Below are positions 1-64,000 of a DNA stretch of 64,000 bases, one piece after another. Made by a program: the position numbers and the translations under genes. The notes beneath the pieces were generated by a model that was not told where the DNA came from, ran no database searches, and was given only the letters and a program-made list of their open reading frames with translations. The DNA comes from Takakia lepidozioides (Eukaryota > Plantae > Bryophyta). The stretch spans positions 45,260,001 through 45,324,000 of the forward strand of contig CM060731.1 in NCBI GenBank assembly GCA_030704615.1. The letters run 5' to 3'. Positions within the stretch are counted from its first letter, which is position 1. Each line of letters opens with the position of its first letter.

Positions 1-2988
1 GCGATTGGACAGGAGTTCAGCTCCTTGGGCTTGCGGTTAGTGAAGCTTGGGGACGGGATGTCGGTGTCAGCGAAAGAGTTCCTGCTACCCTACATGCAGT
101 CGGGATTGGAGGAAAAACTGACTGGACTGTTGGAGGCAGTCATAGTAGATCTGAACATGACATCTGCTCACATAGATGCTCCTTGCTGCATTCTTGCGGA
201 CCTCTTTCCATCCTGGGCTCAGGACGTGGCCTACAAGTTCCGCATTCCAAGGCATGTCATATCTACCTGTGCAGCGGTGACTGTAGCCCTCGACTTCCAT
301 GTAATATTCCAACCAATTGAAGGAAACCGAGAACAGCTTGAGCAGTCCTGCATGTTAAAATTGATAGACCGTTCTTCGTGATGTACTAATTTTTTTCTGG
401 TTACAAACCACAAGGACGAAATGCAAACAACGCTCTAGTTTCACTAGCATATTGAAATTTGAATAGAGGTCCGTGTGCAACAGCTGTTGTTGGACCGTTT
501 TAGACTCACACATATGTCCCATTCGTTCATTGCTGGCAGATCGAAAGGCTTGTTGCAGAGGGTTATGTACCTGTGACCTCTCTGAACCAGTCAAAGCTCA
601 TAACATGCATTCCAGGAGTCCGAGTGCTGAAACCGTTAGACCTCCCACCCGATTTCCACAATCCCGATCAGTACAAGGATTCAGTCAGGAGTCATAAGCG
701 CATTAACGAGGCATCAGTGGTTCTGGTCAACACTGCTAATGACCTGGAAGGGACAGTCCTGGATGCCCTGAAGACCCAAGTCATCGGCACAGACTCGAAA
801 GTGAAGGTTTGTTTTTGGTTGTGTAACTTCACGCATGTTCCATGATTAGGTCATGCACCTGTACCAGTTGAAGACCTCCATTTTCCTTGTCACTTTTCAG
901 CACTCTTTTCAGCCTACTCGGATGACCTTTTCCAAGGATCCAGCCTTCCGGATCTATGGCCACCATTCCATTCACAGTTTAACTTACGAACTCTATCTAC
1001 TTTCTGCAGACACGGACTATCTTGGAGATTGGTCCATTAATGCAACCAGAGTCTGAAGTTTTGAATCCTCATGAGGCACCCAATCATATCACACAAAAAG
1101 CAGTCGAAGAGCGGGATCCATGCGTGCACTGGCTGAACAGACAAGCTCCTTCTTCAGTTCTTTTCATTTGTTTTGGGACCCTTGCCACCATTTCAGCACC
1201 ACAAATCCTGGAGCTGGCACAGGGACTCGAAGCCAGCAAGCAACCTTTCTTATGGATAATGCGGACGCCAAATGCTGCCACTGCATCTCCTTCATTGATA
1301 GCACCGTCCATCACAGAACTCCTCCCTTCAGGTATCCTCCACAAGAAACATCAATTGGTGGAATTCAACATAGGATTGCATGCTTCACATGCAAAGTGAG
1401 ATCTCAGTAGGATTTTGCCTTTTGCTGGTGCAATTCAACATACAGAGAGCTCTGCAACGGCTATTAAACCATCAGTTTCAGCAACCCAGTTTTGTCATGT
1501 ACAAGGACATATCATGTCTGCTGTACATTATAAATTTCACCTAGATTTGTGTGAGAAGAACGGACTTCATACTTTGTAAAGTGGGAGAATCATAAACTAG
1601 ATGGAGGACTACAAGTGCTGCCAATGGTTACAATCCTGAACAAATGTCTCTAGGGTAAGTGATGGACGGATTCAGTAATGGAGGATGGAGGATTCGGGAA
1701 TCCCGAATCCTTGGTTTTGCTGGTGTAATTCAACATACAGAGCTGCAATGGCTAAACCATCAGTTCCAGCAACCCAGTTTTTGGACCACATTCCAGGACA
1801 TATTACTATGTAGACCTGAACATTGTACATAAATGTCACCTAGATTTGTGTGCTGAAGAAGAGCAGACCTCGTAAGTTTTGTAAAGGGGGAGAATCATGA
1901 ACTAAATGTGGGATTAGTGCTGCTAATGGATTACAATCCCGAACGTTACTAGGGAAAGTGATGGTTGGATTCCCTAGTACCAAAATGCTTTAAGAGAGAG
2001 GGGAGGCAAGGTCCCGAGCAAGGTCCAAGATAAGAAACTCTTCACACAGGCAAGGATAAGCTCTTAATGCGCTTGCATGTATCGAGTGCTGCTTTGTTTT
2101 CTTCTGTGAGCAGGTTTTGAGGAACGCACACAAGAACGTGGGTTATGTTTCTCTGGATGGGCTCCTCAGTCGCGTATTCTGTCCCATGCAGCCACTGGTG
2201 CTTTCTTGACCCATTGTGGATGGAACTCTGTCCTGGAGGGTCTTAGGGCAGGCATCCCCCTCCTTACTTGGCCAATTCAGGCAGAACAAATGCTAAACGC
2301 CAGGTCAGATTCTATGATAACCCTTAGTGCAGTTTCTATCATCAATGAGCTCTTGACAACAGTCTTTTGAAGGTAGACTTAGCTGGCACTGTGATGGTTG
2401 TCCACCAAGTATAAGCAGTCCTGAAGGAAAGGGAGAGAAGTGGGTGTTGGAAAGCTCGCCAAGTCACAAGGTACCTGTAGATAGAAGCTATTTCAACAGG
2501 TGTTCCTCCATTTAAGTGCATAGCACCGGTACCGTCCTGTAGTATTCTGCTTGGTATGATGTCCCAGCATAGTCTAATCAGAAACTCAGGGGTACGGAGG
2601 GTATTGGTGAGTGTGCAATATTGCTAGTCATTGTATTGTGCAAATTGCTAAATTGTGATTGGATGCTTATTAGTCGAGTGGGCAGAGGTCAAAGCTTTCT
2701 CAAGAGTCGCTCGTTATAGACCCACCACGTCTGTCTTGCAGAGTAGTGCTGGATCAGAAGGTGGCTATAGAGATGCGAAAGAGATCAGATGGACTAGTGG
2801 AAAAGACGGAAGTTGAGAGGAATGTGAGGCTTTTGATGCACGAGGATGAAGGTAAGGCTGTACGACAGAAGGTGGCGGAACTGAAGATCTGTCTACGAAA
2901 GGCTGTGGCAGATGGGGGGTCCTCAGAGAGGAATCTGGAAGTATATGTCCAGCATCTTAGGACACTGATCCCCCTACAGCTTCAGTGA
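1..2988 (+). CDS. Family-1 UDP-glycosyltransferase (UGT), 5'-truncated by window; exons <1-300, 540-806, 1010-1331, 2114-2303, 2742-2988
   Basis: GT-AG introns join five in-frame exons ([21 protein letters not shown]; [11 protein letters not shown]...[10 protein letters not shown]; EIGPL...[17 protein letters not shown]...PFLWIMR; complete PSPG box [44 protein letters not shown]; C-terminal [12 protein letters not shown]). No stops seen in the spliced frame. Confidence 0.93.
1420..1975. repeat. ~290-bp diverged tandem duplication inside UGT intron 3
   Basis: ttttgctggtg(c/t)aattcaacatacagag...cacctagatttgtg...gagaatcat...gtgatgg occurs at ~1420-1675 and ~1715-1975; an inverted copy is at 56671-56875. 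Confidence 0.8.
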
Positions 2989-3087
2989 AGGTCTGATGTT
3001 ACCTAGACTGCTTTAAAAAGACAAGACCTGGACATGAATCAATATATGAACCCAGACGTTTGTTTTGTTTTGTTGGCTCTCTCCCGC

Positions 3088-4190
3088 ACGGGATAGAGGC
3101 ATTGTGGAGACTTCTTGCCTAGGCGGAGCTAGGCGGAGAACTAGCTTATCCATTAAGCCCTAGTCTATAGTCTATGGAGGGTTGATGGGACCCGCAAGGG
3201 ATAGAGGCATTGTGGAGACATCTTGCCTAGGGGGAAAACTAGGCTTATCCATTCAGCCTAGTCTATGGAGGGTTGAAAGGCATGATTGATGAAGCCCTCG
3301 AAAACCCCAAATTCACCGAAGGATAGAGCCTCCTGTGGCGGAGCCGCATGTTTTGTTTTGTTTTGTTTTGTAGCGTAGTTGAGATCTCCCAATTAACCGC
3401 CGGGCCAGCGCTGGTGCTTGGTGCCGTTGGAAAGCCGTCGAGCACCCGGCTTGGTCTCATGATATTTGGACCCGCGGTGTGGGAGATGTGGAATTTTGAG
3501 TACTTTGGGTCGTTGGAAAATAGCAAAGTGGGCTTTCCTGGAACAATGATTGGCCCTTCACGTGGGAGATTTGGAATTTCAAATGTTTTTGGTCGTTGAA
3601 ATTCTTGAAAATTAATACAAGGTGGATATATCAATATCGGAAGCCTCGACAAGGGAGATTGCAAAAATAGCAAAGTGGGCTTTGTTGGGACAATGATGTG
3701 GAGTTTTCCCAAATTGTAGGGTGTTTGGATGCATAGGGGATTGCACTTGGACTTAGATGACATTGGACAGTGGAGTTCGCATTTGGGCCTCAACATGGAA
3801 GAAGCACTTGGATATATAGGGGATTGCACTTGGGCTTAGATTTCAATTCTTCACACATGGGCCTCCATACGTAGGGGATTGCGTTTACTTAGATGACACT
3901 GGACACTTGGGCCAACAGCACAGGCTACCCTAGAGTTGGATATATTATTCTTCACATATGGGCCTCGACATATGAGACGCACTTGGATACATAGTGGATT
4001 GCACTTGGACTTAGAAGATGACATTGGATACTTGGGCCAACAGCGTAGGCTTAGATTTCAATTCTTCAAACATGGGCCAATGGCACAGGCTGGCCTAGAT
4101 CTCCCAAACAGGAGGGTCTCTGGATACATAGGGGATTGCACTTGGACTTAGAAGACATTGGACACTTGGGCCAACGGCACAGTCTACCCT
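3088..4190. repeat. Degenerate short tandem repeats downstream of UGT
   Basis: gggatagaggcattgtggagac..tcttgcctagg twice (~3090, ~3198); ggattgcacttggacttaga(t/a)gacattggacacttgggccaac about five times between 3737 and 4180. Confidence 0.65.
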
Positions 4191-5299
4191 AGTGTGCTGC
4201 TATGCATGACTGTATGACTGATTTTTTTTTTAGACCGGTCCACGTGTACAAGGTGGTGCTGCATGTGTCCGTGCTTACAGCAAAAATGGACACTAACTTA
4301 GCTAGTGTATGCAGGTGCCTTAGGGAATCACTGCCCCCAAAACTCTTATCTAGAGCTGCAGCCACACGCGCGCGCATTGAAGATGCTATTATCTCTCAAT
4401 GGAAAGCCTGAAAATGCATTTAAAAAAAAAGAAAAGTAACCCCCTATTTCCAAATGGTTGAAAAACCATCAAATCACAATGTCTTAGGATGTGCATAGAA
4501 GTAGGCTTACTTATCATTGGATGAAGATTCATAGATGGATGATATTTTGTAATATAGATGATAGTTTTTAGAAATGCAGATGACAAATTTGCAATTAAAA
4601 AGTCTGCTTGTGTTTAAACACATCCTTATGAGCGGTTCAACACAAAGAAGCTGCTAAACATGCTTGCATTGGGCGCCGGTCGGTAATGAAAGAGATGTAC
4701 CATATATTTTAAATGGAATGACGGAGCGACCTAAGATAACCTAAAGCATTTTTTATCTGTATTCTAGATAGTTCTATCCTTATCTACATATGCCTCAGAG
4801 TTCTTCTGTTTCATTTGAATGTTCTCATGTTGCATGATTAAACTAGAGGCAATTATTGTAGATGTAGACTATGTAATTATCATCTAATATGATACTTGGA
4901 TTGTCATGACAATGCAATAAAAACACTTGTGATTATCACCAATGAAACATATTGCACTTAGTAATATTTTTTAGGACGTCGTGGATGCAAGTATGGAGGC
5001 TGATGCTTTCTTTCCCACACACATTTTGCTCCACAATCACAAATTCAAGAGCAATATGCATCACCTACTCTGGACAACAACAGCGAAGAGGAAGAGAACG
5101 CAAAAGATGAGAATATTCTTGAAGGAGAGTTGAAACTTGAGAGGGGATCTTGCTCAAGAAAATGAAGAGCCTCGTCATGGAAAATCTCCAACCTTGACTT
5201 CAATCAGCTATTCATGGAGCTCTTGGTGATATCACTAACCTACCTTCTCCACCATTTCATTCACTGGGACTAGGACCAAGTGAATGAGAAAAAATGGCA

Positions 5300-6250
5300 A
5301 TTGGACAAATGAAGCCCTTAAATCAGCAATGAAGACAATTGATGAAGTGGCTTCAATGGGTGTTACATCTCGCATTTAGAACATTCCAGTTTCCTATTTG
5401 AGGGATCATGTCTATGGACTTACTCGAAGTCGTAAACGCGGGAGACTAAAACTGGCTTGGATACTGAAATCACAAAAGCTGGGACATTGCATTTCAATTC
5501 AACAAGTGCGATTCAAGGTAGAAGAATTACCCAAGAGGAACTCCAGGGCCTGGGTGGTGGAAATGGTTCAAGAATAGATATCCAAAACTAGCTTTGACTC
5601 TTGAGAATAGCTCAAGGCATTGAAGTTGGGCGAGCAAAAGGTTTGTGCCCTAAAAATGTCTCTACCTCTCTATGACACACATAAGTACGACCCTTCCCAC
5701 ATTTGGAAGTGTGATGAGAGCGTTGCAGACTTTTAGTCAAAAGATGATCACACTATATACATTGAGTCATTCCAAATGCTAGAGAATGGATGTCCATGTA
5801 TTAATGGTGCTAGAGGAACATCTATTTTTAATTTCTACTTATTCAAGGGGAAATGAATGATGGGAAATTACATCAAGTATTGTGAAACTAGGGCTAGTAA
5901 TAATGACAATATGCAACCCAAAGCTACATAGAGGATGACCAATGCACTAGTTTCCAAGTGGATTTCATACTTTGTGAATTTGTGCATACACTAATGGATG
6001 GTATTTCATCCACAATTCATATATTATAGCCATGGCTCTCATATAACCATAGACGCAGTTCGATAAGCACAGACTGTAGGTTTGGATATGCATGCTTACC
6101 TTGTGCACATACCAGCCATGCATTCCAGCCCTTGGATGTGAGCGTTTTCAAACCATTCAAGACACGCATTCCACAAGTATCGAGACTGCACGTGGACATT
6201 GCTAAACAAGAATAGACCAGTAGAGAATGAAGATTTGGCACAATGCTTTA
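5300..6250 (+). pseudogene. Degenerate pogo/Tc5-like (HTH + DDE_1) DNA transposase
   Basis: Manual translation gives WTNEALKSAMKTID...NIPVSYLRDHVYG (psq-type HTH), HIWKCDES (first catalytic D) and AHTSHAFQPLDVSVFKPFK (DDE_1 signature); many stops and frameshifts. Confidence 0.75.
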
Positions 6251-6279
6251 AAAAAAGTTATTATCCCTACAAATGTCTC

Positions 6280-7750
6280 CGGAAGCTTCCTTTGGAGGAA
6301 ACTTCTCCATCAAGATACCTCATTTGTTTAAGGAAGCTTCTCCATCAATAAACCTTTGTTTAATCTTGGAAACTTCTCCATTAAGAAACCTCTATAGGGG
6401 AAGCTTCTTAGGGAACCTCTTAATAGCTAGTATATATAGGAGGTGAGACACGACACTCTTCAGTCTCGCCAACACCAGTTCAAGCTACTCTTGTTTTCAG
6501 TTCCCAGTACTCTAGCCTAGTTTCCAGTATCTGGTACTCTAGTCCCGTTTCCTTTCGCGGTTTTTGTTCAACATGTACGATTGTTCCTACGACTACATCC
6601 ACAACGTTACCCTGATGATGGTATTCAAGTGGGATTCGTGGGCACTCTTCTATCAAACACTGCCTTATCTTGGTTTGCACCGCTATTAGAGAAAAATTCG
6701 CATTTACTATACAATTTTGAAGCGTTTATGTCCGAGTTCACTGCAACGTTTGGAGAGAATGATAGAGAGAGAGTTACGGAGAGAAAGATGCAAAATCTTC
6801 GATAAAGAGCACGTCCAGCTTCCGTTTATGCTGTCGAATTTCGACAACTTGCGTGCGACCTCGACTGGAATGAGAAGAGCCTCATTAGTCACTTTCGATG
6901 TGGCTTAAAAGCGGATGTAAAAGATTTGTTGCTGACAATGCCAAACATGAGTACACTGAGCGAATTCATCACCCAAGACATTGCATGCGATAATCGTTTG
7001 TTCGAAAGACGTCAAGAGAAGCGATCTGGATGGTCGACGACGCACCATGCCGCCGCTACTACGGCACCAAACACAACGATCCATCAGACATCTGGTAATG
7101 ATCTTATGCAGATTGATGCTGTCCGATTCAAGTCATTGATATTATAAGAAAAACAAAGACGGCGCTCGAATGGATTATGCCTTTATTGTGGAGAAGATGA
7201 TCACATAACATTAAACTGCCCCAACAAGAAAAGATTCAAAGCTCGGGGCACAACTCAATTATTCGATACGAGGAGGTTGAAAAATGAAGATGTCCAGTCA
7301 CAGTAGGGACCATGCGGCTGGACACCCCAAATTCCTCACCAAGAAAAGGTCTCTTTCTACCTCCAGACCCTGTACCTTGTTCACAGTTCCAGTAAAGATC
7401 AGGATGTAAAATCGAGATATCTCCGTAGAAGCACTTTTGGACTCGGGCGCTTCAGCGTATTTTATTGACAAAGACTTTGCGAAGCAACACAATTTAACGC
7501 TCGTAAGAAAGAAATTCTCGGCCCCTGTTGAAGTCATCGATGGACAACCGTTAGCATCAGGAAATATTGACCATGAAACTCGACCACTTGAAGTGAAGCT
7601 TAAAAATCAAGCATCACAGATTGTTTTCAATGTCATCCAGTCTCCAACGAATCTTGTGATCCTTGGACTTCCCTGGTTTGTACTTCATAATCCTGACATC
7701 GACTGACAATCACAAAAAAAATTCGACAAGACAAAAATGCCTCGATTATT
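6280..7750 (+). mobile_element. Truncated, internally deleted copy of the Gypsy chromovirus at 47267-53214 (partial LTR, gag, protease)
   Basis: 6280-6550 matches that LTR, then jumps to gag (LHPQRYPDD...WFAPLLEK, CLYCGEDDHITLNC) and protease LLDSGAS...ILGLPWFVLHNPDID. Confidence 0.9.
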
Positions 7751-7825
7751 TTCAAAAACCGAATGAAAAATAAATAAAAATCGTGAGCACGCGAAACACG
7801 GTCCAAAAGGTCCCAAAGCAATAGA

Positions 7826-8220
7826 AGATCCAACGGAATACATTCAACGGGTGAACGGATGGTTGCCCATCCAAATCATTTTTGTTTGCTTCGAAACTTT
7901 GCCAGCACGTTCGAGACACCCTCTCACAGGTCTCGGACTAATATCAGATCAATCGAAATTCATTCGATGGCTCAACGGATGGTTGGCCATCGAAATGATT
8001 TTGGTTCGCTTTGAGACTTGGCCACTATGTTCAATGTGCCATGTAAGAGGCCCCAGAGTAATATGAGATCAATCGAAATTCGTTCAATGGGCCAACGGAT
8101 AGTTGCCCCATCCAAATGATTTCCGTTCGCTTTGAAACTTGGCCACTGTGTTCAATGTACCCTCTGATACGTCCCAGTGTAATACGAGATCAATCGAAAT
8201 TCGTTCGATTGTCCAATGAG
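7826..8220. repeat. ~120-bp tandem repeat, ~3.3 copies
   Basis: gatcaatcgaaattc(a/g)ttc...aacggat(g/a)gttg.ccatc.aaatgattt..gttcgcttt recurs at ~7826, 7947, 8066, 8187. Confidence 0.8.
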
Positions 8221-8309
8221 GCGTTCACTTGTCATCTGGTTTTTGTTCACTGCGAAAAAGTCCGATAAGCATATCTTGACTCGGTACAGAAACAGGATCT
8301 CCCGTCGCT

Positions 8310-8710
8310 GGGGGGGGGCTTGCATTGCATTGCTTGCTAGATAAATGTGACTTAGGCTGCAGTCTGGACAAACCATGTTTATTGGGGGGGGCATTGTTTG
8401 ATGAAAATGAAATTAGGTAGAAGCCTTCAATGCTTTCCAGCCTGTGAGGTGGGGGGGGATTGCTTGCTGGATAAATCTGACTTAGGCTGTAGTGTCCAAA
8501 TCCATGTCTGGTGGGGGGAGCATTGTTTGATGGACCTGAAGTTAGGCAGAAGCCTTCAATGAACTTATTTCCAGACTGTGATGTTTGGGGCAGGTAGGGC
8601 ATTGACCTGCATGTGATCATTTCTAGTTAAATCTGACTTAGGCTGTAGTGTCCAAATCCACGTCTGTTGGGGGGGGATTGTTTGATGAAACGAAATAGAC
8701 AATGAATTTG
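8310..8710. repeat. ~120-bp G-run-containing tandem repeat, ~3 copies
   Basis: gataaat.tgacttaggctg.agt...aa.ccatgt...ggggggg.cattgtttgatg at ~8340, ~8470, ~8628. Confidence 0.75.
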
Positions 8711-9814
8711 TTGGATGGTGCCTCCTCCTCTTCCTGGTGCAATTGTTACTTCAGTGTGAGGGGAGACAGGGAGGGAGGCCCTCCAGGAAAAACCGGACAG
8801 TGCAATTTTTTTAATATGAGATGGATGTGGGTTATTGCAAAGGCGCCAAAGATGACGTTCCATGCATTTAGAGCATCGGATGCATCATTTTAAGGCACTT
8901 TAGACCAAGGTCTATACGCGTTCACAGAAATGTTGGCTTTCCCATTCATCGTGGATCTTTTGTACTTTTGAAATTCTGACTGCAGGATGTGTTGCTTGTG
9001 TTCGGCTACATCAAATCGTGCAAAGCAAGGCGGGACAGAGGCTGTCACCACTGCTAATGGTGCACCTACGACATGGGTGCAACAAGGCCCGAATGGGCCA
9101 TGGGTACAATCCACCGGTGGGCAGACGTGGCTCCAGCAAGGGCCACCCACCTGGCAGCAGCCCATGGCCCCACCACAGATTACCAACTAGGGGTTATCCA
9201 AGTGGGTCCAATGGAAGAGCCTAAGGGGCATGGATACAAGAAGCTACCCAAACTTGGGGGCCACCATACAACACTGTTGGTGGGCAGTGGTGTTGCTCCT
9301 CTATTCACCCCCCCTCATGGTGATGATCACGATTCCACACAGTGTGGGGATGTCGTGTCGCAGGCTGCAAACAAAAAACGGCAAAAAAAACATATCACAA
9401 AGGCACAATAAACTGATGCCAAAGCCCGAAAATCTGTTGGGCTGAAGCCACACAAGGTACAACTAAACCTTAAGGGGGAAGTACACCAGAGGTGTGAGGG
9501 AAAGGATTACTGGCAGAGCTCCTTGAGGGGACTCTGCATCAGATATCTTGATCCTAGCATTTTACTAGCAGACAAACATGAACCCAGTGAAATGGCCAAA
9601 GTTAAAGAAGACATGGACGAGGATTTTCAAAACTATCCTGAACCTATGAGCGTTCGCAAGTTTCAGAAAGCATGTGGGAAGATTGTAAAAGTATACCGCC
9701 AAAGGCTAAAGGTGGGGTGGAAGGCTGGAGGTTCATGTTTGGGAGTTAGGCACGCGCATCATAGCGAGTAACTATGACTTAAAGGGGGAGTTACCAAAGT
9801 GAGGTGCGCGACAT

Positions 9815-10560
9815 TGCGCCATGGCTGTCCCCAAGAGATCCTCACGGATCAAGGCTCTGAATTCTGTAACCAGCTCATGCAGATTGTATGCTTTAACCTG
9901 GGTGTCAAACATCTGACGACAACACCCTATCATCCTTAGTGCAATGGCCTGACTGAAAGGTTCAATCACACCATGTGTGCTATGCTCGAGAAAACAGGGT
10001 CACTCTTGGGTGATTGTGATACTACCTTATCCACTTTGATTTTTGCTTATTGGACTTCTCTGTATTCTACCACAAGGTATTCTCCTTTTGAGCTACTTTG
10101 TGGTAGAAAGGCTCGTACTCCACTATATAATACTCCTTTGTTGGCTCCTCTAGCAGAGCCTTCTGATTGGCAGCACTTTGCGGATGCCATGCTTGCCAAA
10201 AGGGTGCAGTTTGAAAATAAGGCCCTGGGGCTAACATTGTTCGGGGGCAGGCTATGTAGGCTCGTAACTACAACATGAAAGTTCACTACTCGGAAGAATT
10301 CTTGGTGGGCCAAACTGTGTGTGTCCAACTATGTGTGTCCGTCTGCAACTTGGGAAAATTATTTCCAAATCTTTGAAGCGCATTGAGGGACCTTACCTCA
10401 TCACTGAAAAGCTTCATGGCAGGAAATTCATGTTGCTTCCTCAACATCATTCCACGCCACACATAGACCACCCAGTGCATGTGGACTCTTTGGTTCACAG
10501 CAAGTTGGTCTTCGATCTTACCTGCTTGAATGTTGAAGGTAGGTCGACAATCTAACCTTT
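9815..10560 (+). pseudogene. Ty3/Gypsy integrase core remnant
   Basis: HGCPQEILTDQGSEFCN...TTPYHP*CNGLTERFNHTMCAML...YSTTRYSPFELLCGRKAR...EGPYLI. Confidence 0.85.
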
Positions 10561-10825
10561 TATGTGTGTTTTGAGTGCAGGGATTGAGGTTGGAGTGTTC
10601 CAGCCATCTCTGGTGTTGTGTGGTGTGCAAATAATGGTCTGCTTCAGACCAGCTGGTGTTAGAGGAGGTAGAAAACCTTAGCACAGGCTTTAACTTCGTG
10701 TTAGTTTTTTCATCCCTTTCATGTCGGATGCTAGTATTAGGCTTGATATGATTCCATAGCTTCGGCAATTAGTTACTTCTGTTAGCTCACGGAGCTCGCT
10801 TTCCTAGCGGGGGCAAGCTCATATA

Positions 10826-11761
10826 TGTAGAGCTCCAAATTTTATGGCGGTGCATATGCTCTCCTGTGAGTTCCTTGGATGAAAAGCAGGGGTTGTTGGA
10901 CATTAATGACAACAGAGACTATCTTTGGCTATATGATTGTCCTACACTAACGGTCATGAGATAAGCCAACTTGGAAACTGAGCTGGCCCATGTGAGGTCT
11001 TGTAATCTGCATGTCCAATGAGAGTGCTGCATCTGGATCTCCAGATTAGCCTCTCAGGATTATTTAAATGAAGAGTTCATCAGGCTTAGGCAGGATGTTT
11101 TTGATGATCAACCTGGTGCTCTGGATGTGTGTGTGCTTCTGGGTGAAACAGTTTGATGCTCTGCAGCGTAATGTGACTGGCCTAGTTGTTGTGTGCTCTG
11201 TGATAGATCCTCCCTTATCGGCTTGGCAAGGTTCTACAGCTTATGTTTCCATGTGCGTAACCCACAGAGGATAAGGGCATATCCCTGCGTCGGGAGTTTA
11301 GCTTCACACCACAAACGACAGAAGGTGGAACATGATGCAAGCTCAGGAAAGTAGTGTTTGTTCCAGGGCACCAGAGACATAGAGAGTCTTGGAGATACTA
11401 TCTAGTTGTGTGAACCCTGGTGAACAGGCAATCCATGGAATACAATGGGCGTTCTTGACAAGGTATCCCAGCTAACTGCAGTTGTGAAGACACTCCTTCG
11501 TGGTCCGCTCTTGCCAGGCTCCTCTTCCCATACTACATCCTGCCACGAAAACTGTTGTACACAACCAATTCTTTAGCGAACAATGAGCACAAAGGACTCT
11601 CTGTCCTACATTGCAAGCTCCCGGAGAGGGAGGGAATAAGCTCCACAATTTGAATCCGGGCACACATGAGCGACCAGCACATGGACAGCTCTCCCGATTT
11701 CCTATTTCCTCCTTATGTACATAGTTTGCTTTTAATTCTATTCCACCTATTCTGTTTTACA
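10826..11761 (+). mobile_element. LTR (~936 bp) of the integrase-bearing Gypsy remnant
   Basis: TGTAGAG...TTTTACA; preceded by purine-rich tagcgggggcaag, followed by PBS-like TGGTGCAT; a paralogous copy starts at exactly the same TG at 16630. Confidence 0.65.
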
Positions 11762-12267
11762 AGTGGTGCATAATCTTGCCAGAAATCGGCCCGACGGGCA
11801 GAAAATGCTGCGGGGAAGGCTAAGGAGATTGGCATCGAACAAGAGCAGGTGCGAGAACTTTTGCTCCTTTACTATCTCATGTGAAGGACTATGAAGCACA
11901 GCTGATCAGCTTTTGCAGAAGTTACGTGTGCAGAGGTTGAGTCACTTGGAGGGAAAAATAGTGCACAGGTCTGGAGTGCCGAGTCACTTGAGACCCTTTG
12001 ACAACTAGACTTTCCAGCATAAAGTTTCATGCTTTAATTCCAGTTAACAATCTTATAATATTATTTATAATCTACAGAAAAGTTTGGGGTTCTGCTCCGG
12101 AACGCTCCCCTCTCAACGCTGGAGAGACCTTAGACCTCCACTCCACGGCTTGAGAGAGATATGAATTGGAAACACGTCAAGCACCCCGCCACCACTTCCA
12201 GGCTTAATTTTCACCTAAATATGTTGCAGTTGTAGATTAGCTCCTCGGTAATCTCAGCTGCATGTTG

Positions 12268-13334
12268 CGGGGGGTTGGTATCGCGTGAGCACAGAGTTAA
12301 GAGAAACGGCGTGAGCACAAAAAAAATGGCCGCGTGAGCAGAATTCATTGTTATGGAGGTAATATGTACATCAGAGGAAATACAAATAATAGGCGGACAT
12401 AGGGACTTTATTGCGCTAATAGGCGATACATCGGATCTGAATATAACTTAAACCTGAAGATCAGAATCCACATGCACCTGTCAGATAGTTCGAACCTCTA
12501 GCCAAGTTTCGCAGCAGAAAATCCAAGTTTCGCTAGCAAAAACCAATTTTGGGTGGTTATTGGGGATGTTCTAAACACAATGTTACCAAATGCCACATTG
12601 ATTATGTGCGCTGATCTTTGAGTTCTGGCATATATATTTGTGGGTCATTGTGCTCATGCGACTTAAGCTTTGGACGATTAATTTCATGAATTTTTTCATG
12701 TGAGCACAGTTTTCAGCTAGTTTCGTATTTCTTACCGCGGGAGCGAATTTGGGTTTCGTAATAGCATATTCTCAAGAATATTCTAGAATATGTGGAATAT
12801 TTCTTTATACGCCCGTTGGCGTGAGCCTGCTCACATGCTACCCAATCCCTATGCTGCGCTGATTGAAGGTCTCTCATGATAAGGGTAGGCGAGGTTGGGT
12901 AGCGCATGCTCACGTGAGCACAAGCGAATATTAAGGATATTCCTTAGATGCCTTTTGAATATTCTCTAGCGAAACTAAAAACTTTGCGAAACTTGTTTTT
13001 AACTGCTCACATAGGCCCTCACAGCATCACTTAAGAAACAAGTAACACCTATACACGATAAACATGTTACCCTATAGGCGTGGGGTTTCCGCACGTTATG
13101 CGAACTGGATACCCCAGAAACCCCAGAAAAACAAAAATCGTGGTTTTCAGTCCGGGTATCGGCAGTTTAAGCCCTAGAAAAGTTATTTTTGCATTGAGAA
13201 AATAAATCTGAAGATACTCATATGCACCGTGCCTGTTAACATGTAATTCCTATGACCGTTGTTTGAAAACATTTAACCCCTATGACCGTGGGTTGTGCTC
13301 ACTCCCCGCATGCTCACAGGATACCAATCCCCAG
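12268..13334. mobile_element. Non-autonomous TIR element (hAT-like MITE) with GTGAGCA subterminal motifs
   Basis: Imperfect ~24-bp TIRs cggggggttggtatcgcgtgagca / tgctcacaggataccaatccccag; about ten gtgagca/tgctcac motifs inside. No convincing TSD found. Confidence 0.6.
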
Positions 13335-13946
13335 GCTAGGCTAATTTTTTGGAGTTTTCTCTCTAAGCATGATGCTGCACAACTTGGTGCAGGTTAAGGT
13401 TCACTCCTCAACTGACTATGGTGTGTAACGCTCATGGTGTAATCTAGGGTTTTATTTTTTTTCCCACAATTTTGAAATAAATGGATTATATTGAAAAATA
13501 AAAATAAAAATTATAGTTGTGCAATTGGTCAAGATGTAGAAAGATCTCTCTTCACTTCCCGGGGATGCTCAGAGGTGGAACTGGGTGCTTGAGTGGGTCA
13601 ACGAGTTTTCTACTCGATGCTGCTCTAACTCTTTGGACTCTACACTGGGCATGCAGTGTGCTTTAGATGTACAGAAATACAACGTCAAATGAATCCCAAG
13701 TTGTTGTGGCACATTTGAATGCGTCAGTACGGTGTTGAGGAGAAAGGGCATGCTGCAAAACAGAGTGAAGAAGAAATCAGGTGGAGAGAAAGAGTGCTAT
13801 CATACCATATGGGCTGGGCCATAGCTGCTCCTTCTCAGACTCCTTTGACAAATCTCTTAAATCCCCCTTCGTGAGTTGGTGCTATCAGATCATCCAACAC
13901 ATGTGACACCCAACATGAAAACAAAGAAGAGAAAGTACATCTACGA

Positions 13947-15112
13947 TAGGACACGCGTCTCGTGGTTGTTATGCCGCAACCTCTTGAGCAGTACTCCCTG
14001 CCTGCTCAGTCAATGACAAGGCCTCATCTTGCCCCATCATCTCATCCTTGAGGACCTCCTCAACCCAAGAAGAATCCCCAACCTCATCCATCACAGCCGC
14101 CTTGGCTGCCAACTCCCTCTGAACCTCGAGCACCTCCCACGTGTGCCATGGATGTCTACACCCCGTGGTCCTCACCGGCTTGCCCCCACTCACTGCCTGT
14201 ACCATCTCGGTAGGCAGAGAGACCGTCAAGGGAAGTGCACTCCGCACTCTACGTTGCTTAGTCATAGCCAAGCTGATAATCCAGGTCAAGCAATTGAGAT
14301 CCATCGCTTGCCCCAACACCTGACGACGTGATGCCTCAGAAAGAGAAGACACCGTCATGGTCCCAGTGGAAAAACCCATAGCCCGCTCTCGCTCGTCGGC
14401 ATTAGGCTCCACTAACTGCTGCAACTGAGCATCCCACAGAAGGCCAAGTCCACTATCCCGGAAAACATGCGATCCTGGGAAGCTGAGCAGTGTAGGTAGT
14501 GCTGCTCGTGGTCGACCCACCTTGTTGACCACTGCCAAAGGCGAACGGTCATCGTGTCTCACACGCTGAGACTGCCTCTCTGTATCATTTCGTTGCTGGA
14601 GGCGCAGGATTTGGAGCGGGTTGGCTCTCTCTCTTTAGGGCTATTTGTGCCCCTCTCTCTTTGTTGTTTCTTTTCCTTTTGTCCCTTCAGCTTCCCGCAC
14701 ACTTAGTACCATTTCATTTTATTTCTGTTCAAAATGCCAAAATGCTATCCAGTGTGAGGTGTGTTGGCCGCTGCACCACATCAAATGCACGCTTAAGCAG
14801 TGCGGGTGGCATCAAGTTAGTCCACCATAACCGTGGACGATGAGCCCGTGACCCCACTGCAGCTGCATCCAGCAACACTGCTGGCCCAAGCCACGACCGG
14901 ACTTGATGCACACTGGCCATCACCCTGGCCCGAGAATTGCCCATCAGTGGCACATTCTCCAAGATGTATGCTGGAGATACAGCTTGATAAAGCTGTAAGT
15001 GGTGCAAAACCCGCACCATCTCCCAAAATAGACCCGACCTCGAGTCTCGCAATCCATTGCTATGCCCGGCTGATGAATGCCCTTAGCAAGGCCAACCTGC
15101 CACTACCAAATC
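13947..15112 (-). pseudogene. Relic of the retrotransposon-borne DNA cytosine methyltransferase domain (third family copy)
   Basis: Highly similar to 26026-27032; DLVVAGWPC*GHS, AYILENVP, SRAHRPRLWWTN, VEPNADERERAMGF...RRQVLGQAMD; interrupted at ~14586-14725. Confidence 0.9.
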
Positions 15113-15809
15113 AGAGAGACAACTGTTTGCACTTTGTACTTGCCCCCGAATTTCTACTGCTCTCTTTGATGCCAGCGAATGTCATGGATACGTCGGTACT
15201 AAGTTGAGGAAGAAACTTGATGAATGAAGATTGAAATCTACATAGACTAGTACTACTGTCCCACTACTGTGCAGGATAAGTTTCTTGAATGCGGTGTTGT
15301 CTACATAGAGTCCACAGGAGACATTTGAACTGAACAGACAATGGTTGGGTTGCAATTTGCTGGAGATGTTGGCAGTTACCTCTATCTACCGTGCGCTAGC
15401 TAGCCTATATCTCAAGATATTTGGATCTAATGTGCTGCACTCATCTCGACCCTTGCTTCCCTATTGATCCATTGTGTTCAGCATCCAGATCGTGGTACCT
15501 TGTCTGCATGGGGTACAAAACAAGTAACCACGATCTGGATGATGAACCCTGATGAATCGAGGGTCGAGATTAGTATAGTACATCAAACAAACTTAGTGCA
15601 AATAAGACTGTGGTTAAACCAGATAGGATTTGACCGTGGTAAAACCTGTAGATCACTATGAGTAGTTAAACTCAGAAGAGACCTGAAGACCTACTGTCGC
15701 GCTCGTTGTCAGTTTTCAGACTGCTCTCTTTCCCACGCCTTCTCTGGTGGCCCTGCACTCACATGATCGCTGCGCGAGTAAGCTGCGTTGCAGAGGTCGA
15801 TGACGAGTC

Positions 15810-16170
15810 AAACTATTCGATGTTTCTGGAGAATTGTGTAGAAGTCGAAGAAGGTGACTACTTGGGGGTAGCCAATGCGCAACATCCGCCTGCATGAGAA
15901 CTGGAACACGATAGAGATCTTAGAGAGGTCAATGACCTTGGAGAGACAAACTATTCGATGTTTCTGGAGAATCATATAGAAGCCGAAGAAGGTGACTTCT
16001 TGCCCTGGCCAACGTGCAACATTCTCCTGCATGAGAACTAGAACACGGTCGAGATCTTGGAGAGGTCGATGACCTTGGAGAGACATTTTTTTCGATTTTG
16101 CTAGAGAGTTGTATCGAAGTCGATGAAGGTGACTTCTTGGGGGTAGCCAACGTGCAACATCCTCCTGCAG
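15810..16170. repeat. 138-bp tandem repeat, ~2.6 copies
   Basis: aaactattcgatgtttctggagaat...gaaggtgact...gccaa.g.gcaacat...cctgcatgagaact starts at ~15810, ~15948, ~16086. Confidence 0.8.
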
Positions 16171-16660
16171 GAGCGTTGGATCTCAAGCACAAGACGCTAC
16201 ACTAACATAGATGAAAAGAAAAAGAAATAGTCATGGAGATGCATACGCCTATCCCTGCGCCTATCTTGCAGCTTTTAATCTGGACCTACACCTAGGTGAG
16301 AAGAAGTGTCCTCGCTTTCTAAAAACATTAAGTTTCTCTACTAGAACAACGGGTCCATCGGCAAAGGCCAATCTTGTTGTGAATGTCGAAGTGGACTCTG
16401 CGATGGCCGAGCGATGGCCCTGACCGTAAAACAAAATGCAGGTTCCTAAGAGGAAAACTGCGGAAGAGACAAGAGACAAAATCTGTCAGGCATGCAAGTG
16501 ATGACACTATAACCTGCAGTAACAGCTGCTTTTATTGGCACCGATGACAACATACCAAGCTGCAGATGCTTTTACTGGCACCGCTACGACAAATCGGCCT
16601 AGGTAGTACATCCCTACAGTACCACTAATTGTAGAGCTCCAGATTCTATGGCGGTGCATA

Positions 16661-18366
16661 CCGTAGGTTCATAGCAGATTAGGCACCCAAGTGCCTAATA
16701 ATTATTAAATTTGGAATATTCTTTTTAGGCACTTTAAAAAAGGATTTATGTAAATTAATCCATAATTTTTTATGTAGGCACCTTTCATCACTTGGAACTT
16801 CTCCTTCCATCCCCAAAGGTCTCACATACCCTCTCTCTTCTTCCCCAAGACAAACCATAAAAAAAAGTCTTTTCTAATGGAGATGGCGTCCGAGAGCCCA
16901 CTACACGATGCGGGCGCAAATGTGGAGATGGCTAGGGTAGACAGGCCTATGACCGTTCATCTAACGATGGCGGAAGATCTAATGGTGAATTTTTGTCATT
17001 TATACCCCGGATAAAATTGATAAGATGCCCCACATCCATGGCATCCCATCACACTCGGAAGTGCTCGATTTCATGAAGTCCACACAAAGTTGTGGGGTTT
17101 CAAAGTTGAACCAATCAGAAAGCTTGTGTGAACCTTGGGCCCTATGACCAATCACATTTTTTGGGGGGTTCTATCAAACAACTGTTTGCCAAGTGGCAAA
17201 AATGAGCAGTCTTGGGCCAGTAATGGTAGCTCATGCGGCCTTACTCGAACAGTTATGAGGTGACCGGTCATAGGTACTATAACGGTCATAGGGTGTTTTA
17301 CCCTAACAATGGAAGAACCCAGCCTGGGCCAAGCTTAGTTCAGGCGCAACTTTTAGCCCGCAGGCTAAATCTTGGCCCAAACACACTCACCACGAGATCA
17401 CAAGAGATCATAAGGTAATGGGCTCAAATTGTGCTTCAATTCTTTGCTCCACCGTTGGAACGACCTTGACAAGTGGTTGGCCTAGGAGATGGAATTAAGC
17501 ATTGAGAGTGAGAGAGAAATCCAACTACAAAAGGCGGTGACAACCTGATATCCACACCTTAATCTGCAATAATAATTGCGTACCTTAGTACTTATCCTGC
17601 TAACTTGGAAATCCTCTAATGTAATGCTTGATTCTCTCCCCTTTCCCCAAAAAAAACCAAAAAAACCAAAAACAAATGCCTCCATAAATGTTCAAAAAGT
17701 GTAGGCCAACTCCCTAGGTCTATACAACCTCCAAAGGACCTTCCAATCATAAGTACTAAGCGAGGAAGCCCTGATTAACTTTATTCAAATTATTGAACGG
17801 AAAAAAGTTAAAACCCTTATTAAAACTAGTGTTGGGCGGTTATTTGATTTCTTTCATAACCTCCAGTTCCGGTTTCTACATAATCTTAGGATCAAAGATC
17901 CTCCAGTTCTGATTTTTTTTCAAATATTTTTAATGGAAAGAACCACCGGTTCTGGTTGATTGTAAGAACCTCAAAGAACCGGCGGTTTTCATCAAATAAC
18001 CAGCGGGTCTTTGGCAGATCTTTGACAGTTTTTAGGCTGGTTATCTCAAAACTACGTAACCGACGGTTATGATCTTTTGCCGGTTCTTTGTTTTTTTTAG
18101 AACCACGGTTATATATCCATATAACCTTCTTGATAACCTCCGGGGGTTTGTAGCTTAATCAAAGAACCTCCCAACACTGATTAAAACCCTGTTTTTTGTT
18201 TTCAATAGAAATTATATAGAGTAGGTTCTTTTTAGACAATTTTACTGAATGAGGCACTTTCATATTATTTTGCCAACCTTTTAGGCATAAATATTGAAAA
18301 ATCACAGATTTGCTCAGGCATTTTTAAAAAAATTTAATTTGTGCCTAATCTGCTATGAACCTACGG
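16661..18366. mobile_element. Non-autonomous Tc1/mariner-pogo-type TIR element (1706 bp including nested MITE)
   Basis: Perfect 26-bp TIRs ccgtaggttcatagcagattaggcac, TA TSD; empty paralogous site gtgcaTAtgctc at ~10850. Confidence 0.93.
17827..18179. mobile_element. hAT-type MITE (353 bp)
   Basis: TIRs (t/c)agtgttggg(c/a)ggtt(a/c)tttgatt; perfect 8-bp TSD attaaaac (17819-17826, 18180-18187). Confidence 0.9.
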
Positions 18367-18560
18367 TATGCTCTCCTGTTAGTTCCTTGGATGAAAAGCA
18401 GGGGTTGTTGGACATTAATGATGACAGAGTCTATCTTTGGTTATATCACTAATGATCATGAGATAAGCCAACCTGGAAATTGAGCTGGCCCATGTAAGGT
18501 CTTGTAATCTGCATGTCCAATGAGAGTGCTGCATCTGGATCTCCAGATTAGCCTCTTAGG

Positions 18561-18753
18561 GAAAAAAAACAAAGTATGACGTCTCCCGAAGGCTCCCCAA
18601 GGGAGCGTAACTTATGGTGTCACTTCACCACAAGGGCTACTGCCTTCCAGCTGAAAGGTGGACACCTTCATGACACACCAGACCGTGATTTGAACCCACA
18701 ACCACATTCAACGTGGTATGTGCCCATTACCAATGGGCTACATGCTAGTTGTT
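18561..18753 (-). mobile_element. tRNA-derived SINE, copy 1
   Basis: Matches 56350-56531; A-box TAGCCCATTGG and B-box GGTTCAAATC on minus; degenerate ~10-bp TSD gcctct.a.g; empty site at 11049-11058. Confidence 0.8.
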
Positions 18754-18772
18754 GCCTCTCAAGATTATTTAA

Positions 18773-18940
18773 ACTAGGGCTTTGCGTTGCTCCGCACTAC
18801 TACCGACGAATTCTAACACCTATGTTCAATTTTCACAAAAAGGGTGGGTCATTCCCATGGTGTTACATGCATACACTTTGTATTTCATTGTTTTTCGGAA
18901 GAAGAACAGAGGAGTGTTGCCGGAGCTATCAAGTTATTTT
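18773..18940 (-). repeat. Dispersed repeat, possible Helitron 3' terminus
   Basis: Matches 35842-36001; both copies start at actagggctt.gcgttgctccgc (CTAG end with short GC-rich motif on minus). Confidence 0.5.
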
Positions 18941-19393
18941 TATTTTTCAAATAAAAGAGGGCCGAAATTCTGCTGGTCCCTCCTCTTCGGCATCCCCAGA
19001 GTTTGATGAAGCACATAAAGATTGCCACTAAGACTAAGCTGCATTACCATAGGTAGACACCTAAGACTTTCAAAAGAAAGAAAAGGAAAAAAAGAAAAGA
19101 AAAAACGGGAAGCTACTTCTCACAAATCAGGCCCTTCATTATCGTGAGGAGAAAATAACCTCTTTGATAAAGATAAAGGTAAATTTTCCTTAATGTCCAA
19201 TGAATCTATGGAGTCTACTGCTCAACACAGCCCATCTAGAGGCCAATGGTCGGTTTGAAGGCACATGTTGAAGGATTGAACCTAGGATCACTAATTGAGT
19301 ACAAGGCTCATGGGAGCCCCGGGGGTGGGTGGGGTTGGGGAGAAGATCATACTACACCCGACAAGATTTATTTATGCGGTAACTCGTATTAAA

Positions 19394-22300
19394 TCAAGGG
19401 AAATAACCTTCCCCACAAGAACACACCCCATTGTTGAAGTGATGAAAGCAGATGGCATCCCTTGCAATAATTTCTCGTGCAACAATTTTGGATATCAACT
19501 TGGTGCGAGTGTGGCAGTCCCCACATACACATAGGTTTTTAATGATGCGGATAGGGGTCCTAGGGGGTGTGCTAATGAGCCCAAAAGCTATGGCCAGCTC
19601 GTTGTGGTGGTAAAGAGCCTGTTCCTTCATCTGCTGATCCACATCACGCAACACAAAGCGTGTCTCAGGCACATATCCCACCTCCTTAATCTGCCAAGTC
19701 AATCTCTCTAACGCATCATATATCTCCTCTGCTTGTGGGTGAGATCTATCTCCAATGGCAAATGTATACATCTTGTGATTCCACCTTGAAAATACATTCT
19801 GCAACACACTCTGCTCTACATTTCCATAGATTCTGCAGGCACCAAGCAAGGCCCCCCACACTGAAGCACCTGGTTTGAGTGCCATGTTGGCAATGAAATC
19901 TTCTTCATCCAAGCGCCCAACACACCAAGGAGGTCAACCATGCAGGTGCAATGCTTTTCTGTTGGTGTAATGCCATGCTCTTGACACATGGATTGAAAAT
20001 AATGACCACCTTCATCTACAAGGCCCAATATGGCTGCATGCAGAGAAAACACCAATAAATGTGACCTCATTTGGCTTCACACCAGTTCAAACAGTTGGAG
20101 AGCCTCGTGACCACGCCCATGCTGAGCGTATCCTACAATCATCGCAGTCCATGAGACCACATCTGGTTTAAGAATTTTGTCAAACACCTCCCATGCATCC
20201 TCTACACTCCCACATTTGATATACAAATCAATGAGGGCATTCCTGACGTAGACATCTGACTCACACATATATTTGATAATATAGGCATGGACCCACTTGC
20301 CCTATTCCAGGGATGCTTCACACCCTCTCTTTGCATTTGTCGAAAGAGTTTGAAAGCCTCCTCACCATGACCACTCCATGCACATCCTCCAATCATCACA
20401 GTCCATGAGACCACATCTCGCTTAGGCATTCTGTCAAACACATTGAGTGCATCCATCACACTCGTGCACTTGCAATACATACTGACAAGGGCATTCCCGA
20501 GTCCAAACATCTGACTCAAATTCAGTTTTGATGATGCTGGCAAGGAGCTGCTTGCCCAGTTCTAAAGTTTCCGGGCAAGCACAAGCATTGAGGACATTAA
20601 TAAAGGAGACAATATCTGCCTTCATGCCTTCTCTTTGTATGCGTTGAAAGAGTTAAAAAGACCATGACCATGTTGAGCACATCCTGCAATCATAGTAGTC
20701 CATGAGAGCCCATCTCGCTTGGGCATTGCACGTCAAATCCTCGGGTGGCATCCGTCAAACTCTCACACCTGTAATACATGCTGACAAGGGCAGTCCCCAC
20801 AGGACATCCCCCTCAAGTCCAGCCTCAATGCACGCACATTTTGCATACATGTCCACCAGGGCAGTGTTCAGGATGACATCTGGTACAATTCCAGCTTTGA
20901 CAGTGTCACTATGGACCTCTTTCCCCTTTCCCAGAGCTCCCAGGCTTGCACACGCATTACAAACAAAAAGAAATGTTATGTGGTTGGGCTTCACCCCTTC
21001 GCACATCATTTGCTCACAGGTCTCCAAAGCCTCCATCCCGTGACTCCACCAAGGCAGTGTTCAAGATGACATCTGGTACAATTCCAGCTTTGACGATGTC
21101 ACCATGGACCTCTTTCCCCTTTTCCAGAGCTCCCAGGGTTGCACACGCATTGAAAGCAAAAACAAACGTTCTGTGGTTGGGCTTCACCCTTCGTACATCA
21201 TTTGCTCATAGATCTCCAAAGCCTCCATCCCGCACCCTTGTTGTGCATAGTCTACAGTCATCGCACTCCACGACACCACATCTCGTTCAGCCATACTTTC
21301 GAGCACTCCCTTTGGATTCTCGATGCACGCACATTTGACATACATTTCCACCAGGACAGTGTTCAGAATGACATTTGGTAATCTGTCAGGCATTCACCTT
21401 TTGCCTTGGTTGTCCTGCCATTGACTGGGGTCAGAGAAGTATTCATTCCACAGCTTCTCTTCATCTCTGAACATTACCTGTTTTTGGATAGTTTCCTGTT
21501 GTTACATTGGCAGTATCATGTCAAAGTCAATGCAAACTAGATTCACTCAACCAGCTAACTCACAGAATTCAACATGGAAATTTAGGGCCGATTCTGATTA
21601 GAGGGAAAAACAGGGCGAAATGTGTTGAAGAAGGGCCTTCATTAGCAGTGCCTTCATGAAGCCTTAACCCCATGGGAAGTCTGGAAATCTTCGTATTTGA
21701 AAAATGGGGCACACTAGATGTGTTAATATTTCACTGGAATGAAGATTCCAGTTCCTCGGGCACCTAACTATCAGTGGGAACAGTCGCTCCAAAACTACTA
21801 AGGTGATGCCCGCAATAGTTGAATACCATACAAATTGAGCAACTTAGGATAATATGAGTGTGCACCTGCTTTGTCACAGGGTGCACATGTTCACCAGGGC
21901 ACTGTACAATTCCAGCTTTGACGATGTCACCATGGACCTCTTTGCCCTTTCCAGGGCTGCCAAGCTTGCACAGGCATTGCAAACGGAAACAAACGTGATG
22001 TGGTCGGGCTTCCCCCCTTCCCCCATCATTTGCTCATAGGTTTCCAAAGACTCCATCACGCACCCTTGCTATGCATACCCTGCAATCATCATACTCCACG
22101 ACACCAAATCTCGTTCAACCATATTGTCAAACACTCCCTCCGCATCCTCGATGCACCCACATTTTGCATACATATCCACAAGGGTATTGTTCAGAATCAC
22201 ATCTGGTACAATTTCAGCTTTTGCGATCAACCATGCACCTCTTTGCCCTTTTCCAGGGTTGTCAGGCTTGCAAACGCACAGACCTGATGTGGTCGCGCTT

Positions 22301-22689
22301 CACCCCTTCTACCATCATTTGCTCACACGTCTCCAAAGCCTCCATCCTGCGCCCCTGTTGTGCATACCCTGCAAACATCGCATTCCACGACACCACATTT
22401 CATTCAACCATATTGTTGAACATTGCCTTCACATCCTCGATGCTCCAACATTTGGCATACATGTCCACGAGGGCATTGTTCATAATGACATCAGGTATAA
22501 TTCCAGCTCTGACAATGTCACCGTGGGCCTGTTTGCCCTTTTCCAGAGCTGCCAGGCTTGCAAACACACACAAACGTAATGTGGTTGGGCTTCACCCCTT
22601 CCCCAATCATTTGCTCATAGGTCTCCACAGCCTCCACCCCACCTATTGTGCATACCCTGCAAGCATCATGTTGCACAACACCACATCTC
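19394..22689 (-). pseudogene. PLS-class PPR protein with E/E+/DYW domain (RNA-editing factor), pseudogene, 3' part
   Basis: Repeated P/L/S motifs (NALIDLYIKCGSVEDAWEVFDKI..DVVSWTAMIVGYAQHGRGHEALQLF; GVKPNHITF..NACASLGAL), E domain (VWGALLGACRIYGN), DYW (GDRSHPQ..GYVPET..HHNELAIAFGL..KNLCVCGDCH..FHHFNNGVCSCG); many frameshifts. Confidence 0.93.
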
Positions 22690-22965
22690 TGTCGTGCGCA
22701 TACACATCACTACACAACTACATCGTTGTCCAAAACCACACAACACATGTGCACACCAAACACTAGTCTATCACTAGTCCACCACTAGTGCAGCCACTAG
22801 TCTACCACTAGGCTGCCACTAACCACCACTAGTGCAGCCACTAGTCCAACCACTAGGCTGCCATTAGCCACCACTAGTGCAGCCGCTAGTCCAACCACTA
22901 GGCTACCACTAGCCACCACTAGTGCAACCACTAGTCCATCACTAGGCTGCCACTAGTCCATCACA
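22690..22965 (-). repeat. 3' LTR (276 bp) of MTase-Gypsy, largely a CTAG-rich tandem repeat
   Basis: TGTGATGG...CACGACA on minus, preceded by a G-rich PPT; same LTR at 57912-58172; unit ccactagtgcagccactagtcca(a)ccactaggctg. Confidence 0.88.
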
Positions 22966-23225
22966 ATCGCCCCCCTAGCTGACGCTTAGGTCTCTCTAAG
23001 TCCAGGTAGCCACAAGATGTGATAGTGGCCATAGCCTCACTAAGTCCTCCACCACTGTCCCTACTACACTCAAACTCGATAGATCAAGAGGCCGGGTACA
23101 AGAGTTGCCCCATCGTTAGTCGTCGTCTTGCAACCTGTGAACTTGAGCCTGAGATCTCGGGTATTGACTCCTATGAGCTTGGCCCCCCATGTCTTGGTAG
23201 CTGCCACTAGTCATATCCATTGCCC

Positions 23226-24490
23226 CTATCCCAAGCAGTGTGGACATAACCAATCTCCATCAGGAACCCTCTCAAGAGGTGGTGTCAAGCATCCCATGTG
23301 CTAACCTCTTGAGCATCGATCACAGACCAGCATAGTGGCGGCACCACGAGCATGCCCACATAGCATGCAACGCAATCCTGCAAGTACCATTGCAAGGTTG
23401 GGATCTATCATCCCATCCACATGTGGAAGGTGACATGGCGCACAATTGCGCACATGGTCCTTCCATACCATGCCATCTCGACCCTCCATAATCAACACTC
23501 CCGAAGGAAACACCTCCCTAACCCTTAGAATCACACGTCCTGTTGTGACATCCAAGGTCGTAGGCGCTGTCTGCTGCAGACACACATAGTCCCCAGGGTG
23601 GAAACGCCGAACACCTGGCCGATATCCCCCTCCACGTATAGTGGCATACCTCAATATGTCTTGGTGTTGGGCAATAGCAAGGTTCTCAAAAGCCATAGGC
23701 ATGACCCTCTTAAACAACTCTACCCACTGGGCACATGCTCGTGTCCACACATCCGGATCATCAAGGTTGAGGACTACTGCAGCCTCCCTGTGAATAGACG
23801 TAGGCAAATCTGGCTCTCGGCCAGAGAGAAGGAAATATGGTGAGAAAGCAAGTGATGCTTGCTTGCTGAACCTGTAGCCCATGGCTAACCAAGGTACCTG
23901 AAGATCCCAATCTCCTAGGTGTCCCTTTTGCAAGCCATACTTGCGCAAACCCCTCTTCACTGTCTGAACCACTCTCTCTGCCAAGCCATCGGCCTCAGGA
24001 TGATCCCAAGAAGTGGTACGGTGGTCTATCAAGGCTTTATCACACAAAGCCTGAAACTCCCCCAAGAATTCTCTCCATTGGTCCGTGAGTACCTCAGCTA
24101 GAGCACCGAATCGGCTAAGCACACGATCCAGGAATGCATACGGAGCCCCCTCACTAGCCTTGTCAGGCAATGGAACCAACTCAATCCACTTGGAGAAGTG
24201 CTCTACCATCACCAACACATATCTGTGGTGGTGCATCGTCAGTGGCAATGGCCCTGCGAAGTCAAGACTCCACCTGTAGCCCAATCCCATGATGGGTAAG
24301 GATGCAACTGTGGTGTAGGGGCATTGAAGGAAGTACGCACCCTGTCACACACCATGCACCTAGCCACAAACTATTGCACCTCTGTGTGCATACCACGCCA
24401 CCAATACTGCCCCTACAGTAGACTATGAGTGCGTCGCACTCCAAAATGCCCCAACTCTCATGGGCATGCCGCATTAACTGTGCACGTTGT
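23226..24490 (-). pseudogene. Integrase with C-terminal PHD finger
   Basis: HESW.HFG...CMVC zinc motif, WSLDFAGP, VLTDQWREF, DGLAERVVQTVK core; CMLCGHARGAATMLVCDRCSRG*HMGCLTPPLERVPDGDWLCPHC (C4HC3), stop-free in copy 58433-58678. Confidence 0.92.
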
Positions 24491-24499
24491 GTTGGGTGA

Positions 24500-25957
24500 G
24501 GCACCATCTCCCCGTCCATCTCACCATGCCACCGAACTCCAGTGTCATCATGCTGGCTCGTGCATGGATTGCGACTCAATCCATCCGCATCCCTATTGAC
24601 CAAACCCGGTCGATGCACAACCTGAAAGTCATACTCTTGGAGTATAAGTGCCCACCGTGCAAGCTTCCCCGTAAGCTTGTCTGACTCCATCAACCACTTG
24701 AGTGGGTGATGATCCGTGACAAGAGTGAAGAGATTGCTGTATAGATAGCACCTGAAATGTGCTACGGCCCACACTGCAGCTAAGCAATCCCCTCATATGA
24801 GCTATACTTAGACTCTGCAGCGTTGTTCGAGTGGCTAGCATAAGCCACTACAAACTCTCTTCCCTCATCATCCACCTATGTAAGCACCACTCCAAGCCCC
24901 AACATGCTCCAATCTGTATGCAGCTGAAAGGGACGCCCCCTGATAGGTCGTCTCAGGATAGGTGCCGAGGTCAACCTCGCCTTGAGCTCCTGAAAAACTC
25001 GTTTTTGCTCATCTTCCCACTGCCACTCCTGGTCTACCTTGGTCAGCTTGGTTAGAACCTTTGCAATAGCACTAAATCCCTTGACAAACTGTCTATAGTA
25101 GTTTGTCAACCCCATGAAAGTTCGAACTCGGCTCACATCTGTGGGGCGTGGAATCTGTGCAATGGCCTCTACCTTAGTCTGCTGCACCCCTAATCCTCCA
25201 GGATATATCATGTGGCCCAGATACTCAGTCTGGTTGTGGAAGAATTTGCACTTCCCCGGATGTAATTTCAATCTGTGCGCTCTCAAGCGCTCAAACTCCA
25301 CCTGAAGGTGTCTCTCGTGCTCCTCCACCGTAGCACTAAAGATGATGATGTCATCTATGTAGCATCGAGCAAAGTCTATCCCTGCTAGAATCCTATCCAT
25401 GACTCTCTGGAACTTTGCAGGAGCGTTCTTAAGCCCGAATGGTAAGAACCGCCACTGATATAGGCAATCCTTTTCGTGCTCATTGATCCCCCCAAATGTC
25501 GTCTTCTGCTTGTCCGCCTCCTTGATCAACAACTGGTGATATCCGGACCGCAAGTCCAAAGTGCTAAAGACCTTGGCATGCCCAATGGCATCAAAGACCT
25601 CCTCAGGTGTGGGCATGGCATACTTATCGGACTTGGTCTGACGATTTACAGGCCGGTAATCACCGCACATACGTCTCTCCGTCCAATTGCCATAGACATC
25701 CTTCTTGGCTGACATCACCGTGGCTGAAGCATACTCTCCACCAAACCAGCCTCCCAGAGATCTTGAGTCCTCATCTGAATCAAAGACCTCTCTATATCAC
25801 TGTATCTATAGGGTCTCCGAAAGATTGGCGTGTCCGTGACCAACTCAATACGAATCTGCTGACCCTTCAGTGCTCCCAAATCCTTCAAACTGAAGGCAAA
25901 GCAATTCCTGTAAGCCCTCAGGAACCGCCGTATACGTCGTCTCTCTCCTCCAGTCAC
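24500..25957 (-). pseudogene. Gypsy reverse transcriptase and RNase H
   Basis: [55 protein letters not shown]. Confidence 0.95.
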
Positions 25958-26080
25958 AATGGGTCCAATGTCAGGCTCCCAATTGTCCTCCGTAACTGCA
26001 ACCTTAAGTCCAGCAGACTTAGAGGTAGGAGACGCGTCCCTTGGTTGCTATGCCGCAACCTCATGAGCAGTACTCCCTAC

Positions 26081-27300
26081 CTACTCAGTCAATGACAAGG
26101 CCTCATCATGCCCCATCATCTCATCCTTGAGGACCTCCTCATCCCGAGAAGAATCCCCAATCTCATCCATCACAGCCGCCTTGGCTGCCAACTCCCTCTG
26201 AACCTCGAGCACCTCCCACGTGTGCCATGGATGTCTACACCCCGTGGTCCTCACCGACTCGCCCCCACTCACTGCCTGGACCGTCTCGGTAGGCAGAGAG
26301 ACCGTCAAGGGAAGTGCACTCCGCACTCTACGTTGCTCAGTCATAGCCAAGCTGATAATCCAGGTCAAGCAATTGAGATCCATCGCTTGCCCCCAACACC
26401 TGACGACGTGATGCCTCAGAAAGAGAAGGCACCGTCGTGGTCCCAGTGGAAAAACCCATAGCCCGCTCTCGCTCGTTGGATTAGGCTCCACTGACTGCTG
26501 CAACTGAGCATCCCACATGAGGCCACTATCCCAAAAAGCATGTGATCCTGGGAAGCTGAGCAGTGTAGGTAGTGCTGCTCGTGGTCGACCCACCTTGTTG
26601 ACCACTGCCAAAGGCGGATGGTCATCGTGTCTCACACCCTGAGACTGCCACCCTGTGTCCAAAATGCCATCCACTGTGAGGTGTGCTGGCCGTTGCACCC
26701 CATCAAATGCACGCTTGAGCAGTGCGGGTGGCATCAAGTTAGTCCACCATAACCGTGGACGATGAGCCCGTGACCCCACTGCAGCTACATCCAGCAACAC
26801 TGTTGATCCAAGCCACGACCGGACTTGATGCACACTGGCCATCACCCTGGCCCGAGAATCGCCCATCAATGGCACATTCTCTAAGATGTATGCTGGAGAT
26901 ACAGCTTGATGAAGCTGTAAGTGGCGCAAAACCCGCACCATCTCCCAAAAGAGTCCTGACCTTGAGTCTCGCAATCCATTGCCATGCCTGGCTGATGAAT
27001 GCCCTTGGCAGGGCCAACCTACCACTACCAAATCAATGGAGCCAACCCGCTCCAAATCCTGCGCCCCCAACAAAGAGATGTCTGCTGGCAAGGCCTGTTG
27101 ATATCCACGAACTGCAGACACCGGCAACAACTTAGGGTACTGTTGCACCAACTGAGCAACATGGCGTAGGGAGACGCATCGTGCAGTCTCATCCCTCTCC
27201 ACATACAAGTAACGCCAAACTTGTACAGCTGCTTGTAGAACAACAGCCAATCCGGTGCTGATCCCGCCAAAAAAATCCAAAAGGCAAATGCCTTCATCCG
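26081..27300 (-). pseudogene. DNA cytosine-5 methyltransferase domain, DNMT3-like, within the retrotransposon polyprotein
   Basis: Motif I LLDFFGGIS, motif II YVE, motif IV DLVVVGWPCQGHS (catalytic PC), motif VI YILENV, motif VIII AHRPRLWWTN; motifs IX/X (ERERAMGF...RRQVLGQAMD) frameshifted here but in frame in the 13969-14562 copy. Confidence 0.92.
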
Positions 27301-27689
27301 GACACTGTCACACGATCGGTATGGTGTCCAATGGTGACAAGTGAGGTGGTCCTGGTACAATCCCCGCACTGTCCTCTTCTCCTGATGGTACAAAAGCCTC
27401 TACCTAGGCTTGTTGCACATGACAATCAGCGACCCGCTGCAAATCCTTGCTCGAGCCCCACAATGGAGTGTGAGCAACCATGGCAGACAACTTTGCCATA
27501 CCATACATGTCATCATGCTCTCCCGGAGGTGTCACATCCTCTGAATGAGCATTGCCCTCAAGCAACTCTCTAGGCCAACTCACTGCAGCTGTGAATGCTG
27601 CCAGTGTCGGCATCTTGCCTCGCTGGGCAACCGCAACTCCTCCTATGAACGTCACATGGAGCTGCACACGTCGGCTCTCCCCTGACTAC

Positions 27690-28141
27690 CATCCAGGCCT
27701 ATAGGAAGCTGACTCCTCTCAAAAATCCAGGGTGAAGCCCATGGAGTACAACACTGCCCCACCAACAAGGACATCGTACGAGACCGCGTCTGTCACAATG
27801 GCCTTGGCTCTCATCACTGAGCCATCTGTAGGATGATCTGGCTGTAGTCTGATAGCCAACTCACGTCGTGTCATGCCCCGAGCCTGCTCTTATTCTCCCA
27901 GAGATGTCTGTATCTGGAAAGGGCACGGCTCCATATCCGCCTTCGTGAGGCCCAAGCCTGCAATAGAAGCTCTGCCCAGCATCAATGGCTGAGCTCCCGA
28001 GTCCAACAAGACTCGCAGTGGCCGGTACCTCTTGCCTGCCGGTCCACTCAAACAGAAAATGTAATCCTGGTTGTCTAACATGACAACTCCAGGTGTCACC
28101 ATGGCGCGTTCAATGGCTGGCCCAGCTGGCAGCTCCATCAA
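27690..28141 (-). pseudogene. Retroviral-type aspartic protease
   Basis: RVLLDSGAQPLMLG and downstream YDVLVGG. Confidence 0.85.
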
Positions 28142-28872
28142 CCTGGCAGCTGCAGCTTATCATGGCGCCGCCGTGGCAGTCTTGACCCTCACACTCGAGG
28201 ATCCCTCCGGCACTACACCTCCCACTATCTCCGCAGAAGATGAAGTAACCTCCCCACTCTCACAAAGTGTAGCTGCTAGCCTAAACACCTTAGCTGGTCT
28301 TACCCCCGGCGTCGCAATTAGGGTAGCCGAGAACAATGGAGCCTGGCACACAGTTGTGGCCGCCCCCAGCAGCATACTAGCTGCCGTAGCCTTGGCAATA
28401 CTAGGTAGTGGTGCTGCCCGTGTAGCTCTCCCCGATGGCATAGTAACCTCTGCCTCGGTAACAGTCGTGCAAGAACTAGGTGCCATGGATGGTGTCGACA
28501 CTATCTCCGCCAATGTAAATGACTGAGGAAGCCTGGCCTGACGGCTTGCCTCCCCACGTTGTGGATCCAACTCCACCTCCGCACCCCGTGGCTCAGGAAC
28601 TCGTGCCGCTCCTCGAGTCACTACCGCAGTTGACTCCACTTGCACTAGTGGTAGTGCTGCCCCGCTCATAGTGGTAGTGGTAGTGGCACCCCTCACTAGT
28701 GGTAGTGGGGCCCCCACCATAGTGGTAGTGGTAGTGGCACCCCTCACTAGTGGTAGTGCTCCACACATGAATCCCATGCCTCCTAAGTCTCATCCCTCAT
28801 GAGCAGGAGGTGGACCATCCGGCCTTGGAGCCGGTACCACTTGAGCTGTGGCCATGGCAGTGAGTCTCTGTT

Positions 28873-30306
28873 CTAGCTGCTGAAGCCGGTTGGCCATGCC
28901 TTGGTCACCACCCTGACCTCCACGTCCTTGGCCATGTTGAGCTTGCCCTTGGCCTGCACCTCGTGCCTAGCCAACTCGTCCTCTCTGGGCTGCTCCACCT
29001 TACCCCCGGCCACCATTGTTCCCTTGGAACTGGCCTGGGTGCAAGGGTGCAAACCATAGCACTGGGCCTCTCCATGCCCGTACTTGCCACAATGCCCACA
29101 CTGCAACTGTGTAGGCTGTGCCTGTGCCAAACCATTGCCTCCCTCTGGGCAATCCTTCTTGACATGGGGTCCTCCACATGTCCAGCACACCACATCCGCC
29201 CATTGTTGGCTAGCAAATGAAGGGAGAGACCCCTGCATCTGAGGTCCTTTCTGCCCTTCCCTGGGCTTCACCTAAGCCCCCTTGTTGCCTTGAGCACGTT
29301 GAGGTAGTGGCTCGCTAGGAGCATCACTACCCCGTGGTGCCTCCTTGCAAATCCCACCATGACCACTCGTTCCTCCACCATGTTGAGCTCTATCCGCTCT
29401 GCCAGCAAAAACACATTTGTCAAGGTAGATTGGGCCGCTTGTAGGAGAATTGCATCCCGCACCCTTCTCCTCAGCTCCTTGTCCGATATCCCATACCAGA
29501 ACTGGACTGCCTGAGCCTCAGTAACCCCTTGGGTTACATTAATCAAGCGCCTCATGCGAGTGAAAGCCTCCCTCAAGCTCTCAGTAGGCTTCCGTTGGAA
29601 CTCTTGCAAGCTCCTCAACTTCTTTGTCCTCACCCCTTGGTAGTTCCTTCTCAACTCTTCGAAGAACTCCACAACAGGGTTGAACGAAGGCACCGCCACT
29701 GGTGCTGGTGCAGCAGTAGCTTGGGTGGATGTCGTAGTTGTTGTACCACTAGTCCCACTACTGCTCATGGAAGCTGCTGTTGTATTGTTGCTGCTGGTGC
29801 AGCTGCCGGTGTGGTTGCTGCCCTTGTGCCTCTAGTGCCTCTAGTGATGGAGACATAGTCGGGTGACCAGTACACCTCCACTCCTCGATCTCAACATCGT
29901 GCCCCCGCCTAAACTCATGGTAATCATTCATGGGCGGCCCCTCAAGGTGCTGAAACAGCCCCTTCCATGCCATGAAAGGCGTAAACAGTTGTGGATTGCG
30001 CATTTGCTGCAAGTCACACCAACTATCAAACTCTTGGATAAAGTCATCCAACTCAATGGTGCCCACCGCCCCACAGTACCTTCGTGGCCCCTTGGTGGCT
30101 CCATACATCTCCTCCATTGTGTCCCACAACAATGGCAAGGAAACTACTTGCACCGCCTGTGTGAGTCCTCCTGATTCACAATCCGAATCAGAACCTTCCG
30201 TAGAAGACACATGAGGTGAAAGTGGCCTAAACCGCATACCTCGTCTCGTATACCCGCTAGTATCGTTAGTGCTCATACCGGCACTTTCCCCAGCAACGAG
30301 TGGCAC
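28873..30306 (-). pseudogene. Gag with two CCHC zinc knuckles (frameshifted)
   Basis: LDDFIQEFDSWCD, FQRKPTESLREAFTRM, CWTCGGPHVKKDC, CGHCGKYGHGEAQC. Confidence 0.85.
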
Positions 30307-31312
30307 CTCCGTGTTGACAAACTGATACTCAGCCGGTCATGAACATGTCCCTAACCCCCTCTCCATAAGGTAACCGGGTAGAGAACCTGATGCGGCTTAT
30401 GGTTTGGAATACTAGGTTCCTAACATAGCTTGCACCTGCACCTGCATCCACCGCAGGCACTCCTATGGTTGGCTGGTCTTCACCTCCAACCTCACCACAG
30501 GAGAAACAAAGATGGTCTGACTGGTCATCAACCCAGCCTCACCATCGACAGCATGCTCTAGGGTTGGATAGGCGATCAAGCCCGAGTCAACCACCTATAA
30601 AATCAAGCGCCCACACAAAACTAGCATGGCGCACAATCAAACATGCAGGTGTGGATCCAAACACAAGAATGAAAACAACAACTCCCCCACACCAAAAATC
30701 TCTCCATAGTGTCGCTCCGGCAAGGATACCCCAGCCCAAACCCGGACTGACTCTTGCCTCCACCTACGGAAAGGTCTCGGCCTACAGAGAAGGTGAAAAG
30801 CTACGAGGAAGGGAAACTAAAGCAATGCCTATCCCCAACACGCTCTCATCCCAACACCCTCTTTTTTCCTCTCTTCTCTCATTTACATGACCATGAGAGC
30901 ATCCTGTAGACACTCCTCAAACCGCCCTCCAAGAGCTCATGAAACTTGGCCTCCAAGGCCCCATGCAAGCCTCCACAGGGTCCGCTAGTGCCTCCTTACG
31001 TCTACCAGCCATTCCTCAGAATGGAACCACCTCAGGAAACCACACCATTCACTGAAGGTTCAAAAATGGAGCAAATAGAGGTACATATAGGCCCCAACAA
31101 CATTATGTCCAAAGGAATTACCTGCAGGCTGGTCTCCCCCATAGTTAAGAACTGGGCTGAAAACCCGAAAAAATTACCTGCAGGGAAGTAATCCCCTTTG
31201 TTAAAACGCAACAGGGAGGCAATTCCGACTTTTCTGCCGGATCAGCTAGCTCAAAAGCGTTGTTCTTCAGAGCCCAGCCTCCCCATCAAGGTCCCACGAA
31301 ACGAGTGAAAAA

Positions 31313-31314
<2 letters not shown>

Positions 31315-31359
<45 letters not shown>
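31315..31359. repeat. 45-nt poly(T) tract in the element leader
   Basis: Direct reading. Confidence 0.95.
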
Positions 31360-32911
31360 CACTCTGCCTGGTCGCGGCCTTCCATGGCTCCAACCGCCAC
31401 TACTCCTCATGGCCCGCCCTAGGCACTCGATGGCCACGGGCTGCCCAGTGATACCCCGTGGTACCACTCCCACGAGCCTTCACGGCCCGCCTTCCCCACG
31501 ATCTGGTCACCGTGCCCACCCGTTGTGTCCGCACCACGACTTCCAACGGTCACGGTCAACCATCACGACCTGGGCTCGTGGTATCTCGATACCGCCCCAA
31601 TGGCCCATCACGGCCACTGTTCTCTGTGTTCCCTGGAACTCCCAACGAGTTCCCATGCGTTCCCGAGGCGTTTTCGAGGCGTTCCCAAGCTCTCCCCGAG
31701 CTGGGGTTTGCTCCTACACCTGCTACCGACGAGCTATGGCTTCTGCGAAGCCACCAGACTTGTTGCCATGCTCTCTTGGTCTCTCACAACCCACCAGAGG
31801 TACCCTAAACTCAACAAATAAGCAATATGCTGCCCAACAGGCTCCATTTTTTCATGAAGCTCACAAAAAACGAATCTAAAAATACACACCTTTACAAACT
31901 TGGTGCACCTGCACTTCTCATGCATATCCCCTGGCTCTAGGGCGCCTCATTGCTGCCCTTCCTGCCCCACTCTTGCCACTCTAAGAGCCCTTACACTGCT
32001 GAGTTTCAGATTGAAACTCCAACTCAGCACATGTTTCACAAGTGCACTGATTTGCATACAAGAGGGACCAGCCCCCTCTCTTCACTCATACCTCTTTATG
32101 AGCTTAGAGCTGAAGCTCCCAACGGGCTGCGATGCATCCCCTCGCACCTCCACCATTTGACTGCTCCTCGTCTATCCGCAACAACTAGTTTCGGGCAGAA
32201 GTACCTGGAGATGATCATATCATCTCCAACCTGCAACATGCTAGCTTCCCATGCGCAGCCCAAATTTCTGCAGCTCTTTAACTCGCCCTGCAGCTGAAGA
32301 AGACGACCACCAGTTCGCCCACTCGTGGCTAGCATCTCCTTCGTTTCACACTAGAAGCCCAAACTTGGTTGTCATAGCGTTGAGCTATGCAACGCCGCTC
32401 TTCAACATAGGCTACCCGCCTCTCTATCCATTGCAAAACCTGCAACCTGTTCGCCTTTGTACTCTATCCGCTTTGGATAGGCTCATGCACGGATCCTTGC
32501 ACTGCAGGCTGAACCGTTTCTCATGATCTGAAAACACAAGTGCTACAACTAACTCGAACCTGGCACTCACAGACTCGAGCTGATCTTTCTCGAGTGATAA
32601 GGAAAGGAATGATACAAGCACACAAGCTCTCTCAAACTCACATACTTGCACATGAAAACATCACTCATATATTAAGCCGAGTCAAGTGCACCCCACGCCA
32701 TGGGAAATCCACACTACGGCGCCATAGTTAGACGCGGTGAGGCTCAACTCGAGAAAGATGAGCCCACCGCGATCTGCCGTGAAGATAACAATGTCAGGTG
32801 CCCAAACATGTATTGGTCCCTGGATTGACACTTGGGTCAATCCCAAATATCAATATATAAAAGTTAGCTATTTTCTAGCTAACTTCACATTAGTGGTAAA
32901 ATAACTTGACA

Positions 32912-33598
32912 TTTCGTTCAGCCATATTGTTGAAAACTGCCTTGCATCCTTAATGCACCCACATTTGGCGTATATGTGCACCAGAGCAGTGTTCAGAATG
33001 ACATCTGGTACAATTCCAGCTTTGACGATGTCATCATGAACCTCTTTCCCCTTTTCCAGGCTTGCACACATATTGCAAACACAAACAAACGTGATGTGGA
33101 TGGGCTTCACCTCTCGTGTGCACCTGCTTTCCAGCTTCAAGGCCTTTCATCTTGATGCACTTATGCAAGAGACAGACATACATATCTGAATCTGCTGAAA
33201 TTCCTCCTTGGTTTAAAGTCTGTAGAGCCTCTTTTAGTCTGTCTGCCTCACAAAACATCTTCACATGCCCAGAAGTGCCAGAAGAGGCATTGTGGACTCC
33301 CTCCCTTGATCCTCTTCCAGAAGTTGTGGTCAGGGTTGAGGTGCCTGATTTTATCAACTGTGCCGTCAACTGCTGCCTTTAATTGACCATCTACGCATGC
33401 AGGTTTCTTGTAGCTATTGATCCACAGGAAATCATACGTAATATTATGCTTGAAATCTGGCCCTCTTCGATATCTGGACCCACGCTTTATCCCTTTTCCT
33501 TCAGCTATCCATGCCTCTGCACAAATCATACATTCATCTTTGCCCTTGCTGCTAGCAGCTGACAATGACAGCCTAGATTTGTTCTCGGAAACACCCAA
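32912..33598 (-). pseudogene. 5' part of the PPR-DYW pseudogene
   Basis: MFCEADRLKEALQTLNQGGISADSDMYVCLLHKCIKMKGLEAGKQVH; PDVILNTALVHIYAKCGCIKDARQ; rejoins 22689 across the insertion. Confidence 0.85.
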
Positions 33599-33624
33599 TC
33601 ACACTAGTTCATATGCTGAATTGT

Positions 33625-34473
33625 CACTACAACAGATCGCGGTATTTATGACTGTATATATGACTATTCTGCAGTCGTAAACGGTACATGTGATTTCTAT
33701 GACTGTAAGTTATGCAAACCAAGTGAATACAATGAGTACATGATGGTATGGTCCGGATGACTACAGTCAGATAAACCAAGTGATATTTCTCACTGCAGTC
33801 ATATATACCATACTGTAGTCGCCTATGCCGCGCCACGTGGCGAGGCGTAATTGATTTAAAAAATAAAAATAAATTTTTTTTTTCAATAAAATAAAATAAA
33901 ATGTCAGACGCCGCATCGTACAGCGTTGTGCCACGTGGCATAATGCATTTTATAATAATGAAAAAAACCACATGGCAGCCCATCTAAGGTGTCACGTGCT
34001 ATCCCTAGCTCGCATACTAACCCTAGAGCCATCTTATCCATTTGATTGTACTTAAAGGGGTTTGAACCTCCAACCTCTTTACTATAAGAGTTATAGTTCA
34101 CTACTTGCTAACCAATACACCCATTAGTCATTCATGTGAGCATACGGTGTTTTAATTGTATTATACACATCAAATTACAAAATCCCCAGTAGTCATCGTG
34201 ACTATATAACCTCATCCATGTACACTGTAGTCATAGAAATGACTATCAGTGATGAGCTAGCTCTGGTCAATTGCCGTTGACCAACCTTCCGCCCATTCCG
34301 GAGTCATGTAGTCATACAGACAACTACTTAGATAGTCGTTTATATGACTACAGTCGTATGAACGACTTCGCGAGGTCAATTTCATATAAAAACATGGTGT
34401 AGTCATGGTAAAAGTCAAGAAAACCATGACTACCACGGTTTGGCAGTCATAATTACCGCGATCTGTTGTAGTG
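33625..34473. mobile_element. Non-autonomous CACTA element (849 bp)
   Basis: ~30-bp TIRs CACTAcaacagatcgcggta(t/a)ttatgactg; 3-bp flanks tgt/tgc; many atgacta/tagtcat subterminal repeats. Confidence 0.92.
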
Positions 34474-34527
34474 TGCGTCTGCTACTCTCTGTTATCTAGC
34501 AGACGTTCAACGTTTCTGTAATCCCAC

Positions 34528-35040
34528 CATTGATTGGGGGCAGAGAAGTATTCATTCCACACCCTCTCCTCATCTTTGTTACCTGTTTTTGGATACTTTC
34601 ATGTTATCGCATTGGCAGTATCATGTCAAAGTCACTCCAAACTAGATTCAGTCAACTAGCTAACTTGCAGAAACATGGAAATTTAGGACTGACGGCATGA
34701 AGTTCTTCCAGCAGACATCCCAACCCTACTTATTACAGTAGTTCCAATTCTGAATTTCATCTACTTCTCTCTGTAGTCCAACAGGTATTCACCTTTTTGT
34801 CTCCATTGTCCCACCAGTGACTCGGGTCGGAAAAGTGTTCATTCCAAAGCTTCTCCTCATCTCTGTTATCTGTTTTTGGATACTATCCTACTGCCACATC
34901 GGCAGTCACTTGTCAAAGTCACTCCAAACCACCATAGATCCACCCAACGAGTCAACTTACAGAATTCAATATGCATCTTAGGGCCGAGTCTGATGAGAGG
35001 GCAAAACAGGCTGAAATAGGTTGAAGAAGAAGGTGCCCTC
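34528..35040. repeat. Two copies of a non-coding segment also found inside the PPR pseudogene (~21390-21650)
   Basis: agaagtattcattcca...cctcatct..gttacctgtttttggata...ggcagt.....tgtcaaagtca at ~21435, ~34543, ~34832. Confidence 0.75.
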
Positions 35041-35208
35041 ACCACATTGTCCTTCACCTTGTGACCCCTGGAGACCATCAACCCAAAAGGACCTCTTGTG
35101 TGTGCTGTCGGATTGGTCTGTGTGAACCACCACGGTGCAGCCAAGCAGGCAGAGATTGAAACATGGTCTGCTAAGACCAAGCTTACTCTCCCAAGAACCT
35201 TGTAAACA

Positions 35209-35570
35209 TCAGGAAGAATACCAAATCATGGTACTAACAGGAGCCAAGATCCCACATTTGTAGGATGGACAAACTTCTTCACATCGTACAGTTTCTAATG
35301 CCTCCATCCCACATCCATGCTGGGCAAACCCTACGACCATCAGATTCCAAGAGACCAATTTCACTAAGCCATACTGTCGAACATTGCCTTTGCATTCTTC
35401 ACACTTGGCATACATGTCCATCACAGTAGTGTCTAGAATGATAGTTGGCACAATTCCAGCTTTCAATGGCAGCATGGACCTCTCTGGAGCTTGTCTCTTG
35501 GATGAATCTGAACGTATTCATTCCAGAGCTTCTCCTCTCTCTATTATCTGTGAAAAGGTTATGCATCATG
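35209..35570 (-). pseudogene. Additional PPR motif fragment
   Basis: KAGIVPTIILDTTVMDMYAKC...VSWNLMVVGFAQHGCGMEALET. Confidence 0.75.
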
Positions 35571-35841
35571 TAGGATCTCCCTCTGAGATCGGTGTGTGAC
35601 ACCCCTCCGCACTCAACCACGTTGGGGCATCATCGTCGCTTCCCCGCGCTGCAAGACACGGTTATTTTCGGGCATTTCGGCAGTCCGGGTAGATGAAAAC
35701 AATTTGACGACCTACGAAATGTGGCGACGATGATGTGGTTACGATGACATGGCTACAAAACGTGGCGACGATGATGTGGCACTAAAGCACCATATATCTG
35801 CTCTACGCTAAATTAGCTCTCGACCTTCGGTCATCGCTAGA

Positions 35842-36001
35842 ACTAGGGCTTCGCGTTGCTCCGCACTACTAGCGACGAATTCTGATAACTACGTTCAGTT
35901 TTCACAAAAAAAGGTGGGTCATCCCCATGGTGTTACATACAAACATCCCGTATTTCATTGTTTTTCGGAAGAAGAATGGTGGAGTGTTGCCGAAGCTATC
36001 A
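35842..36001 (-). repeat. Dispersed repeat, possible Helitron terminus (copy of 18773-18940)
   Basis: Sequence match with shared CTAG boundary. Confidence 0.5.
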
Positions 36002-38340
36002 TGTTAGTGTCCGCATTTCATTGTTTGATGCAGCTACTTCTATCTATGCCCAAGAAGTGAAGAGGAGTTGAACCCTTTTTTCTCTATTTTTCCCTTCGTT
36101 TAGCATTTGTTTGGTCTGGATCGGAAGTCGATTGTTGATATCTTTTCCGTCGCTCATCATTTAGTTTCTCATTTTAGTTTTATTGTCTTGATAAAAATAA
36201 AAATAAATAATTGTCTTTGATATCGATAATCGTTTTCAATGTTTTACACAGTTTGTTCAAAGATTTACCAAACTACGGTTGTAATATGCTCAAGTTTATA
36301 ACGTTTCCCATTATAGTGATTATAATTCTCTTCCAAGAGGAGAGGGAGTTTGGCTCTTCAGACAACTTCAAACTGGGTAATTGGAAGTCCAGATTCATAA
36401 GTGCCAAGTTTACAAGGGATTGTTTATTGTTGATTACATCCTAGTGGCTTGCATGTTTTGAGAAGGAGAGGCTCAAAAAGACTTTTCTCAAGGAACTACA
36501 ACTCTCTTCAGCCTTTTTGCTTAAATACAGTGCAAGAACATCTTTTAATGCATTCCATAATTTCTTTGAAGGCCTTTACCACCAGAAGTCTGAAACAGTC
36601 TGCGAAAAGATCAGACCAAGGAGGGCCCATACATTGAAGAATATAATACTCTCCACTAGAGTGTCTCTCAATCTTTGAAAACCAGTTGTGTTCATGAGAA
36701 GATATGATGTCGCGCACCTCACTTCGGTAAGCTCCCCTTCAAGTCATAGTTACTCGCTTTGATGCGCGCGCCTAACTCCCAACCTGGCCGCCGGGCCAAC
36801 TCGGAGCTTCGGCTGCTCACCGGGACATAACGGTCCCCCTTTCTTCCCCCAACAGACCCTCCACCAATTTGGGCCTAGTGGAAATTCCCTTTGGTAGATG
36901 GCAGTCCGGAATAGCCCCCCATTCCTTGGTCGCTTTCCGGCTCGCTCGTTTACTCACTAGTTTTTGGTCACCAACGGGCTTGCACCGTTCTCGGGATTAC
37001 TACTCCTTATATATACTTTTGTGACTATCCACGGGGGTTTCACAAACAACCATGCCATTTTATGGTGAACCACCACGAAGACCCTTGATTCCCGGTGATG
37101 AGTCACGGTGAGTCTTGGCCCACCCACCACGGCCCCATTGGACCGTGGTGAGTCCCAAGACTCCCCACGACTCCCACCACAAGGTCTCCGCCCCATGGTG
37201 AGTCCTATGCCACCCCCACTAAGTCCCACTAAGCTACCACCACCCCTTGTGGAGCCACCCCCACCGCAACCCGGTGTGCGGGGCTCCACCTAGTGAGCGC
37301 CTCTGCCTCCTTGAGTGCCCAAGGCACTCAAGGGTGCTTCAGCCCCCCATACCTATTGTTGCCACCGCCCCCACCACAGGGGCAGCCCCTCTGCGTCCCG
37401 ACCCCCTGCCCTCAAGGCAAAGGGCCGCGACACACACCCCTATCAACAGGGAGTCGATGTCCTCATCGACTTGTCCATTTTGTAGAAACGAACATCCAAG
37501 TTGTGGCGTCCCACATCAAGGAGTTTGTTTCCGTACCATGGCGTCCCATGGCAGAGAACCAAACCCCCACTTGACTCTACTCTCTACTAGCTAGTTTGGC
37601 CGACTTTCTCCAAGTCCCGGCCAAGGGTGGAGCCTCTCAAGCTCCTCCCAGTGCACTCTTCTTGGCCCACTTCAAGGCCAAGGAACGATCCTCCCCGAGG
37701 ATCGAATCGCCTTACTGCAACAACCTTTGCTTGCGACCGCTCGTGATGCCACTTTTTGGCATCACCTTGAGCAAGGGTTCACCTTGAACCCTTTTTTACT
37801 AGGAAGATAACCTTGAACCAACCGTGCGCCCCAATCACTACAATTGGGTCCGCCTTGGAATGCTGGCCTGAGGTACGGGAACACGCCGAAGCCGCACTAT
37901 GACTTCGTCCCGAGGCTACACGATTATAATACGTGAATGGAGGCACGTAGCTTCTGCGTTAGCCCGCAGTACAAGGAAACCCCCTCGGTAGCGCAGTTAT
38001 AGTACGCGCACACGCCAGGTGCACACTAGCACGTGAACTCCCAAAGAAGGTGCAAGTTTCCTTGCCCCTTGGGTGGGAGTCACCCGATTTCGGCACTGCG
38101 CAAACACACGATTAACCCAATTTACCTCTCTCACTTTTGTAAGGTAGCATGCATTCTACACACTAGCCAACCATACCATGCATCACCATTCCAAACAAAA
38201 TAGGAAGCACAACATTTGGAAACCATTTCATTTATAACAAAATTTGTACAGTACAAGTTTTTTTGCAATCGGATTCCTGAGCTAGCTAAGCCGGGCTAAG
38301 CATGCATTTCCTCCCCCACGCTCCAAGGTTGATGTCCCCA

Positions 38341-41300
38341 TTAACGTTTCTTCCGCTTTTGAGGTCGCTCTTCGAAAGCTGCAACCGCCTCGGATGCGTT
38401 TCCCATTTCTGAGGCACGCACCCAAGATGCCTCCACATGATGATAGCCCTTCCATTTCACGAGATACTCTGTTTCTCGATTCTTGAACCGCCTCGACTTA
38501 AGCACTGCCTCCACCTCGTACTCAGGTTCATTTTCATGATCCAACAGCACATGTGGCGGACGCAACACTTGATGCCGATTCGGAAGCGCTTCATCTTTGA
38601 AGTAAGGCTTAAAAAAGGAGACGTGGAATACCGGATACACCTTGTTGTTTGCCGGCAGCTCCAATTCATACTCCTCCTCATTCATAACCTTCCGGATGCG
38701 AAAGGGTCCCGCATACGAAGGTACGAACTTCGGACTCACTTCCGGAGGTAGTAAAAAATTCTTGATGTTCAACCAGACCTCCGTGTCTGCCTCAAACTTG
38801 ACTTCCCTCCACTTCCGATTTGCCTGCCGTTCATACCGTTTCCTAGCTTTAGCGATGTTGTACTTTGCGAGCTTCAACAAGTGCTCGCGTTCCTCCAACA
38901 CCGCTGCTGCTGCCGGTTCCTCAACGTCTTGGGCAGCCCAACTTGTCGGCACTAGAGGTGCTTTTCCATAGACCAATACAAAAGGGGAAACACCCGTTGC
39001 GGAGTGTTTTGTGTTATTATAGCAGAACTCTGCCGCGTCCAAGTGCTCCACCCAGTCCGATTGGTCCGCCGATACGTAATTCCGCAAGATCTGCTTCACC
39101 ACGGAATTCACCCTTTCCGTTTGGCTGTCCGTCGTAGGTCGGAAGGCGGTGCTCATCTTGAGCCTCGTCCCCATCTTCTTCCAAAGTGCCCTCCAAAATT
39201 TACTCGTAAACTTTGGATCGTGGTCCGAGACAATATCCTTCGGGAGTCCATGATGCTTGAGGACGTGGGCGAAGTAAAGTCGCCCCGTCTCTTGTGCCGT
39301 TGCCGTCTCCTTGGTGGGGATGAAATGGCCCATTTTACTGAACCTATCCACCACCACCATGATTGCATCAAATCCTTTTGACAGCGGCATAGCAGTCGTG
39401 AAATCCATCGAGACACTTTCCCAAGACCCCTCTGGAATTGGCAAGGGTTGTAACAGCCCCGCTTGCTTTTTGTACTCGCTCCGGTTTTGTTGGCATGTGG
39501 TGCATGTCTTGACATACTCCTCGGCCTCCTCCCTCAGTTTGGGCCAGAAATACTCTTTCTTCAAGAGTGCCGCGGTGTGCTTGGCTCCGCCGTGGCCCGC
39601 AAGCGGACCATCATGGCATTCTCCTAAGAGACTATCTCTGATCCCTCACTTTAGCACGTAGAGACGCTTTTGCTTGTACCGGAGCACTCCATTTTGCAAG
39701 TGGAATTGCGATTTAACCCCCATCCTCAAGTCCCGCATCACGGACTTCGTCATCTCATCCTTCTGGTAAGCCTTCCGGATCTTCCTTTGGATCGCCGTCT
39801 CGCCCCTGTACACCATCATGAGTTGCTGCTTTCTACTTAAAGCATCGGCCACCACATTGTCCCGTCCCGGTTTGTACTGGATATCCACGTCGAACAGTGC
39901 CAAAGTGTCTTGCCACCTAATTTGTTTTGGGGACAACTTAGGCTGCGTGGCAAAATACTTCACCGTGACATTGTCCGTGAACACCTTCACCGGGTTGGAA
40001 CCAATATAGTGGTGCCAAAGCTCAAGGCAATGCACCACCGCCTTCATTTTCTTTTCATGCGTAGGCCACTGTCGCTCTACTTCATTAAGTTTCTTACTTT
40101 CGTAAGTCACTGGACGTCCATTCTGCATGAGTACACCTCCTATAGCGAAGTCTGACACATCCGTATGAATCTCAAATGGACGGTCGAACTCCAGGATTTT
40201 GAGGACTGGAGCTCACGCCATCCCCTGCTTCAACTCGGCAAAAGCTTGACCACAAAAGGTGTTCCATACCCAGACTTTGGATTTACACAGAAGGTCGGAC
40301 AGCGGCCCCGCGATCTTGGCGAAATTTCTCACATACTTCCGGTAATATGATGCGAGTCCCAGGAAGGATCGCACTCCTGGGACCGAAGTCGGAGGCTCCC
40401 AGTCCAAGATCGCCCTCACCTTTCTGTCATCCATTTTGATCCCATCCTGTGTAATCACATGCCCCAGGAACTCCATTTTTGTGACCCCGAATTCGCACTT
40501 TGAAGCTTTGGCATACAGTTTCCCTTCCCGCAATTTCTGGAACACCCTTTTGAGGTGCTCCAGGTGCTCTTCCTTTGTTTTCGAGTACACCAGTATATCG
40601 TCGATGTATACGATCACAAAGTCATCCAACCACTCCTGGAAAAGGCTATTCATTAGCGTGCTAAAGGTCGCGGGTGCGTTGGTGAGCCCAAAAGGCATCA
40701 CCAAGAACTCAGACAAACCATATCTTGTCTTGCACGCGGTCTTCTCCTCATCTCCTTCCACCACTCGGATCTGATGATACCCGGAGCGCAAATCGATCTG
40801 GCTGAAATACTTCGCTCCTGCCAATCGATCGAAGAGGTCGTGGATCCTTGGCAAAGGGTACCGATTCTTGATAGTCACCTTATTCAGGGCCCTGTAATCG
40901 ACACACATCCGCAACGTCCCATCCTTCTTGTCTGCGAATAGCACCGGGGCTCCGTAAGGTGACTTACTCGGCCAGATGTACCCCTTTGACATTAGATCCT
41001 TGAGCTGAGTCTTCAGCTCAACCAACTTTCTGTGGCTCAACCGGTAGGGCGCCTTGGCAGGCGGTTCTGATCCCGGCATCACCTCAATCTTGTGGTCAAC
41101 TCCCCTTCGCGGTGGCAAGCCGCTTGGTAAATCCTCTGGCATCACATCCTGGTATTTCTCCAAAATCCCCTTGATCCAATCTGGGCTCGGCTCCCCATCG
41201 CCTTCTCCCTTCACTTGTCTTACATAAAGCAAAAAGTGGGGCTCGTGTGATTTCTCCACGGCCCACTCCCTTGCTAACAGAAGGTTTATTTGCCATCCCA

Positions 41301-41679
41301 CGGGGTTGGGCGTTTCTGACACTCGTAAAACTTCGCCACCATTCCCACATGGTAGCGTGACTACTCTCTTGCGGCCATCTATAACCGCTCCGGATCTGCT
41401 AAAAAAGGTCATCCCCAAAATGAGTTCCACTCCATCGATCTCGCAAATGGTGAAGTTCTCACGTCCCTCCCAACTCCCGAGCTGAAGAGGGACATCGAAC
41501 GCCAACCTCGTCGCCAATTGTGGTTCTCCTTTAGCAGAACGCACCTCAATAGAGGCCCCCACATCACTTGTCGGGAGTCCTAGCTTCCGTGTCGTTGCCG
41601 GTGTCATGAAGGAGTGCGACGCTCCTGTGTCCACCAACAACAACATGTTAGTTCCGGAGATTATCCCACTCACAAACAT
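38341..41679 (-). pseudogene. pol: protease-RT-RNase H-integrase-chromodomain (few lesions)
   Basis: [49 protein letters not shown], chromodomain EYEVEAVLKSR..YLVKWKGY..SW. Confidence 0.95.
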
Positions 41680-41691
41680 TAATTGACTCCC

Positions 41692-42904
41692 TTATTGCAA
41701 GGCGTCAGTTTCCTGATACAACTCACAAGAGTAGTTGCCTACCTTGCAAGTCTTGGCGACCACCGCCTCCACCAAGCGGCTGATGGAAGCTTCGGACAAC
41801 TCCGTGGTTGCCCGAGTCATGTTCAATTGTCGGGGATTCGTACACTTCTTGGCCATGTGCCCGGGCTCCCCACAATTGAAGCACACTCCATCGAAGGTCG
41901 CCTTTTGTCGGCCATAAAGCGTCGCACTTGATTTTCCTTTCGGAGCATCGGGTGTTGTCTTGGCGTGTGAAGGCCCTCCCTTTGATTTCCACGTGCCATT
42001 GGAGCCGCGTGGCCTATCCCACTTCTTTTCCGGTCGAAAGGAGTCACCCTCCCTCCGGGTCTTCTTGTGGTTCAGCTCCGTACGGCCTTGTCTTTTCGCC
42101 CCTAGGGACATCCGAGAAACATTCAGCCCTCTCAATTGCCTCGTTCAAAGTCTTAGGTGGCTTCTCCTCCAACTTCCGCCTGGCCCATGGGGCCAGTCCC
42201 GCCACAAAGTTGAAGACCATTTCTGGTTCTGCCATGTCCGCGACTTCGAGCAACAACACATTGAAAGCCTGAACATATCCCCGAATGTCATCCGTTTGCT
42301 TCAGATTCCTCATCTTGTCCCGGGCGAGCCAGGACGCGTTGAGGGGCACAAACTATCTCTTCATCAGTTCCTTGAACCCACTCCAGTCCAAGGTTTCCGG
42401 GTTTGGACCTCGGTCATGAAGGCGTTTCTGCCACCATTGTTGAGCATAGCCCCTCAAATAGGTGGGAGCCACTTCCACCTGATCCTCGTCACTCAACTTG
42501 GCCGCCCGAAAGTACTGCTCTAGCTCCAAGAGCCAGGTGTTGAGTGCCTTCCGATTTTGGACGCCCTCGAAGGTGTCGGGTTCCTTAGGCTTCACCTTAA
42601 ACTTTGCCTTAGTGGAAGTGGCATTAGTCGCCTTCAACACGTCTTTCAACGTCCCGCCAAACTGCGCCAACAACCCTTCCCAAAAGGCTGCTGGCATAGG
42701 AGGCATCTATTGGTCTGTCGGAGCTCTCAGAGATTCCTCGGGCTCTGACTCCTCAGATTCCTCCCGTTCTTGAGTGGCCTCATTTTCAAAAGCATGCATC
42801 GCTTCCTCAAATGGCCGCTTCGGTGACACGTCGCCCCCATCGGGCTCACCAAGATCATCATCTTTCGGGCCGTTCCGCTTTTGCTTTGGCTTGCCCGACC
42901 CCAT
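41692..42904 (-). pseudogene. gag with CCHC knuckle
   Basis: PKEPDTFEG..LNTWLLELEQYF..YLRGYAQQWW; CFNCGEPGHMAKKC; stops and a frameshift. Confidence 0.9.
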
Positions 42905-45461
42905 GATGAGGCCGATCCCAAGGACGATCGCGTACTGAACTCTAAGATCTGATACCAAATGTTGCGCACCTCACTTCGGTAAGCTCCCCTTCAAGTCATA
43001 GTTACTCGCTTTGATGCGCGCGCCTAACTCCCAACCTGGCCGCTGGGCCAACTCGGAGCTTCGGCTGCTCATCGGGACATAACGGTCCCCCTTTCTTCCC
43101 CCAACAGACCCTCCACCAATTTGGGCCTAGTGGAAATTCCCTTTGGTAGATGGCAGTCCGGAATAGCTCCCCACTCCTTGGTCGCTTTCCGGCTCGCTCA
43201 TTTACTCACTAGTTTTTGGTCACCAACGGGCTTGCACCGTTCTCGGGGTTACTACTCCCTATATATACTTCCGTGACTATCCGTGGGGGTTTCCCAAACA
43301 ACCATGCCATTTTATGGTGAACCACCACACCCACGACTCCCCATGACTCCCGCCACAAGGTCTCCGCCCCATGGTGAGTCCTATGCCACCCCCACTAAGT
43401 CCCACTAAGCTACCACCACCCCTTGTGGAGCCACCCCCACCGCAACCCGGTGTGCGGGGCTCCACCTAGTGAGCGCCTCCGCCTCCTTGAGTGCCTTGGG
43501 CACTCAAGGGTACTTCAGCCCCCCGTACCTATTGCTGCCACCGCCCCCACCACAGGGGCAGCCCCTCTGCGTCCCGATCCCTGCCCTCAAGGCAAAGGGC
43601 TGCGACATATGATGTGAAGAGGCAAAGGTGGAACCCCTAAGCCAGACAATGATCAGCACAAAATGCCAAGATATACTGCTCACACATCTGCCCTTGCTCG
43701 ACGCAAATCCCAGGAGCGTGTTCTACCAGGTGAACTAGCGTCTCCCCCTACAGTTGCCACCCCCAGTCACTTCAATAGGCTAGGATAGTCTACTCCCACC
43801 AAGGAGGAGGATAGCTAGAGAATGTCGACTGATCAAGAGTGTTCTTTAAACCCAACGCCATGCATACTTGTCTCTAGATGCCCTTTGTCTGCTCTAAGTA
43901 GATATGATGGGTATGATCTAAACTATAGCAGGGTCACAGGTTCTCTTGGGTTCAGCCACATCAGGGTATGGAGCTCAGCCCCAAATTGCCTTTGCTTTTG
44001 TGGGTAGACATTACTTGAAGGACAATGTGTGCTAGAGTAGAAGAGACAATGGCAGCTCTTAAGTGGACAGAGCGTCAAAAGTACTGCACTTTTTTCAGGT
44101 GTGAAGGCAACAAACCCAGTTGGCTTCCTAAAGTTTAAAGACCAGTGCATTTTCAAATCATAACTCGTAAAGACTATACCACTGATTCATTGGCATCTAA
44201 GATGGGTGTGAGTGCCCATTTCTTACTCAACGATGTACTTAGCAAAGAGGTTGTTGGGATTAGTCATGGCCTTAAACTCTAGAGAATTCCCACTCCTGTC
44301 TTTTGAAAACATGGTCCACTTCACACATAATAAAACAAACTGCTTCAATCCCAAAAGAAAAAAAGATGGTATAAGACATGGTGGTTTAAGAACTCCAATC
44401 AAGTATGATGCATTCAAATGTACAGGTGCATTTGTTAACATTACGAAGCTCGCTCTGCTGAATAAACATGGCAGAAATTGATCAGTGAAACATAGAATTT
44501 GGGAACATGCCATGATGGAACTCGTTGGTGCTGGCCGAGATGTATGACAGCTACATGTTGCCAAAACTGAAGCTGCTCAAATTTTGAAAATTATACTTTG
44601 AATACAGCGCGACTTCATCTAAGAAAATGGACGTAAGTACCTGCTTTCCAGGTTGGTCCTTGAAGGGTATGTGAGGTTCAATGATGAACTGGATGCTCGC
44701 CACACTGACGCGATCTGGCAATGCCAGAAAATCGGGCACTAGTGTGGCACAGGAACGGGGTCCCCATCTGTCTCCCCAAACAAACACATGAACTTAAGCC
44801 AAACGTTGACCTTGGCTAAAGCCAACTGATCCATACATACTCAGACTCACCATCAGATACGTGGCTAGAAGTCTGTCAAGTTTGACCTGCTTCATTTTCA
44901 AGCAAAACGTAACCAATTCCAGAAAGGTTGGAGGCCTAGTTATCAACAGCGTTTGCAGTGGAAAAAGCATTGTAGTTGTGCACCTCGTGACATACCACCT
45001 ACAGTGCATTCACACATCTAACTCATTTGAGAAATGATCATACCTTCTGTATTTGATACAAATTGCTCCTCATACATAAAGAACACTGCATCTAAGAAAA
45101 TTTCCAGTGGCAAAATGATGCCCCGCAAGGACGGCTACAAGGAAGGGCTGTAACTAGTATGTATATTGAGCCTGGATCGCAGTGCTCTGGTCAGCAGGTC
45201 AGCAGGTGCTTGTCTCATGGATTCAAAAATGTAGGTACAAGCAAATAATTTTTTTTGGATACTTGGTGGCCAAAAAGGTTTAAATCCACCCAAGTTTTTT
45301 ATGATCGACCTTCTGGACAACCCAAAATTCTGCACAACAAAAACTACTAATTGTGATCAAGCATGCTATTGGCAGTTGAATTGAAAGTGGATTGACTACC
45401 CCTTAATATTAAGTAGTTCTTCTAAAAGAGAAGGAGTTGGAATACTATGTTTAAAAACACT

Positions 45462-45710
45462 TGATCTATCTATCCCCAACGGGTAGATAGACTTCCAACT
45501 GATCTATCTAACCCCATTGGGAAGTCTGTCTACCCCCAACGAGTGCCTACAGGACACGTGCATTGCCTGAAAATGGCACACGCAGTGCCTGAAAACGGAT
45601 AATCCGGAAGTCTGTGCAGACTTTCCGGCTGATCTACTGCTAATGGGTGCCTACGCGACACGTGCATCGCTTGAGAAAGGCACAATGCCTGCGTGAAAAT
45701 GGATAATTCC
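45462..45710. repeat. Cluster of short inverted and direct repeats
   Basis: gggtagatagacttccaa / ttgggaagtctgtctaccc inverted pair; gatctatcta twice; gtgcctac..gacacgtgcat.gc.tga...gaaaa.ggataat twice. Confidence 0.65.
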
Positions 45711-45761
45711 TGTGCAGGTGGCTCCCGAGTGCATGTGGAGCACCTGGATGAGGATGACGAC

Positions 45762-46646
45762 ATGGCACCGACCTACAGTATTCCAAAGCAGTACGAAAAA
45801 ACAATGTTGGATACCTCAGTGTCCACTGCAAATTGGCATATTGCAAAAACAACAGACTTGTCACGCGCCCAATGTTGGGGTATTTGTGTTGATAGTGGGC
45901 AGCCCTATAAGCAGCAGATTCGTCCTTTGAAATCGTCTGGCATTCCAGCTCCGAAGTACATCAGAATGTGCCACAACCCAGTTTTTGCAAAAAAGAAAAT
46001 GCATGAGTTCTAGTTTTGTCTTCATGACATTCAACAGTGTGTTCATGGGGGAGTCCACCGAGATGCGAAGGACAACCAGAGCCACCACATGTATGGCCTC
46101 TGATGCAGCTAGGAGCTTATTTGACTCAGGGAAGTTAATTCATTTGATGCAGCCAGGTTTTGCCTGGTCTCGAGGGATGATATCCCATGTTTTCACATGG
46201 AGGAGGACGTTGGTGCCCAGCAACCCGGAGCTCATCAGAATCGGGACTATTACCCCAAGAGCAGATGGGGCAAACAATATAACCGAAAAAAGCACCTTCG
46301 ACGAAGATGGGATTGGCGATGTCACTACGAGGTATCGTTCAGAACTTCCGTGATGTTCCTCGACCGGGGATGGGAAAAGCATACACCATCACTACTTCAG
46401 GCTCAACAACCAATGGGATGGTTTATTACGTCTCAATTGGCATTTACCCGGAGTGCACATGTCCCAACTTTGTGTGAAGATGCGTAATCTGCAAGGTAGG
46501 GTACACCCACTGCAATCACATATACTGGATTTTTCTTCGGCATCTCCTATGTAGTGCTGACAGCCCCACAATTAATTATCATACTTTGAGTATGAACGAG
46601 ATCAGTGCAATCCTTCGCAATGATCCCTGCATATGGTTGGAATAAC
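45762..46646 (+). pseudogene. SWIM-type zinc finger protein pseudogene
   Basis: VYYVSIGIYPECTCPNFV*...THCNHIYWIFLR...INYHTLSMNEISAILR = CxC..CxH SWIM pattern; stops and frameshifts. Confidence 0.65.
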
Positions 46647-47568
46647 ATGATCAGAGGCGTCCTTCTGCGAGGGAAGATGAGGAGCATTTGCCTGCGATAT
46701 CACCTTATGTTCTGGATGCACTGCTTTTCGTTCCACTGATCATTCTTTAAAAAATAGTAAAATTCATTCCATAAGTCTATTGTCACTTGTCAAAAAGGAT
46801 CTTGTACTATTTTGCAAGTCTGTCCCGACTTACCGATGAGCGGTCTCTGACTTTCTGAATGATCTTCTAGTTTGTTTTTGCTCATTGTTCAGAAATTGCA
46901 AGACCAATTTTTTTTTGGTATTTTCCTATTTTATGACGTTCACCGAGGTGGTGTGCTTGAAGTTGGAAAGTCATGCCAAACGCATTTCATGGTGGGATGG
47001 GAATCGGTAAGTTTGTGCAGACTTATGGTATATAATAGTACAACATCCGACAAGTCTGTGAAGACTTCTCAAGTGCAACTTCTGGAAAATTAAAAAGCTC
47101 ATAACATTAAATACATACATATTAAACTTACATAATAGATAGCAGGTATAAAATAGGCATACGAAGTATGTGCCGACCTCTCGGAAATGGACTGTCCGTC
47201 ATCATGAAATCATAAATGATCAAACTTGTCCGCGGTTATACAATGAAGGCCTATTTCTGTGGTAGCTGTCACGGACATAGCCCATGTCATGGACATAGCC
47301 CAGAGGAATTTACCAGGAGTAAATATCAGAAGTTACCAAGTTATCATGTTACCACGAGTTACCATGATCTACCATGATCTATCATAAGTTACATTTAGTT
47401 ACCAAGTTACCGGGAGTTTACCAAATTACCGAGAGTAACTTGGAAAATTGCTCATGAAGCTTCTTTTGGAGGAAACTTCTCTATCAAGATACCTCTTTTG
47501 TTTAAGGAAACTTCTCCATCAAGAAACCTCGTTTGGGGAAGCATCTTAGGGAATCTCTTAGTAGCCAG

Positions 47569-47576
47569 TATATATA
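47569..47576 (+). promoter_or_regulatory. TATA box of 5' LTR
   Basis: tatatata conserved in all three LTR copies (~6431, 47569, ~52896), ~25 nt upstream of the PBS-complementary motif. Confidence 0.7.
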
Positions 47577-47926
47577 GGAGGCGAGACTGGACACTCTTCA
47601 GTCTCGCCAACACAAGTTCAAGCTACTCTTGTTCTCAGTCCCAGTACTTCAGTCCAGCTTCCAGTACTCTAGTTCAGTTTCCAGTATCTGGTACCCCAGT
47701 CCAATTTCCAGCATTCCAGTATTCGAGACGAGTTCTAGTATCTTGTACTCTTGTCCATTGTTATAAAGATCATCTTGATTCATGTTTACCCACTATGCAT
47801 TTAGTCACGCCGACCTTGACTTCTTGTCTAGTCTTGTATCTCTAGTCTAATCTCTTGTTTGTATTCAGTCCTGTTCTTGTCCTTGACAGTTTGGCGAGAC
47901 TAAAGTTTGTTCCTTAGGTAGTGAAG

Positions 47927-50900
47927 ATGGAAGACACATTTGAGGAAATGGTCGCCACATTGCAAAGTCTTCAGCTCCAGATGCAATAACTTCGTACATC
48001 TACCGCCCAATTGCAAGCTGATCAGTCTCAAGATCTTGGCAACGCTCTCCACAATTTGTAACAACAAATTTCAGAGTTAAAGGAGTCAAACAATGGATCT
48101 TCAACCATACGAGTCCCTACTGCAACGGTTCATCTTCAATAGATTACGAGAAAACCAAAGATCAGCATGCCCGAGAAATTTGATGGGATGAGATCAAGAT
48201 TTCGCGGTTTTGTTCAACAAGTACGACTGTTCCAACGACTACATCCACAACGCTGCCCCGATAAAGGTATTCAAGTGGGATTCGTGGACACTCTTCTATC
48301 AGGCACTGCCCTATCTTGATTTGCACCGCTATTAGAAAAAAAAATTGCATTTACTATATAATTTTGAAGCATTCATGTCCGAGTTCACTGCAACGTTTGA
48401 AGAGAATGATAGAGAGAGAGTTGCAGAGACAAAGATACGAAATCTTCGACAAGAAGCACGTCCTGCTTTCGTTTATGCTGCCAAATGTCGACAACTTACG
48501 TGCGACCTCGACTGGAATGAGAAGAGCCTCATTAGTCAGTTTCTATGTGAGCCAAAAGAGGATGAAAAAGATTTATTGTTGACTATGCCAAACGTGAGCA
48601 CACTGAGTGAATTCATCACCCAAGTCATTGCATGCGATAATCGTTTGTTCGAAAGACGTCAAGAGAAGCGATCTGGATGGTCGACGACGCATCATGTCAC
48701 TGCTACTACGGCACTAAACACAACGATCCATTAGACATCTGGTAGTGATCCTATGCATATTGATGTTGTCCCGACTCAAGCCATTGACGCCACAAGAAAA
48801 ACAAAGACGACGCTTGAATGGATTATGCCTTTATTGCAGAGAAGAAGATCACATAGCATTAAACTGCCCCAACAAGAGAAGATTCAAAGCTCGGGGGCAC
48901 AACTCAAGCGTTCGATACGAGGAGGTTGGAAAACGAAGATGTCCAGTCATAGTAGGGACCATGCGGCTGGACACCACAAATTCCTCACCAAAAAAATGTC
49001 TCTTTCTACCTCCAGACCCAGCATCTTGCTTCACAGTTTCGGTAAAAATCAGAGTGCAAAATCGAGATATCTCTGTAGAAGCACTTTTGGACTCAGGGGC
49101 TTCAGCTTGTTTTCTGGACAAAAACTTTGCGAAACAACACAATTTAACGCTCGTAAAGAAGAAACTCTCAACCCCCGTTGAAGTCATCGATGGACGACTG
49201 TTAGCATCAGGAAATGTGGACCATGAAACTCGACCACTTGAAGTAAAGCTTAAAGATCAAGCATCACATATTGTTTTCAACGTCATCCAATTTCCAACGA
49301 ATCCTATGATCCTTGGACTTCCCTGGTTTGTACTTCACAATCCTGACATCGACTGACGATCGTGAAAAAATTCTGCAAGACAAAAATGTAGAAATATCAA
49401 AGGTATTCACCTCTGTTCCTTGGAGCTAGAGCTTTCATGAGATGTACAAAAAATGATACGACATTTGCACTTTATGCGACTCCGATCAAGACCACAACAA
49501 ACAAAGGTACTTCAACATTAGCCGCTCAATATCAAGATTTCAAGGATGTCTTCGAGAAGAAAACTGCAGACATATTGCCAGAACATCGACCTTATGACTG
49601 TGCAATTGAATTACAAGAAAGAGTTCAACCACCATTTGGCCCAATCTATAACTTACCCCAGACGGAGTTGGCTGCATTACGTAAATACATTGATGAAAAT
49701 TTGTCGAAGCACTTCATCCGACATTTAAAATCACATGCGGGGGCGCCTATCTTGTTTGTGAAAAAGAAAGACGGATCATTACGCATGTGTATAAACTATC
49801 ACGGTCTCAACAAAGTCACAATTAAGAATCGTTATCCGTTGCCGCTGATTTCTGGGCTTCTTGACCAGCTGGGACGAGCGAAGATTTGCACCAAAATTGA
49901 ATTGAGAAGAGCTTATAACTTTGTACGGATAAAAGAAAGAGACGAATGGAAAACAACTTTTCGAACAAGATATGGACATTTTGAATACAGTGTTATGCCT
50001 TTCGGTCTTATAAATGCTCCAACAATTTTTCAACATATGATGAATGACATATTTCGAGAATTTTTTAGATGACTTTGTAGTCATCTATTTGGACGACATT
50101 TTGATATTTTCACAGAATGAAGAAGAACATGGCCGCCATGTACGCCTTGTCCTTGATAAATTAAGAGAAAGAAGAATATATGCCAAGTTGGAAAAATGTA
50201 TTTTCCATCAATTTGAGGTTGAATTTTTGGGCTACATTATTTCCGACAAAGGCGTCTTTATGGATCAGAAGAAAATACAAACCATCATCGAGTGTATTAA
50301 ACCAACTTCGGTCCGAGAGGTACAATGTTTTCTAGGATTTGCAAATTTCTATAGAATCTTCATCAAGGACTACTCCAAAATTGTTGCACCATTGACACGA
50401 CTCACAAGGAATGACAAATTTGTATGAGACGAGAAGGCTGACCAGACATTTGAAAGGCTGAAACAGATATTTATAACGGCTCCAATACTGGTACATGCAG
50501 ACCCATCTAAACCATTCTTCTTGGAAGCAGATGTATCGGACTTTGCACTTGACGCTATACTCTCTCAATACGGTACGGATGACAAACTTCACCCTGTTGG
50601 TTTTCGTTCTTGCAAATTTTCTGCTGCAGAGATCAATTATGAAATCCATGACAAAGAACTTCTAGCGATCATCGATGCTTTTTAGGAGTGGCGTCATCTA
50701 CTAAAGGGAGCTAAACATCAAGTCACTGTCTACACCGATCACAAAAACCTTGAATATTTTATGAGTGTTCGTGTTTTGAATTGACGTCAAGCCAGATAAG
50801 GTATGTCACCAGCAAGGTTTAATTTTGTTATTACCTATCGCCTCGGACATCTTCAAGGGAAACCCGATGCTCTTTCTCGACGATCGTATCTTGCGCCGAA

Positions 50901-52441
50901 AAAAAAAGAGACAGCTTTCCATCAACAGAAATCCATTATCTTGAAACCAACAAATCTTCAATTGAATATGTTATCCATGTCCACCTATGAAGATGCTGAG
51001 ATCATAAAGGAGATTCAGGAAGCACTGAAGAACGACTAGTTTGCTACGACACTACGAAGTCAACTTGATCGACCTTGAGACAACCCACATGTTACAAACG
51101 ACTTCGAATTCGAAGATGACTTATTTTATTTCAAGGGACTTCTCTATGTACCTCCAGAACCTACACGACTTTGAATTCTTCAAACATGTCATGATCTTCC
51201 GGTTGTAGGACATTTCGGCTTTAACAAAACAATGGAGTTGATATCAAGGGACTATTGGTGACCGCAGATGTGGAAATTCGTGAAAGAATTTATAAAATCT
51301 TGCGACACGTGTGCTAAAGCGAATGGACCACGACAATGACCTTACGACCTTCTTCAACCATTACCCATTCCCAAGGGTCCATGGTCGTCCGTGTCTATGG
51401 ACTTTATTATGGACCTTCCAATTTTCAAGACCATTGATTCAATCCTTGTTATTGTAGATGGTTTTACGAAGATGATACATTTCATTCCATGTAATAAGAC
51501 GGTTACCGACGAGGAAACTGCAAGACTCTTCCTCAATAATATCTACCGCATTCATGGACTCCCGAAGGACATTGTATCCGATCGAGGATCACAGTTCATA
51601 TCAAATTTCTGGAGGAGATTATTTCACATATTGGATACTAAGATCAACCTCTCTACAGCTAATCATCCATAGACTGATGGTCAAACCAAACGTGTAAACC
51701 AGATTTTAGAACAATATATTTGCTGTACGATAAATTATCACCAAGATAATTGGACGGACCTTCTGTCAACGGTTGAGTTTGCCTACAACAACACTATACA
51801 TTCTTCGACCAAACAAACTCAATTTTTCTCCAATTATGATCATCATCTTCGAGCAAACCCTTTCCACATGAAGACTGTTAGAAGCCATGCTGCAGAAAAC
51901 CTTGCTACTCATCTTGCTACGATTCACAAGAAGCTTATATTTCACCTCGCAGAAGCTAAAAACAATACAATGAGTATGCAAATCAACATCGCCAACTCCA
52001 ACCCCAGTTCAAGGTCGGAGATCACGTGTGGCTTCTTCGACGGGACATACAAACCTTGCAACCATCAAGGAAGTTGGATTACCAACGCCTGGGACCATTC
52101 AAAATTATTCGACAAATAAATCCGGTTAGTTTTTGGCATGAACTCCCACGAAGTATGCGCATCCATAGAGTCTTTCATGTTTCATTATTGGAGTTGTATC
52201 ATCCATCGAATATTCCAGTGAGAGTCTTCGTACCACCTCCATCAATCGAAGTCAATTAGGAAATCGAGTATAAAGTCGACAAAGTCGTAGACTCTCGCAT
52301 CAAGTACATAAACGTCTTGAGTTTTTCGTACATTGGAAAGGCTACGACATCAGCGAACGAATGTGGGAACATTCATCCAACCTTGCCAATGCATCTGACC
52401 AAGTCCAAGAGTTTCATCAACGATATCCAGCTAAGCCCTGA
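47927..52441 (+). pseudogene. gag-pol with C-terminal chromodomain
   Basis: ISMPEKFDG, CLYCREEDHIALNC, LLDSGAS, YLDD, PDALSRR, SMDFI..IVSDRGSQF, EYKVDKVVDSR..FVHWKGYDISERMWE; many nonsense changes. Confidence 0.94.
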
Positions 52442-53484
52442 GCTACACGTCAATAAGACGACACAACGACGATGTCAGCCAAGTTAGCTTCAATGTGAAG
52501 ACTCCACATTCAATGTATCTGATACACACTAAGGAGAGAGGTTCTTCAACTCTAAGCAAATCCAAGATTTTACCGCTCCTCGAGGAACTCGGTGCTAGAG
52601 GAGGGGGTGATGTCACGGACACAGCCCAGATAAACTTACCAGGAATAAATACCAGAAGTTACCAAGTTATCATGTTATCGAAAGTTACCGTGATCTATCA
52701 TGATCTATTATAAGTTACCATTAGTTACAAAGTTACCGGAAGTTTATCAAATTACCGAGAGTAACTTGGGAAACTGTTCATGAAGCTTCTTTTGGAGGAA
52801 ACTTCTCCATCAAGAAACCTTTGTTTAACCTTGGAAACTTCTCCATCAAGATTCCTCCCTTGGGGAAGCCTCTTAGGGAACCTCCTAGTAGCCAGTATAT
52901 ATAGGAGGCGAGACTAGACATTCTTCAGTCCCGCCAATACAAGTTCAAGCTACTCTTGTTCCCAGTCCCAATACTCCAGTCCAGCTTCCAGTACTCTAGT
53001 CCAGTTTCCAGTATCTGGTACCCTAGTCCAGTTTCCAGCATTCCAGTATTTGAGTCGAGTTTCAGTATCTTGGACTCTTGTCTATTGTTATAAAGATCAT
53101 CTTGATTCATGTTTACCCACCATGCATTCGGCCACGCCGACCTTGACTTCATGTCTAGTCTTGTACCTCTAGTCTGATTCTTGTTTGTGTTCAATCATGT
53201 TCTCGTCCTTGACAGTAGCCCCATGACTTGTTTGGAAAACCAGAGTATTGTGGAAGTCGACACCGACTTCTAAATTTAGGAGAACCCCCGAACCTACATA
53301 CGCATCCAAACCTGCCTCCAATATCATGTTATTCGGGGACATCTTGGATAATTTAACTGCAAAAAATGCCGAAATGCAGCTCCACAGGGTCTAAAATGAG
53401 GAAATATTTTTCCAAATATGCTCTGCTCATGTTTACTTTTGCTTCTGCTCATGCTTAAATGTGCTCATGACTCATAGAAAATAT

Positions 53485-55097
53485 AGATCATCTCACGAGT
53501 ACCATAATGTATTGCAAGACATCTTGCCGATTGCAGTACGTGGGACATTGACTCCCGAGGTTCGCGAGACAATTTACAGATTGGGATGCTTGTTCCGGTG
53601 GATTTGCTCCAAAGAGTGGGAAGAAGCGGATTTTCCACGCATGAAGAAGAAGGCGGCGGAGGTAATGTGTATGTTGGAGATGAACCTTCCTCCCTCTTTC
53701 TTTAACATCCAAGTGCACTTGGTGCACACTTAGTGGAAAAGGCTTTGATTGCCGGCCCAGTTCATTCTCGGTGGATGTGCTTCTTTAAGCGTTATATGAA
53801 GAATTTGAAAAGATTTGTAAGACAAATGACGCATGCTACCCAGAGAGTAGCATGGCGAAGGGGTATATGTTGCAAGAAGCTATGTTCTATTGCACGGAGT
53901 ACATGGCAAGGGTAGATGAGGAAGCCCCTCGGATGTGGAAAGAAGAGGAGAATGCACGAACCAATGACATCGTTTTGCCTAAAAAATTGAAGAGGGTAAA
54001 ATTGCCGACCTTGGTGATTGAGCAAGCGCATGACTTCATATTGAAGAACACCCCATCCATACATGAGTGGGAGGCAAGATACAATAATCTTGTTCAGCAA
54101 CGATAGGAGGAGATGCTTGCATGGAGGCGAACCATCCAAGGCCGGTTACTAGACGCCCTCGACGAGGAGCGGGCCGCCGGAATGTTCCTTCACAAGACTT
54201 GCCCGCGGAATTGCAACCTCTAAGTTCATTCCAACAGTGGCTTCAGATCTCAATTTATGACGCCGTTGCTCAAGGTGAGGTGGTTTCAGATATGGTGCAA
54301 GACATTGCAAGGGGCCCTCTCAATTCGCGACCTCATACAAAGCGGTTTGGGTTCACGGTCGTCATTTCCGCATTCGTGCTCTTAACATGAAGCGCAAAAC
54401 AACGTTTGATTCTGGCTTGTGTGCCACATATTGGCAATGGGGCAAGGAAGATACACGACCTGCTATGAGCAAACTTGAGTACATTGGAGAGCTTGAGAGC
54501 ATACTTCAACTTCAGTATACAAGGTACCGGCCTCTTCTCTTCAAGGGAAGGTGGTTCCAGCCACATCTTGTGGGGCCCTCCACAACACTAGCGCAAGATG
54601 ATTGTGGTTTCATGCGCGTCAATGCAAATAGGCTTAACCCTACTCATCGTCCCTCCGATGAGTTTTTTTCACGGCCTTCAGACATGGAGCAAGTTTTTTT
54701 CTCCGATGACAAAACAAAAGGGGGGAATTTGAAGGTGGTTGTGTATGCTCAGCCAAGAGGAAGACGTATCTTCATGGTCTCAGATCTCCATGGGGTGATG
54801 CAATTGCGGTGTGGAGAGACTGATCATAAGGATGTTGATGATGGAGGTTGGGTAGAGGGGGTAGAAGATGATGATGACGCCTCGAAAAATACATCCCGGA
54901 CCCTATATAATGAAGCTCCAGAAGATACAGATGTTGGAGAAGGAGATGAAAACACGGCCATTGAAAACGAGGTGGAGGATGATTCAAAGATGCTTTTTGA
55001 GGGCCGGGCCATTTACAATGATGACTCTGATGACCAAGAAGACTTGCAGCTTAATGAGGACGAAGAAGCTCTGGATGATGATGTTCAAGTTGATTAG
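53485..55097 (+). pseudogene. CACTA/En-Spm transposase C-terminal region
   Basis: SHEYHNVLQDILPIAVR..LEMNLPPSFFNIQVHL..GPVHSRWM..RYMKNLK..SMAKGYMLQEAM..YIGELESILQLQY..LFKGRWF followed by acidic tail. Confidence 0.88.
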
Positions 55098-55439
55098 ACA
55101 CGTAATCAAAGCTACATAATAATTCACGCATCGAACTACCCATCCCTTCGATTGATTGTACATGTACATGTATATTGTAGCTTATTTCTATGATTTATTA
55201 ATGGCTGTGGCTGGTAGTCTTTCGAGAAAGAAGGCAGAGGCAATGAATATGTTGGAGCAACGCATACAAATATGGTATGAAGAGAATTATCAAAATGAAT
55301 GTTACAATCTACAAGAAGGTCCACAACAACAAGCTACATCATAACGAAAAACAAACACCCTACCCCAGTACCATGTGGGAAAAAAAAAACTAAGAACCCC
55401 AAAAAGCCCTAAACCTAAACCTACAAAGCTCGACCATCG

Positions 55440-56130
55440 CTGCCTGCGACACCAACACGACTGCGACGCATTTTTTGGATTTGTGAGGTCGGGGGTCACA
55501 AGCCGCGACGGTCTGCCGTCGCATGATGCGATGTGTTTTTATTTGGATTTGAAGGAAAAATGCAGCCCCTCTTTGCGACGCCCGGCCGTCGCAAAAAAGG
55601 GATGCCTTATTGCCCTTCATGCCACCTTGCGTCGAAGACTGGCCCCGGCGCTGGGGGGCGACGCTTTGGCGTCGCATGGAATGGTTGCCTTCTGCCCTTT
55701 ATGCAATCGTGCGACGGCCGGGCGTCGCCGCCTGGCCACGGCGCCAGGTTGCGACGTGCGGGGTCTGTTTGCGACGGCCCGACGTCGCAAAAAAGCGCCG
55801 CGCAGTTGGCGTGTCCAAGAGATTTGCCATATCTCTACTAGGTCATCTCAATTTGTACCTACGAGTTGAGTTCTTGCGTCGACCTTACGGCATCATCATA
55901 ACAAGAACCCGGGGAGGTCACTTCCATTTTTTTCCAAACGACATGCAAAAAAATAGGGTAATGTATACTTTTTGCAGATAAAATTTAGAATATTTGTAGA
56001 AATAAAATTGGATGTCCTTATATGTGGATACAATATTAAAATAAAATAGGGTTATGAATATATACTTCCACTACAGCAAATGGGGGGGGGGGTTTGCGAC
56101 GCCAGCCGCGCCCCCACGCCCCGCGCAGCG
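55440..56130. repeat. GC-rich CACTA-like subterminal repeats and orphan CACTA terminus at 56069
   Basis: Repeated tgcgacg/cgtcgca motifs in both orientations at 55444-55800; cactacagcaaa...tttgcgacgcc at 56069. Confidence 0.55.
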
Positions 56131-56349
56131 CCGCAGATATAATGAGGTCAGGTGCAAGGGGGGGGGGGTGTTGATGTTTCATGGCACCCCTGTTCATTAC
56201 GTTTCAATTCAGTTTTGTAGGTACCTTATAATTAGTTAGAACAGGTAGCTAGATCAACTTTGTCAATCATCAAAAGGGGTTCATGTGTATATATACTTCA
56301 CTTGAAGCTGCCACAACCATCTATTCATACTATAGTTAGTTAGTTAGAA

Positions 56350-56531
56350 AGTAAAGTAAAGTATGACGCCTCCCAAAGGGAGCGTAACTTATGGTGTCAC
56401 TTGACCCCAAAGGGCTACTGCCTTCCAGCAGGAAGGTGGACACCTTCATGACACACCAGACGGTGGTTTGAACCCACAACCACATCCAACGTGGTATGTG
56501 CCCATTACCACTGGGCTACATGCTGGTTGTC
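56350..56531 (-). mobile_element. tRNA-derived SINE, copy 2
   Basis: Minus strand: A-box TAGCCCAGTGG, B-box GGTTCAAACC, (TACTT)n tail; 11-bp TSD gttagttagaa (56339-56349, 56532-56542). Confidence 0.85.
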
Positions 56532-56670
56532 GTTAGTTAGAACAAGTAGTTAGATCGACTCTGTCAATCATGATCAAAGAGTCTCAAAGGGGGTTGGTTT
56601 GCCTCCTCACCATGTGTACATATACTTTACGTGAAACTGCCACATTATCTACTCAGACAATTTTTGTATA

Positions 56671-56875
56671 CACCAGCAAAACCAAGCATCCGGGATTCCA
56701 GAATCCTCCATCATCCATTCCTAAATCCATCCATCACTTGCTGATATAGAGACATTTTTTCAGGATTATAACCATTGGCAGTACTAGTACTTAACTAGTC
56801 CCATATATAGTTTATGATTCTCTCATTTTACAAAGTATGACTTTAGTCCGTTCTTCTCCCACAAATCTAGGTGAA
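56671..56875 (-). repeat. Inverted copy of UGT intron-3 repeat (1536-1725)
   Basis: Reverse complement aligns by eye: ttcacctagatttg...agaacggac...catactttgtaaa...gagaatcataaacta...gccaatggtta.aatcctga...ttggttttgctggtg. Confidence 0.8.
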
Positions 56876-57119
56876 CAAAAATTGGCCATTTCTGAATGAT
56901 CCAACTTCCGTGACTCCTTTACGTCGCATGTGCCAAGTGAGTAAAATCTTGGAGGAACTCTATGACTCATGTGACTATCAAGTGGATTGCAATGTTAAGA
57001 AAAAAGGAATTTCACGTTCATTGGATTGTGGATTGGCATAAAAATGCACATAGCTTGCATTTGTACAAGAAAGTCGGCACAAAGAATTCAGAGTTGGATG
57101 GGATATTTAATATCAGGTG

Positions 57120-57900
57120 ATGCTGATGAATCCACCATACTTAACTTTTTTTGAGTTTTGTAAACTGAATGCAACCCAACGGTTTTGTCAAGATGTTTGT
57201 CATTTGTTCCTTAGTTGGAATGTAGTGACTCCCAGTGATGAGGAGGTCATCTACATAAATGACCATGATCAAGATTTTCCCGTCCTCAGATATAGGATAG
57301 GGGTATGTTCACGCAGGAAAGTATCAATTTTCTCATACCATGCACGGGATGTCTATTTTAGGCCATAAAAAACCTTGTGGAGTTTTATAGACCTTGCGTG
57401 CGGAGACTTCAAATCCTTGAAGTTGGATGAGGTGGCGCACATGGACCTCCTTCAAGTCCCCGTTTAGGAATGCGGATTTGATATCCATGTGAAGATTGTC
57501 CCAATCGGTGCTGGCTACAAGACCCACCATGCTGCGAATTGTACTCCACTTTGCTGGGGCAAACGTCTCATCATAATCAATACCTCCTTGTTGTTCATAT
57601 CCTTTTGCTACTAGCCTTGCCTTGAGTTTGATAGGTTGACCATCAGAACCAGCCTTCACTTTGTAAACCCACTTGGAATGAATGGGTCGTTTCCTGAGGG
57701 GTAAATCTGTGAGGGACCAAGTCTGGTTGTGAGAGATGGAGGTCATCTCCTCTTCCATAGCAAATAACCCATCTAAGGTTAAAACCCGCATGATAGAGAG
57801 GCTTTGACTGGCTCATCAAGGAAATCATGCTCAATTTCAATGTTGAAAACTAAATGATCCCTCAGTCGGGTGGATGGTGCTCTTGAACGTGTGACGCGTG
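57120..57900 (-). pseudogene. Ty1/Copia reverse transcriptase remnant
   Basis: KRPIHSKWVYKVK..KLKARLVAKGYEQQGGIDYDETFAP..HMDIKSAFLNGDLKE. Confidence 0.92.
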
Positions 57901-57911
57901 GAGGAGACATG

Positions 57912-60502
57912 TGTCGTGCGCATACATATCGCTACACAACTACATCACTGTCCAAACTACACAACATATGTGCACACCAAATACTAGTCTATCACTAGTG
58001 CACCACTAGTGCACCAGCAGTGCACCACTAGGCTGCCACTAGACAACCACTAGTCACCATTAGTGCAGCCACTAGTCAACCACTAGGCTGCCACTAGGCA
58101 CCACTAGTGCAGCCACTAGTCCATCACTAGGCTGCCACTAGCCACCACTAGTGCAGCCACTAGTCCATCACAATCGCCCCCCTAGCTGGCGCTTAGGTCC
58201 CTCTAAGTCCAGGTAGCCATAAAATGTGATAGTGGCCATAGCCTCACTAGGTCCTCCACCACTGTCCCTACTACACTCAAACTCAATAGATCAAGAGGCC
58301 GGGTACAAGAGTTGCCCCATCGTTAGTCACCGTCTTGCAACTTGTGAACTTGAGCTTGAGATCTTGGGTATTGACTCCTATGAGCTTGGCCTCCCATGTC
58401 TTGTGAGCTGCCACTAGTCATATCCACTGCCACTATCCCAAGCAGGGTGGACATAACCAATCTCCATCAGGAACCCTCTCAAGAGGTGGTGTCAAGCATC
58501 CCATGTGCCAACCTCTTGAGCATTGATCACACACCAGCATAGTGGCGGCACCACGAGCATGCCCACATAGCATACAACGCAACCCTGCAAGTACCAGTGC
58601 AAGGGTGGGATCTATCCTCCCATCCACATGTGGAAGGTGACATGGCGCACAATTACGCACATGGTCCTTCCATACCATGCCATCTCGACCCTCCAGAAAT
58701 CAACACTCTTAAAGGCAACACCTCCCTGACCCTTAGAATCACACGTCCTGCTGTGACATCCAAGGTCGTAGGCGCAGTCTGCTGCAGATACACATAGTCC
58801 CCAAGGTGGAAACGCCGAACACTTGACCGATATCCCCCTCCACGTATAGTGGCATACCTCAATGTGTCTTGATGTTGGGCAATAGCAAGATTCTCAAAAG
58901 CCATAGGTATGACTCTCTGGAACAACTCTGCCCGCTGGGCACATGCTTGTGTCCACACATCCGGATCATTAAGGTTGAGGACTACTACAGCCTCCCTGCA
59001 AATAGACGCAGGCAAATCTGGCTCTCGGCCAAAGAGAAGGAAATATGGTGAGAAGGAGACAAGTGATGCTTGCTTGCTAAACCTGTAGCCCATGGCTAGC
59101 CAAGGTACATGAAGATCCCAATCTCCTATGTGTCCCTTTTGCAAACCATACTTGCGCAAACCCCTCTTCACTGTCTGAACCACTCTCTCTGCCAAGCCAT
59201 CGGTCTCAAGATGATCCCGAGAAGTGGTACGGTGGTCTATCAAGGCTTTATCACACAAAGCCTGAAACTCCCCCAAGAACTCTCTTCCTTGGTCCGTGAG
59301 TACCTCAGCTGGAGCACCGAATCGGCTAAGCACACGATCCAAGAATGCATACGCAGCCCCCTTACTAGCCTTGTCAGGCAATGGAACCAACTCAATCCAC
59401 TTGGAGAAGTGCTCCACCATCACCAACACATATCTATGGTGACGCATCGTGAGTGGCAAAGGCCCTGCGAAGTCAAGACTCCACCTGTAGCCCAATCCCA
59501 TGATGGGTAAAGGATGCAACTGTGGTGTAGGGGCGTTGAATGAAGCACGCACCCATGCACCTAGCCACGAACTGTTGCACCTCTGTGTGCATACCACACC
59601 ACCAATACTGCCCCTGTAGTAAGGGAGGGCCGGCGTGTGCAGCTCCCTGTGACGTTCATAGGAGGAGTTGCGGTTGCCCAGCGAGGCAAGATGCCAACAC
59701 TGGCAGCATTCACAGCTGCAATGACTTGGATGACAACACTCATTCAGATGATGTGTCACCTCCAGGAGAGCAAGATGACATGTATGGTATGACGGAGTTG
59801 CCTGCCATGGTTGCTCACACTCCATGGTGGGGCTTGAGCAAGGATTTGCAGCGGGTTGCTGATTGTCGTGTGCAACAAGCCTGGGTAGAGGCTTTTGTAC
59901 CGTCAGGAGAGGAGGACGGTGCGGGGATTGCACCAAGACCACCTCAGTTGTCTCCATTGGACACCACACCGATCGTGTGGAAGTGTCCGGATGAAGGCAT
60001 TTGCCTTCTGGACTTGTTTGGCGGGATCAGCACCGGATTGGCTGTTGTTCTACAGGCAGGTGTACGAGTACAGCGTTAGTTGTATGTGGAGAGGGATGAG
60101 ACTGTACGATGCGTCTCCCTACGCCATATTGCTCAGTTGGTGCAGCAGTACCCTGAGTTGTTGCCGGTGTCTGCAGTTCGTGGATATCAGCAGGCCTTGC
60201 CTCTAAGTCTGCTCGACTTAAGGTTGTAGTTACGAAGGGCAATTGGGAGCCTGACATTGGACCTATTGTTGCTAGAGGAGAGAGACGGCGTATACGGCGG
60301 TTCCCGAGGCTTACAGGAATTGCTTTGTCTCTCGTGCTACGGTGGAGGAGCATGAGAGACATGTTCAGGTTGTGCATCGACCGGGTTTGGTCAATAGGGA
60401 TGTGGATGGATTGAGTCGCAATCCATGCACGAGCCAACAGGATGACACTGGAGTTTGGTGGCATGGTGAGATGGACGAGGAGATGGTGTCGGGATGGCAT
60501 GC
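57912..60502 (-). mobile_element. Second MTase/PHD-Gypsy copy, rearranged (3' LTR 57912-58172, INT-PHD to ~59621, inverted and deleted MTase/RT/RH pieces to 60502)
   Basis: 57912-59621 matches 22690-24420; 59617-60202 is the reverse complement of ~27085-27690 (EGICLLDLFGGISTG on +), then pieces matching ~25898-26025, ~25308-25336, ~24502-24627. Confidence 0.9.
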
Positions 60503-61123
60503 TGTCGCACGGCTTTTACTCACCCATCCCTTCGCTATCCGAGGCGGAAACTCCAAGATAGAAGAGTTGGAAATCTCTAAGTACTCAGCCCGCGCAGAAC
60601 AATCAGTCATGACCTACAGCTAGTGTATCATGGGGGTGTTTCCTATTTGTTTCCTTTTCCGCATTCATCTTAGCTACCTCACCATTGATAATTAAGTATC
60701 AGTTTGCTTCATCAATTTATCGGTTTCCTTAACTCCTCCATTCAATCCACAGCTTCACTCAGATCTCTCTACACAGTGTGATTGTATCGTATAAGTATCA
60801 GATTATGATTTATCAGGTATCAGGCCGAATCCATTATGTCTCTAATCTGCTCTACAATATCACTCTAGCTTTGCATATGACAAGCATCTACTAATCCTCT
60901 TTTCTCCTTCATCGTGCTCTCCGATCTCCGCTCCCGCCTGTCTCCGAAGTCCTCCCCGAATAATGATCCCCTTCCTATTCCCCGTTCTTTCCTTTATCCT
61001 CCTATCCGCGGTTCTAACCGTTTCCCTCTCTAACCGTCGTATGTGAACTAACATGTTCCCTTCACTGGTGTTGTTCCCCACAGTCGTTCCCTGTCCTACT
61101 CTTCGTTCCCTATTATCGTGACA
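60503..61123. mobile_element. Probable LTR of another element
   Basis: Starts TGTCGC exactly where RNase H homology stops, ends CGTGACA; no TSD or partner in window. Confidence 0.45.
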
Positions 61124-61443
61124 GCTGTGTCAAGCGGTGACTGGCTGTGTTTGGCTGTGTCGGGCTGTGACTGGCTGTGTGGCTGTGCCGGGCTGTGACT
61201 GGCTGTGTGGGCTGTGTCTGCTGTGACGACTGTGACGGGCTGTGTGGGCTGTGTGGGCTGTGACGACTGTGTGGGCTGTGACGACTGTGACGGGCTGTGT
61301 TGGCTGTGTGGGCTGTGACGGCTGTGTCGGCTGTGTGGGCTGTGACGACTGTGACGGGCTGTGTTGGCTGTGTGGGTTGTGACGACTGTGACGGGCTGTG
61401 TTGGCTGTGTGGGCTGTGACTGCTGTGTTGGCTGTGTGGGCTA
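61124..61443. repeat. 9-bp-period minisatellite (ggctgtgtg / gactgtgac variants)
   Basis: Direct reading. Confidence 0.92.
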
Positions 61444-61585
61444 TGTAACCCCCCTCTACAGTGCGCTGCTGTCACCCCTAAGGTTCCTGTTTGTCTCAGT
61501 CTGTGCAAAAATTAAGGGTACCCTACAGATCCCGTATAAGTGTCTAAGTCCCCTACAGTCCTCTAACATTACCCCTTCCCCCCTC
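61444..61585 (-). mobile_element. Short 3' LTR (61444-61568, 125 bp) and PPT of an element extending off the right edge
   Basis: TGTTAGAG...GGTTACA on minus, immediately preceded by the purine tract gaggggggaaggggtaa. Confidence 0.65.
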
Positions 61586-61605
61586 AAAAGCCGTGTCCTC
61601 ACGGT

Positions 61606-64000
61606 TTACTGTTTCCGAGTAGCAAGCCTTTGTGAGTGAGCACCTTGTTGACGTTGAGAGTTTCGTGGTGGGCTGTGTGTACGAGCCCGAGGTCTGTCTC
61701 TGGTTGATGGAGATGGTTGATCACTACCTGGATAAGTGAGGCCTTCTGGAGGTTGATATCGAGGTAATCTTTCCGGCATAGGAGATCCCCTTTGTTTCTT
61801 CTCTTCCATCTGAATTGCATAGTCTTCTCCCATGTCAAAAGAATTTTGTGAAGAAACAGTTGTATCAGAATCCTCATCGCCTCTCAGGTGTTTTAATTTT
61901 CGAACTTTTTGTGGAATCATCTGGGGCATACAATGTTGTCCTACCATGTCTGGAAGTTTGCATTTTACAACCTGGTGTAACCGTTGAACAGCAAAATTGG
62001 TATAGACACTGAGCTCCTTGTCTGTCCAGATGAGTGGGGTACCAATTACTGGTGCCGCGTGCAAGTATTTCCATGCGATATGTCCCTTATAGAAAATGTC
62101 ATCAAGTCCAAATTTCTGTGTTGACAAATTGTTGCAGGCTGCTTGAAACCATGAACGAATTTGAGAATCCTTTTGTATCATAACTTTTGGGTCATATAGG
62201 TACATATGAGGTGGCACCGAAGGTAATACCCAATGATCTCCACTGGAGTAACTTTGAAAGCGTGCTTGCATCTTTTGTTGCTCTATGTGGTAACGTATCA
62301 GGAAACAAGCAGCGTAGTATAGCCCGCACCCCATGACAATACTTGCTATCTCCTTGGTCTTGGTATAAATGAGTCCATGTACAACCTGGAAAGCAACCAA
62401 TTCCCTCAACATGGTACCTGCCTCGTGCCAGTATTGTGCAAAGTGATGATCTTCAATATGTCGATTGTTTGGAAGAACTTTAGTCCTGGTTGCCACTGGC
62501 AGCCAGATACGCATGATTTGGTAGTAATGTGCGAATGACTGCGGAGGACTAAATTCTTTCCAAGCCAAATCCAACATGATGGGAATTTGGTTGAAGGGCA
62601 TAATCATAGCCCTACTGTACTCCCTGGCAGCTGGAGTTTTAGGTGGGTTAAAAGCTGCATTGCCCCATACCTCCGGCTGTGGTGGCTGTGGTGTGGTTGT
62701 AGTAACCACAGGTTCAGCTACTGGTACACTGACCTGTTGTGGTGGTGGTGGTACTGGTTCCTGTACCATTGGCATCTCCTGCACCTCCTGTGAAGACTGA
62801 AAAGCCAGAGTTCTGGCTTGCAAATAAGAAGCCATTAGTTGTTCCTGAGGGATATAGACTCTTTGGTCGATGTTTGAAGTGAGGTCTTCCACTTGAGTCT
62901 GGAGTCCGTCTACATCCTCTTGTAGCTCTGCTATCCTACTATAGACATTGTCTATAGTAGTTGTGGCAATGTTCTGCACCTGCAGTCTGAGCTCATTCAT
63001 CTCGCTTTGGGTGAGCTTCCGTGGGCTTTTGCCCTCTACTGGCCCTTGTGCTAACCAGACCTTCATAAGGCTGTTATCCACCAAGCTGCTTGTGGTTCCC
63101 CTGAGAGTTTGCTCCTCTCTTTGCTTATACAATTCCAACTGCTGTTGTAAAGCCTTCATGCGCTTCGCCTGTGGCTCAACCAATTGCGCATAGGCAGCAA
63201 GTAAATTATTGGCTTCTTTCGAAACCTTGTTACTGACCGCGATTTCATTTCTATTGGCCACGATGGTTTGTTGCAACTCCACGATGTATTTCTCATTCTC
63301 AGCTTCCATCTGCCTGTATTGCTTGAAAGTATCTTCATTGCGACAGATTGTATTCTTCATATCGACAATGAGCTTCATGTGCTCCACATTCTCTTCTTCT
63401 GCCTTCGTACATTTTTCCGCTTGACTGTTTATTTCTTTTGTTGATTGGTCAAGCATAGTTGTAAATGTAGCGCATTGTATCTCCATCCTGTTATGCACTG
63501 TCTGCAACTCCGTATGTAGTGCATTCAGTTCTTGTAACTTGCTTTCATGCTTCACCTGCATTTGGTATAGCTGTTGCTTATGTGCTTCGTGCAACTGGTC
63601 TTGCGCAAGGCCTGCTTCAATCAATTGTTGCTTGGCCAATTGCAAAGCCATTTCTGTATTGGCCAAGTCCTGCTTCATCTTGAGAGTGACCTCTTCATCG
63701 ACCTTATTTGAACACTCAGTGGCAAGTCGAGCCTCAAACTCCTTCCTGAGTTCTTCTTTCAAGGCTGTCAATTGGGTAATTGGAACATGGGTTTTGACAT
63801 AAGTCCCCAACAAATTAAGTGTCCTGCCTATGGAATTCATCAGCATTGCCTGTTGAGGGTCATCATGGTGAGGTTGCTGCTGTTCCTCCCGATCTTCAAC
63901 AGTATGATGTCTCACTAACCATTCAGACCATTGTCCCACCGGATTTTCTTCCTGAACTACTTCATTTATGACCGGTGCTACAGTGTCATGGCCTTCCGCC
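61606..64000 (-). CDS. Long uninterrupted ORF (>797 aa, start outside window), coiled-coil protein of unknown function
   Basis: No stop from the window edge to 61606; long E/Q/K/L heptad-rich region, Pro/Thr linker, ~250-aa globular segment, basic Ser/Pro tail; ends ~20 bp before the PPT. Confidence 0.75.
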   Translation of the reverse strand, partial: AEGHDTVAPVINEVVQEENPVGQWSEWLVRHHTVEDREEQQQPHHDDPQQAMLMNSIGRTLNLLGTYVKTHVPITQLTALKEELRKEFEARLATECSNKVDEEVTLKMKQDLANTEMALQLAKQQLIEAGLAQDQLHEAHKQQLYQMQVKHESKLQELNALHTELQTVHNRMEIQCATFTTMLDQSTKEINSQAEKCTKAEEENVEHMKLIVDMKNTICRNEDTFKQYRQMEAENEKYIVELQQTIVANRNEIAVSNKVSKEANNLLAAYAQLVEPQAKRMKALQQQLELYKQREEQTLRGTTSSLVDNSLMKVWLAQGPVEGKSPRKLTQSEMNELRLQVQNIATTTIDNVYSRIAELQEDVDGLQTQVEDLTSNIDQRVYIPQEQLMASYLQARTLAFQSSQEVQEMPMVQEPVPPPPQQVSVPVAEPVVTTTTPQPPQPEVWGNAAFNPPKTPAAREYSRAMIMPFNQIPIMLDLAWKEFSPPQSFAHYYQIMRIWLPVATRTKVLPNNRHIEDHHFAQYWHEAGTMLRELVAFQVVHGLIYTKTKEIASIVMGCGLYYAACFLIRYHIEQQKMQARFQSYSSGDHWVLPSVPPHMYLYDPKVMIQKDSQIRSWFQAACNNLSTQKFGLDDIFYKGHIAWKYLHAAPVIGTPLIWTDKELSVYTNFAVQRLHQVVKCKLPDMVGQHCMPQMIPQKVRKLKHLRGDEDSDTTVSSQNSFDMGEDYAIQMEEKKQRGSPMPERLPRYQPPEGLTYPGSDQPSPSTRDRPRARTHSPPRNSQRQQGAHSQRLATRKQ

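Follow-up and report, generated by a model that had tools for sequence, protein, structure and literature searches.

Gypsy-type retrotransposons carrying a DNMT3-like cytosine methyltransferase (MTase) have been described from the alga Klebsormidium nitens (de Mendoza et al., 2018; PMC5890265). According to the sections of that paper drawn on here, KnitGypsy-Dnmt3 holds an intronless, unrearranged DNMT3-like domain in one open reading frame (ORF) with the reverse transcriptase (RT), has a Ka/Ks below 0.2 and, in the authors' reply to review, DIRS-like repeats consisting of an A1 and an A2, the latter with a B repeat on each side; readthrough, self-priming, a junction and a target duplication are not described for it in those sections. 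The enzyme gave no methylation in yeast, a result that its authors call inconclusive. DNMTs are also carried by the LTR elements named EpiLTRs (preprint 10.64898/2026.05.21.726589), but these are related to DNMT4 and accompanied by DAM and a chromodomain. Gypsy-7a_cRei of Chlamydomonas shares with the element described below a PHD finger in its polyprotein, but has LTRs and no listed MTase. The original prediction knew of no equivalent in land plants and, although the kind itself was published in 2018, we likewise found no report of a land-plant Gypsy-DNMT3 element in the literature.

The window analysed here, a stretch of 64 000 nucleotides from Takakia lepidozioides, contains a dead land-plant copy of such a retrotransposon, 10.2 kb in length and read on the minus strand from 32911 to 22690. 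The features are as follows.

13947-15113, minus: relic carrying the equivalent of element 26026-27080, i.e. most of the MTase and the conserved stop
19394-22689, minus: 3' part of a host DYW-PPR pseudogene, resuming past the element at 32916-33120
22686-22689, minus: 3' copy of the target-site duplication (partner 32912-32915, one transition apart)
22690-32911, minus: entire element, decayed; short A-ORFs-B form with TGTCA...CGACA ends
22690-22969, minus: repeat B, with a tandem array (about 45 nt), ending CGACA; final 19-35 nt shared with the B end of L062
22970-22979, minus: predicted polypurine tract AGGGGGG adjoining repeat B; same motif and place in L062, L067, L069 and others
23235-23369, minus: PHD finger closing ORF2, interrupted here by a single stop
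23480-24457, minus: DDE integrase (PF00665, E = 7e-10)
24499-26008, minus: RT (YIDD at 25361-25350) and RNase H (PF00078, E = 7e-31; PF17917, E = 2e-16)
26042-26050, minus: conserved in-frame amber stop and CAR-YYA hexamer, predicted readthrough signal
26378-27298, minus: DNMT3-like C5 cytosine MTase, motifs I-X unrearranged (Pfam, PDB profile search, motifs, structure model)
27560-28090, minus: aspartic protease (LLDSGA at 28009-27992), in the MTase frame
29020-30117, minus: Gag with two CCHC knuckles (29149-29187 and 29059-29100), interrupted by frameshifts and stops
30340-32582, minus: long 5' untranslated region with a 45 nt A run at 31315-31359
32583-32595, minus: predicted primer-binding site, not tRNA-like, complement of the self-primer
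32596-32911, minus: repeat A at the 5' end, putative promoter and R-U5 part, stopping just before the primer-binding site
32747-32759, minus: predicted self-primer at the putative RNA 5' end, 13/13 nt complementary to 32583-32595
57912-60488, strand unassigned: relic of this family, comprising a 3' end (integrase and PHD finger) and then inverted, deleted pieces; lacks element 26026-27086

Both predicted boundaries proved to be true ends, with a 4 bp target duplication inside the PPR pseudogene, and the end at 22690 is found again exactly at 57912. As to host lineage, the Atlas yielded only DYW clusters dominated by Streptophyta. The order gag (two zinc knuckles), protease, MTase, RT, RNase H and integrase was found on one strand and without introns, as had been claimed, followed by the PHD finger; the claimed decay is likewise evident in frameshifts, stops and missing integrase codons (about 105 gone before the zinc finger). 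The Ty3/Gypsy order of protease, RT, RNase H and DDE integrase is present, as are the TG...CA ends and short target duplication of that group, but the window holds no end-to-end repeat that would form an LTR pair; relatives have split repeats instead. In a FastTree RT tree (SH-like support only, as for the MTase tree, and built without named reference lineages) the element lies in a PHD/MTase group apart from the chromodomain sequences. The integrase carries no chromodomain, a PHD finger standing in its place; in relatives this finger matches PF00628 (E = 3e-11 in relic 58436-58696 and 3e-10 in L067). Pfam detected no tyrosine recombinase in either ORF of L067, in which rve and H2C2 were found. 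Gag matches PF03732 below the cut-off (E = 3e-4) and Marchantia P0057 by tblastn, and the protease is seen as weak Pfam protease matches in relatives. The 5' untranslated region exceeds that of the L062 family by about 1 kb. Rfam gave no matches across 22000-33500.

The ORF at 26081-27307 matches PF00145 (E = 7e-11; 42.6 bits, cut-off 22), and all of the predicted C5 MTase motifs lie at their predicted positions on the minus strand, uninterrupted by introns (LLDFFGGIS 27283, GWPCQG 27019, ILENVP 26887, AHRPRLWWTN 26767, ERERAMGF 26474, RRQVLG 26408 and GQAMD 26392). Their colinearity holds for position and strand but not for frame, as two compensating frameshifts place motif IX out of frame with motifs I-VIII and X. 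The enzyme is of the DNMT3 type, as proposed: a PDB profile search ranks DNMT3A (4e-21) above DRM (5e-10) and HaeIII (1e-7). A structure model truncated ahead of motif X reached only a mediocre pLDDT of 68; the natural relative P0003 was modelled instead (pLDDT 92.7) and matches DNMT3B with a Z-score of 29.1 (r.m.s.d. of 2.7, 279 aligned). The catalytic Cys is present in 78 of 80 loci and the Glu and Asn of ENV in all 80 (66 distinct groups, mostly one family), with RXR conserved alongside them. For eight between-lineage or intact pairs with finite dS, the MTase dN/dS is 0.11-0.21, similar to that of the protease, indicating purifying selection between lineages and not neutral evolution; the DNMT of KnitGypsy-Dnmt3 is alike in this respect. 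Within families the ratio is 0.45-0.78 (0.70 for this copy against its relic), as expected of decay and no proof of recent selection. CG content is low in the element (0.47) and also in the PPR relic next to it (0.36); the effects of age and host methylation on CG depletion cannot be told apart from a footprint of the enzyme. Between the copy and its relics, differences fall at 28 of 182 CG, 36 of 242 CHG and 42 of 900 CHH sites, equally for CG and CHG and less often for CHH.

The MTase had been said to recur in two other relics within the window. It does recur, but relics 13947-15113 and 57912-60488 are complementary pieces with breakpoints within 7 nt at both ends, so they look like, and are counted as, about one further, shattered copy. 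That the MTase is a heritable part of the element is borne out by the same arrangement in dozens of loci from several named genera, with close relatives in Marchantia, Calypogeia and Sphagnum. Haematococcus RTs fall within the wider group but lack an MTase match, and chlorophyte hosts are therefore not claimed. No Klebsormidium-named match was among the relatives returned by the sequence searches. The suggested kinship to the Klebsormidium kind stands on the presence, within a Gypsy-type element, of a DNMT3-like domain free of introns and rearrangement and on the DIRS-like repeats, both shared with KnitGypsy-Dnmt3 as far as the sections cited above describe it; the hosts here differ in being land plants.

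A further difference from KnitGypsy-Dnmt3, with its single ORF, is a conserved stop between the MTase and the RT (26050-26048). A stop occupies this site in 63 of the 64 loci covering it (43 TAG, 20 TAA), against an average of 1.4% (maximum 27%) over 313 MTase positions. ORF1 and ORF2 share one frame with this single stop between them; in L067, 1369 and 1047 open codons lie on either side. CAR-YYN directly follows the stop site in 60 of 64 loci, in four spellings (CAACCA, CAACCC, CAGTTA and CAATCA) across lineages that are 45-65% alike. CAR-YYA is the readthrough signal of TMV; the strict form occurs in only five of the 64 loci, the commonest family ending in C and continuing with ATG. No Met precedes the RT N-terminus in the window, L001, L067 or L069, and the Marchantia ORF1 proteins (1278-1281 residues) terminate at the conserved stop. 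The first stop after the MTase, at 26081, was rejected as the ORF end because it is absent from the relic. An in-frame stop with CAR-YY 3' context is shared with TMV-type UAG-CAR-YYA signals, SIRE1, Tca2 and MuLV, but here it follows the protease and MTase instead of lying at gag/pol or pol/env; in Tj1, too, the polyprotein is interrupted by an in-frame stop, but at the end of Gag. The MTase is thus likely, judging from these sequences, to be produced abundantly as part of Gag-PR-MTase, and readthrough to supply RT-RH-INT-PHD. The original prediction had the MTase cleaved from Pol. The two do share a frame, but in this subclade the MTase closes ORF1 ahead of the conserved stop; in deeper relatives (for example P0097, P0099, P0107 and P0283) the MTase and RT are fused in one ORF.

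Relatives of the element have the form A1-ORFs-B1-NN-A2-B2 with 4 bp target duplications. The repeats are complete in L040, L062 and L070 and cut in L015; an initial reading of ordinary LTRs in L015, L040, L047, L062 and L070 was abandoned, these being A1 and A2. PAT, Ngaro and TOC elements have the same A1-B1-A2-B2 split direct repeats, but use a tyrosine recombinase where this group has a DDE integrase and a 4 bp target duplication. The duplication is exact at 4 bp in seven of ten testable loci and at 5 bp in none; no exact duplication has the central CG that the NCGN insertion preference of Phygy (REXdb) would give. Repeat A ends before the primer site as in L062, L040 and L067, and its contig depth is above that of the adjoining untranslated region; in the window it has no clear TATA at -30. 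The predicted self-primer and primer site are paired in the minimum free-energy fold, which is weak (z = -1.8). A complement of this length arose in none of 200 shuffles for the window (13 nt) or L067 (16 nt) and in three of 200 for L015 (10 nt), and the letters differ among these three lineages while complementarity is kept. A complement to the putative RNA start is present in three of five regions tested; the 5' A of L062 and L040 has no perfect complement of at least 9 nt. A primer site complementary to the RNA 5' end, as predicted here, is known from Tf1, Tj1 and Tcn1. Those elements have ordinary LTRs, and the present one bears a PHD finger and an MTase but lacks a chromodomain. The split-repeat ends, the self-priming site and the PHD finger did not figure in the original prediction.

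The sequence CGACA-NN-TGTCA joins B1 to A2 in six loci of three lineages, all in relatives of the host's own family, with the 2 nt spacer and the palindrome retained throughout (L030 and L035 were dropped as false matches). The self-priming site and purine tract suggest that both true ends lie inside the predicted cDNA as this palindromic junction. The A2/B2 joint is unlike in the two insertions that show it, one having 17 nt of filler, and the argument for end joining concerns these two. The short A-ORFs-B form accounts for seven of 11 two-ended loci, and the B repeats are 115 nt and 91-94% alike. In the main family none of four junctions showed the permuted form; the evidence from L067 is ambiguous, as its assembly may be collapsed. 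The arrangement, with two att sites facing one another across a short spacer and DDE cutting, recalls IS3/IS911 circle junctions and the two-LTR circle-junction model, reportedly of Panganiban and Temin in 1984. That model has been dropped for retroviruses, whose junction spacer is four bases; here it is 2 nt and templated inside the repeat.

We give somewhat better than even chances to a reading in which this Gypsy-DNMT3 copy belongs to a group whose MTase ends ORF1, whose RT-INT-PHD is made by readthrough and whose ends are cut from a junction internal to the cDNA. The RNA would start inside repeat A, its first 13 or so nucleotides folding onto the site just past A and priming reverse transcription without a tRNA. 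Because most ribosomes would halt at the stop, the MTase would reach the level of the capsid protein, several times that of RT and integrase, and be freed by the protease in the particle. Since the purine tract and primer site would delimit a linear cDNA with terminal B-NN-A repeats, the true ends would lie inside it as GACA-GC-TGTC. Integrase, perhaps acting on a circle, would cut after CA on both strands, leaving recessed ends and 2 nt overhangs, and could also give the observed 4 bp duplication. One cut in end-joined cDNA would yield A-ORFs-B-A-B, able to replicate; the dead-end A-ORFs-B form may come from cutting twice, from a circle with a single repeat or from B1/B2 recombination at a later time. 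The least certain steps are that the MTase may methylate new cDNA ahead of insertion, probably at CG, so that copies arrive pre-marked, and that the PHD finger may guide target choice.

A rather unlikely alternative leaves readthrough unchanged and has the ends made during reverse transcription, by template jumps from one split repeat to another and programmed termination at the junction; a linear A1...B2 cDNA would be trimmed ordinarily, and A-ORFs-B would arise only by B1/B2 recombination after insertion. Retroviral integrases do act on linear DNA, the circle model was abandoned for retroviruses, the B repeats would suffice for recombination, and a circle cut symmetrically also predicts the unseen permuted form, which counts against cutting at an internal junction. 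Yet the purine tract precedes B1 and the primer site follows A1, neither lying at a true end, the spacer and palindrome are retained in three lineages, the A2/B2 joint varies and the short form is frequent for so short a repeat. That RT-integrase comes from splicing or reinitiation, with the stop an ordinary ORF1 end, we consider improbable. In its favour are an ATG 6 nt past the stop in the commonest family and some Marchantia gene models that splice over the stop (P0060 and P0061); but the ATG is missing in four other lineages, frame and CAR-YY are retained, and the gene models excise different stretches and resemble annotation fixes.

The MTase might instead be kept for binding, as a DNA/RNA chaperone or a decoy for host silencing, or act in trans on host chromatin and not on its own cDNA. 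The lack of methylation by the Klebsormidium domain in yeast fits this, and high expression would permit action outside particles, but the conserved catalytic Cys, ENV and RXR argue for catalysis, and the DUF3444 region of P0080, a DNMT3 of host type, is absent from the MTase; we doubt this alternative about as much as that of ends made in reverse transcription. Capture of a fragment of a host DNMT3 in a single event, or nesting of one insertion in another, is refuted to near certainty, nothing having been found in its favour, by the repeated arrangement across genera, the position of host-type DNMT3 far outside the element MTases in the tree and the purifying selection. Returning to the favoured reading, its extension to an old, widespread green-lineage Gypsy branch, in which a retroviral-type integrase cuts a palindromic junction in end-joined cDNA, priming is tRNA-free and readthrough delivers DNMT3 at capsid stoichiometry to methylate new copies, is tentative.

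The finding extends DNMT3-carrying Gypsy elements from one alga to land plants, including the model liverwort, in whose genome several Gag-PR-MTase proteins of the length given above are entered as hypothetical genes. Lacking an LTR pair, such elements would be missed by LTR finders and may be counted by gene callers as host methyltransferases. If the junction model is true, they would provide a natural example of a retroviral-type integrase working at an internal junction, and would link LTR and split-repeat elements. The question raised in 2018, what benefit a transposon gains from carrying a methylation writer, is made testable.

The window copy of the retrotransposon lies in mid-repeat within a decayed DYW-PPR gene. 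The features of this copy and its surroundings are as follows.

Features of the window
32911 to 22690, minus strand: the element, interrupting the DYW-PPR gene
26081-27307, minus strand: MTase ORF, PF00145 match (E 7e-11)
2158-2350: UGT motif (HCGWNS) fragment
6331-7679 and 47284-53132: another Gypsy element (LTRs ~90% alike) and a second relic
19394-22689: E+/DYW PPR pseudogene, with more PPR debris to ~35500
36707-43581: young chromodomain Gypsy element, LTRs 96-98% alike
57333-57812: Copia-type RT fragment, adjoining the relic at 57912-60488
61184-61454: array of 9-nt GT-rich units

The E+/DYW PPR gene and the UGT motif place the host among the land plants. Every C5-MTase motif listed in the original prediction is present in the window copy, with motif IX in a different frame from the others, and the proposed PF00145 profile search recovered the MTase ORF. 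Downstream of this ORF the RT, RNase H and integrase match their own families, and a PHD finger lies 3' of the integrase. Comparison with natural relatives shows several frameshifts in the copy; ORF1 (Gag-PR-MTase) contains about a dozen stops and ORF2 (RT-RH-INT-PHD) four, and ~105 codons upstream of the zinc finger of the integrase are lost. The copy is dead. The element region is a high-copy repeat, as marked by 98,886 contigs with a very high summed depth, which is not a copy number; they come from one sequencing run, from which the window itself may derive. In part of the 5' UTR (31064-32507), which includes an A run of 45 nt, contig depth drops about tenfold; a variable UTR and an inserted piece are proposed as alternatives.

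Two other relics of the family had been counted in the window. The piece at 57912-60488 lacks element positions 26026-27086 and the piece at 13947-15113 contains 26026-27080; because the missing and retained segments complement each other, we count both as one further shattered copy. The pieces are inverted and deleted and lie 44 kb from each other. Several of their joints show microhomologies, and one joint (25336-25894) recurs in contigs of two runs. Overall, the observation behind the original prediction is confirmed and its interpretation is supported in part.

The assignment of the enzyme to the DNMT3 type is supported by both profile and structure. A PDB search with a profile of 20 relatives gave DNMT3A as the top match (E 4e-21), followed by DRM (5e-10), HaeIII (1e-7) and HhaI (2e-6). 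The structure model of a natural relative, P0003 (pLDDT 92.7), matches DNMT3A/B in Foldseek (E 6e-20) and in VIA-align (Z 29.1, r.m.s.d. 2.7, 279 residues aligned; runner-up M.MpeI, 25.6). The catalytic Cys is present in 78 of 80 related loci and the Glu and Asn of the ENV motif in all 80. In eight pairs that are intact or from different lineages, the MTase has a pairwise dN/dS of 0.11-0.21. One pair that includes a decayed locus gives 0.30, another is saturated and yields no defined value, and comparisons inside decayed families give 0.45-0.78. Methylation of the cDNA would, by a slight preference, be the main job of the predicted enzyme.

Many relatives' proteins terminate 91-100 residues past motif X. 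At the DNA level this site is covered by 64 of the 80 loci, and a stop is found there in 63 (43 TAG and 20 TAA), compared with a mean background stop rate of 1.4% across 313 MTase positions. The stop is followed by CAR-YYN in 60 of the 64 loci and by the strict CAR-YYA in five. Since the 80 loci form 66 groups that are mostly one family, the evidence was weighed by lineage: the hexamer is CAACCA in the window and L001, CAACCC in the main family, CAGTTA in L067 and L068, and CAATCA in L069. In the L067 locus, 1369 open codons (PR-MTase), the stop and 1047 open codons (RT-RH-INT-PHD) follow in one frame. A Met before the RT N-terminus is absent in four lineages, and the main family has an ATG 6 nt past the stop. 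UAG with CAR-YYA is the TMV readthrough signal, and passages of PMC2754532 and PMC2194720 give 20-32% readthrough for this type of signal in one plant reporter study. Readthrough of the conserved stop is very probable, and the MTase would then be made at the level of Gag in the window's subclade. In deeper relatives the MTase is fused to the RT without a stop, as is reported for Klebsormidium Gypsy-Dnmt3.

No LTR pair flanks the element in the window. Its relatives carry split repeats, A and B, arranged as A1-ORFs-B1-NN-A2-B2 (the long form) in L040, L062 and L070, with L015 cut, and as A-ORFs-B (the short form) in seven loci; L062 and L070 are the same insertion. The 22690 end of the window copy matches the B end of L062. 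Among ten testable loci, a 4-bp target duplication is exact in seven, with one mismatch in two and two mismatches in one, and an exact 5-bp duplication is found in none. The junction reads CGACA-NN-TGTCA, where NN is GC (L015, L062, L069), GT, AT or TC, and a conserved AGGGGGG tract lies directly 5' of B1. The stretch directly 3' of A complements a stretch inside A; in the main family, the latter lies some 30 nt downstream of a TATA box. The complement spans 13 nt in the window, 16 in L067 and 10 in L015, with differing letters; no perfect complement was found in L062 or L040. Predicted folds pair the primer arms (z -1.8 and -3.4), and the layout is like that of Tf1-type self-priming as described in passages of PMC4600332 and PMC6317226. 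Self-priming is likely. In L067 (8823-8856) and in repeat A of L062, a hairpin has the predicted primer as its 3' arm. As the 5' arm of this hairpin precedes the inferred RNA start, the RNA would begin with an unpaired primer, and the primer in the 3' copy of A would be masked.

Provided that the purine tract and the primer site have their usual roles, the true ends would lie inside the cDNA, which would carry terminal B-NN-A repeats. At GACA-GC-TGTC, staggered cutting of each strand after CA would release a pair of processed ends with 2-nt overhangs; according to the available text of PMC11054761, retroviral integration intermediates have this form. The long form would result if the cDNA were end-joined and then cut once; the A2/B2 joint is unlike between the two insertions that show one, and one has 17 nt of filler. 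The short form, including the window copy, should be unable to replicate because the downstream A is absent. Cutting at an internal junction has a comparison in IS3-type circle junctions. Against this scheme, none of four junctions is permuted, independent long copies are very few and no junction was seen in the window host's own family. On balance, we moderately favour internal cutting of the cDNA junction; a circle in particular as the substrate is a more tentative proposal.

Marchantia polymorpha, Calypogeia fissa and several species of Sphagnum have named relatives at 50-75% identity, and the contigs that carry them reach 47 Mb. The occurrence in land plants is therefore independent of the window's host. 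More distant named relatives occur in Closterium, and a Coleochaete transcriptome contains a matching RT-RH-INT-PHD ORF. The window adjoins liverwort and moss-type rows in both the RT and MTase trees. A library-wide search gave 497 clusters (E < 1e-30); among the best 150, the MTase follows RNase H or directly precedes integrase in 82, follows protease or precedes RT in 18 and stands alone in 50. The RH-MTase-INT rows form a single branch of the MTase tree (98%, FastTree). A sister group of the window's elements, larger and with the same kind of MTase in this position (order RT-RH-MTase-INT-PHD; P0148, P0175, P0280, P0290, P0296 and others), accounts for 87 of the 160 MTase-tree rows.

Marchantia Mp4g09160, MpVg00370, MpVg00540, Mp5g06330 and Mp5g06860 (P0057, P0262, P0263, P0269 and P0270) are Gag-PR-MTase ORFs of 1278-1281 residues annotated as hypothetical proteins, and the V chromosome holds several members of this cluster. 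In the 1770-residue protein P0079, a related MTase precedes RT and an RVT_3/RNase H domain. This differs from Gypsy, and the protein may belong to another class of retroelement that carries the same enzyme. Family member P0215 is labelled as an uncultured cyanobacterium at NCBI, but probably represents a contig of plant or algal origin that was binned with bacteria.

KnitGypsy-Dnmt3 is described in passages of de Mendoza et al. (2018; PMC5890265) with DIRS-like repeats and a DNMT inside the RT ORF, with Ka/Ks < 0.2 and no activity in yeast; the species table there, as far as available, has Physcomitrella and Selaginella rows and lacks Marchantia and Sphagnum. The two embryophyte rows in the available part of a 2025 survey (PMC12344493) are Arabidopsis and Physcomitrella, a passage of a 2026 preprint (10.64898/2026.05.21.726589) mentions 'streptophytes (Gypsy-DNMT3)', and the accessible text of the REXdb paper (PMC6317226) yielded no methyltransferase or PHD-finger passage. 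General context comes from parts of PMC4157794, PMC10952607, PMC12885004, PMC9477723 and the Chlamydomonas v6 preprint. In the partial texts searched, outside Repbase and subscription journals, we found neither a land-plant report of Gypsy-DNMT3 nor a published account of the stop, primer or junction, and the replication design of the window's element group looks undescribed. The Gypsy-DNMT3 kind is known from Klebsormidium; a wider host range is added here.

Follow-up and report, generated by a model that had tools for sequence, protein, structure and literature searches.

Gypsy-DNMT3 copies in the window

The window (the whole 64,000-nucleotide stretch of DNA that was analysed) contains two copies and one isolated fragment of a Ty3/gypsy retrotransposon family that encodes a DNMT3-like C5 cytosine methyltransferase (DNMT) and carries a PHD finger after the integrase (IN). 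The features are as follows.

13947..15113, minus strand: third family member, an isolated fragment limited to the DNMT domain, which matches copy 1 at about 94% identity (self-BLAST, tblastn)
22692..30117, minus strand: copy 1, Gypsy-DNMT3-PHD element (tblastn, ORF frames; the 3' end is where homology with copy 2 stops)
22692..23225, minus strand: 3' non-coding end, common to both copies, with 44/45-bp tandem repeats at 22760-22982 and the terminus ...GCGCACGACA
23235..23369, minus strand: copy 1 PHD finger, from Cys1 to Cys7 (the codon for the Trp before His is a TAG stop, 23301-23303; ORF stop at 23226-23228)
23376..24507, minus strand: copy 1 integrase, made up of the rve core and a C-terminal module and sharing the reading frame of the PHD (Pfam rve E 6.8e-10; tblastn of P0203 residues 653-1082; translation)
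24499..25996, minus strand: reverse transcriptase (RT) and RNase H (RH) of copy 1 (Pfam RVT_1 E 6.9e-31, RT_RNaseH E 1.7e-16; tblastn)
26084..27307, minus strand: DNMT domain of copy 1, DNMT3-like, with the protease (PR) on one side and RT on the other (Pfam PF00145 E 7e-11)
27893..30117, minus strand: copy 1 region with gag, the CCHC zinc knuckles and the aspartic protease (tblastn to P0003 residues 1-946; jackhmmer GAG and PR mapping on relatives)
57914..59615, minus strand: copy 2, 5'-truncated, with integrase, PHD and 3' end (self-BLAST, alignments, tblastn)
58442..58576, minus strand: PHD finger of copy 2, intact C4HC3, Cys1 to Cys7 (Pfam PF00628)
59616..60201, plus strand: inverted piece joined to copy 2, corresponding to sequence that immediately precedes the DNMT domain and runs into it (self-BLAST of 27087-27689 against 60201-59616; tblastn of P0003 residues 788-946, plus strand)

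The domains of copy 1 follow the order gag, protease, DNMT3-like methyltransferase, RT, RNase H, integrase and PHD, that is, the Ty3/gypsy pol order PR, RT, RH, IN with a DNMT3-type C5-methyltransferase inside the polyprotein, as identified by Pfam and tblastn. From 30117 down to 23229, the copy is covered by tblastn matches of the Marchantia ORF1 protein P0003 (residues 1-1243) and of the RT-RH-IN-PHD relatives P0203 and P0211; the Retrotrans_gag match was weak and under the Pfam cut-off (E 3e-4). Its coding content is near full length and degenerate, with at least six frame changes and several stops. Copy 2 is 91.6% identical to copy 1 by self-BLAST, and the inverted piece joined to it is a rearrangement. 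Both copies are dead, so activity cannot be read from either.

The methyltransferase of copy 1 retains motifs I (FFGG), IV (PCQ), VI (ENV) and VIII (RPR), and all 29 of its 29 PDB matches were to DNMT3A, DNMT3B or DNMT3C, in agreement with the DNMT3-like writer that had been predicted for the element. The catalytic residues expected of a Gypsy-DNMT3 element (Cys of motif IV, ENV of motif VI, RxR of motif VIII) are thus present in the window. Among relatives with the DNMT upstream of RT, the motif Cys was present in 19/21, and the Glu and Asn in 21/21; where the DNMT precedes IN, the Cys was kept in 82 and the Glu in 83 of 87 sequences.

A repeat search found no terminal repeats of at least 30 nt, direct or inverted, within 22600-33000. 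Low-stringency BLAST of 22000-23400 against 30000-33500 yielded no LTR pair for copy 1, and neither BLAST of its termini against the whole window nor a motif scan revealed an LTR, ITR or split repeat. Repeats of at least 80 nt were also absent from metagenome loci of relatives, in assemblies that may collapse repeats. A DYW-type PPR gene in the window and best named matches in Marchantia point to a land-plant-like host; close relatives in Marchantia polymorpha include P0001, P0003 and P0210. From gag (30117) to the point at about 32908 where the PPR gene resumes, 2.8 kb are attributed to no feature. At the PPR junctions, ATGT or GAAA/GAGA was considered as a 4-bp target-site duplication and rejected because PPR repeats make similar motifs themselves.

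The PHD finger and its predicted histone-binding face

The original prediction had placed a C4HC3 PHD finger in copy 2, and the finger is real: on the minus strand, PF00628 scores 43.5 bits against a cut-off of 24 (E 3.2e-11), the plus-strand reading being rejected as full of stops. Its ORF (58436-58699, minus strand) ends in ...LAGLRCMLCGHARGAATMLVCDQCSRGWHMGCLTPPLERVPDGDWLCPPCLG, followed by the stop codon at 58433-58435. The second finger, expected at 23226-23375 with a single TGG>TAG change, was recovered in copy 1 with exactly that lesion (at 23301-23303) and with CPHC where copy 2 has CPPC. All eight zinc ligands are conserved in 231-241 of 241 aligned sequences, 240 of them from relatives and one from the window, and the pattern is not due to chance. 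The AlphaFold2 model reached a pLDDT of 91-95 over the finger (residues 41-88), and the top 50 Foldseek matches superposed it on DPF2/3, UHRF1, ATXR5, BAZ2A/B and BHC80 with an rmsd of 0.5-1.4 A over 45-51 columns, consistent with the cross-braced PHD fold.

Fusion of the finger to the integrase C-terminus was likewise borne out. The PHD starts about 17 residues past the ...HVRNCAPCH end of the C-terminal module, and in copy 1 one frame with one internal stop spans integrase core to PHD (24344 to 23226). Near 58699, copy 2 has a 1-bp insertion that copy 1 lacks, and this puts its integrase ORF (58656-60026) and PHD ORF in different frames. The site corresponds to that of a chromodomain, as had been proposed: a chromovirus in the same window (36707-43607) carries one there (Chromo E 1e-12; element part 38341-39642). 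Pfam detected no chromodomain at the integrase C-terminus of the Gypsy-DNMT3-PHD element, which has the PHD instead and does not classify as a chromovirus.

The window finger has Gly two residues before the zinc-binding His (Gly-Trp-His) and thus, as anticipated, no cage Trp. This GW is found in all 13 members of the window's branch, Gly or Ala occupies the position in nearly all of 232 fingers, and the cage Trp is absent in every clade. The closest solved PHDs, both by sequence (best 60 of 86 matches) and by fold (top 50, Foldseek), are all cage-less H3-tail readers, including CHD4/5, KDM5 PHD1, ATXR5, BHC80, BAZ2A/B, DPF, AIRE and UHRF1, which fits the likeness to AIRE, BHC80 and CHD4 fingers suggested at the outset. 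The best phmmer hits in the PDB (E 9e-14 to 1e-10, best 60 of 86) were CHD4, KDM5A/B PHD1, ATXR5 and PHF21A. In KDM5B PHD1, residues D328, L325/L326, P347, G349 and W351 bind H3 R2 and A1 (PMC4225485), and the corresponding features are present in the window finger as MLV-C-D (hydrophobics before Cys3, Asp after it) and VPDGDW (P-x-G-x-W). The Asp is found in 227/241 aligned sequences, and the P-x-G-x-W residues in 237 (P), 191 (G) and 228 (W) of them.

The face predicted to meet K4 is of another kind. According to the review PMC3241642, the feature that defines H3K4me0 readers is a group of acidic residues N-terminal to Cys1, which hydrogen-bond with the unmethylated K4 amine; in KDM5B, D308 is the K4-contacting acidic residue (PMC4225485). 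KDM5A/B PHD1, ATXR5 and BHC80 (PHF21A) match the window finger with E 6e-12 to 8e-11 (best 60 of 86) and share its long Cys2-Cys3 loop and CL.PPL..[VI]P.G.W.CP.C tail, but they have D/E before Cys1 or in the loop (NNED in KDM5A, D308 in KDM5B), whereas the window has AGLR and HARGAAT. No acidic residue was found in the window's LAGLR before Cys1 or in its HARGAAT loop, and among the 13 members of the window's branch, only 2 carry an acidic residue at any of the six positions preceding Cys1. In contrast, 139/187 relatives outside the window's clade are acidic before Cys1 and have a Cys2-Cys3 loop that is strongly acidic as well. The predicted K4 face carries a net charge of +1.31 in the 13-member branch versus -3.05 in those 187 relatives. 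The branch (SH-like support 0.992), recognisable by its R/K-rich loop and its conserved P-A-G-[LYWK]-[RK]-C motif, has lost the acidic K4-binding cluster. Intact members of it include P0201 and P0202.

Of the proposed H3K4me0 reader, the cage-less class and the Ala1/Arg2 contact residues therefore stand and the acidic cluster before Cys1 does not, at least in the window's branch; with that cluster lost and the K4 face positively charged, H3K4me0 specificity is only partly supported here. Since the acidic K4-sensing residues are missing, the finger is predicted to avoid K4me3 weakly or not at all, and with so acid-poor and basic a face, the ligand or its modification state may differ. The basic face could also disfavour a basic histone tail.

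PHD and methyltransferase across the family

The PHD follows the integrase in 245/252 relatives from public proteins of algae, bryophytes and metagenomes, a sample skewed to PHD-bearing integrases because it was collected with a query containing half of the PHD. A DNMT was present together with the PHD in 117 of the 120 relatives whose span lets its presence be judged. The expected co-occurrence of the two modules is thus near-constant, the exceptions being three lineages (P0100, P0166 and P0254) that have a PHD without a DNMT; the modules are therefore not obligately coupled. Retention of the PHD in these lineages is what would be expected if it serves the integrase.

The DNMT occupies one of two positions. 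In the window type it lies between PR and RT, and in the other type directly before IN; in 113 relatives of the latter kind it is directly N-terminal of IN-PHD in a single ORF. Metagenome loci found with P0028 were all of the distant RT-RH-DNMT-IN-PHD type, one of them (L006) with an intact ORF of 2041 aa in that order and an acidic finger, and no intact close relative with DNA was found among them. In the DNMT tree, the two layouts form separate DNMT groups, P0120 excepted; the tree was built without cellular DNMT3 outgroups, and one capture followed by relocation is therefore inseparable from two captures.

Probable role of the finger and comparison with known systems

The finger is the C-terminal PHD of a dead Ty3/gypsy integrase whose element also encodes a DNMT3-like methyltransferase, and we consider it somewhat more probable than not that it acts as a chromatin tether docking on the H3 tail. 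The PHD would act for the integrase much as the chromodomain does in chromoviruses, binding the H3 N-terminal tail through the Ala1 and Arg2 contacts typical of cage-less PHDs, and the tether would influence the choice of integration sites. Both the H3-tail binding and the role in site choice are what we infer from the residues retained and from the position of the finger.

A stricter form of this idea, to which we give a low probability, would make the PHD a dedicated H3K4me0 reader that works with the element's DNMT3-like enzyme in the manner of an ADD domain, steering integration and de novo methylation to H3K4-unmethylated chromatin. Several of the features described above agree with it: no clade has a cage Trp and nearly all fingers have Gly two residues before His, proven K4me0 readers are among the nearest solved PHDs (best 60 of 86 by sequence, top 50 by fold), most out-of-clade fingers are acidic at the expected places, and the family nearly always carries a DNMT with conserved catalytic motifs, which commonly adjoins IN-PHD N-terminally in one ORF. 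However, the acidic cluster, the defining feature according to the review PMC3241642, is the one missing from the window's branch, where the DNMT also lies far from IN-PHD, between PR and RT, and is likely to be a separate protein after processing; moreover, the PHD persists in the three lineages without DNMT.

It is also possible, if doubtful, that the ligand has switched in the window's branch to a partner other than a histone (from the host or among the element's own proteins), to nucleic acid, or to an R2-only reading of H3 like that of UHRF1, any of which would be insensitive to K4 methylation. The motif and R/K-rich loop that mark the 13-tip branch are in line with such a switch, as are the UHRF1 PHD structures, one of them bound to H3K4me3, among the closest folds (top 50), and some PHDs bind non-histone proteins (PMC3241642). 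Nevertheless, the finger still has the residues that contact Ala1 and Arg2, which argues for H3-tail binding of some kind. That the PHD is foreign to the element, either an exon captured from the host or Cys and His codons aligned by chance in decayed DNA, might be suspected from two pseudogene copies and from the out-of-frame PHD of copy 2, but this highly improbable reading is refuted by conservation of the same IN-PHD arrangement across the family, and the in-frame fusion in copy 1 and the Pfam E of 3e-11 also speak against it.

The wider interest lies in retrotransposons that carry both their own chromatin reader and a DNA-methylation writer, which bear on the choice of safe landing sites and on the shaping of the host epigenome. 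With the window, the Gypsy-DNMT3 family gains a member of land-plant type. Almost wherever this family has a DNMT it also has the PHD, and there is a sharp contrast between branches in the predicted histone-binding face. Gypsy-DNMT3 elements (of Klebsormidium) and PHD-bearing algal Gypsy elements have already been published, separately; a search of the literature's text, that of the supplements of PMC5890265 included, found no passage on a PHD and a DNMT paired in one Gypsy element. With dead copies, and with the family and both modules separately in print, known biology is extended rather than overturned.

REM1, reportedly described by Perez-Alegre in 2005, is said to be a PHD-bearing Gypsy element of Chlamydomonas. 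For Gypsy-7a_cRei of the same alga, the order GAG, PROT, RT, RH, PHD, INT is given in a figure legend of PMC9940879. Likened by description, these green algal elements share with the window element an LTR/Gypsy polyprotein and an integrase-associated PHD; the domains listed for Gypsy-7a_cRei in that legend include no DNMT, unlike those of the window element. KnitGypsy-Dnmt3 of Klebsormidium is a Ty3/gypsy element with a DNMT3-type methyltransferase (de Mendoza et al. 2018, PMC5890265), and the name "Gypsy-DNMT3" is used for streptophytes in bioRxiv 10.64898/2026.05.21.726589. By description, KnitGypsy-Dnmt3 resembles the window element in its Ty3/gypsy polyprotein, its embedded intronless DNMT3-type methyltransferase with catalytic motifs kept, and its green (streptophyte) lineage, but DIRS-like terminal repeats were reported for it (PMC5890265), and no terminal repeats of at least 30 nt were found here within 22600-33000. 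Methylation by the Klebsormidium and Symbiodinium elements has reportedly been assayed. The word PHD is absent from the main text and three supplement files of that paper, and no Klebsormidium proteins were among the named matches of the family search.

Chromoviruses such as MAGGY integrate into marked chromatin under the direction of their reader (Gao et al. 2008, cited in PMC6673714 and 10.1101/2021.11.30.470311). Like them, the window element has a putative histone reader following the C-terminal module of its integrase; theirs is a chromodomain for the H3K9me mark, whereas here it is a PHD zinc finger whose mark would be the H3 N-terminus. The ADD module of animal DNMT3A/3L offers the other parallel, one genetic unit that combines a cage-less PHD-type H3-tail reader with a catalytic domain of DNMT3 type. 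Pfam found no ADD or PWWP domain in the window element, and in the window type, unlike in animal ADD-DNMT3, reader and writer are parted by RT, RH and IN, and the acidic K4me0 pocket is absent from the branch. With little confidence, we would venture a view of the green lineage as a whole: a Gypsy clade with a near-constant DNMT3-like writer and cage-less PHD reader, in which the contiguous, acidic algal form may be an analogue of ADD-DNMT3 that inserts into and methylates H3K4-unmethylated chromatin, and the bryophyte branch may have moved the DNMT upstream of RT, changed the charge of the K4 face and retargeted the reader.

Structure and decay of the element copies

All features of copy 1 lie on the minus strand, and nearly the whole of 30117 to 23229 was covered by tblastn with a Marchantia polymorpha gag-protease-methyltransferase protein (P0003) and two relatives carrying reverse transcriptase (RT), RNase H (RH), integrase (IN) and PHD (P0203, P0211). 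This coverage requires many frame changes, and the ORF frames contain at least six shifts and several stops; copy 1 is therefore a pseudogene. DNMT denotes the DNMT3-like C5 cytosine methyltransferase.

Features of the Gypsy-DNMT3-PHD family in the window
28876-30117, minus: copy 1 gag with CCHC knuckles (weak Retrotrans_gag match, under the Pfam cut-off)
~27893-28156, minus: copy 1 protease region
26084-27307, minus: copy 1 DNMT (PF00145, E 7e-11)
24499-25996, minus: copy 1 RT and RH (RVT_1, E 7e-31)
down to 23226, minus: copy 1 IN (core, Pfam rve), then PHD in frame
57914-59615, minus: copy 2, 91.6% identical to copy 1, retaining just IN, PHD and 3' end
59616-60201, plus: inverted piece joined to copy 2, from just upstream of the DNMT domain and entering it
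13947-15113, minus: third family fragment, DNMT alone

The original prediction of a C4HC3 PHD finger after the integrase in two copies was borne out. Whereas the plus-strand translation of 58433-58600 is packed with stops, the copy 2 peptide was found on the minus strand, where ORF 58436-58699 has LAGLRCMLCGHARGAATMLVCDQCSRGWHMGCLTPPLERVPDGDWLCPPCLG as its C-terminus, the stop codon being 58433-58435, and matches PF00628 (E 3.2e-11, 43.5 bits versus a cut-off of 24). One extra base near 58699, compared with copy 1, puts this finger and the integrase ORF (58656-60026) in different frames. The same finger at 23226-23375 (minus) in copy 1 does carry the predicted TGG>TAG change, located at 23301-23303, which is the sole internal stop in the single frame (24344 to 23226) shared by the rve core and the PHD.

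The likeness between both copies breaks off at one shared base, ...GCGCACGACA (22692 and 57914), which marks the 3' terminus of the element. BLAST of the termini, a motif scan and a repeat search on 22600-33000 detected no LTR or any other terminal repeat for copy 1. The 2.8 kb from the gag start to the PPR junction (30118-32908, minus) neither resembles the 3' end of the element nor shows repeat structure; it includes an extended (AAG/AAA)n tract near 31400 and may be a 5' UTR/LTR or a nested insertion. CpG observed/expected was 0.37-0.47 in the DNMT-Gypsy copies (22692-30117, 57914-59615) and 0.78-0.83 in the window's two remaining Gypsy elements (36707-43607, 47284-53216); between copies 1 and 2 there are 104 substitutions, including 81 transitions, with 14 at CpG. 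This depletion and substitution pattern would fit methylation-driven decay.

Copy 1 is inserted within a DYW-type PPR gene on the minus strand, with E+ and DYW domains at 19394-19930 and PPR repeats up to 22690, which picks up again at ~32909 (to ~33378) and points to a land-plant host. The gene is of the PLS class and is broken by a 10.2-kb block holding copy 1; both junctions fall at the same '...ER[ND]V...' stretch of the PPR motif, where ATGT, or GAAA/GAGA, could represent a 4-bp duplication, an ambiguous case. A Ty1/copia RT fragment (57336-57812, minus; RVT_2, E 2.5e-26) adjoins the 3' end of copy 2, which is therefore in a nested-transposon region. Also in the window are a young chromovirus (36707-43607, minus; LTRs 36707-37432 and 42959-43607, 95-98% identity) with CCHC knuckle, protease, RT, RH and an integrase with H2C2, rve and SH3_Tf2-1, the integrase (38341-39642) ending in a chromodomain, a side-by-side contrast with the PHD-integrase; and a further Gypsy element (47284-53216, plus; protease and RT 48718-52002; direct repeats 47284-47890/52610-53216, 89% identity), with a partial copy at 6331-7739. 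A Q/E-rich 797-aa open frame without Pfam match runs off the window edge (61099-63999, minus), followed by tandem PTQ/HSPHS-coding repeats (61099-61511).

Domain layouts and the methyltransferase

Queried with the 347-aa IN-PHD ORF, an exhaustive HMMER search yielded 27,642 proteins with E <= 0.001, of which 425 reached E <= 1e-30. The sample studied comprised 252 proteins (the best 150 representatives and 102 more from a word-indexed search), whose domains were mapped using jackhmmer profiles seeded with the window's own domains. Of these, 245 have a PHD after the integrase, and the 7 exceptions mostly stop shortly past the integrase.

Layouts among the 252 relatives
RT-RH-DNMT-IN-PHD: 113
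DNMT-RT-RH-IN-PHD (as in the window): 4
At least 550 residues upstream of RT, without DNMT: 3 (P0100, P0166, P0254)
RT-RH-IN-PHD ORFs beginning just before RT, upstream DNMT not judgeable: 40
Too short for layout judgement: 92

The expected co-occurrence of PHD and methyltransferase held in 117 of the 120 relatives where DNMT presence could be judged; the other three proteins have a PHD without DNMT. The sample is PHD-biased, the query having included half of the PHD, and covers only the closest integrases, so that it cannot give the share of PHD-less DNMT-Gypsy elements. Hosts named in the DNMT search were M. polymorpha, Sphagnum fallax and Closterium; others were Haematococcus lacustris, Pleodorina starrii, Tetrabaena socialis and Chromochloris zofingiensis, the remainder being metagenomes. 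At the DNA level, 10 of 21 metagenome loci span RT to PHD, all 10 with DNMT between RT and integrase; the PHD is present in 18 of the 21, and the other 3 terminate within the integrase. One locus (L006) holds RT, RH, DNMT, IN and PHD in an unbroken 2041-aa ORF. Intact relatives of this layout (L006, L008) carry a further ~400 aa beyond the PHD; adjacent to them are ORFs of 1,900-2,150 aa that lack any Pfam match (L006 1-5727, 10557-11756; L008 5883-12341). The DNMT is instead placed between protease and RT in the window's element, in Marchantia and in P0120, P0211, P0235 and P0280.

In the IN+PHD tree (FastTree, 251 tips, midpoint-rooted), every sequence with the window's layout fell in one 49-tip clade (SH-like support 0.937). 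In this clade, DNMT is seen upstream of RT in 5 tips and before IN in none, the position is not judgeable in 35, and 9 are short. The clade sits amid DNMT-before-IN lineages, in a nested position, and its sister comprises 5 tips without DNMT between RH and IN, including P0100, which wholly lacks it.

The predicted DNMT3 type of the writer was upheld for the sequence: all 29 PDB matches of the copy 1 DNMT at E <= 0.001 were DNMT3A, 3B or 3C, and motifs I, IV (PCQ), VI (ENV) and VIII (RPR) are present. Among relatives, the motif IV Pro is kept in 20/21 with DNMT upstream of RT; with DNMT before the integrase, it is Glu in 44/87 and Pro in 27/87, the Cys being kept in 82/87. The two layouts form separate groups in the DNMT tree, with P0120 as the one exception; this tree, built without cellular outgroups, cannot tell relocation from second capture of DNMT, both of which would be compatible with it.

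The PHD finger and its putative role

Gly indeed replaces the cage Trp two residues before the His, and the best 60 of 86 PDB sequence matches were all cage-less fingers: CHD4/5, PHD1 of KDM5A/B/D and Lid, ATXR5, PHF21A (BHC80), PHF12, WSTF, DPF2/3, BAZ2A/B, KMT2C/D, KAT6A/B, ORC1b, UHRF1/2, AIRE, Rco1 and Cph2. None of these 60 was an ING, BPTF, TAF3, PHF2/8, PYGO or RAG2 finger. An AlphaFold2 model (61-sequence alignment; finger pLDDT 91-95) gave the same cage-less group as its best 50 Foldseek matches (rmsd 0.5-1.4 A). Sequence and model support, at class level, a predicted H3-tail-reader fold rather than a K4me3 cage reader.

The predicted selectivity for unmethylated H3K4 was only partly supported, because the window's branch lacks one defining feature of such readers, an acidic cluster N-terminal to Cys1 that contacts the unmethylated K4 amine (review, PMC3241642). 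The hydrophobic residue preceding Cys3 is described as lying between R2 and K4. In the KDM5B PHD1 structure, as described, K4 contacts D308, four residues before Cys1, R2 contacts D328, directly after Cys3, and A1 contacts P347, G349 and W351 (PMC4225485). Alignment with relatives indicated that the window's finger retains the hydrophobic residues as well as the features for R2 and A1 contact; it has no acidic residue in LAGLR (before Cys1) or HARGAAT (the Cys2-Cys3 loop).

Acidity of the K4 face: sequences with D/E in the six pre-Cys1 residues, and mean net charge of pre-Cys1, Cys1-Cys2 and loop residues
Window's 13-tip subclade (SH-like 0.992): 2 of 13; +1.31
Rest of the 49-tip clade: 21 of 32; -0.16
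Outside the 49-tip clade: 139 of 187; -3.05

On these alignments, the non-acidic predicted K4 face is a trait of the window's branch, not of decay, and K4me0 selectivity would suit the algal relatives far better. A switch of ligand by the bryophyte-branch finger is a serious rival reading.

The evidence best supports a reading in which the PHD would act as a chromatin tether of the integrase, with putative H3-tail binding and integration bias. As predicted, the finger occupies the site of the chromovirus chromodomain, which the in-window chromovirus carries at the same position (Chromo, E 1e-12), and its retention in three DNMT-less lineages would be anticipated of a domain serving the integrase. 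The proposed coupling of PHD reader and DNMT writer is possible, and most plausible in relatives with contiguous DNMT, IN and acidic PHD; in the window's layout, RT and RNase H separate DNMT from IN-PHD. The original observation is thus real, and the interpretation given with it was right in part.

Relation to known elements

The element is a dead, land-plant-type new member of a known family. Gypsy elements with DNMT3 have been described from Klebsormidium nitens (PMC5890265), 'Gypsy-DNMT3' of streptophytes is named in a 2026 preprint (10.64898/2026.05.21.726589), and DNMT3s embedded in streptophyte and dinoflagellate retrotransposons were noted in 2025 (PMC12344493). Retrotransposon PHD fingers are known in general (PMC6673714; 10.1101/2021.11.30.470311), and a figure legend describes a Chlamydomonas Gypsy element with a PHD drawn adjoining the integrase (PMC9940879). 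In the REXdb survey of plant LTR elements (PMC6317226) there is no mention of a PHD or a methyltransferase, and a literature text search, including the supplements of PMC5890265, returned no description of PHD and DNMT together in one Gypsy family, although Fig. 4c of that paper may show the pairing. What this analysis adds is the quantified co-occurrence of PHD and DNMT, with two DNMT positions, and the finding that the window's branch has lost its acidic K4 pocket.
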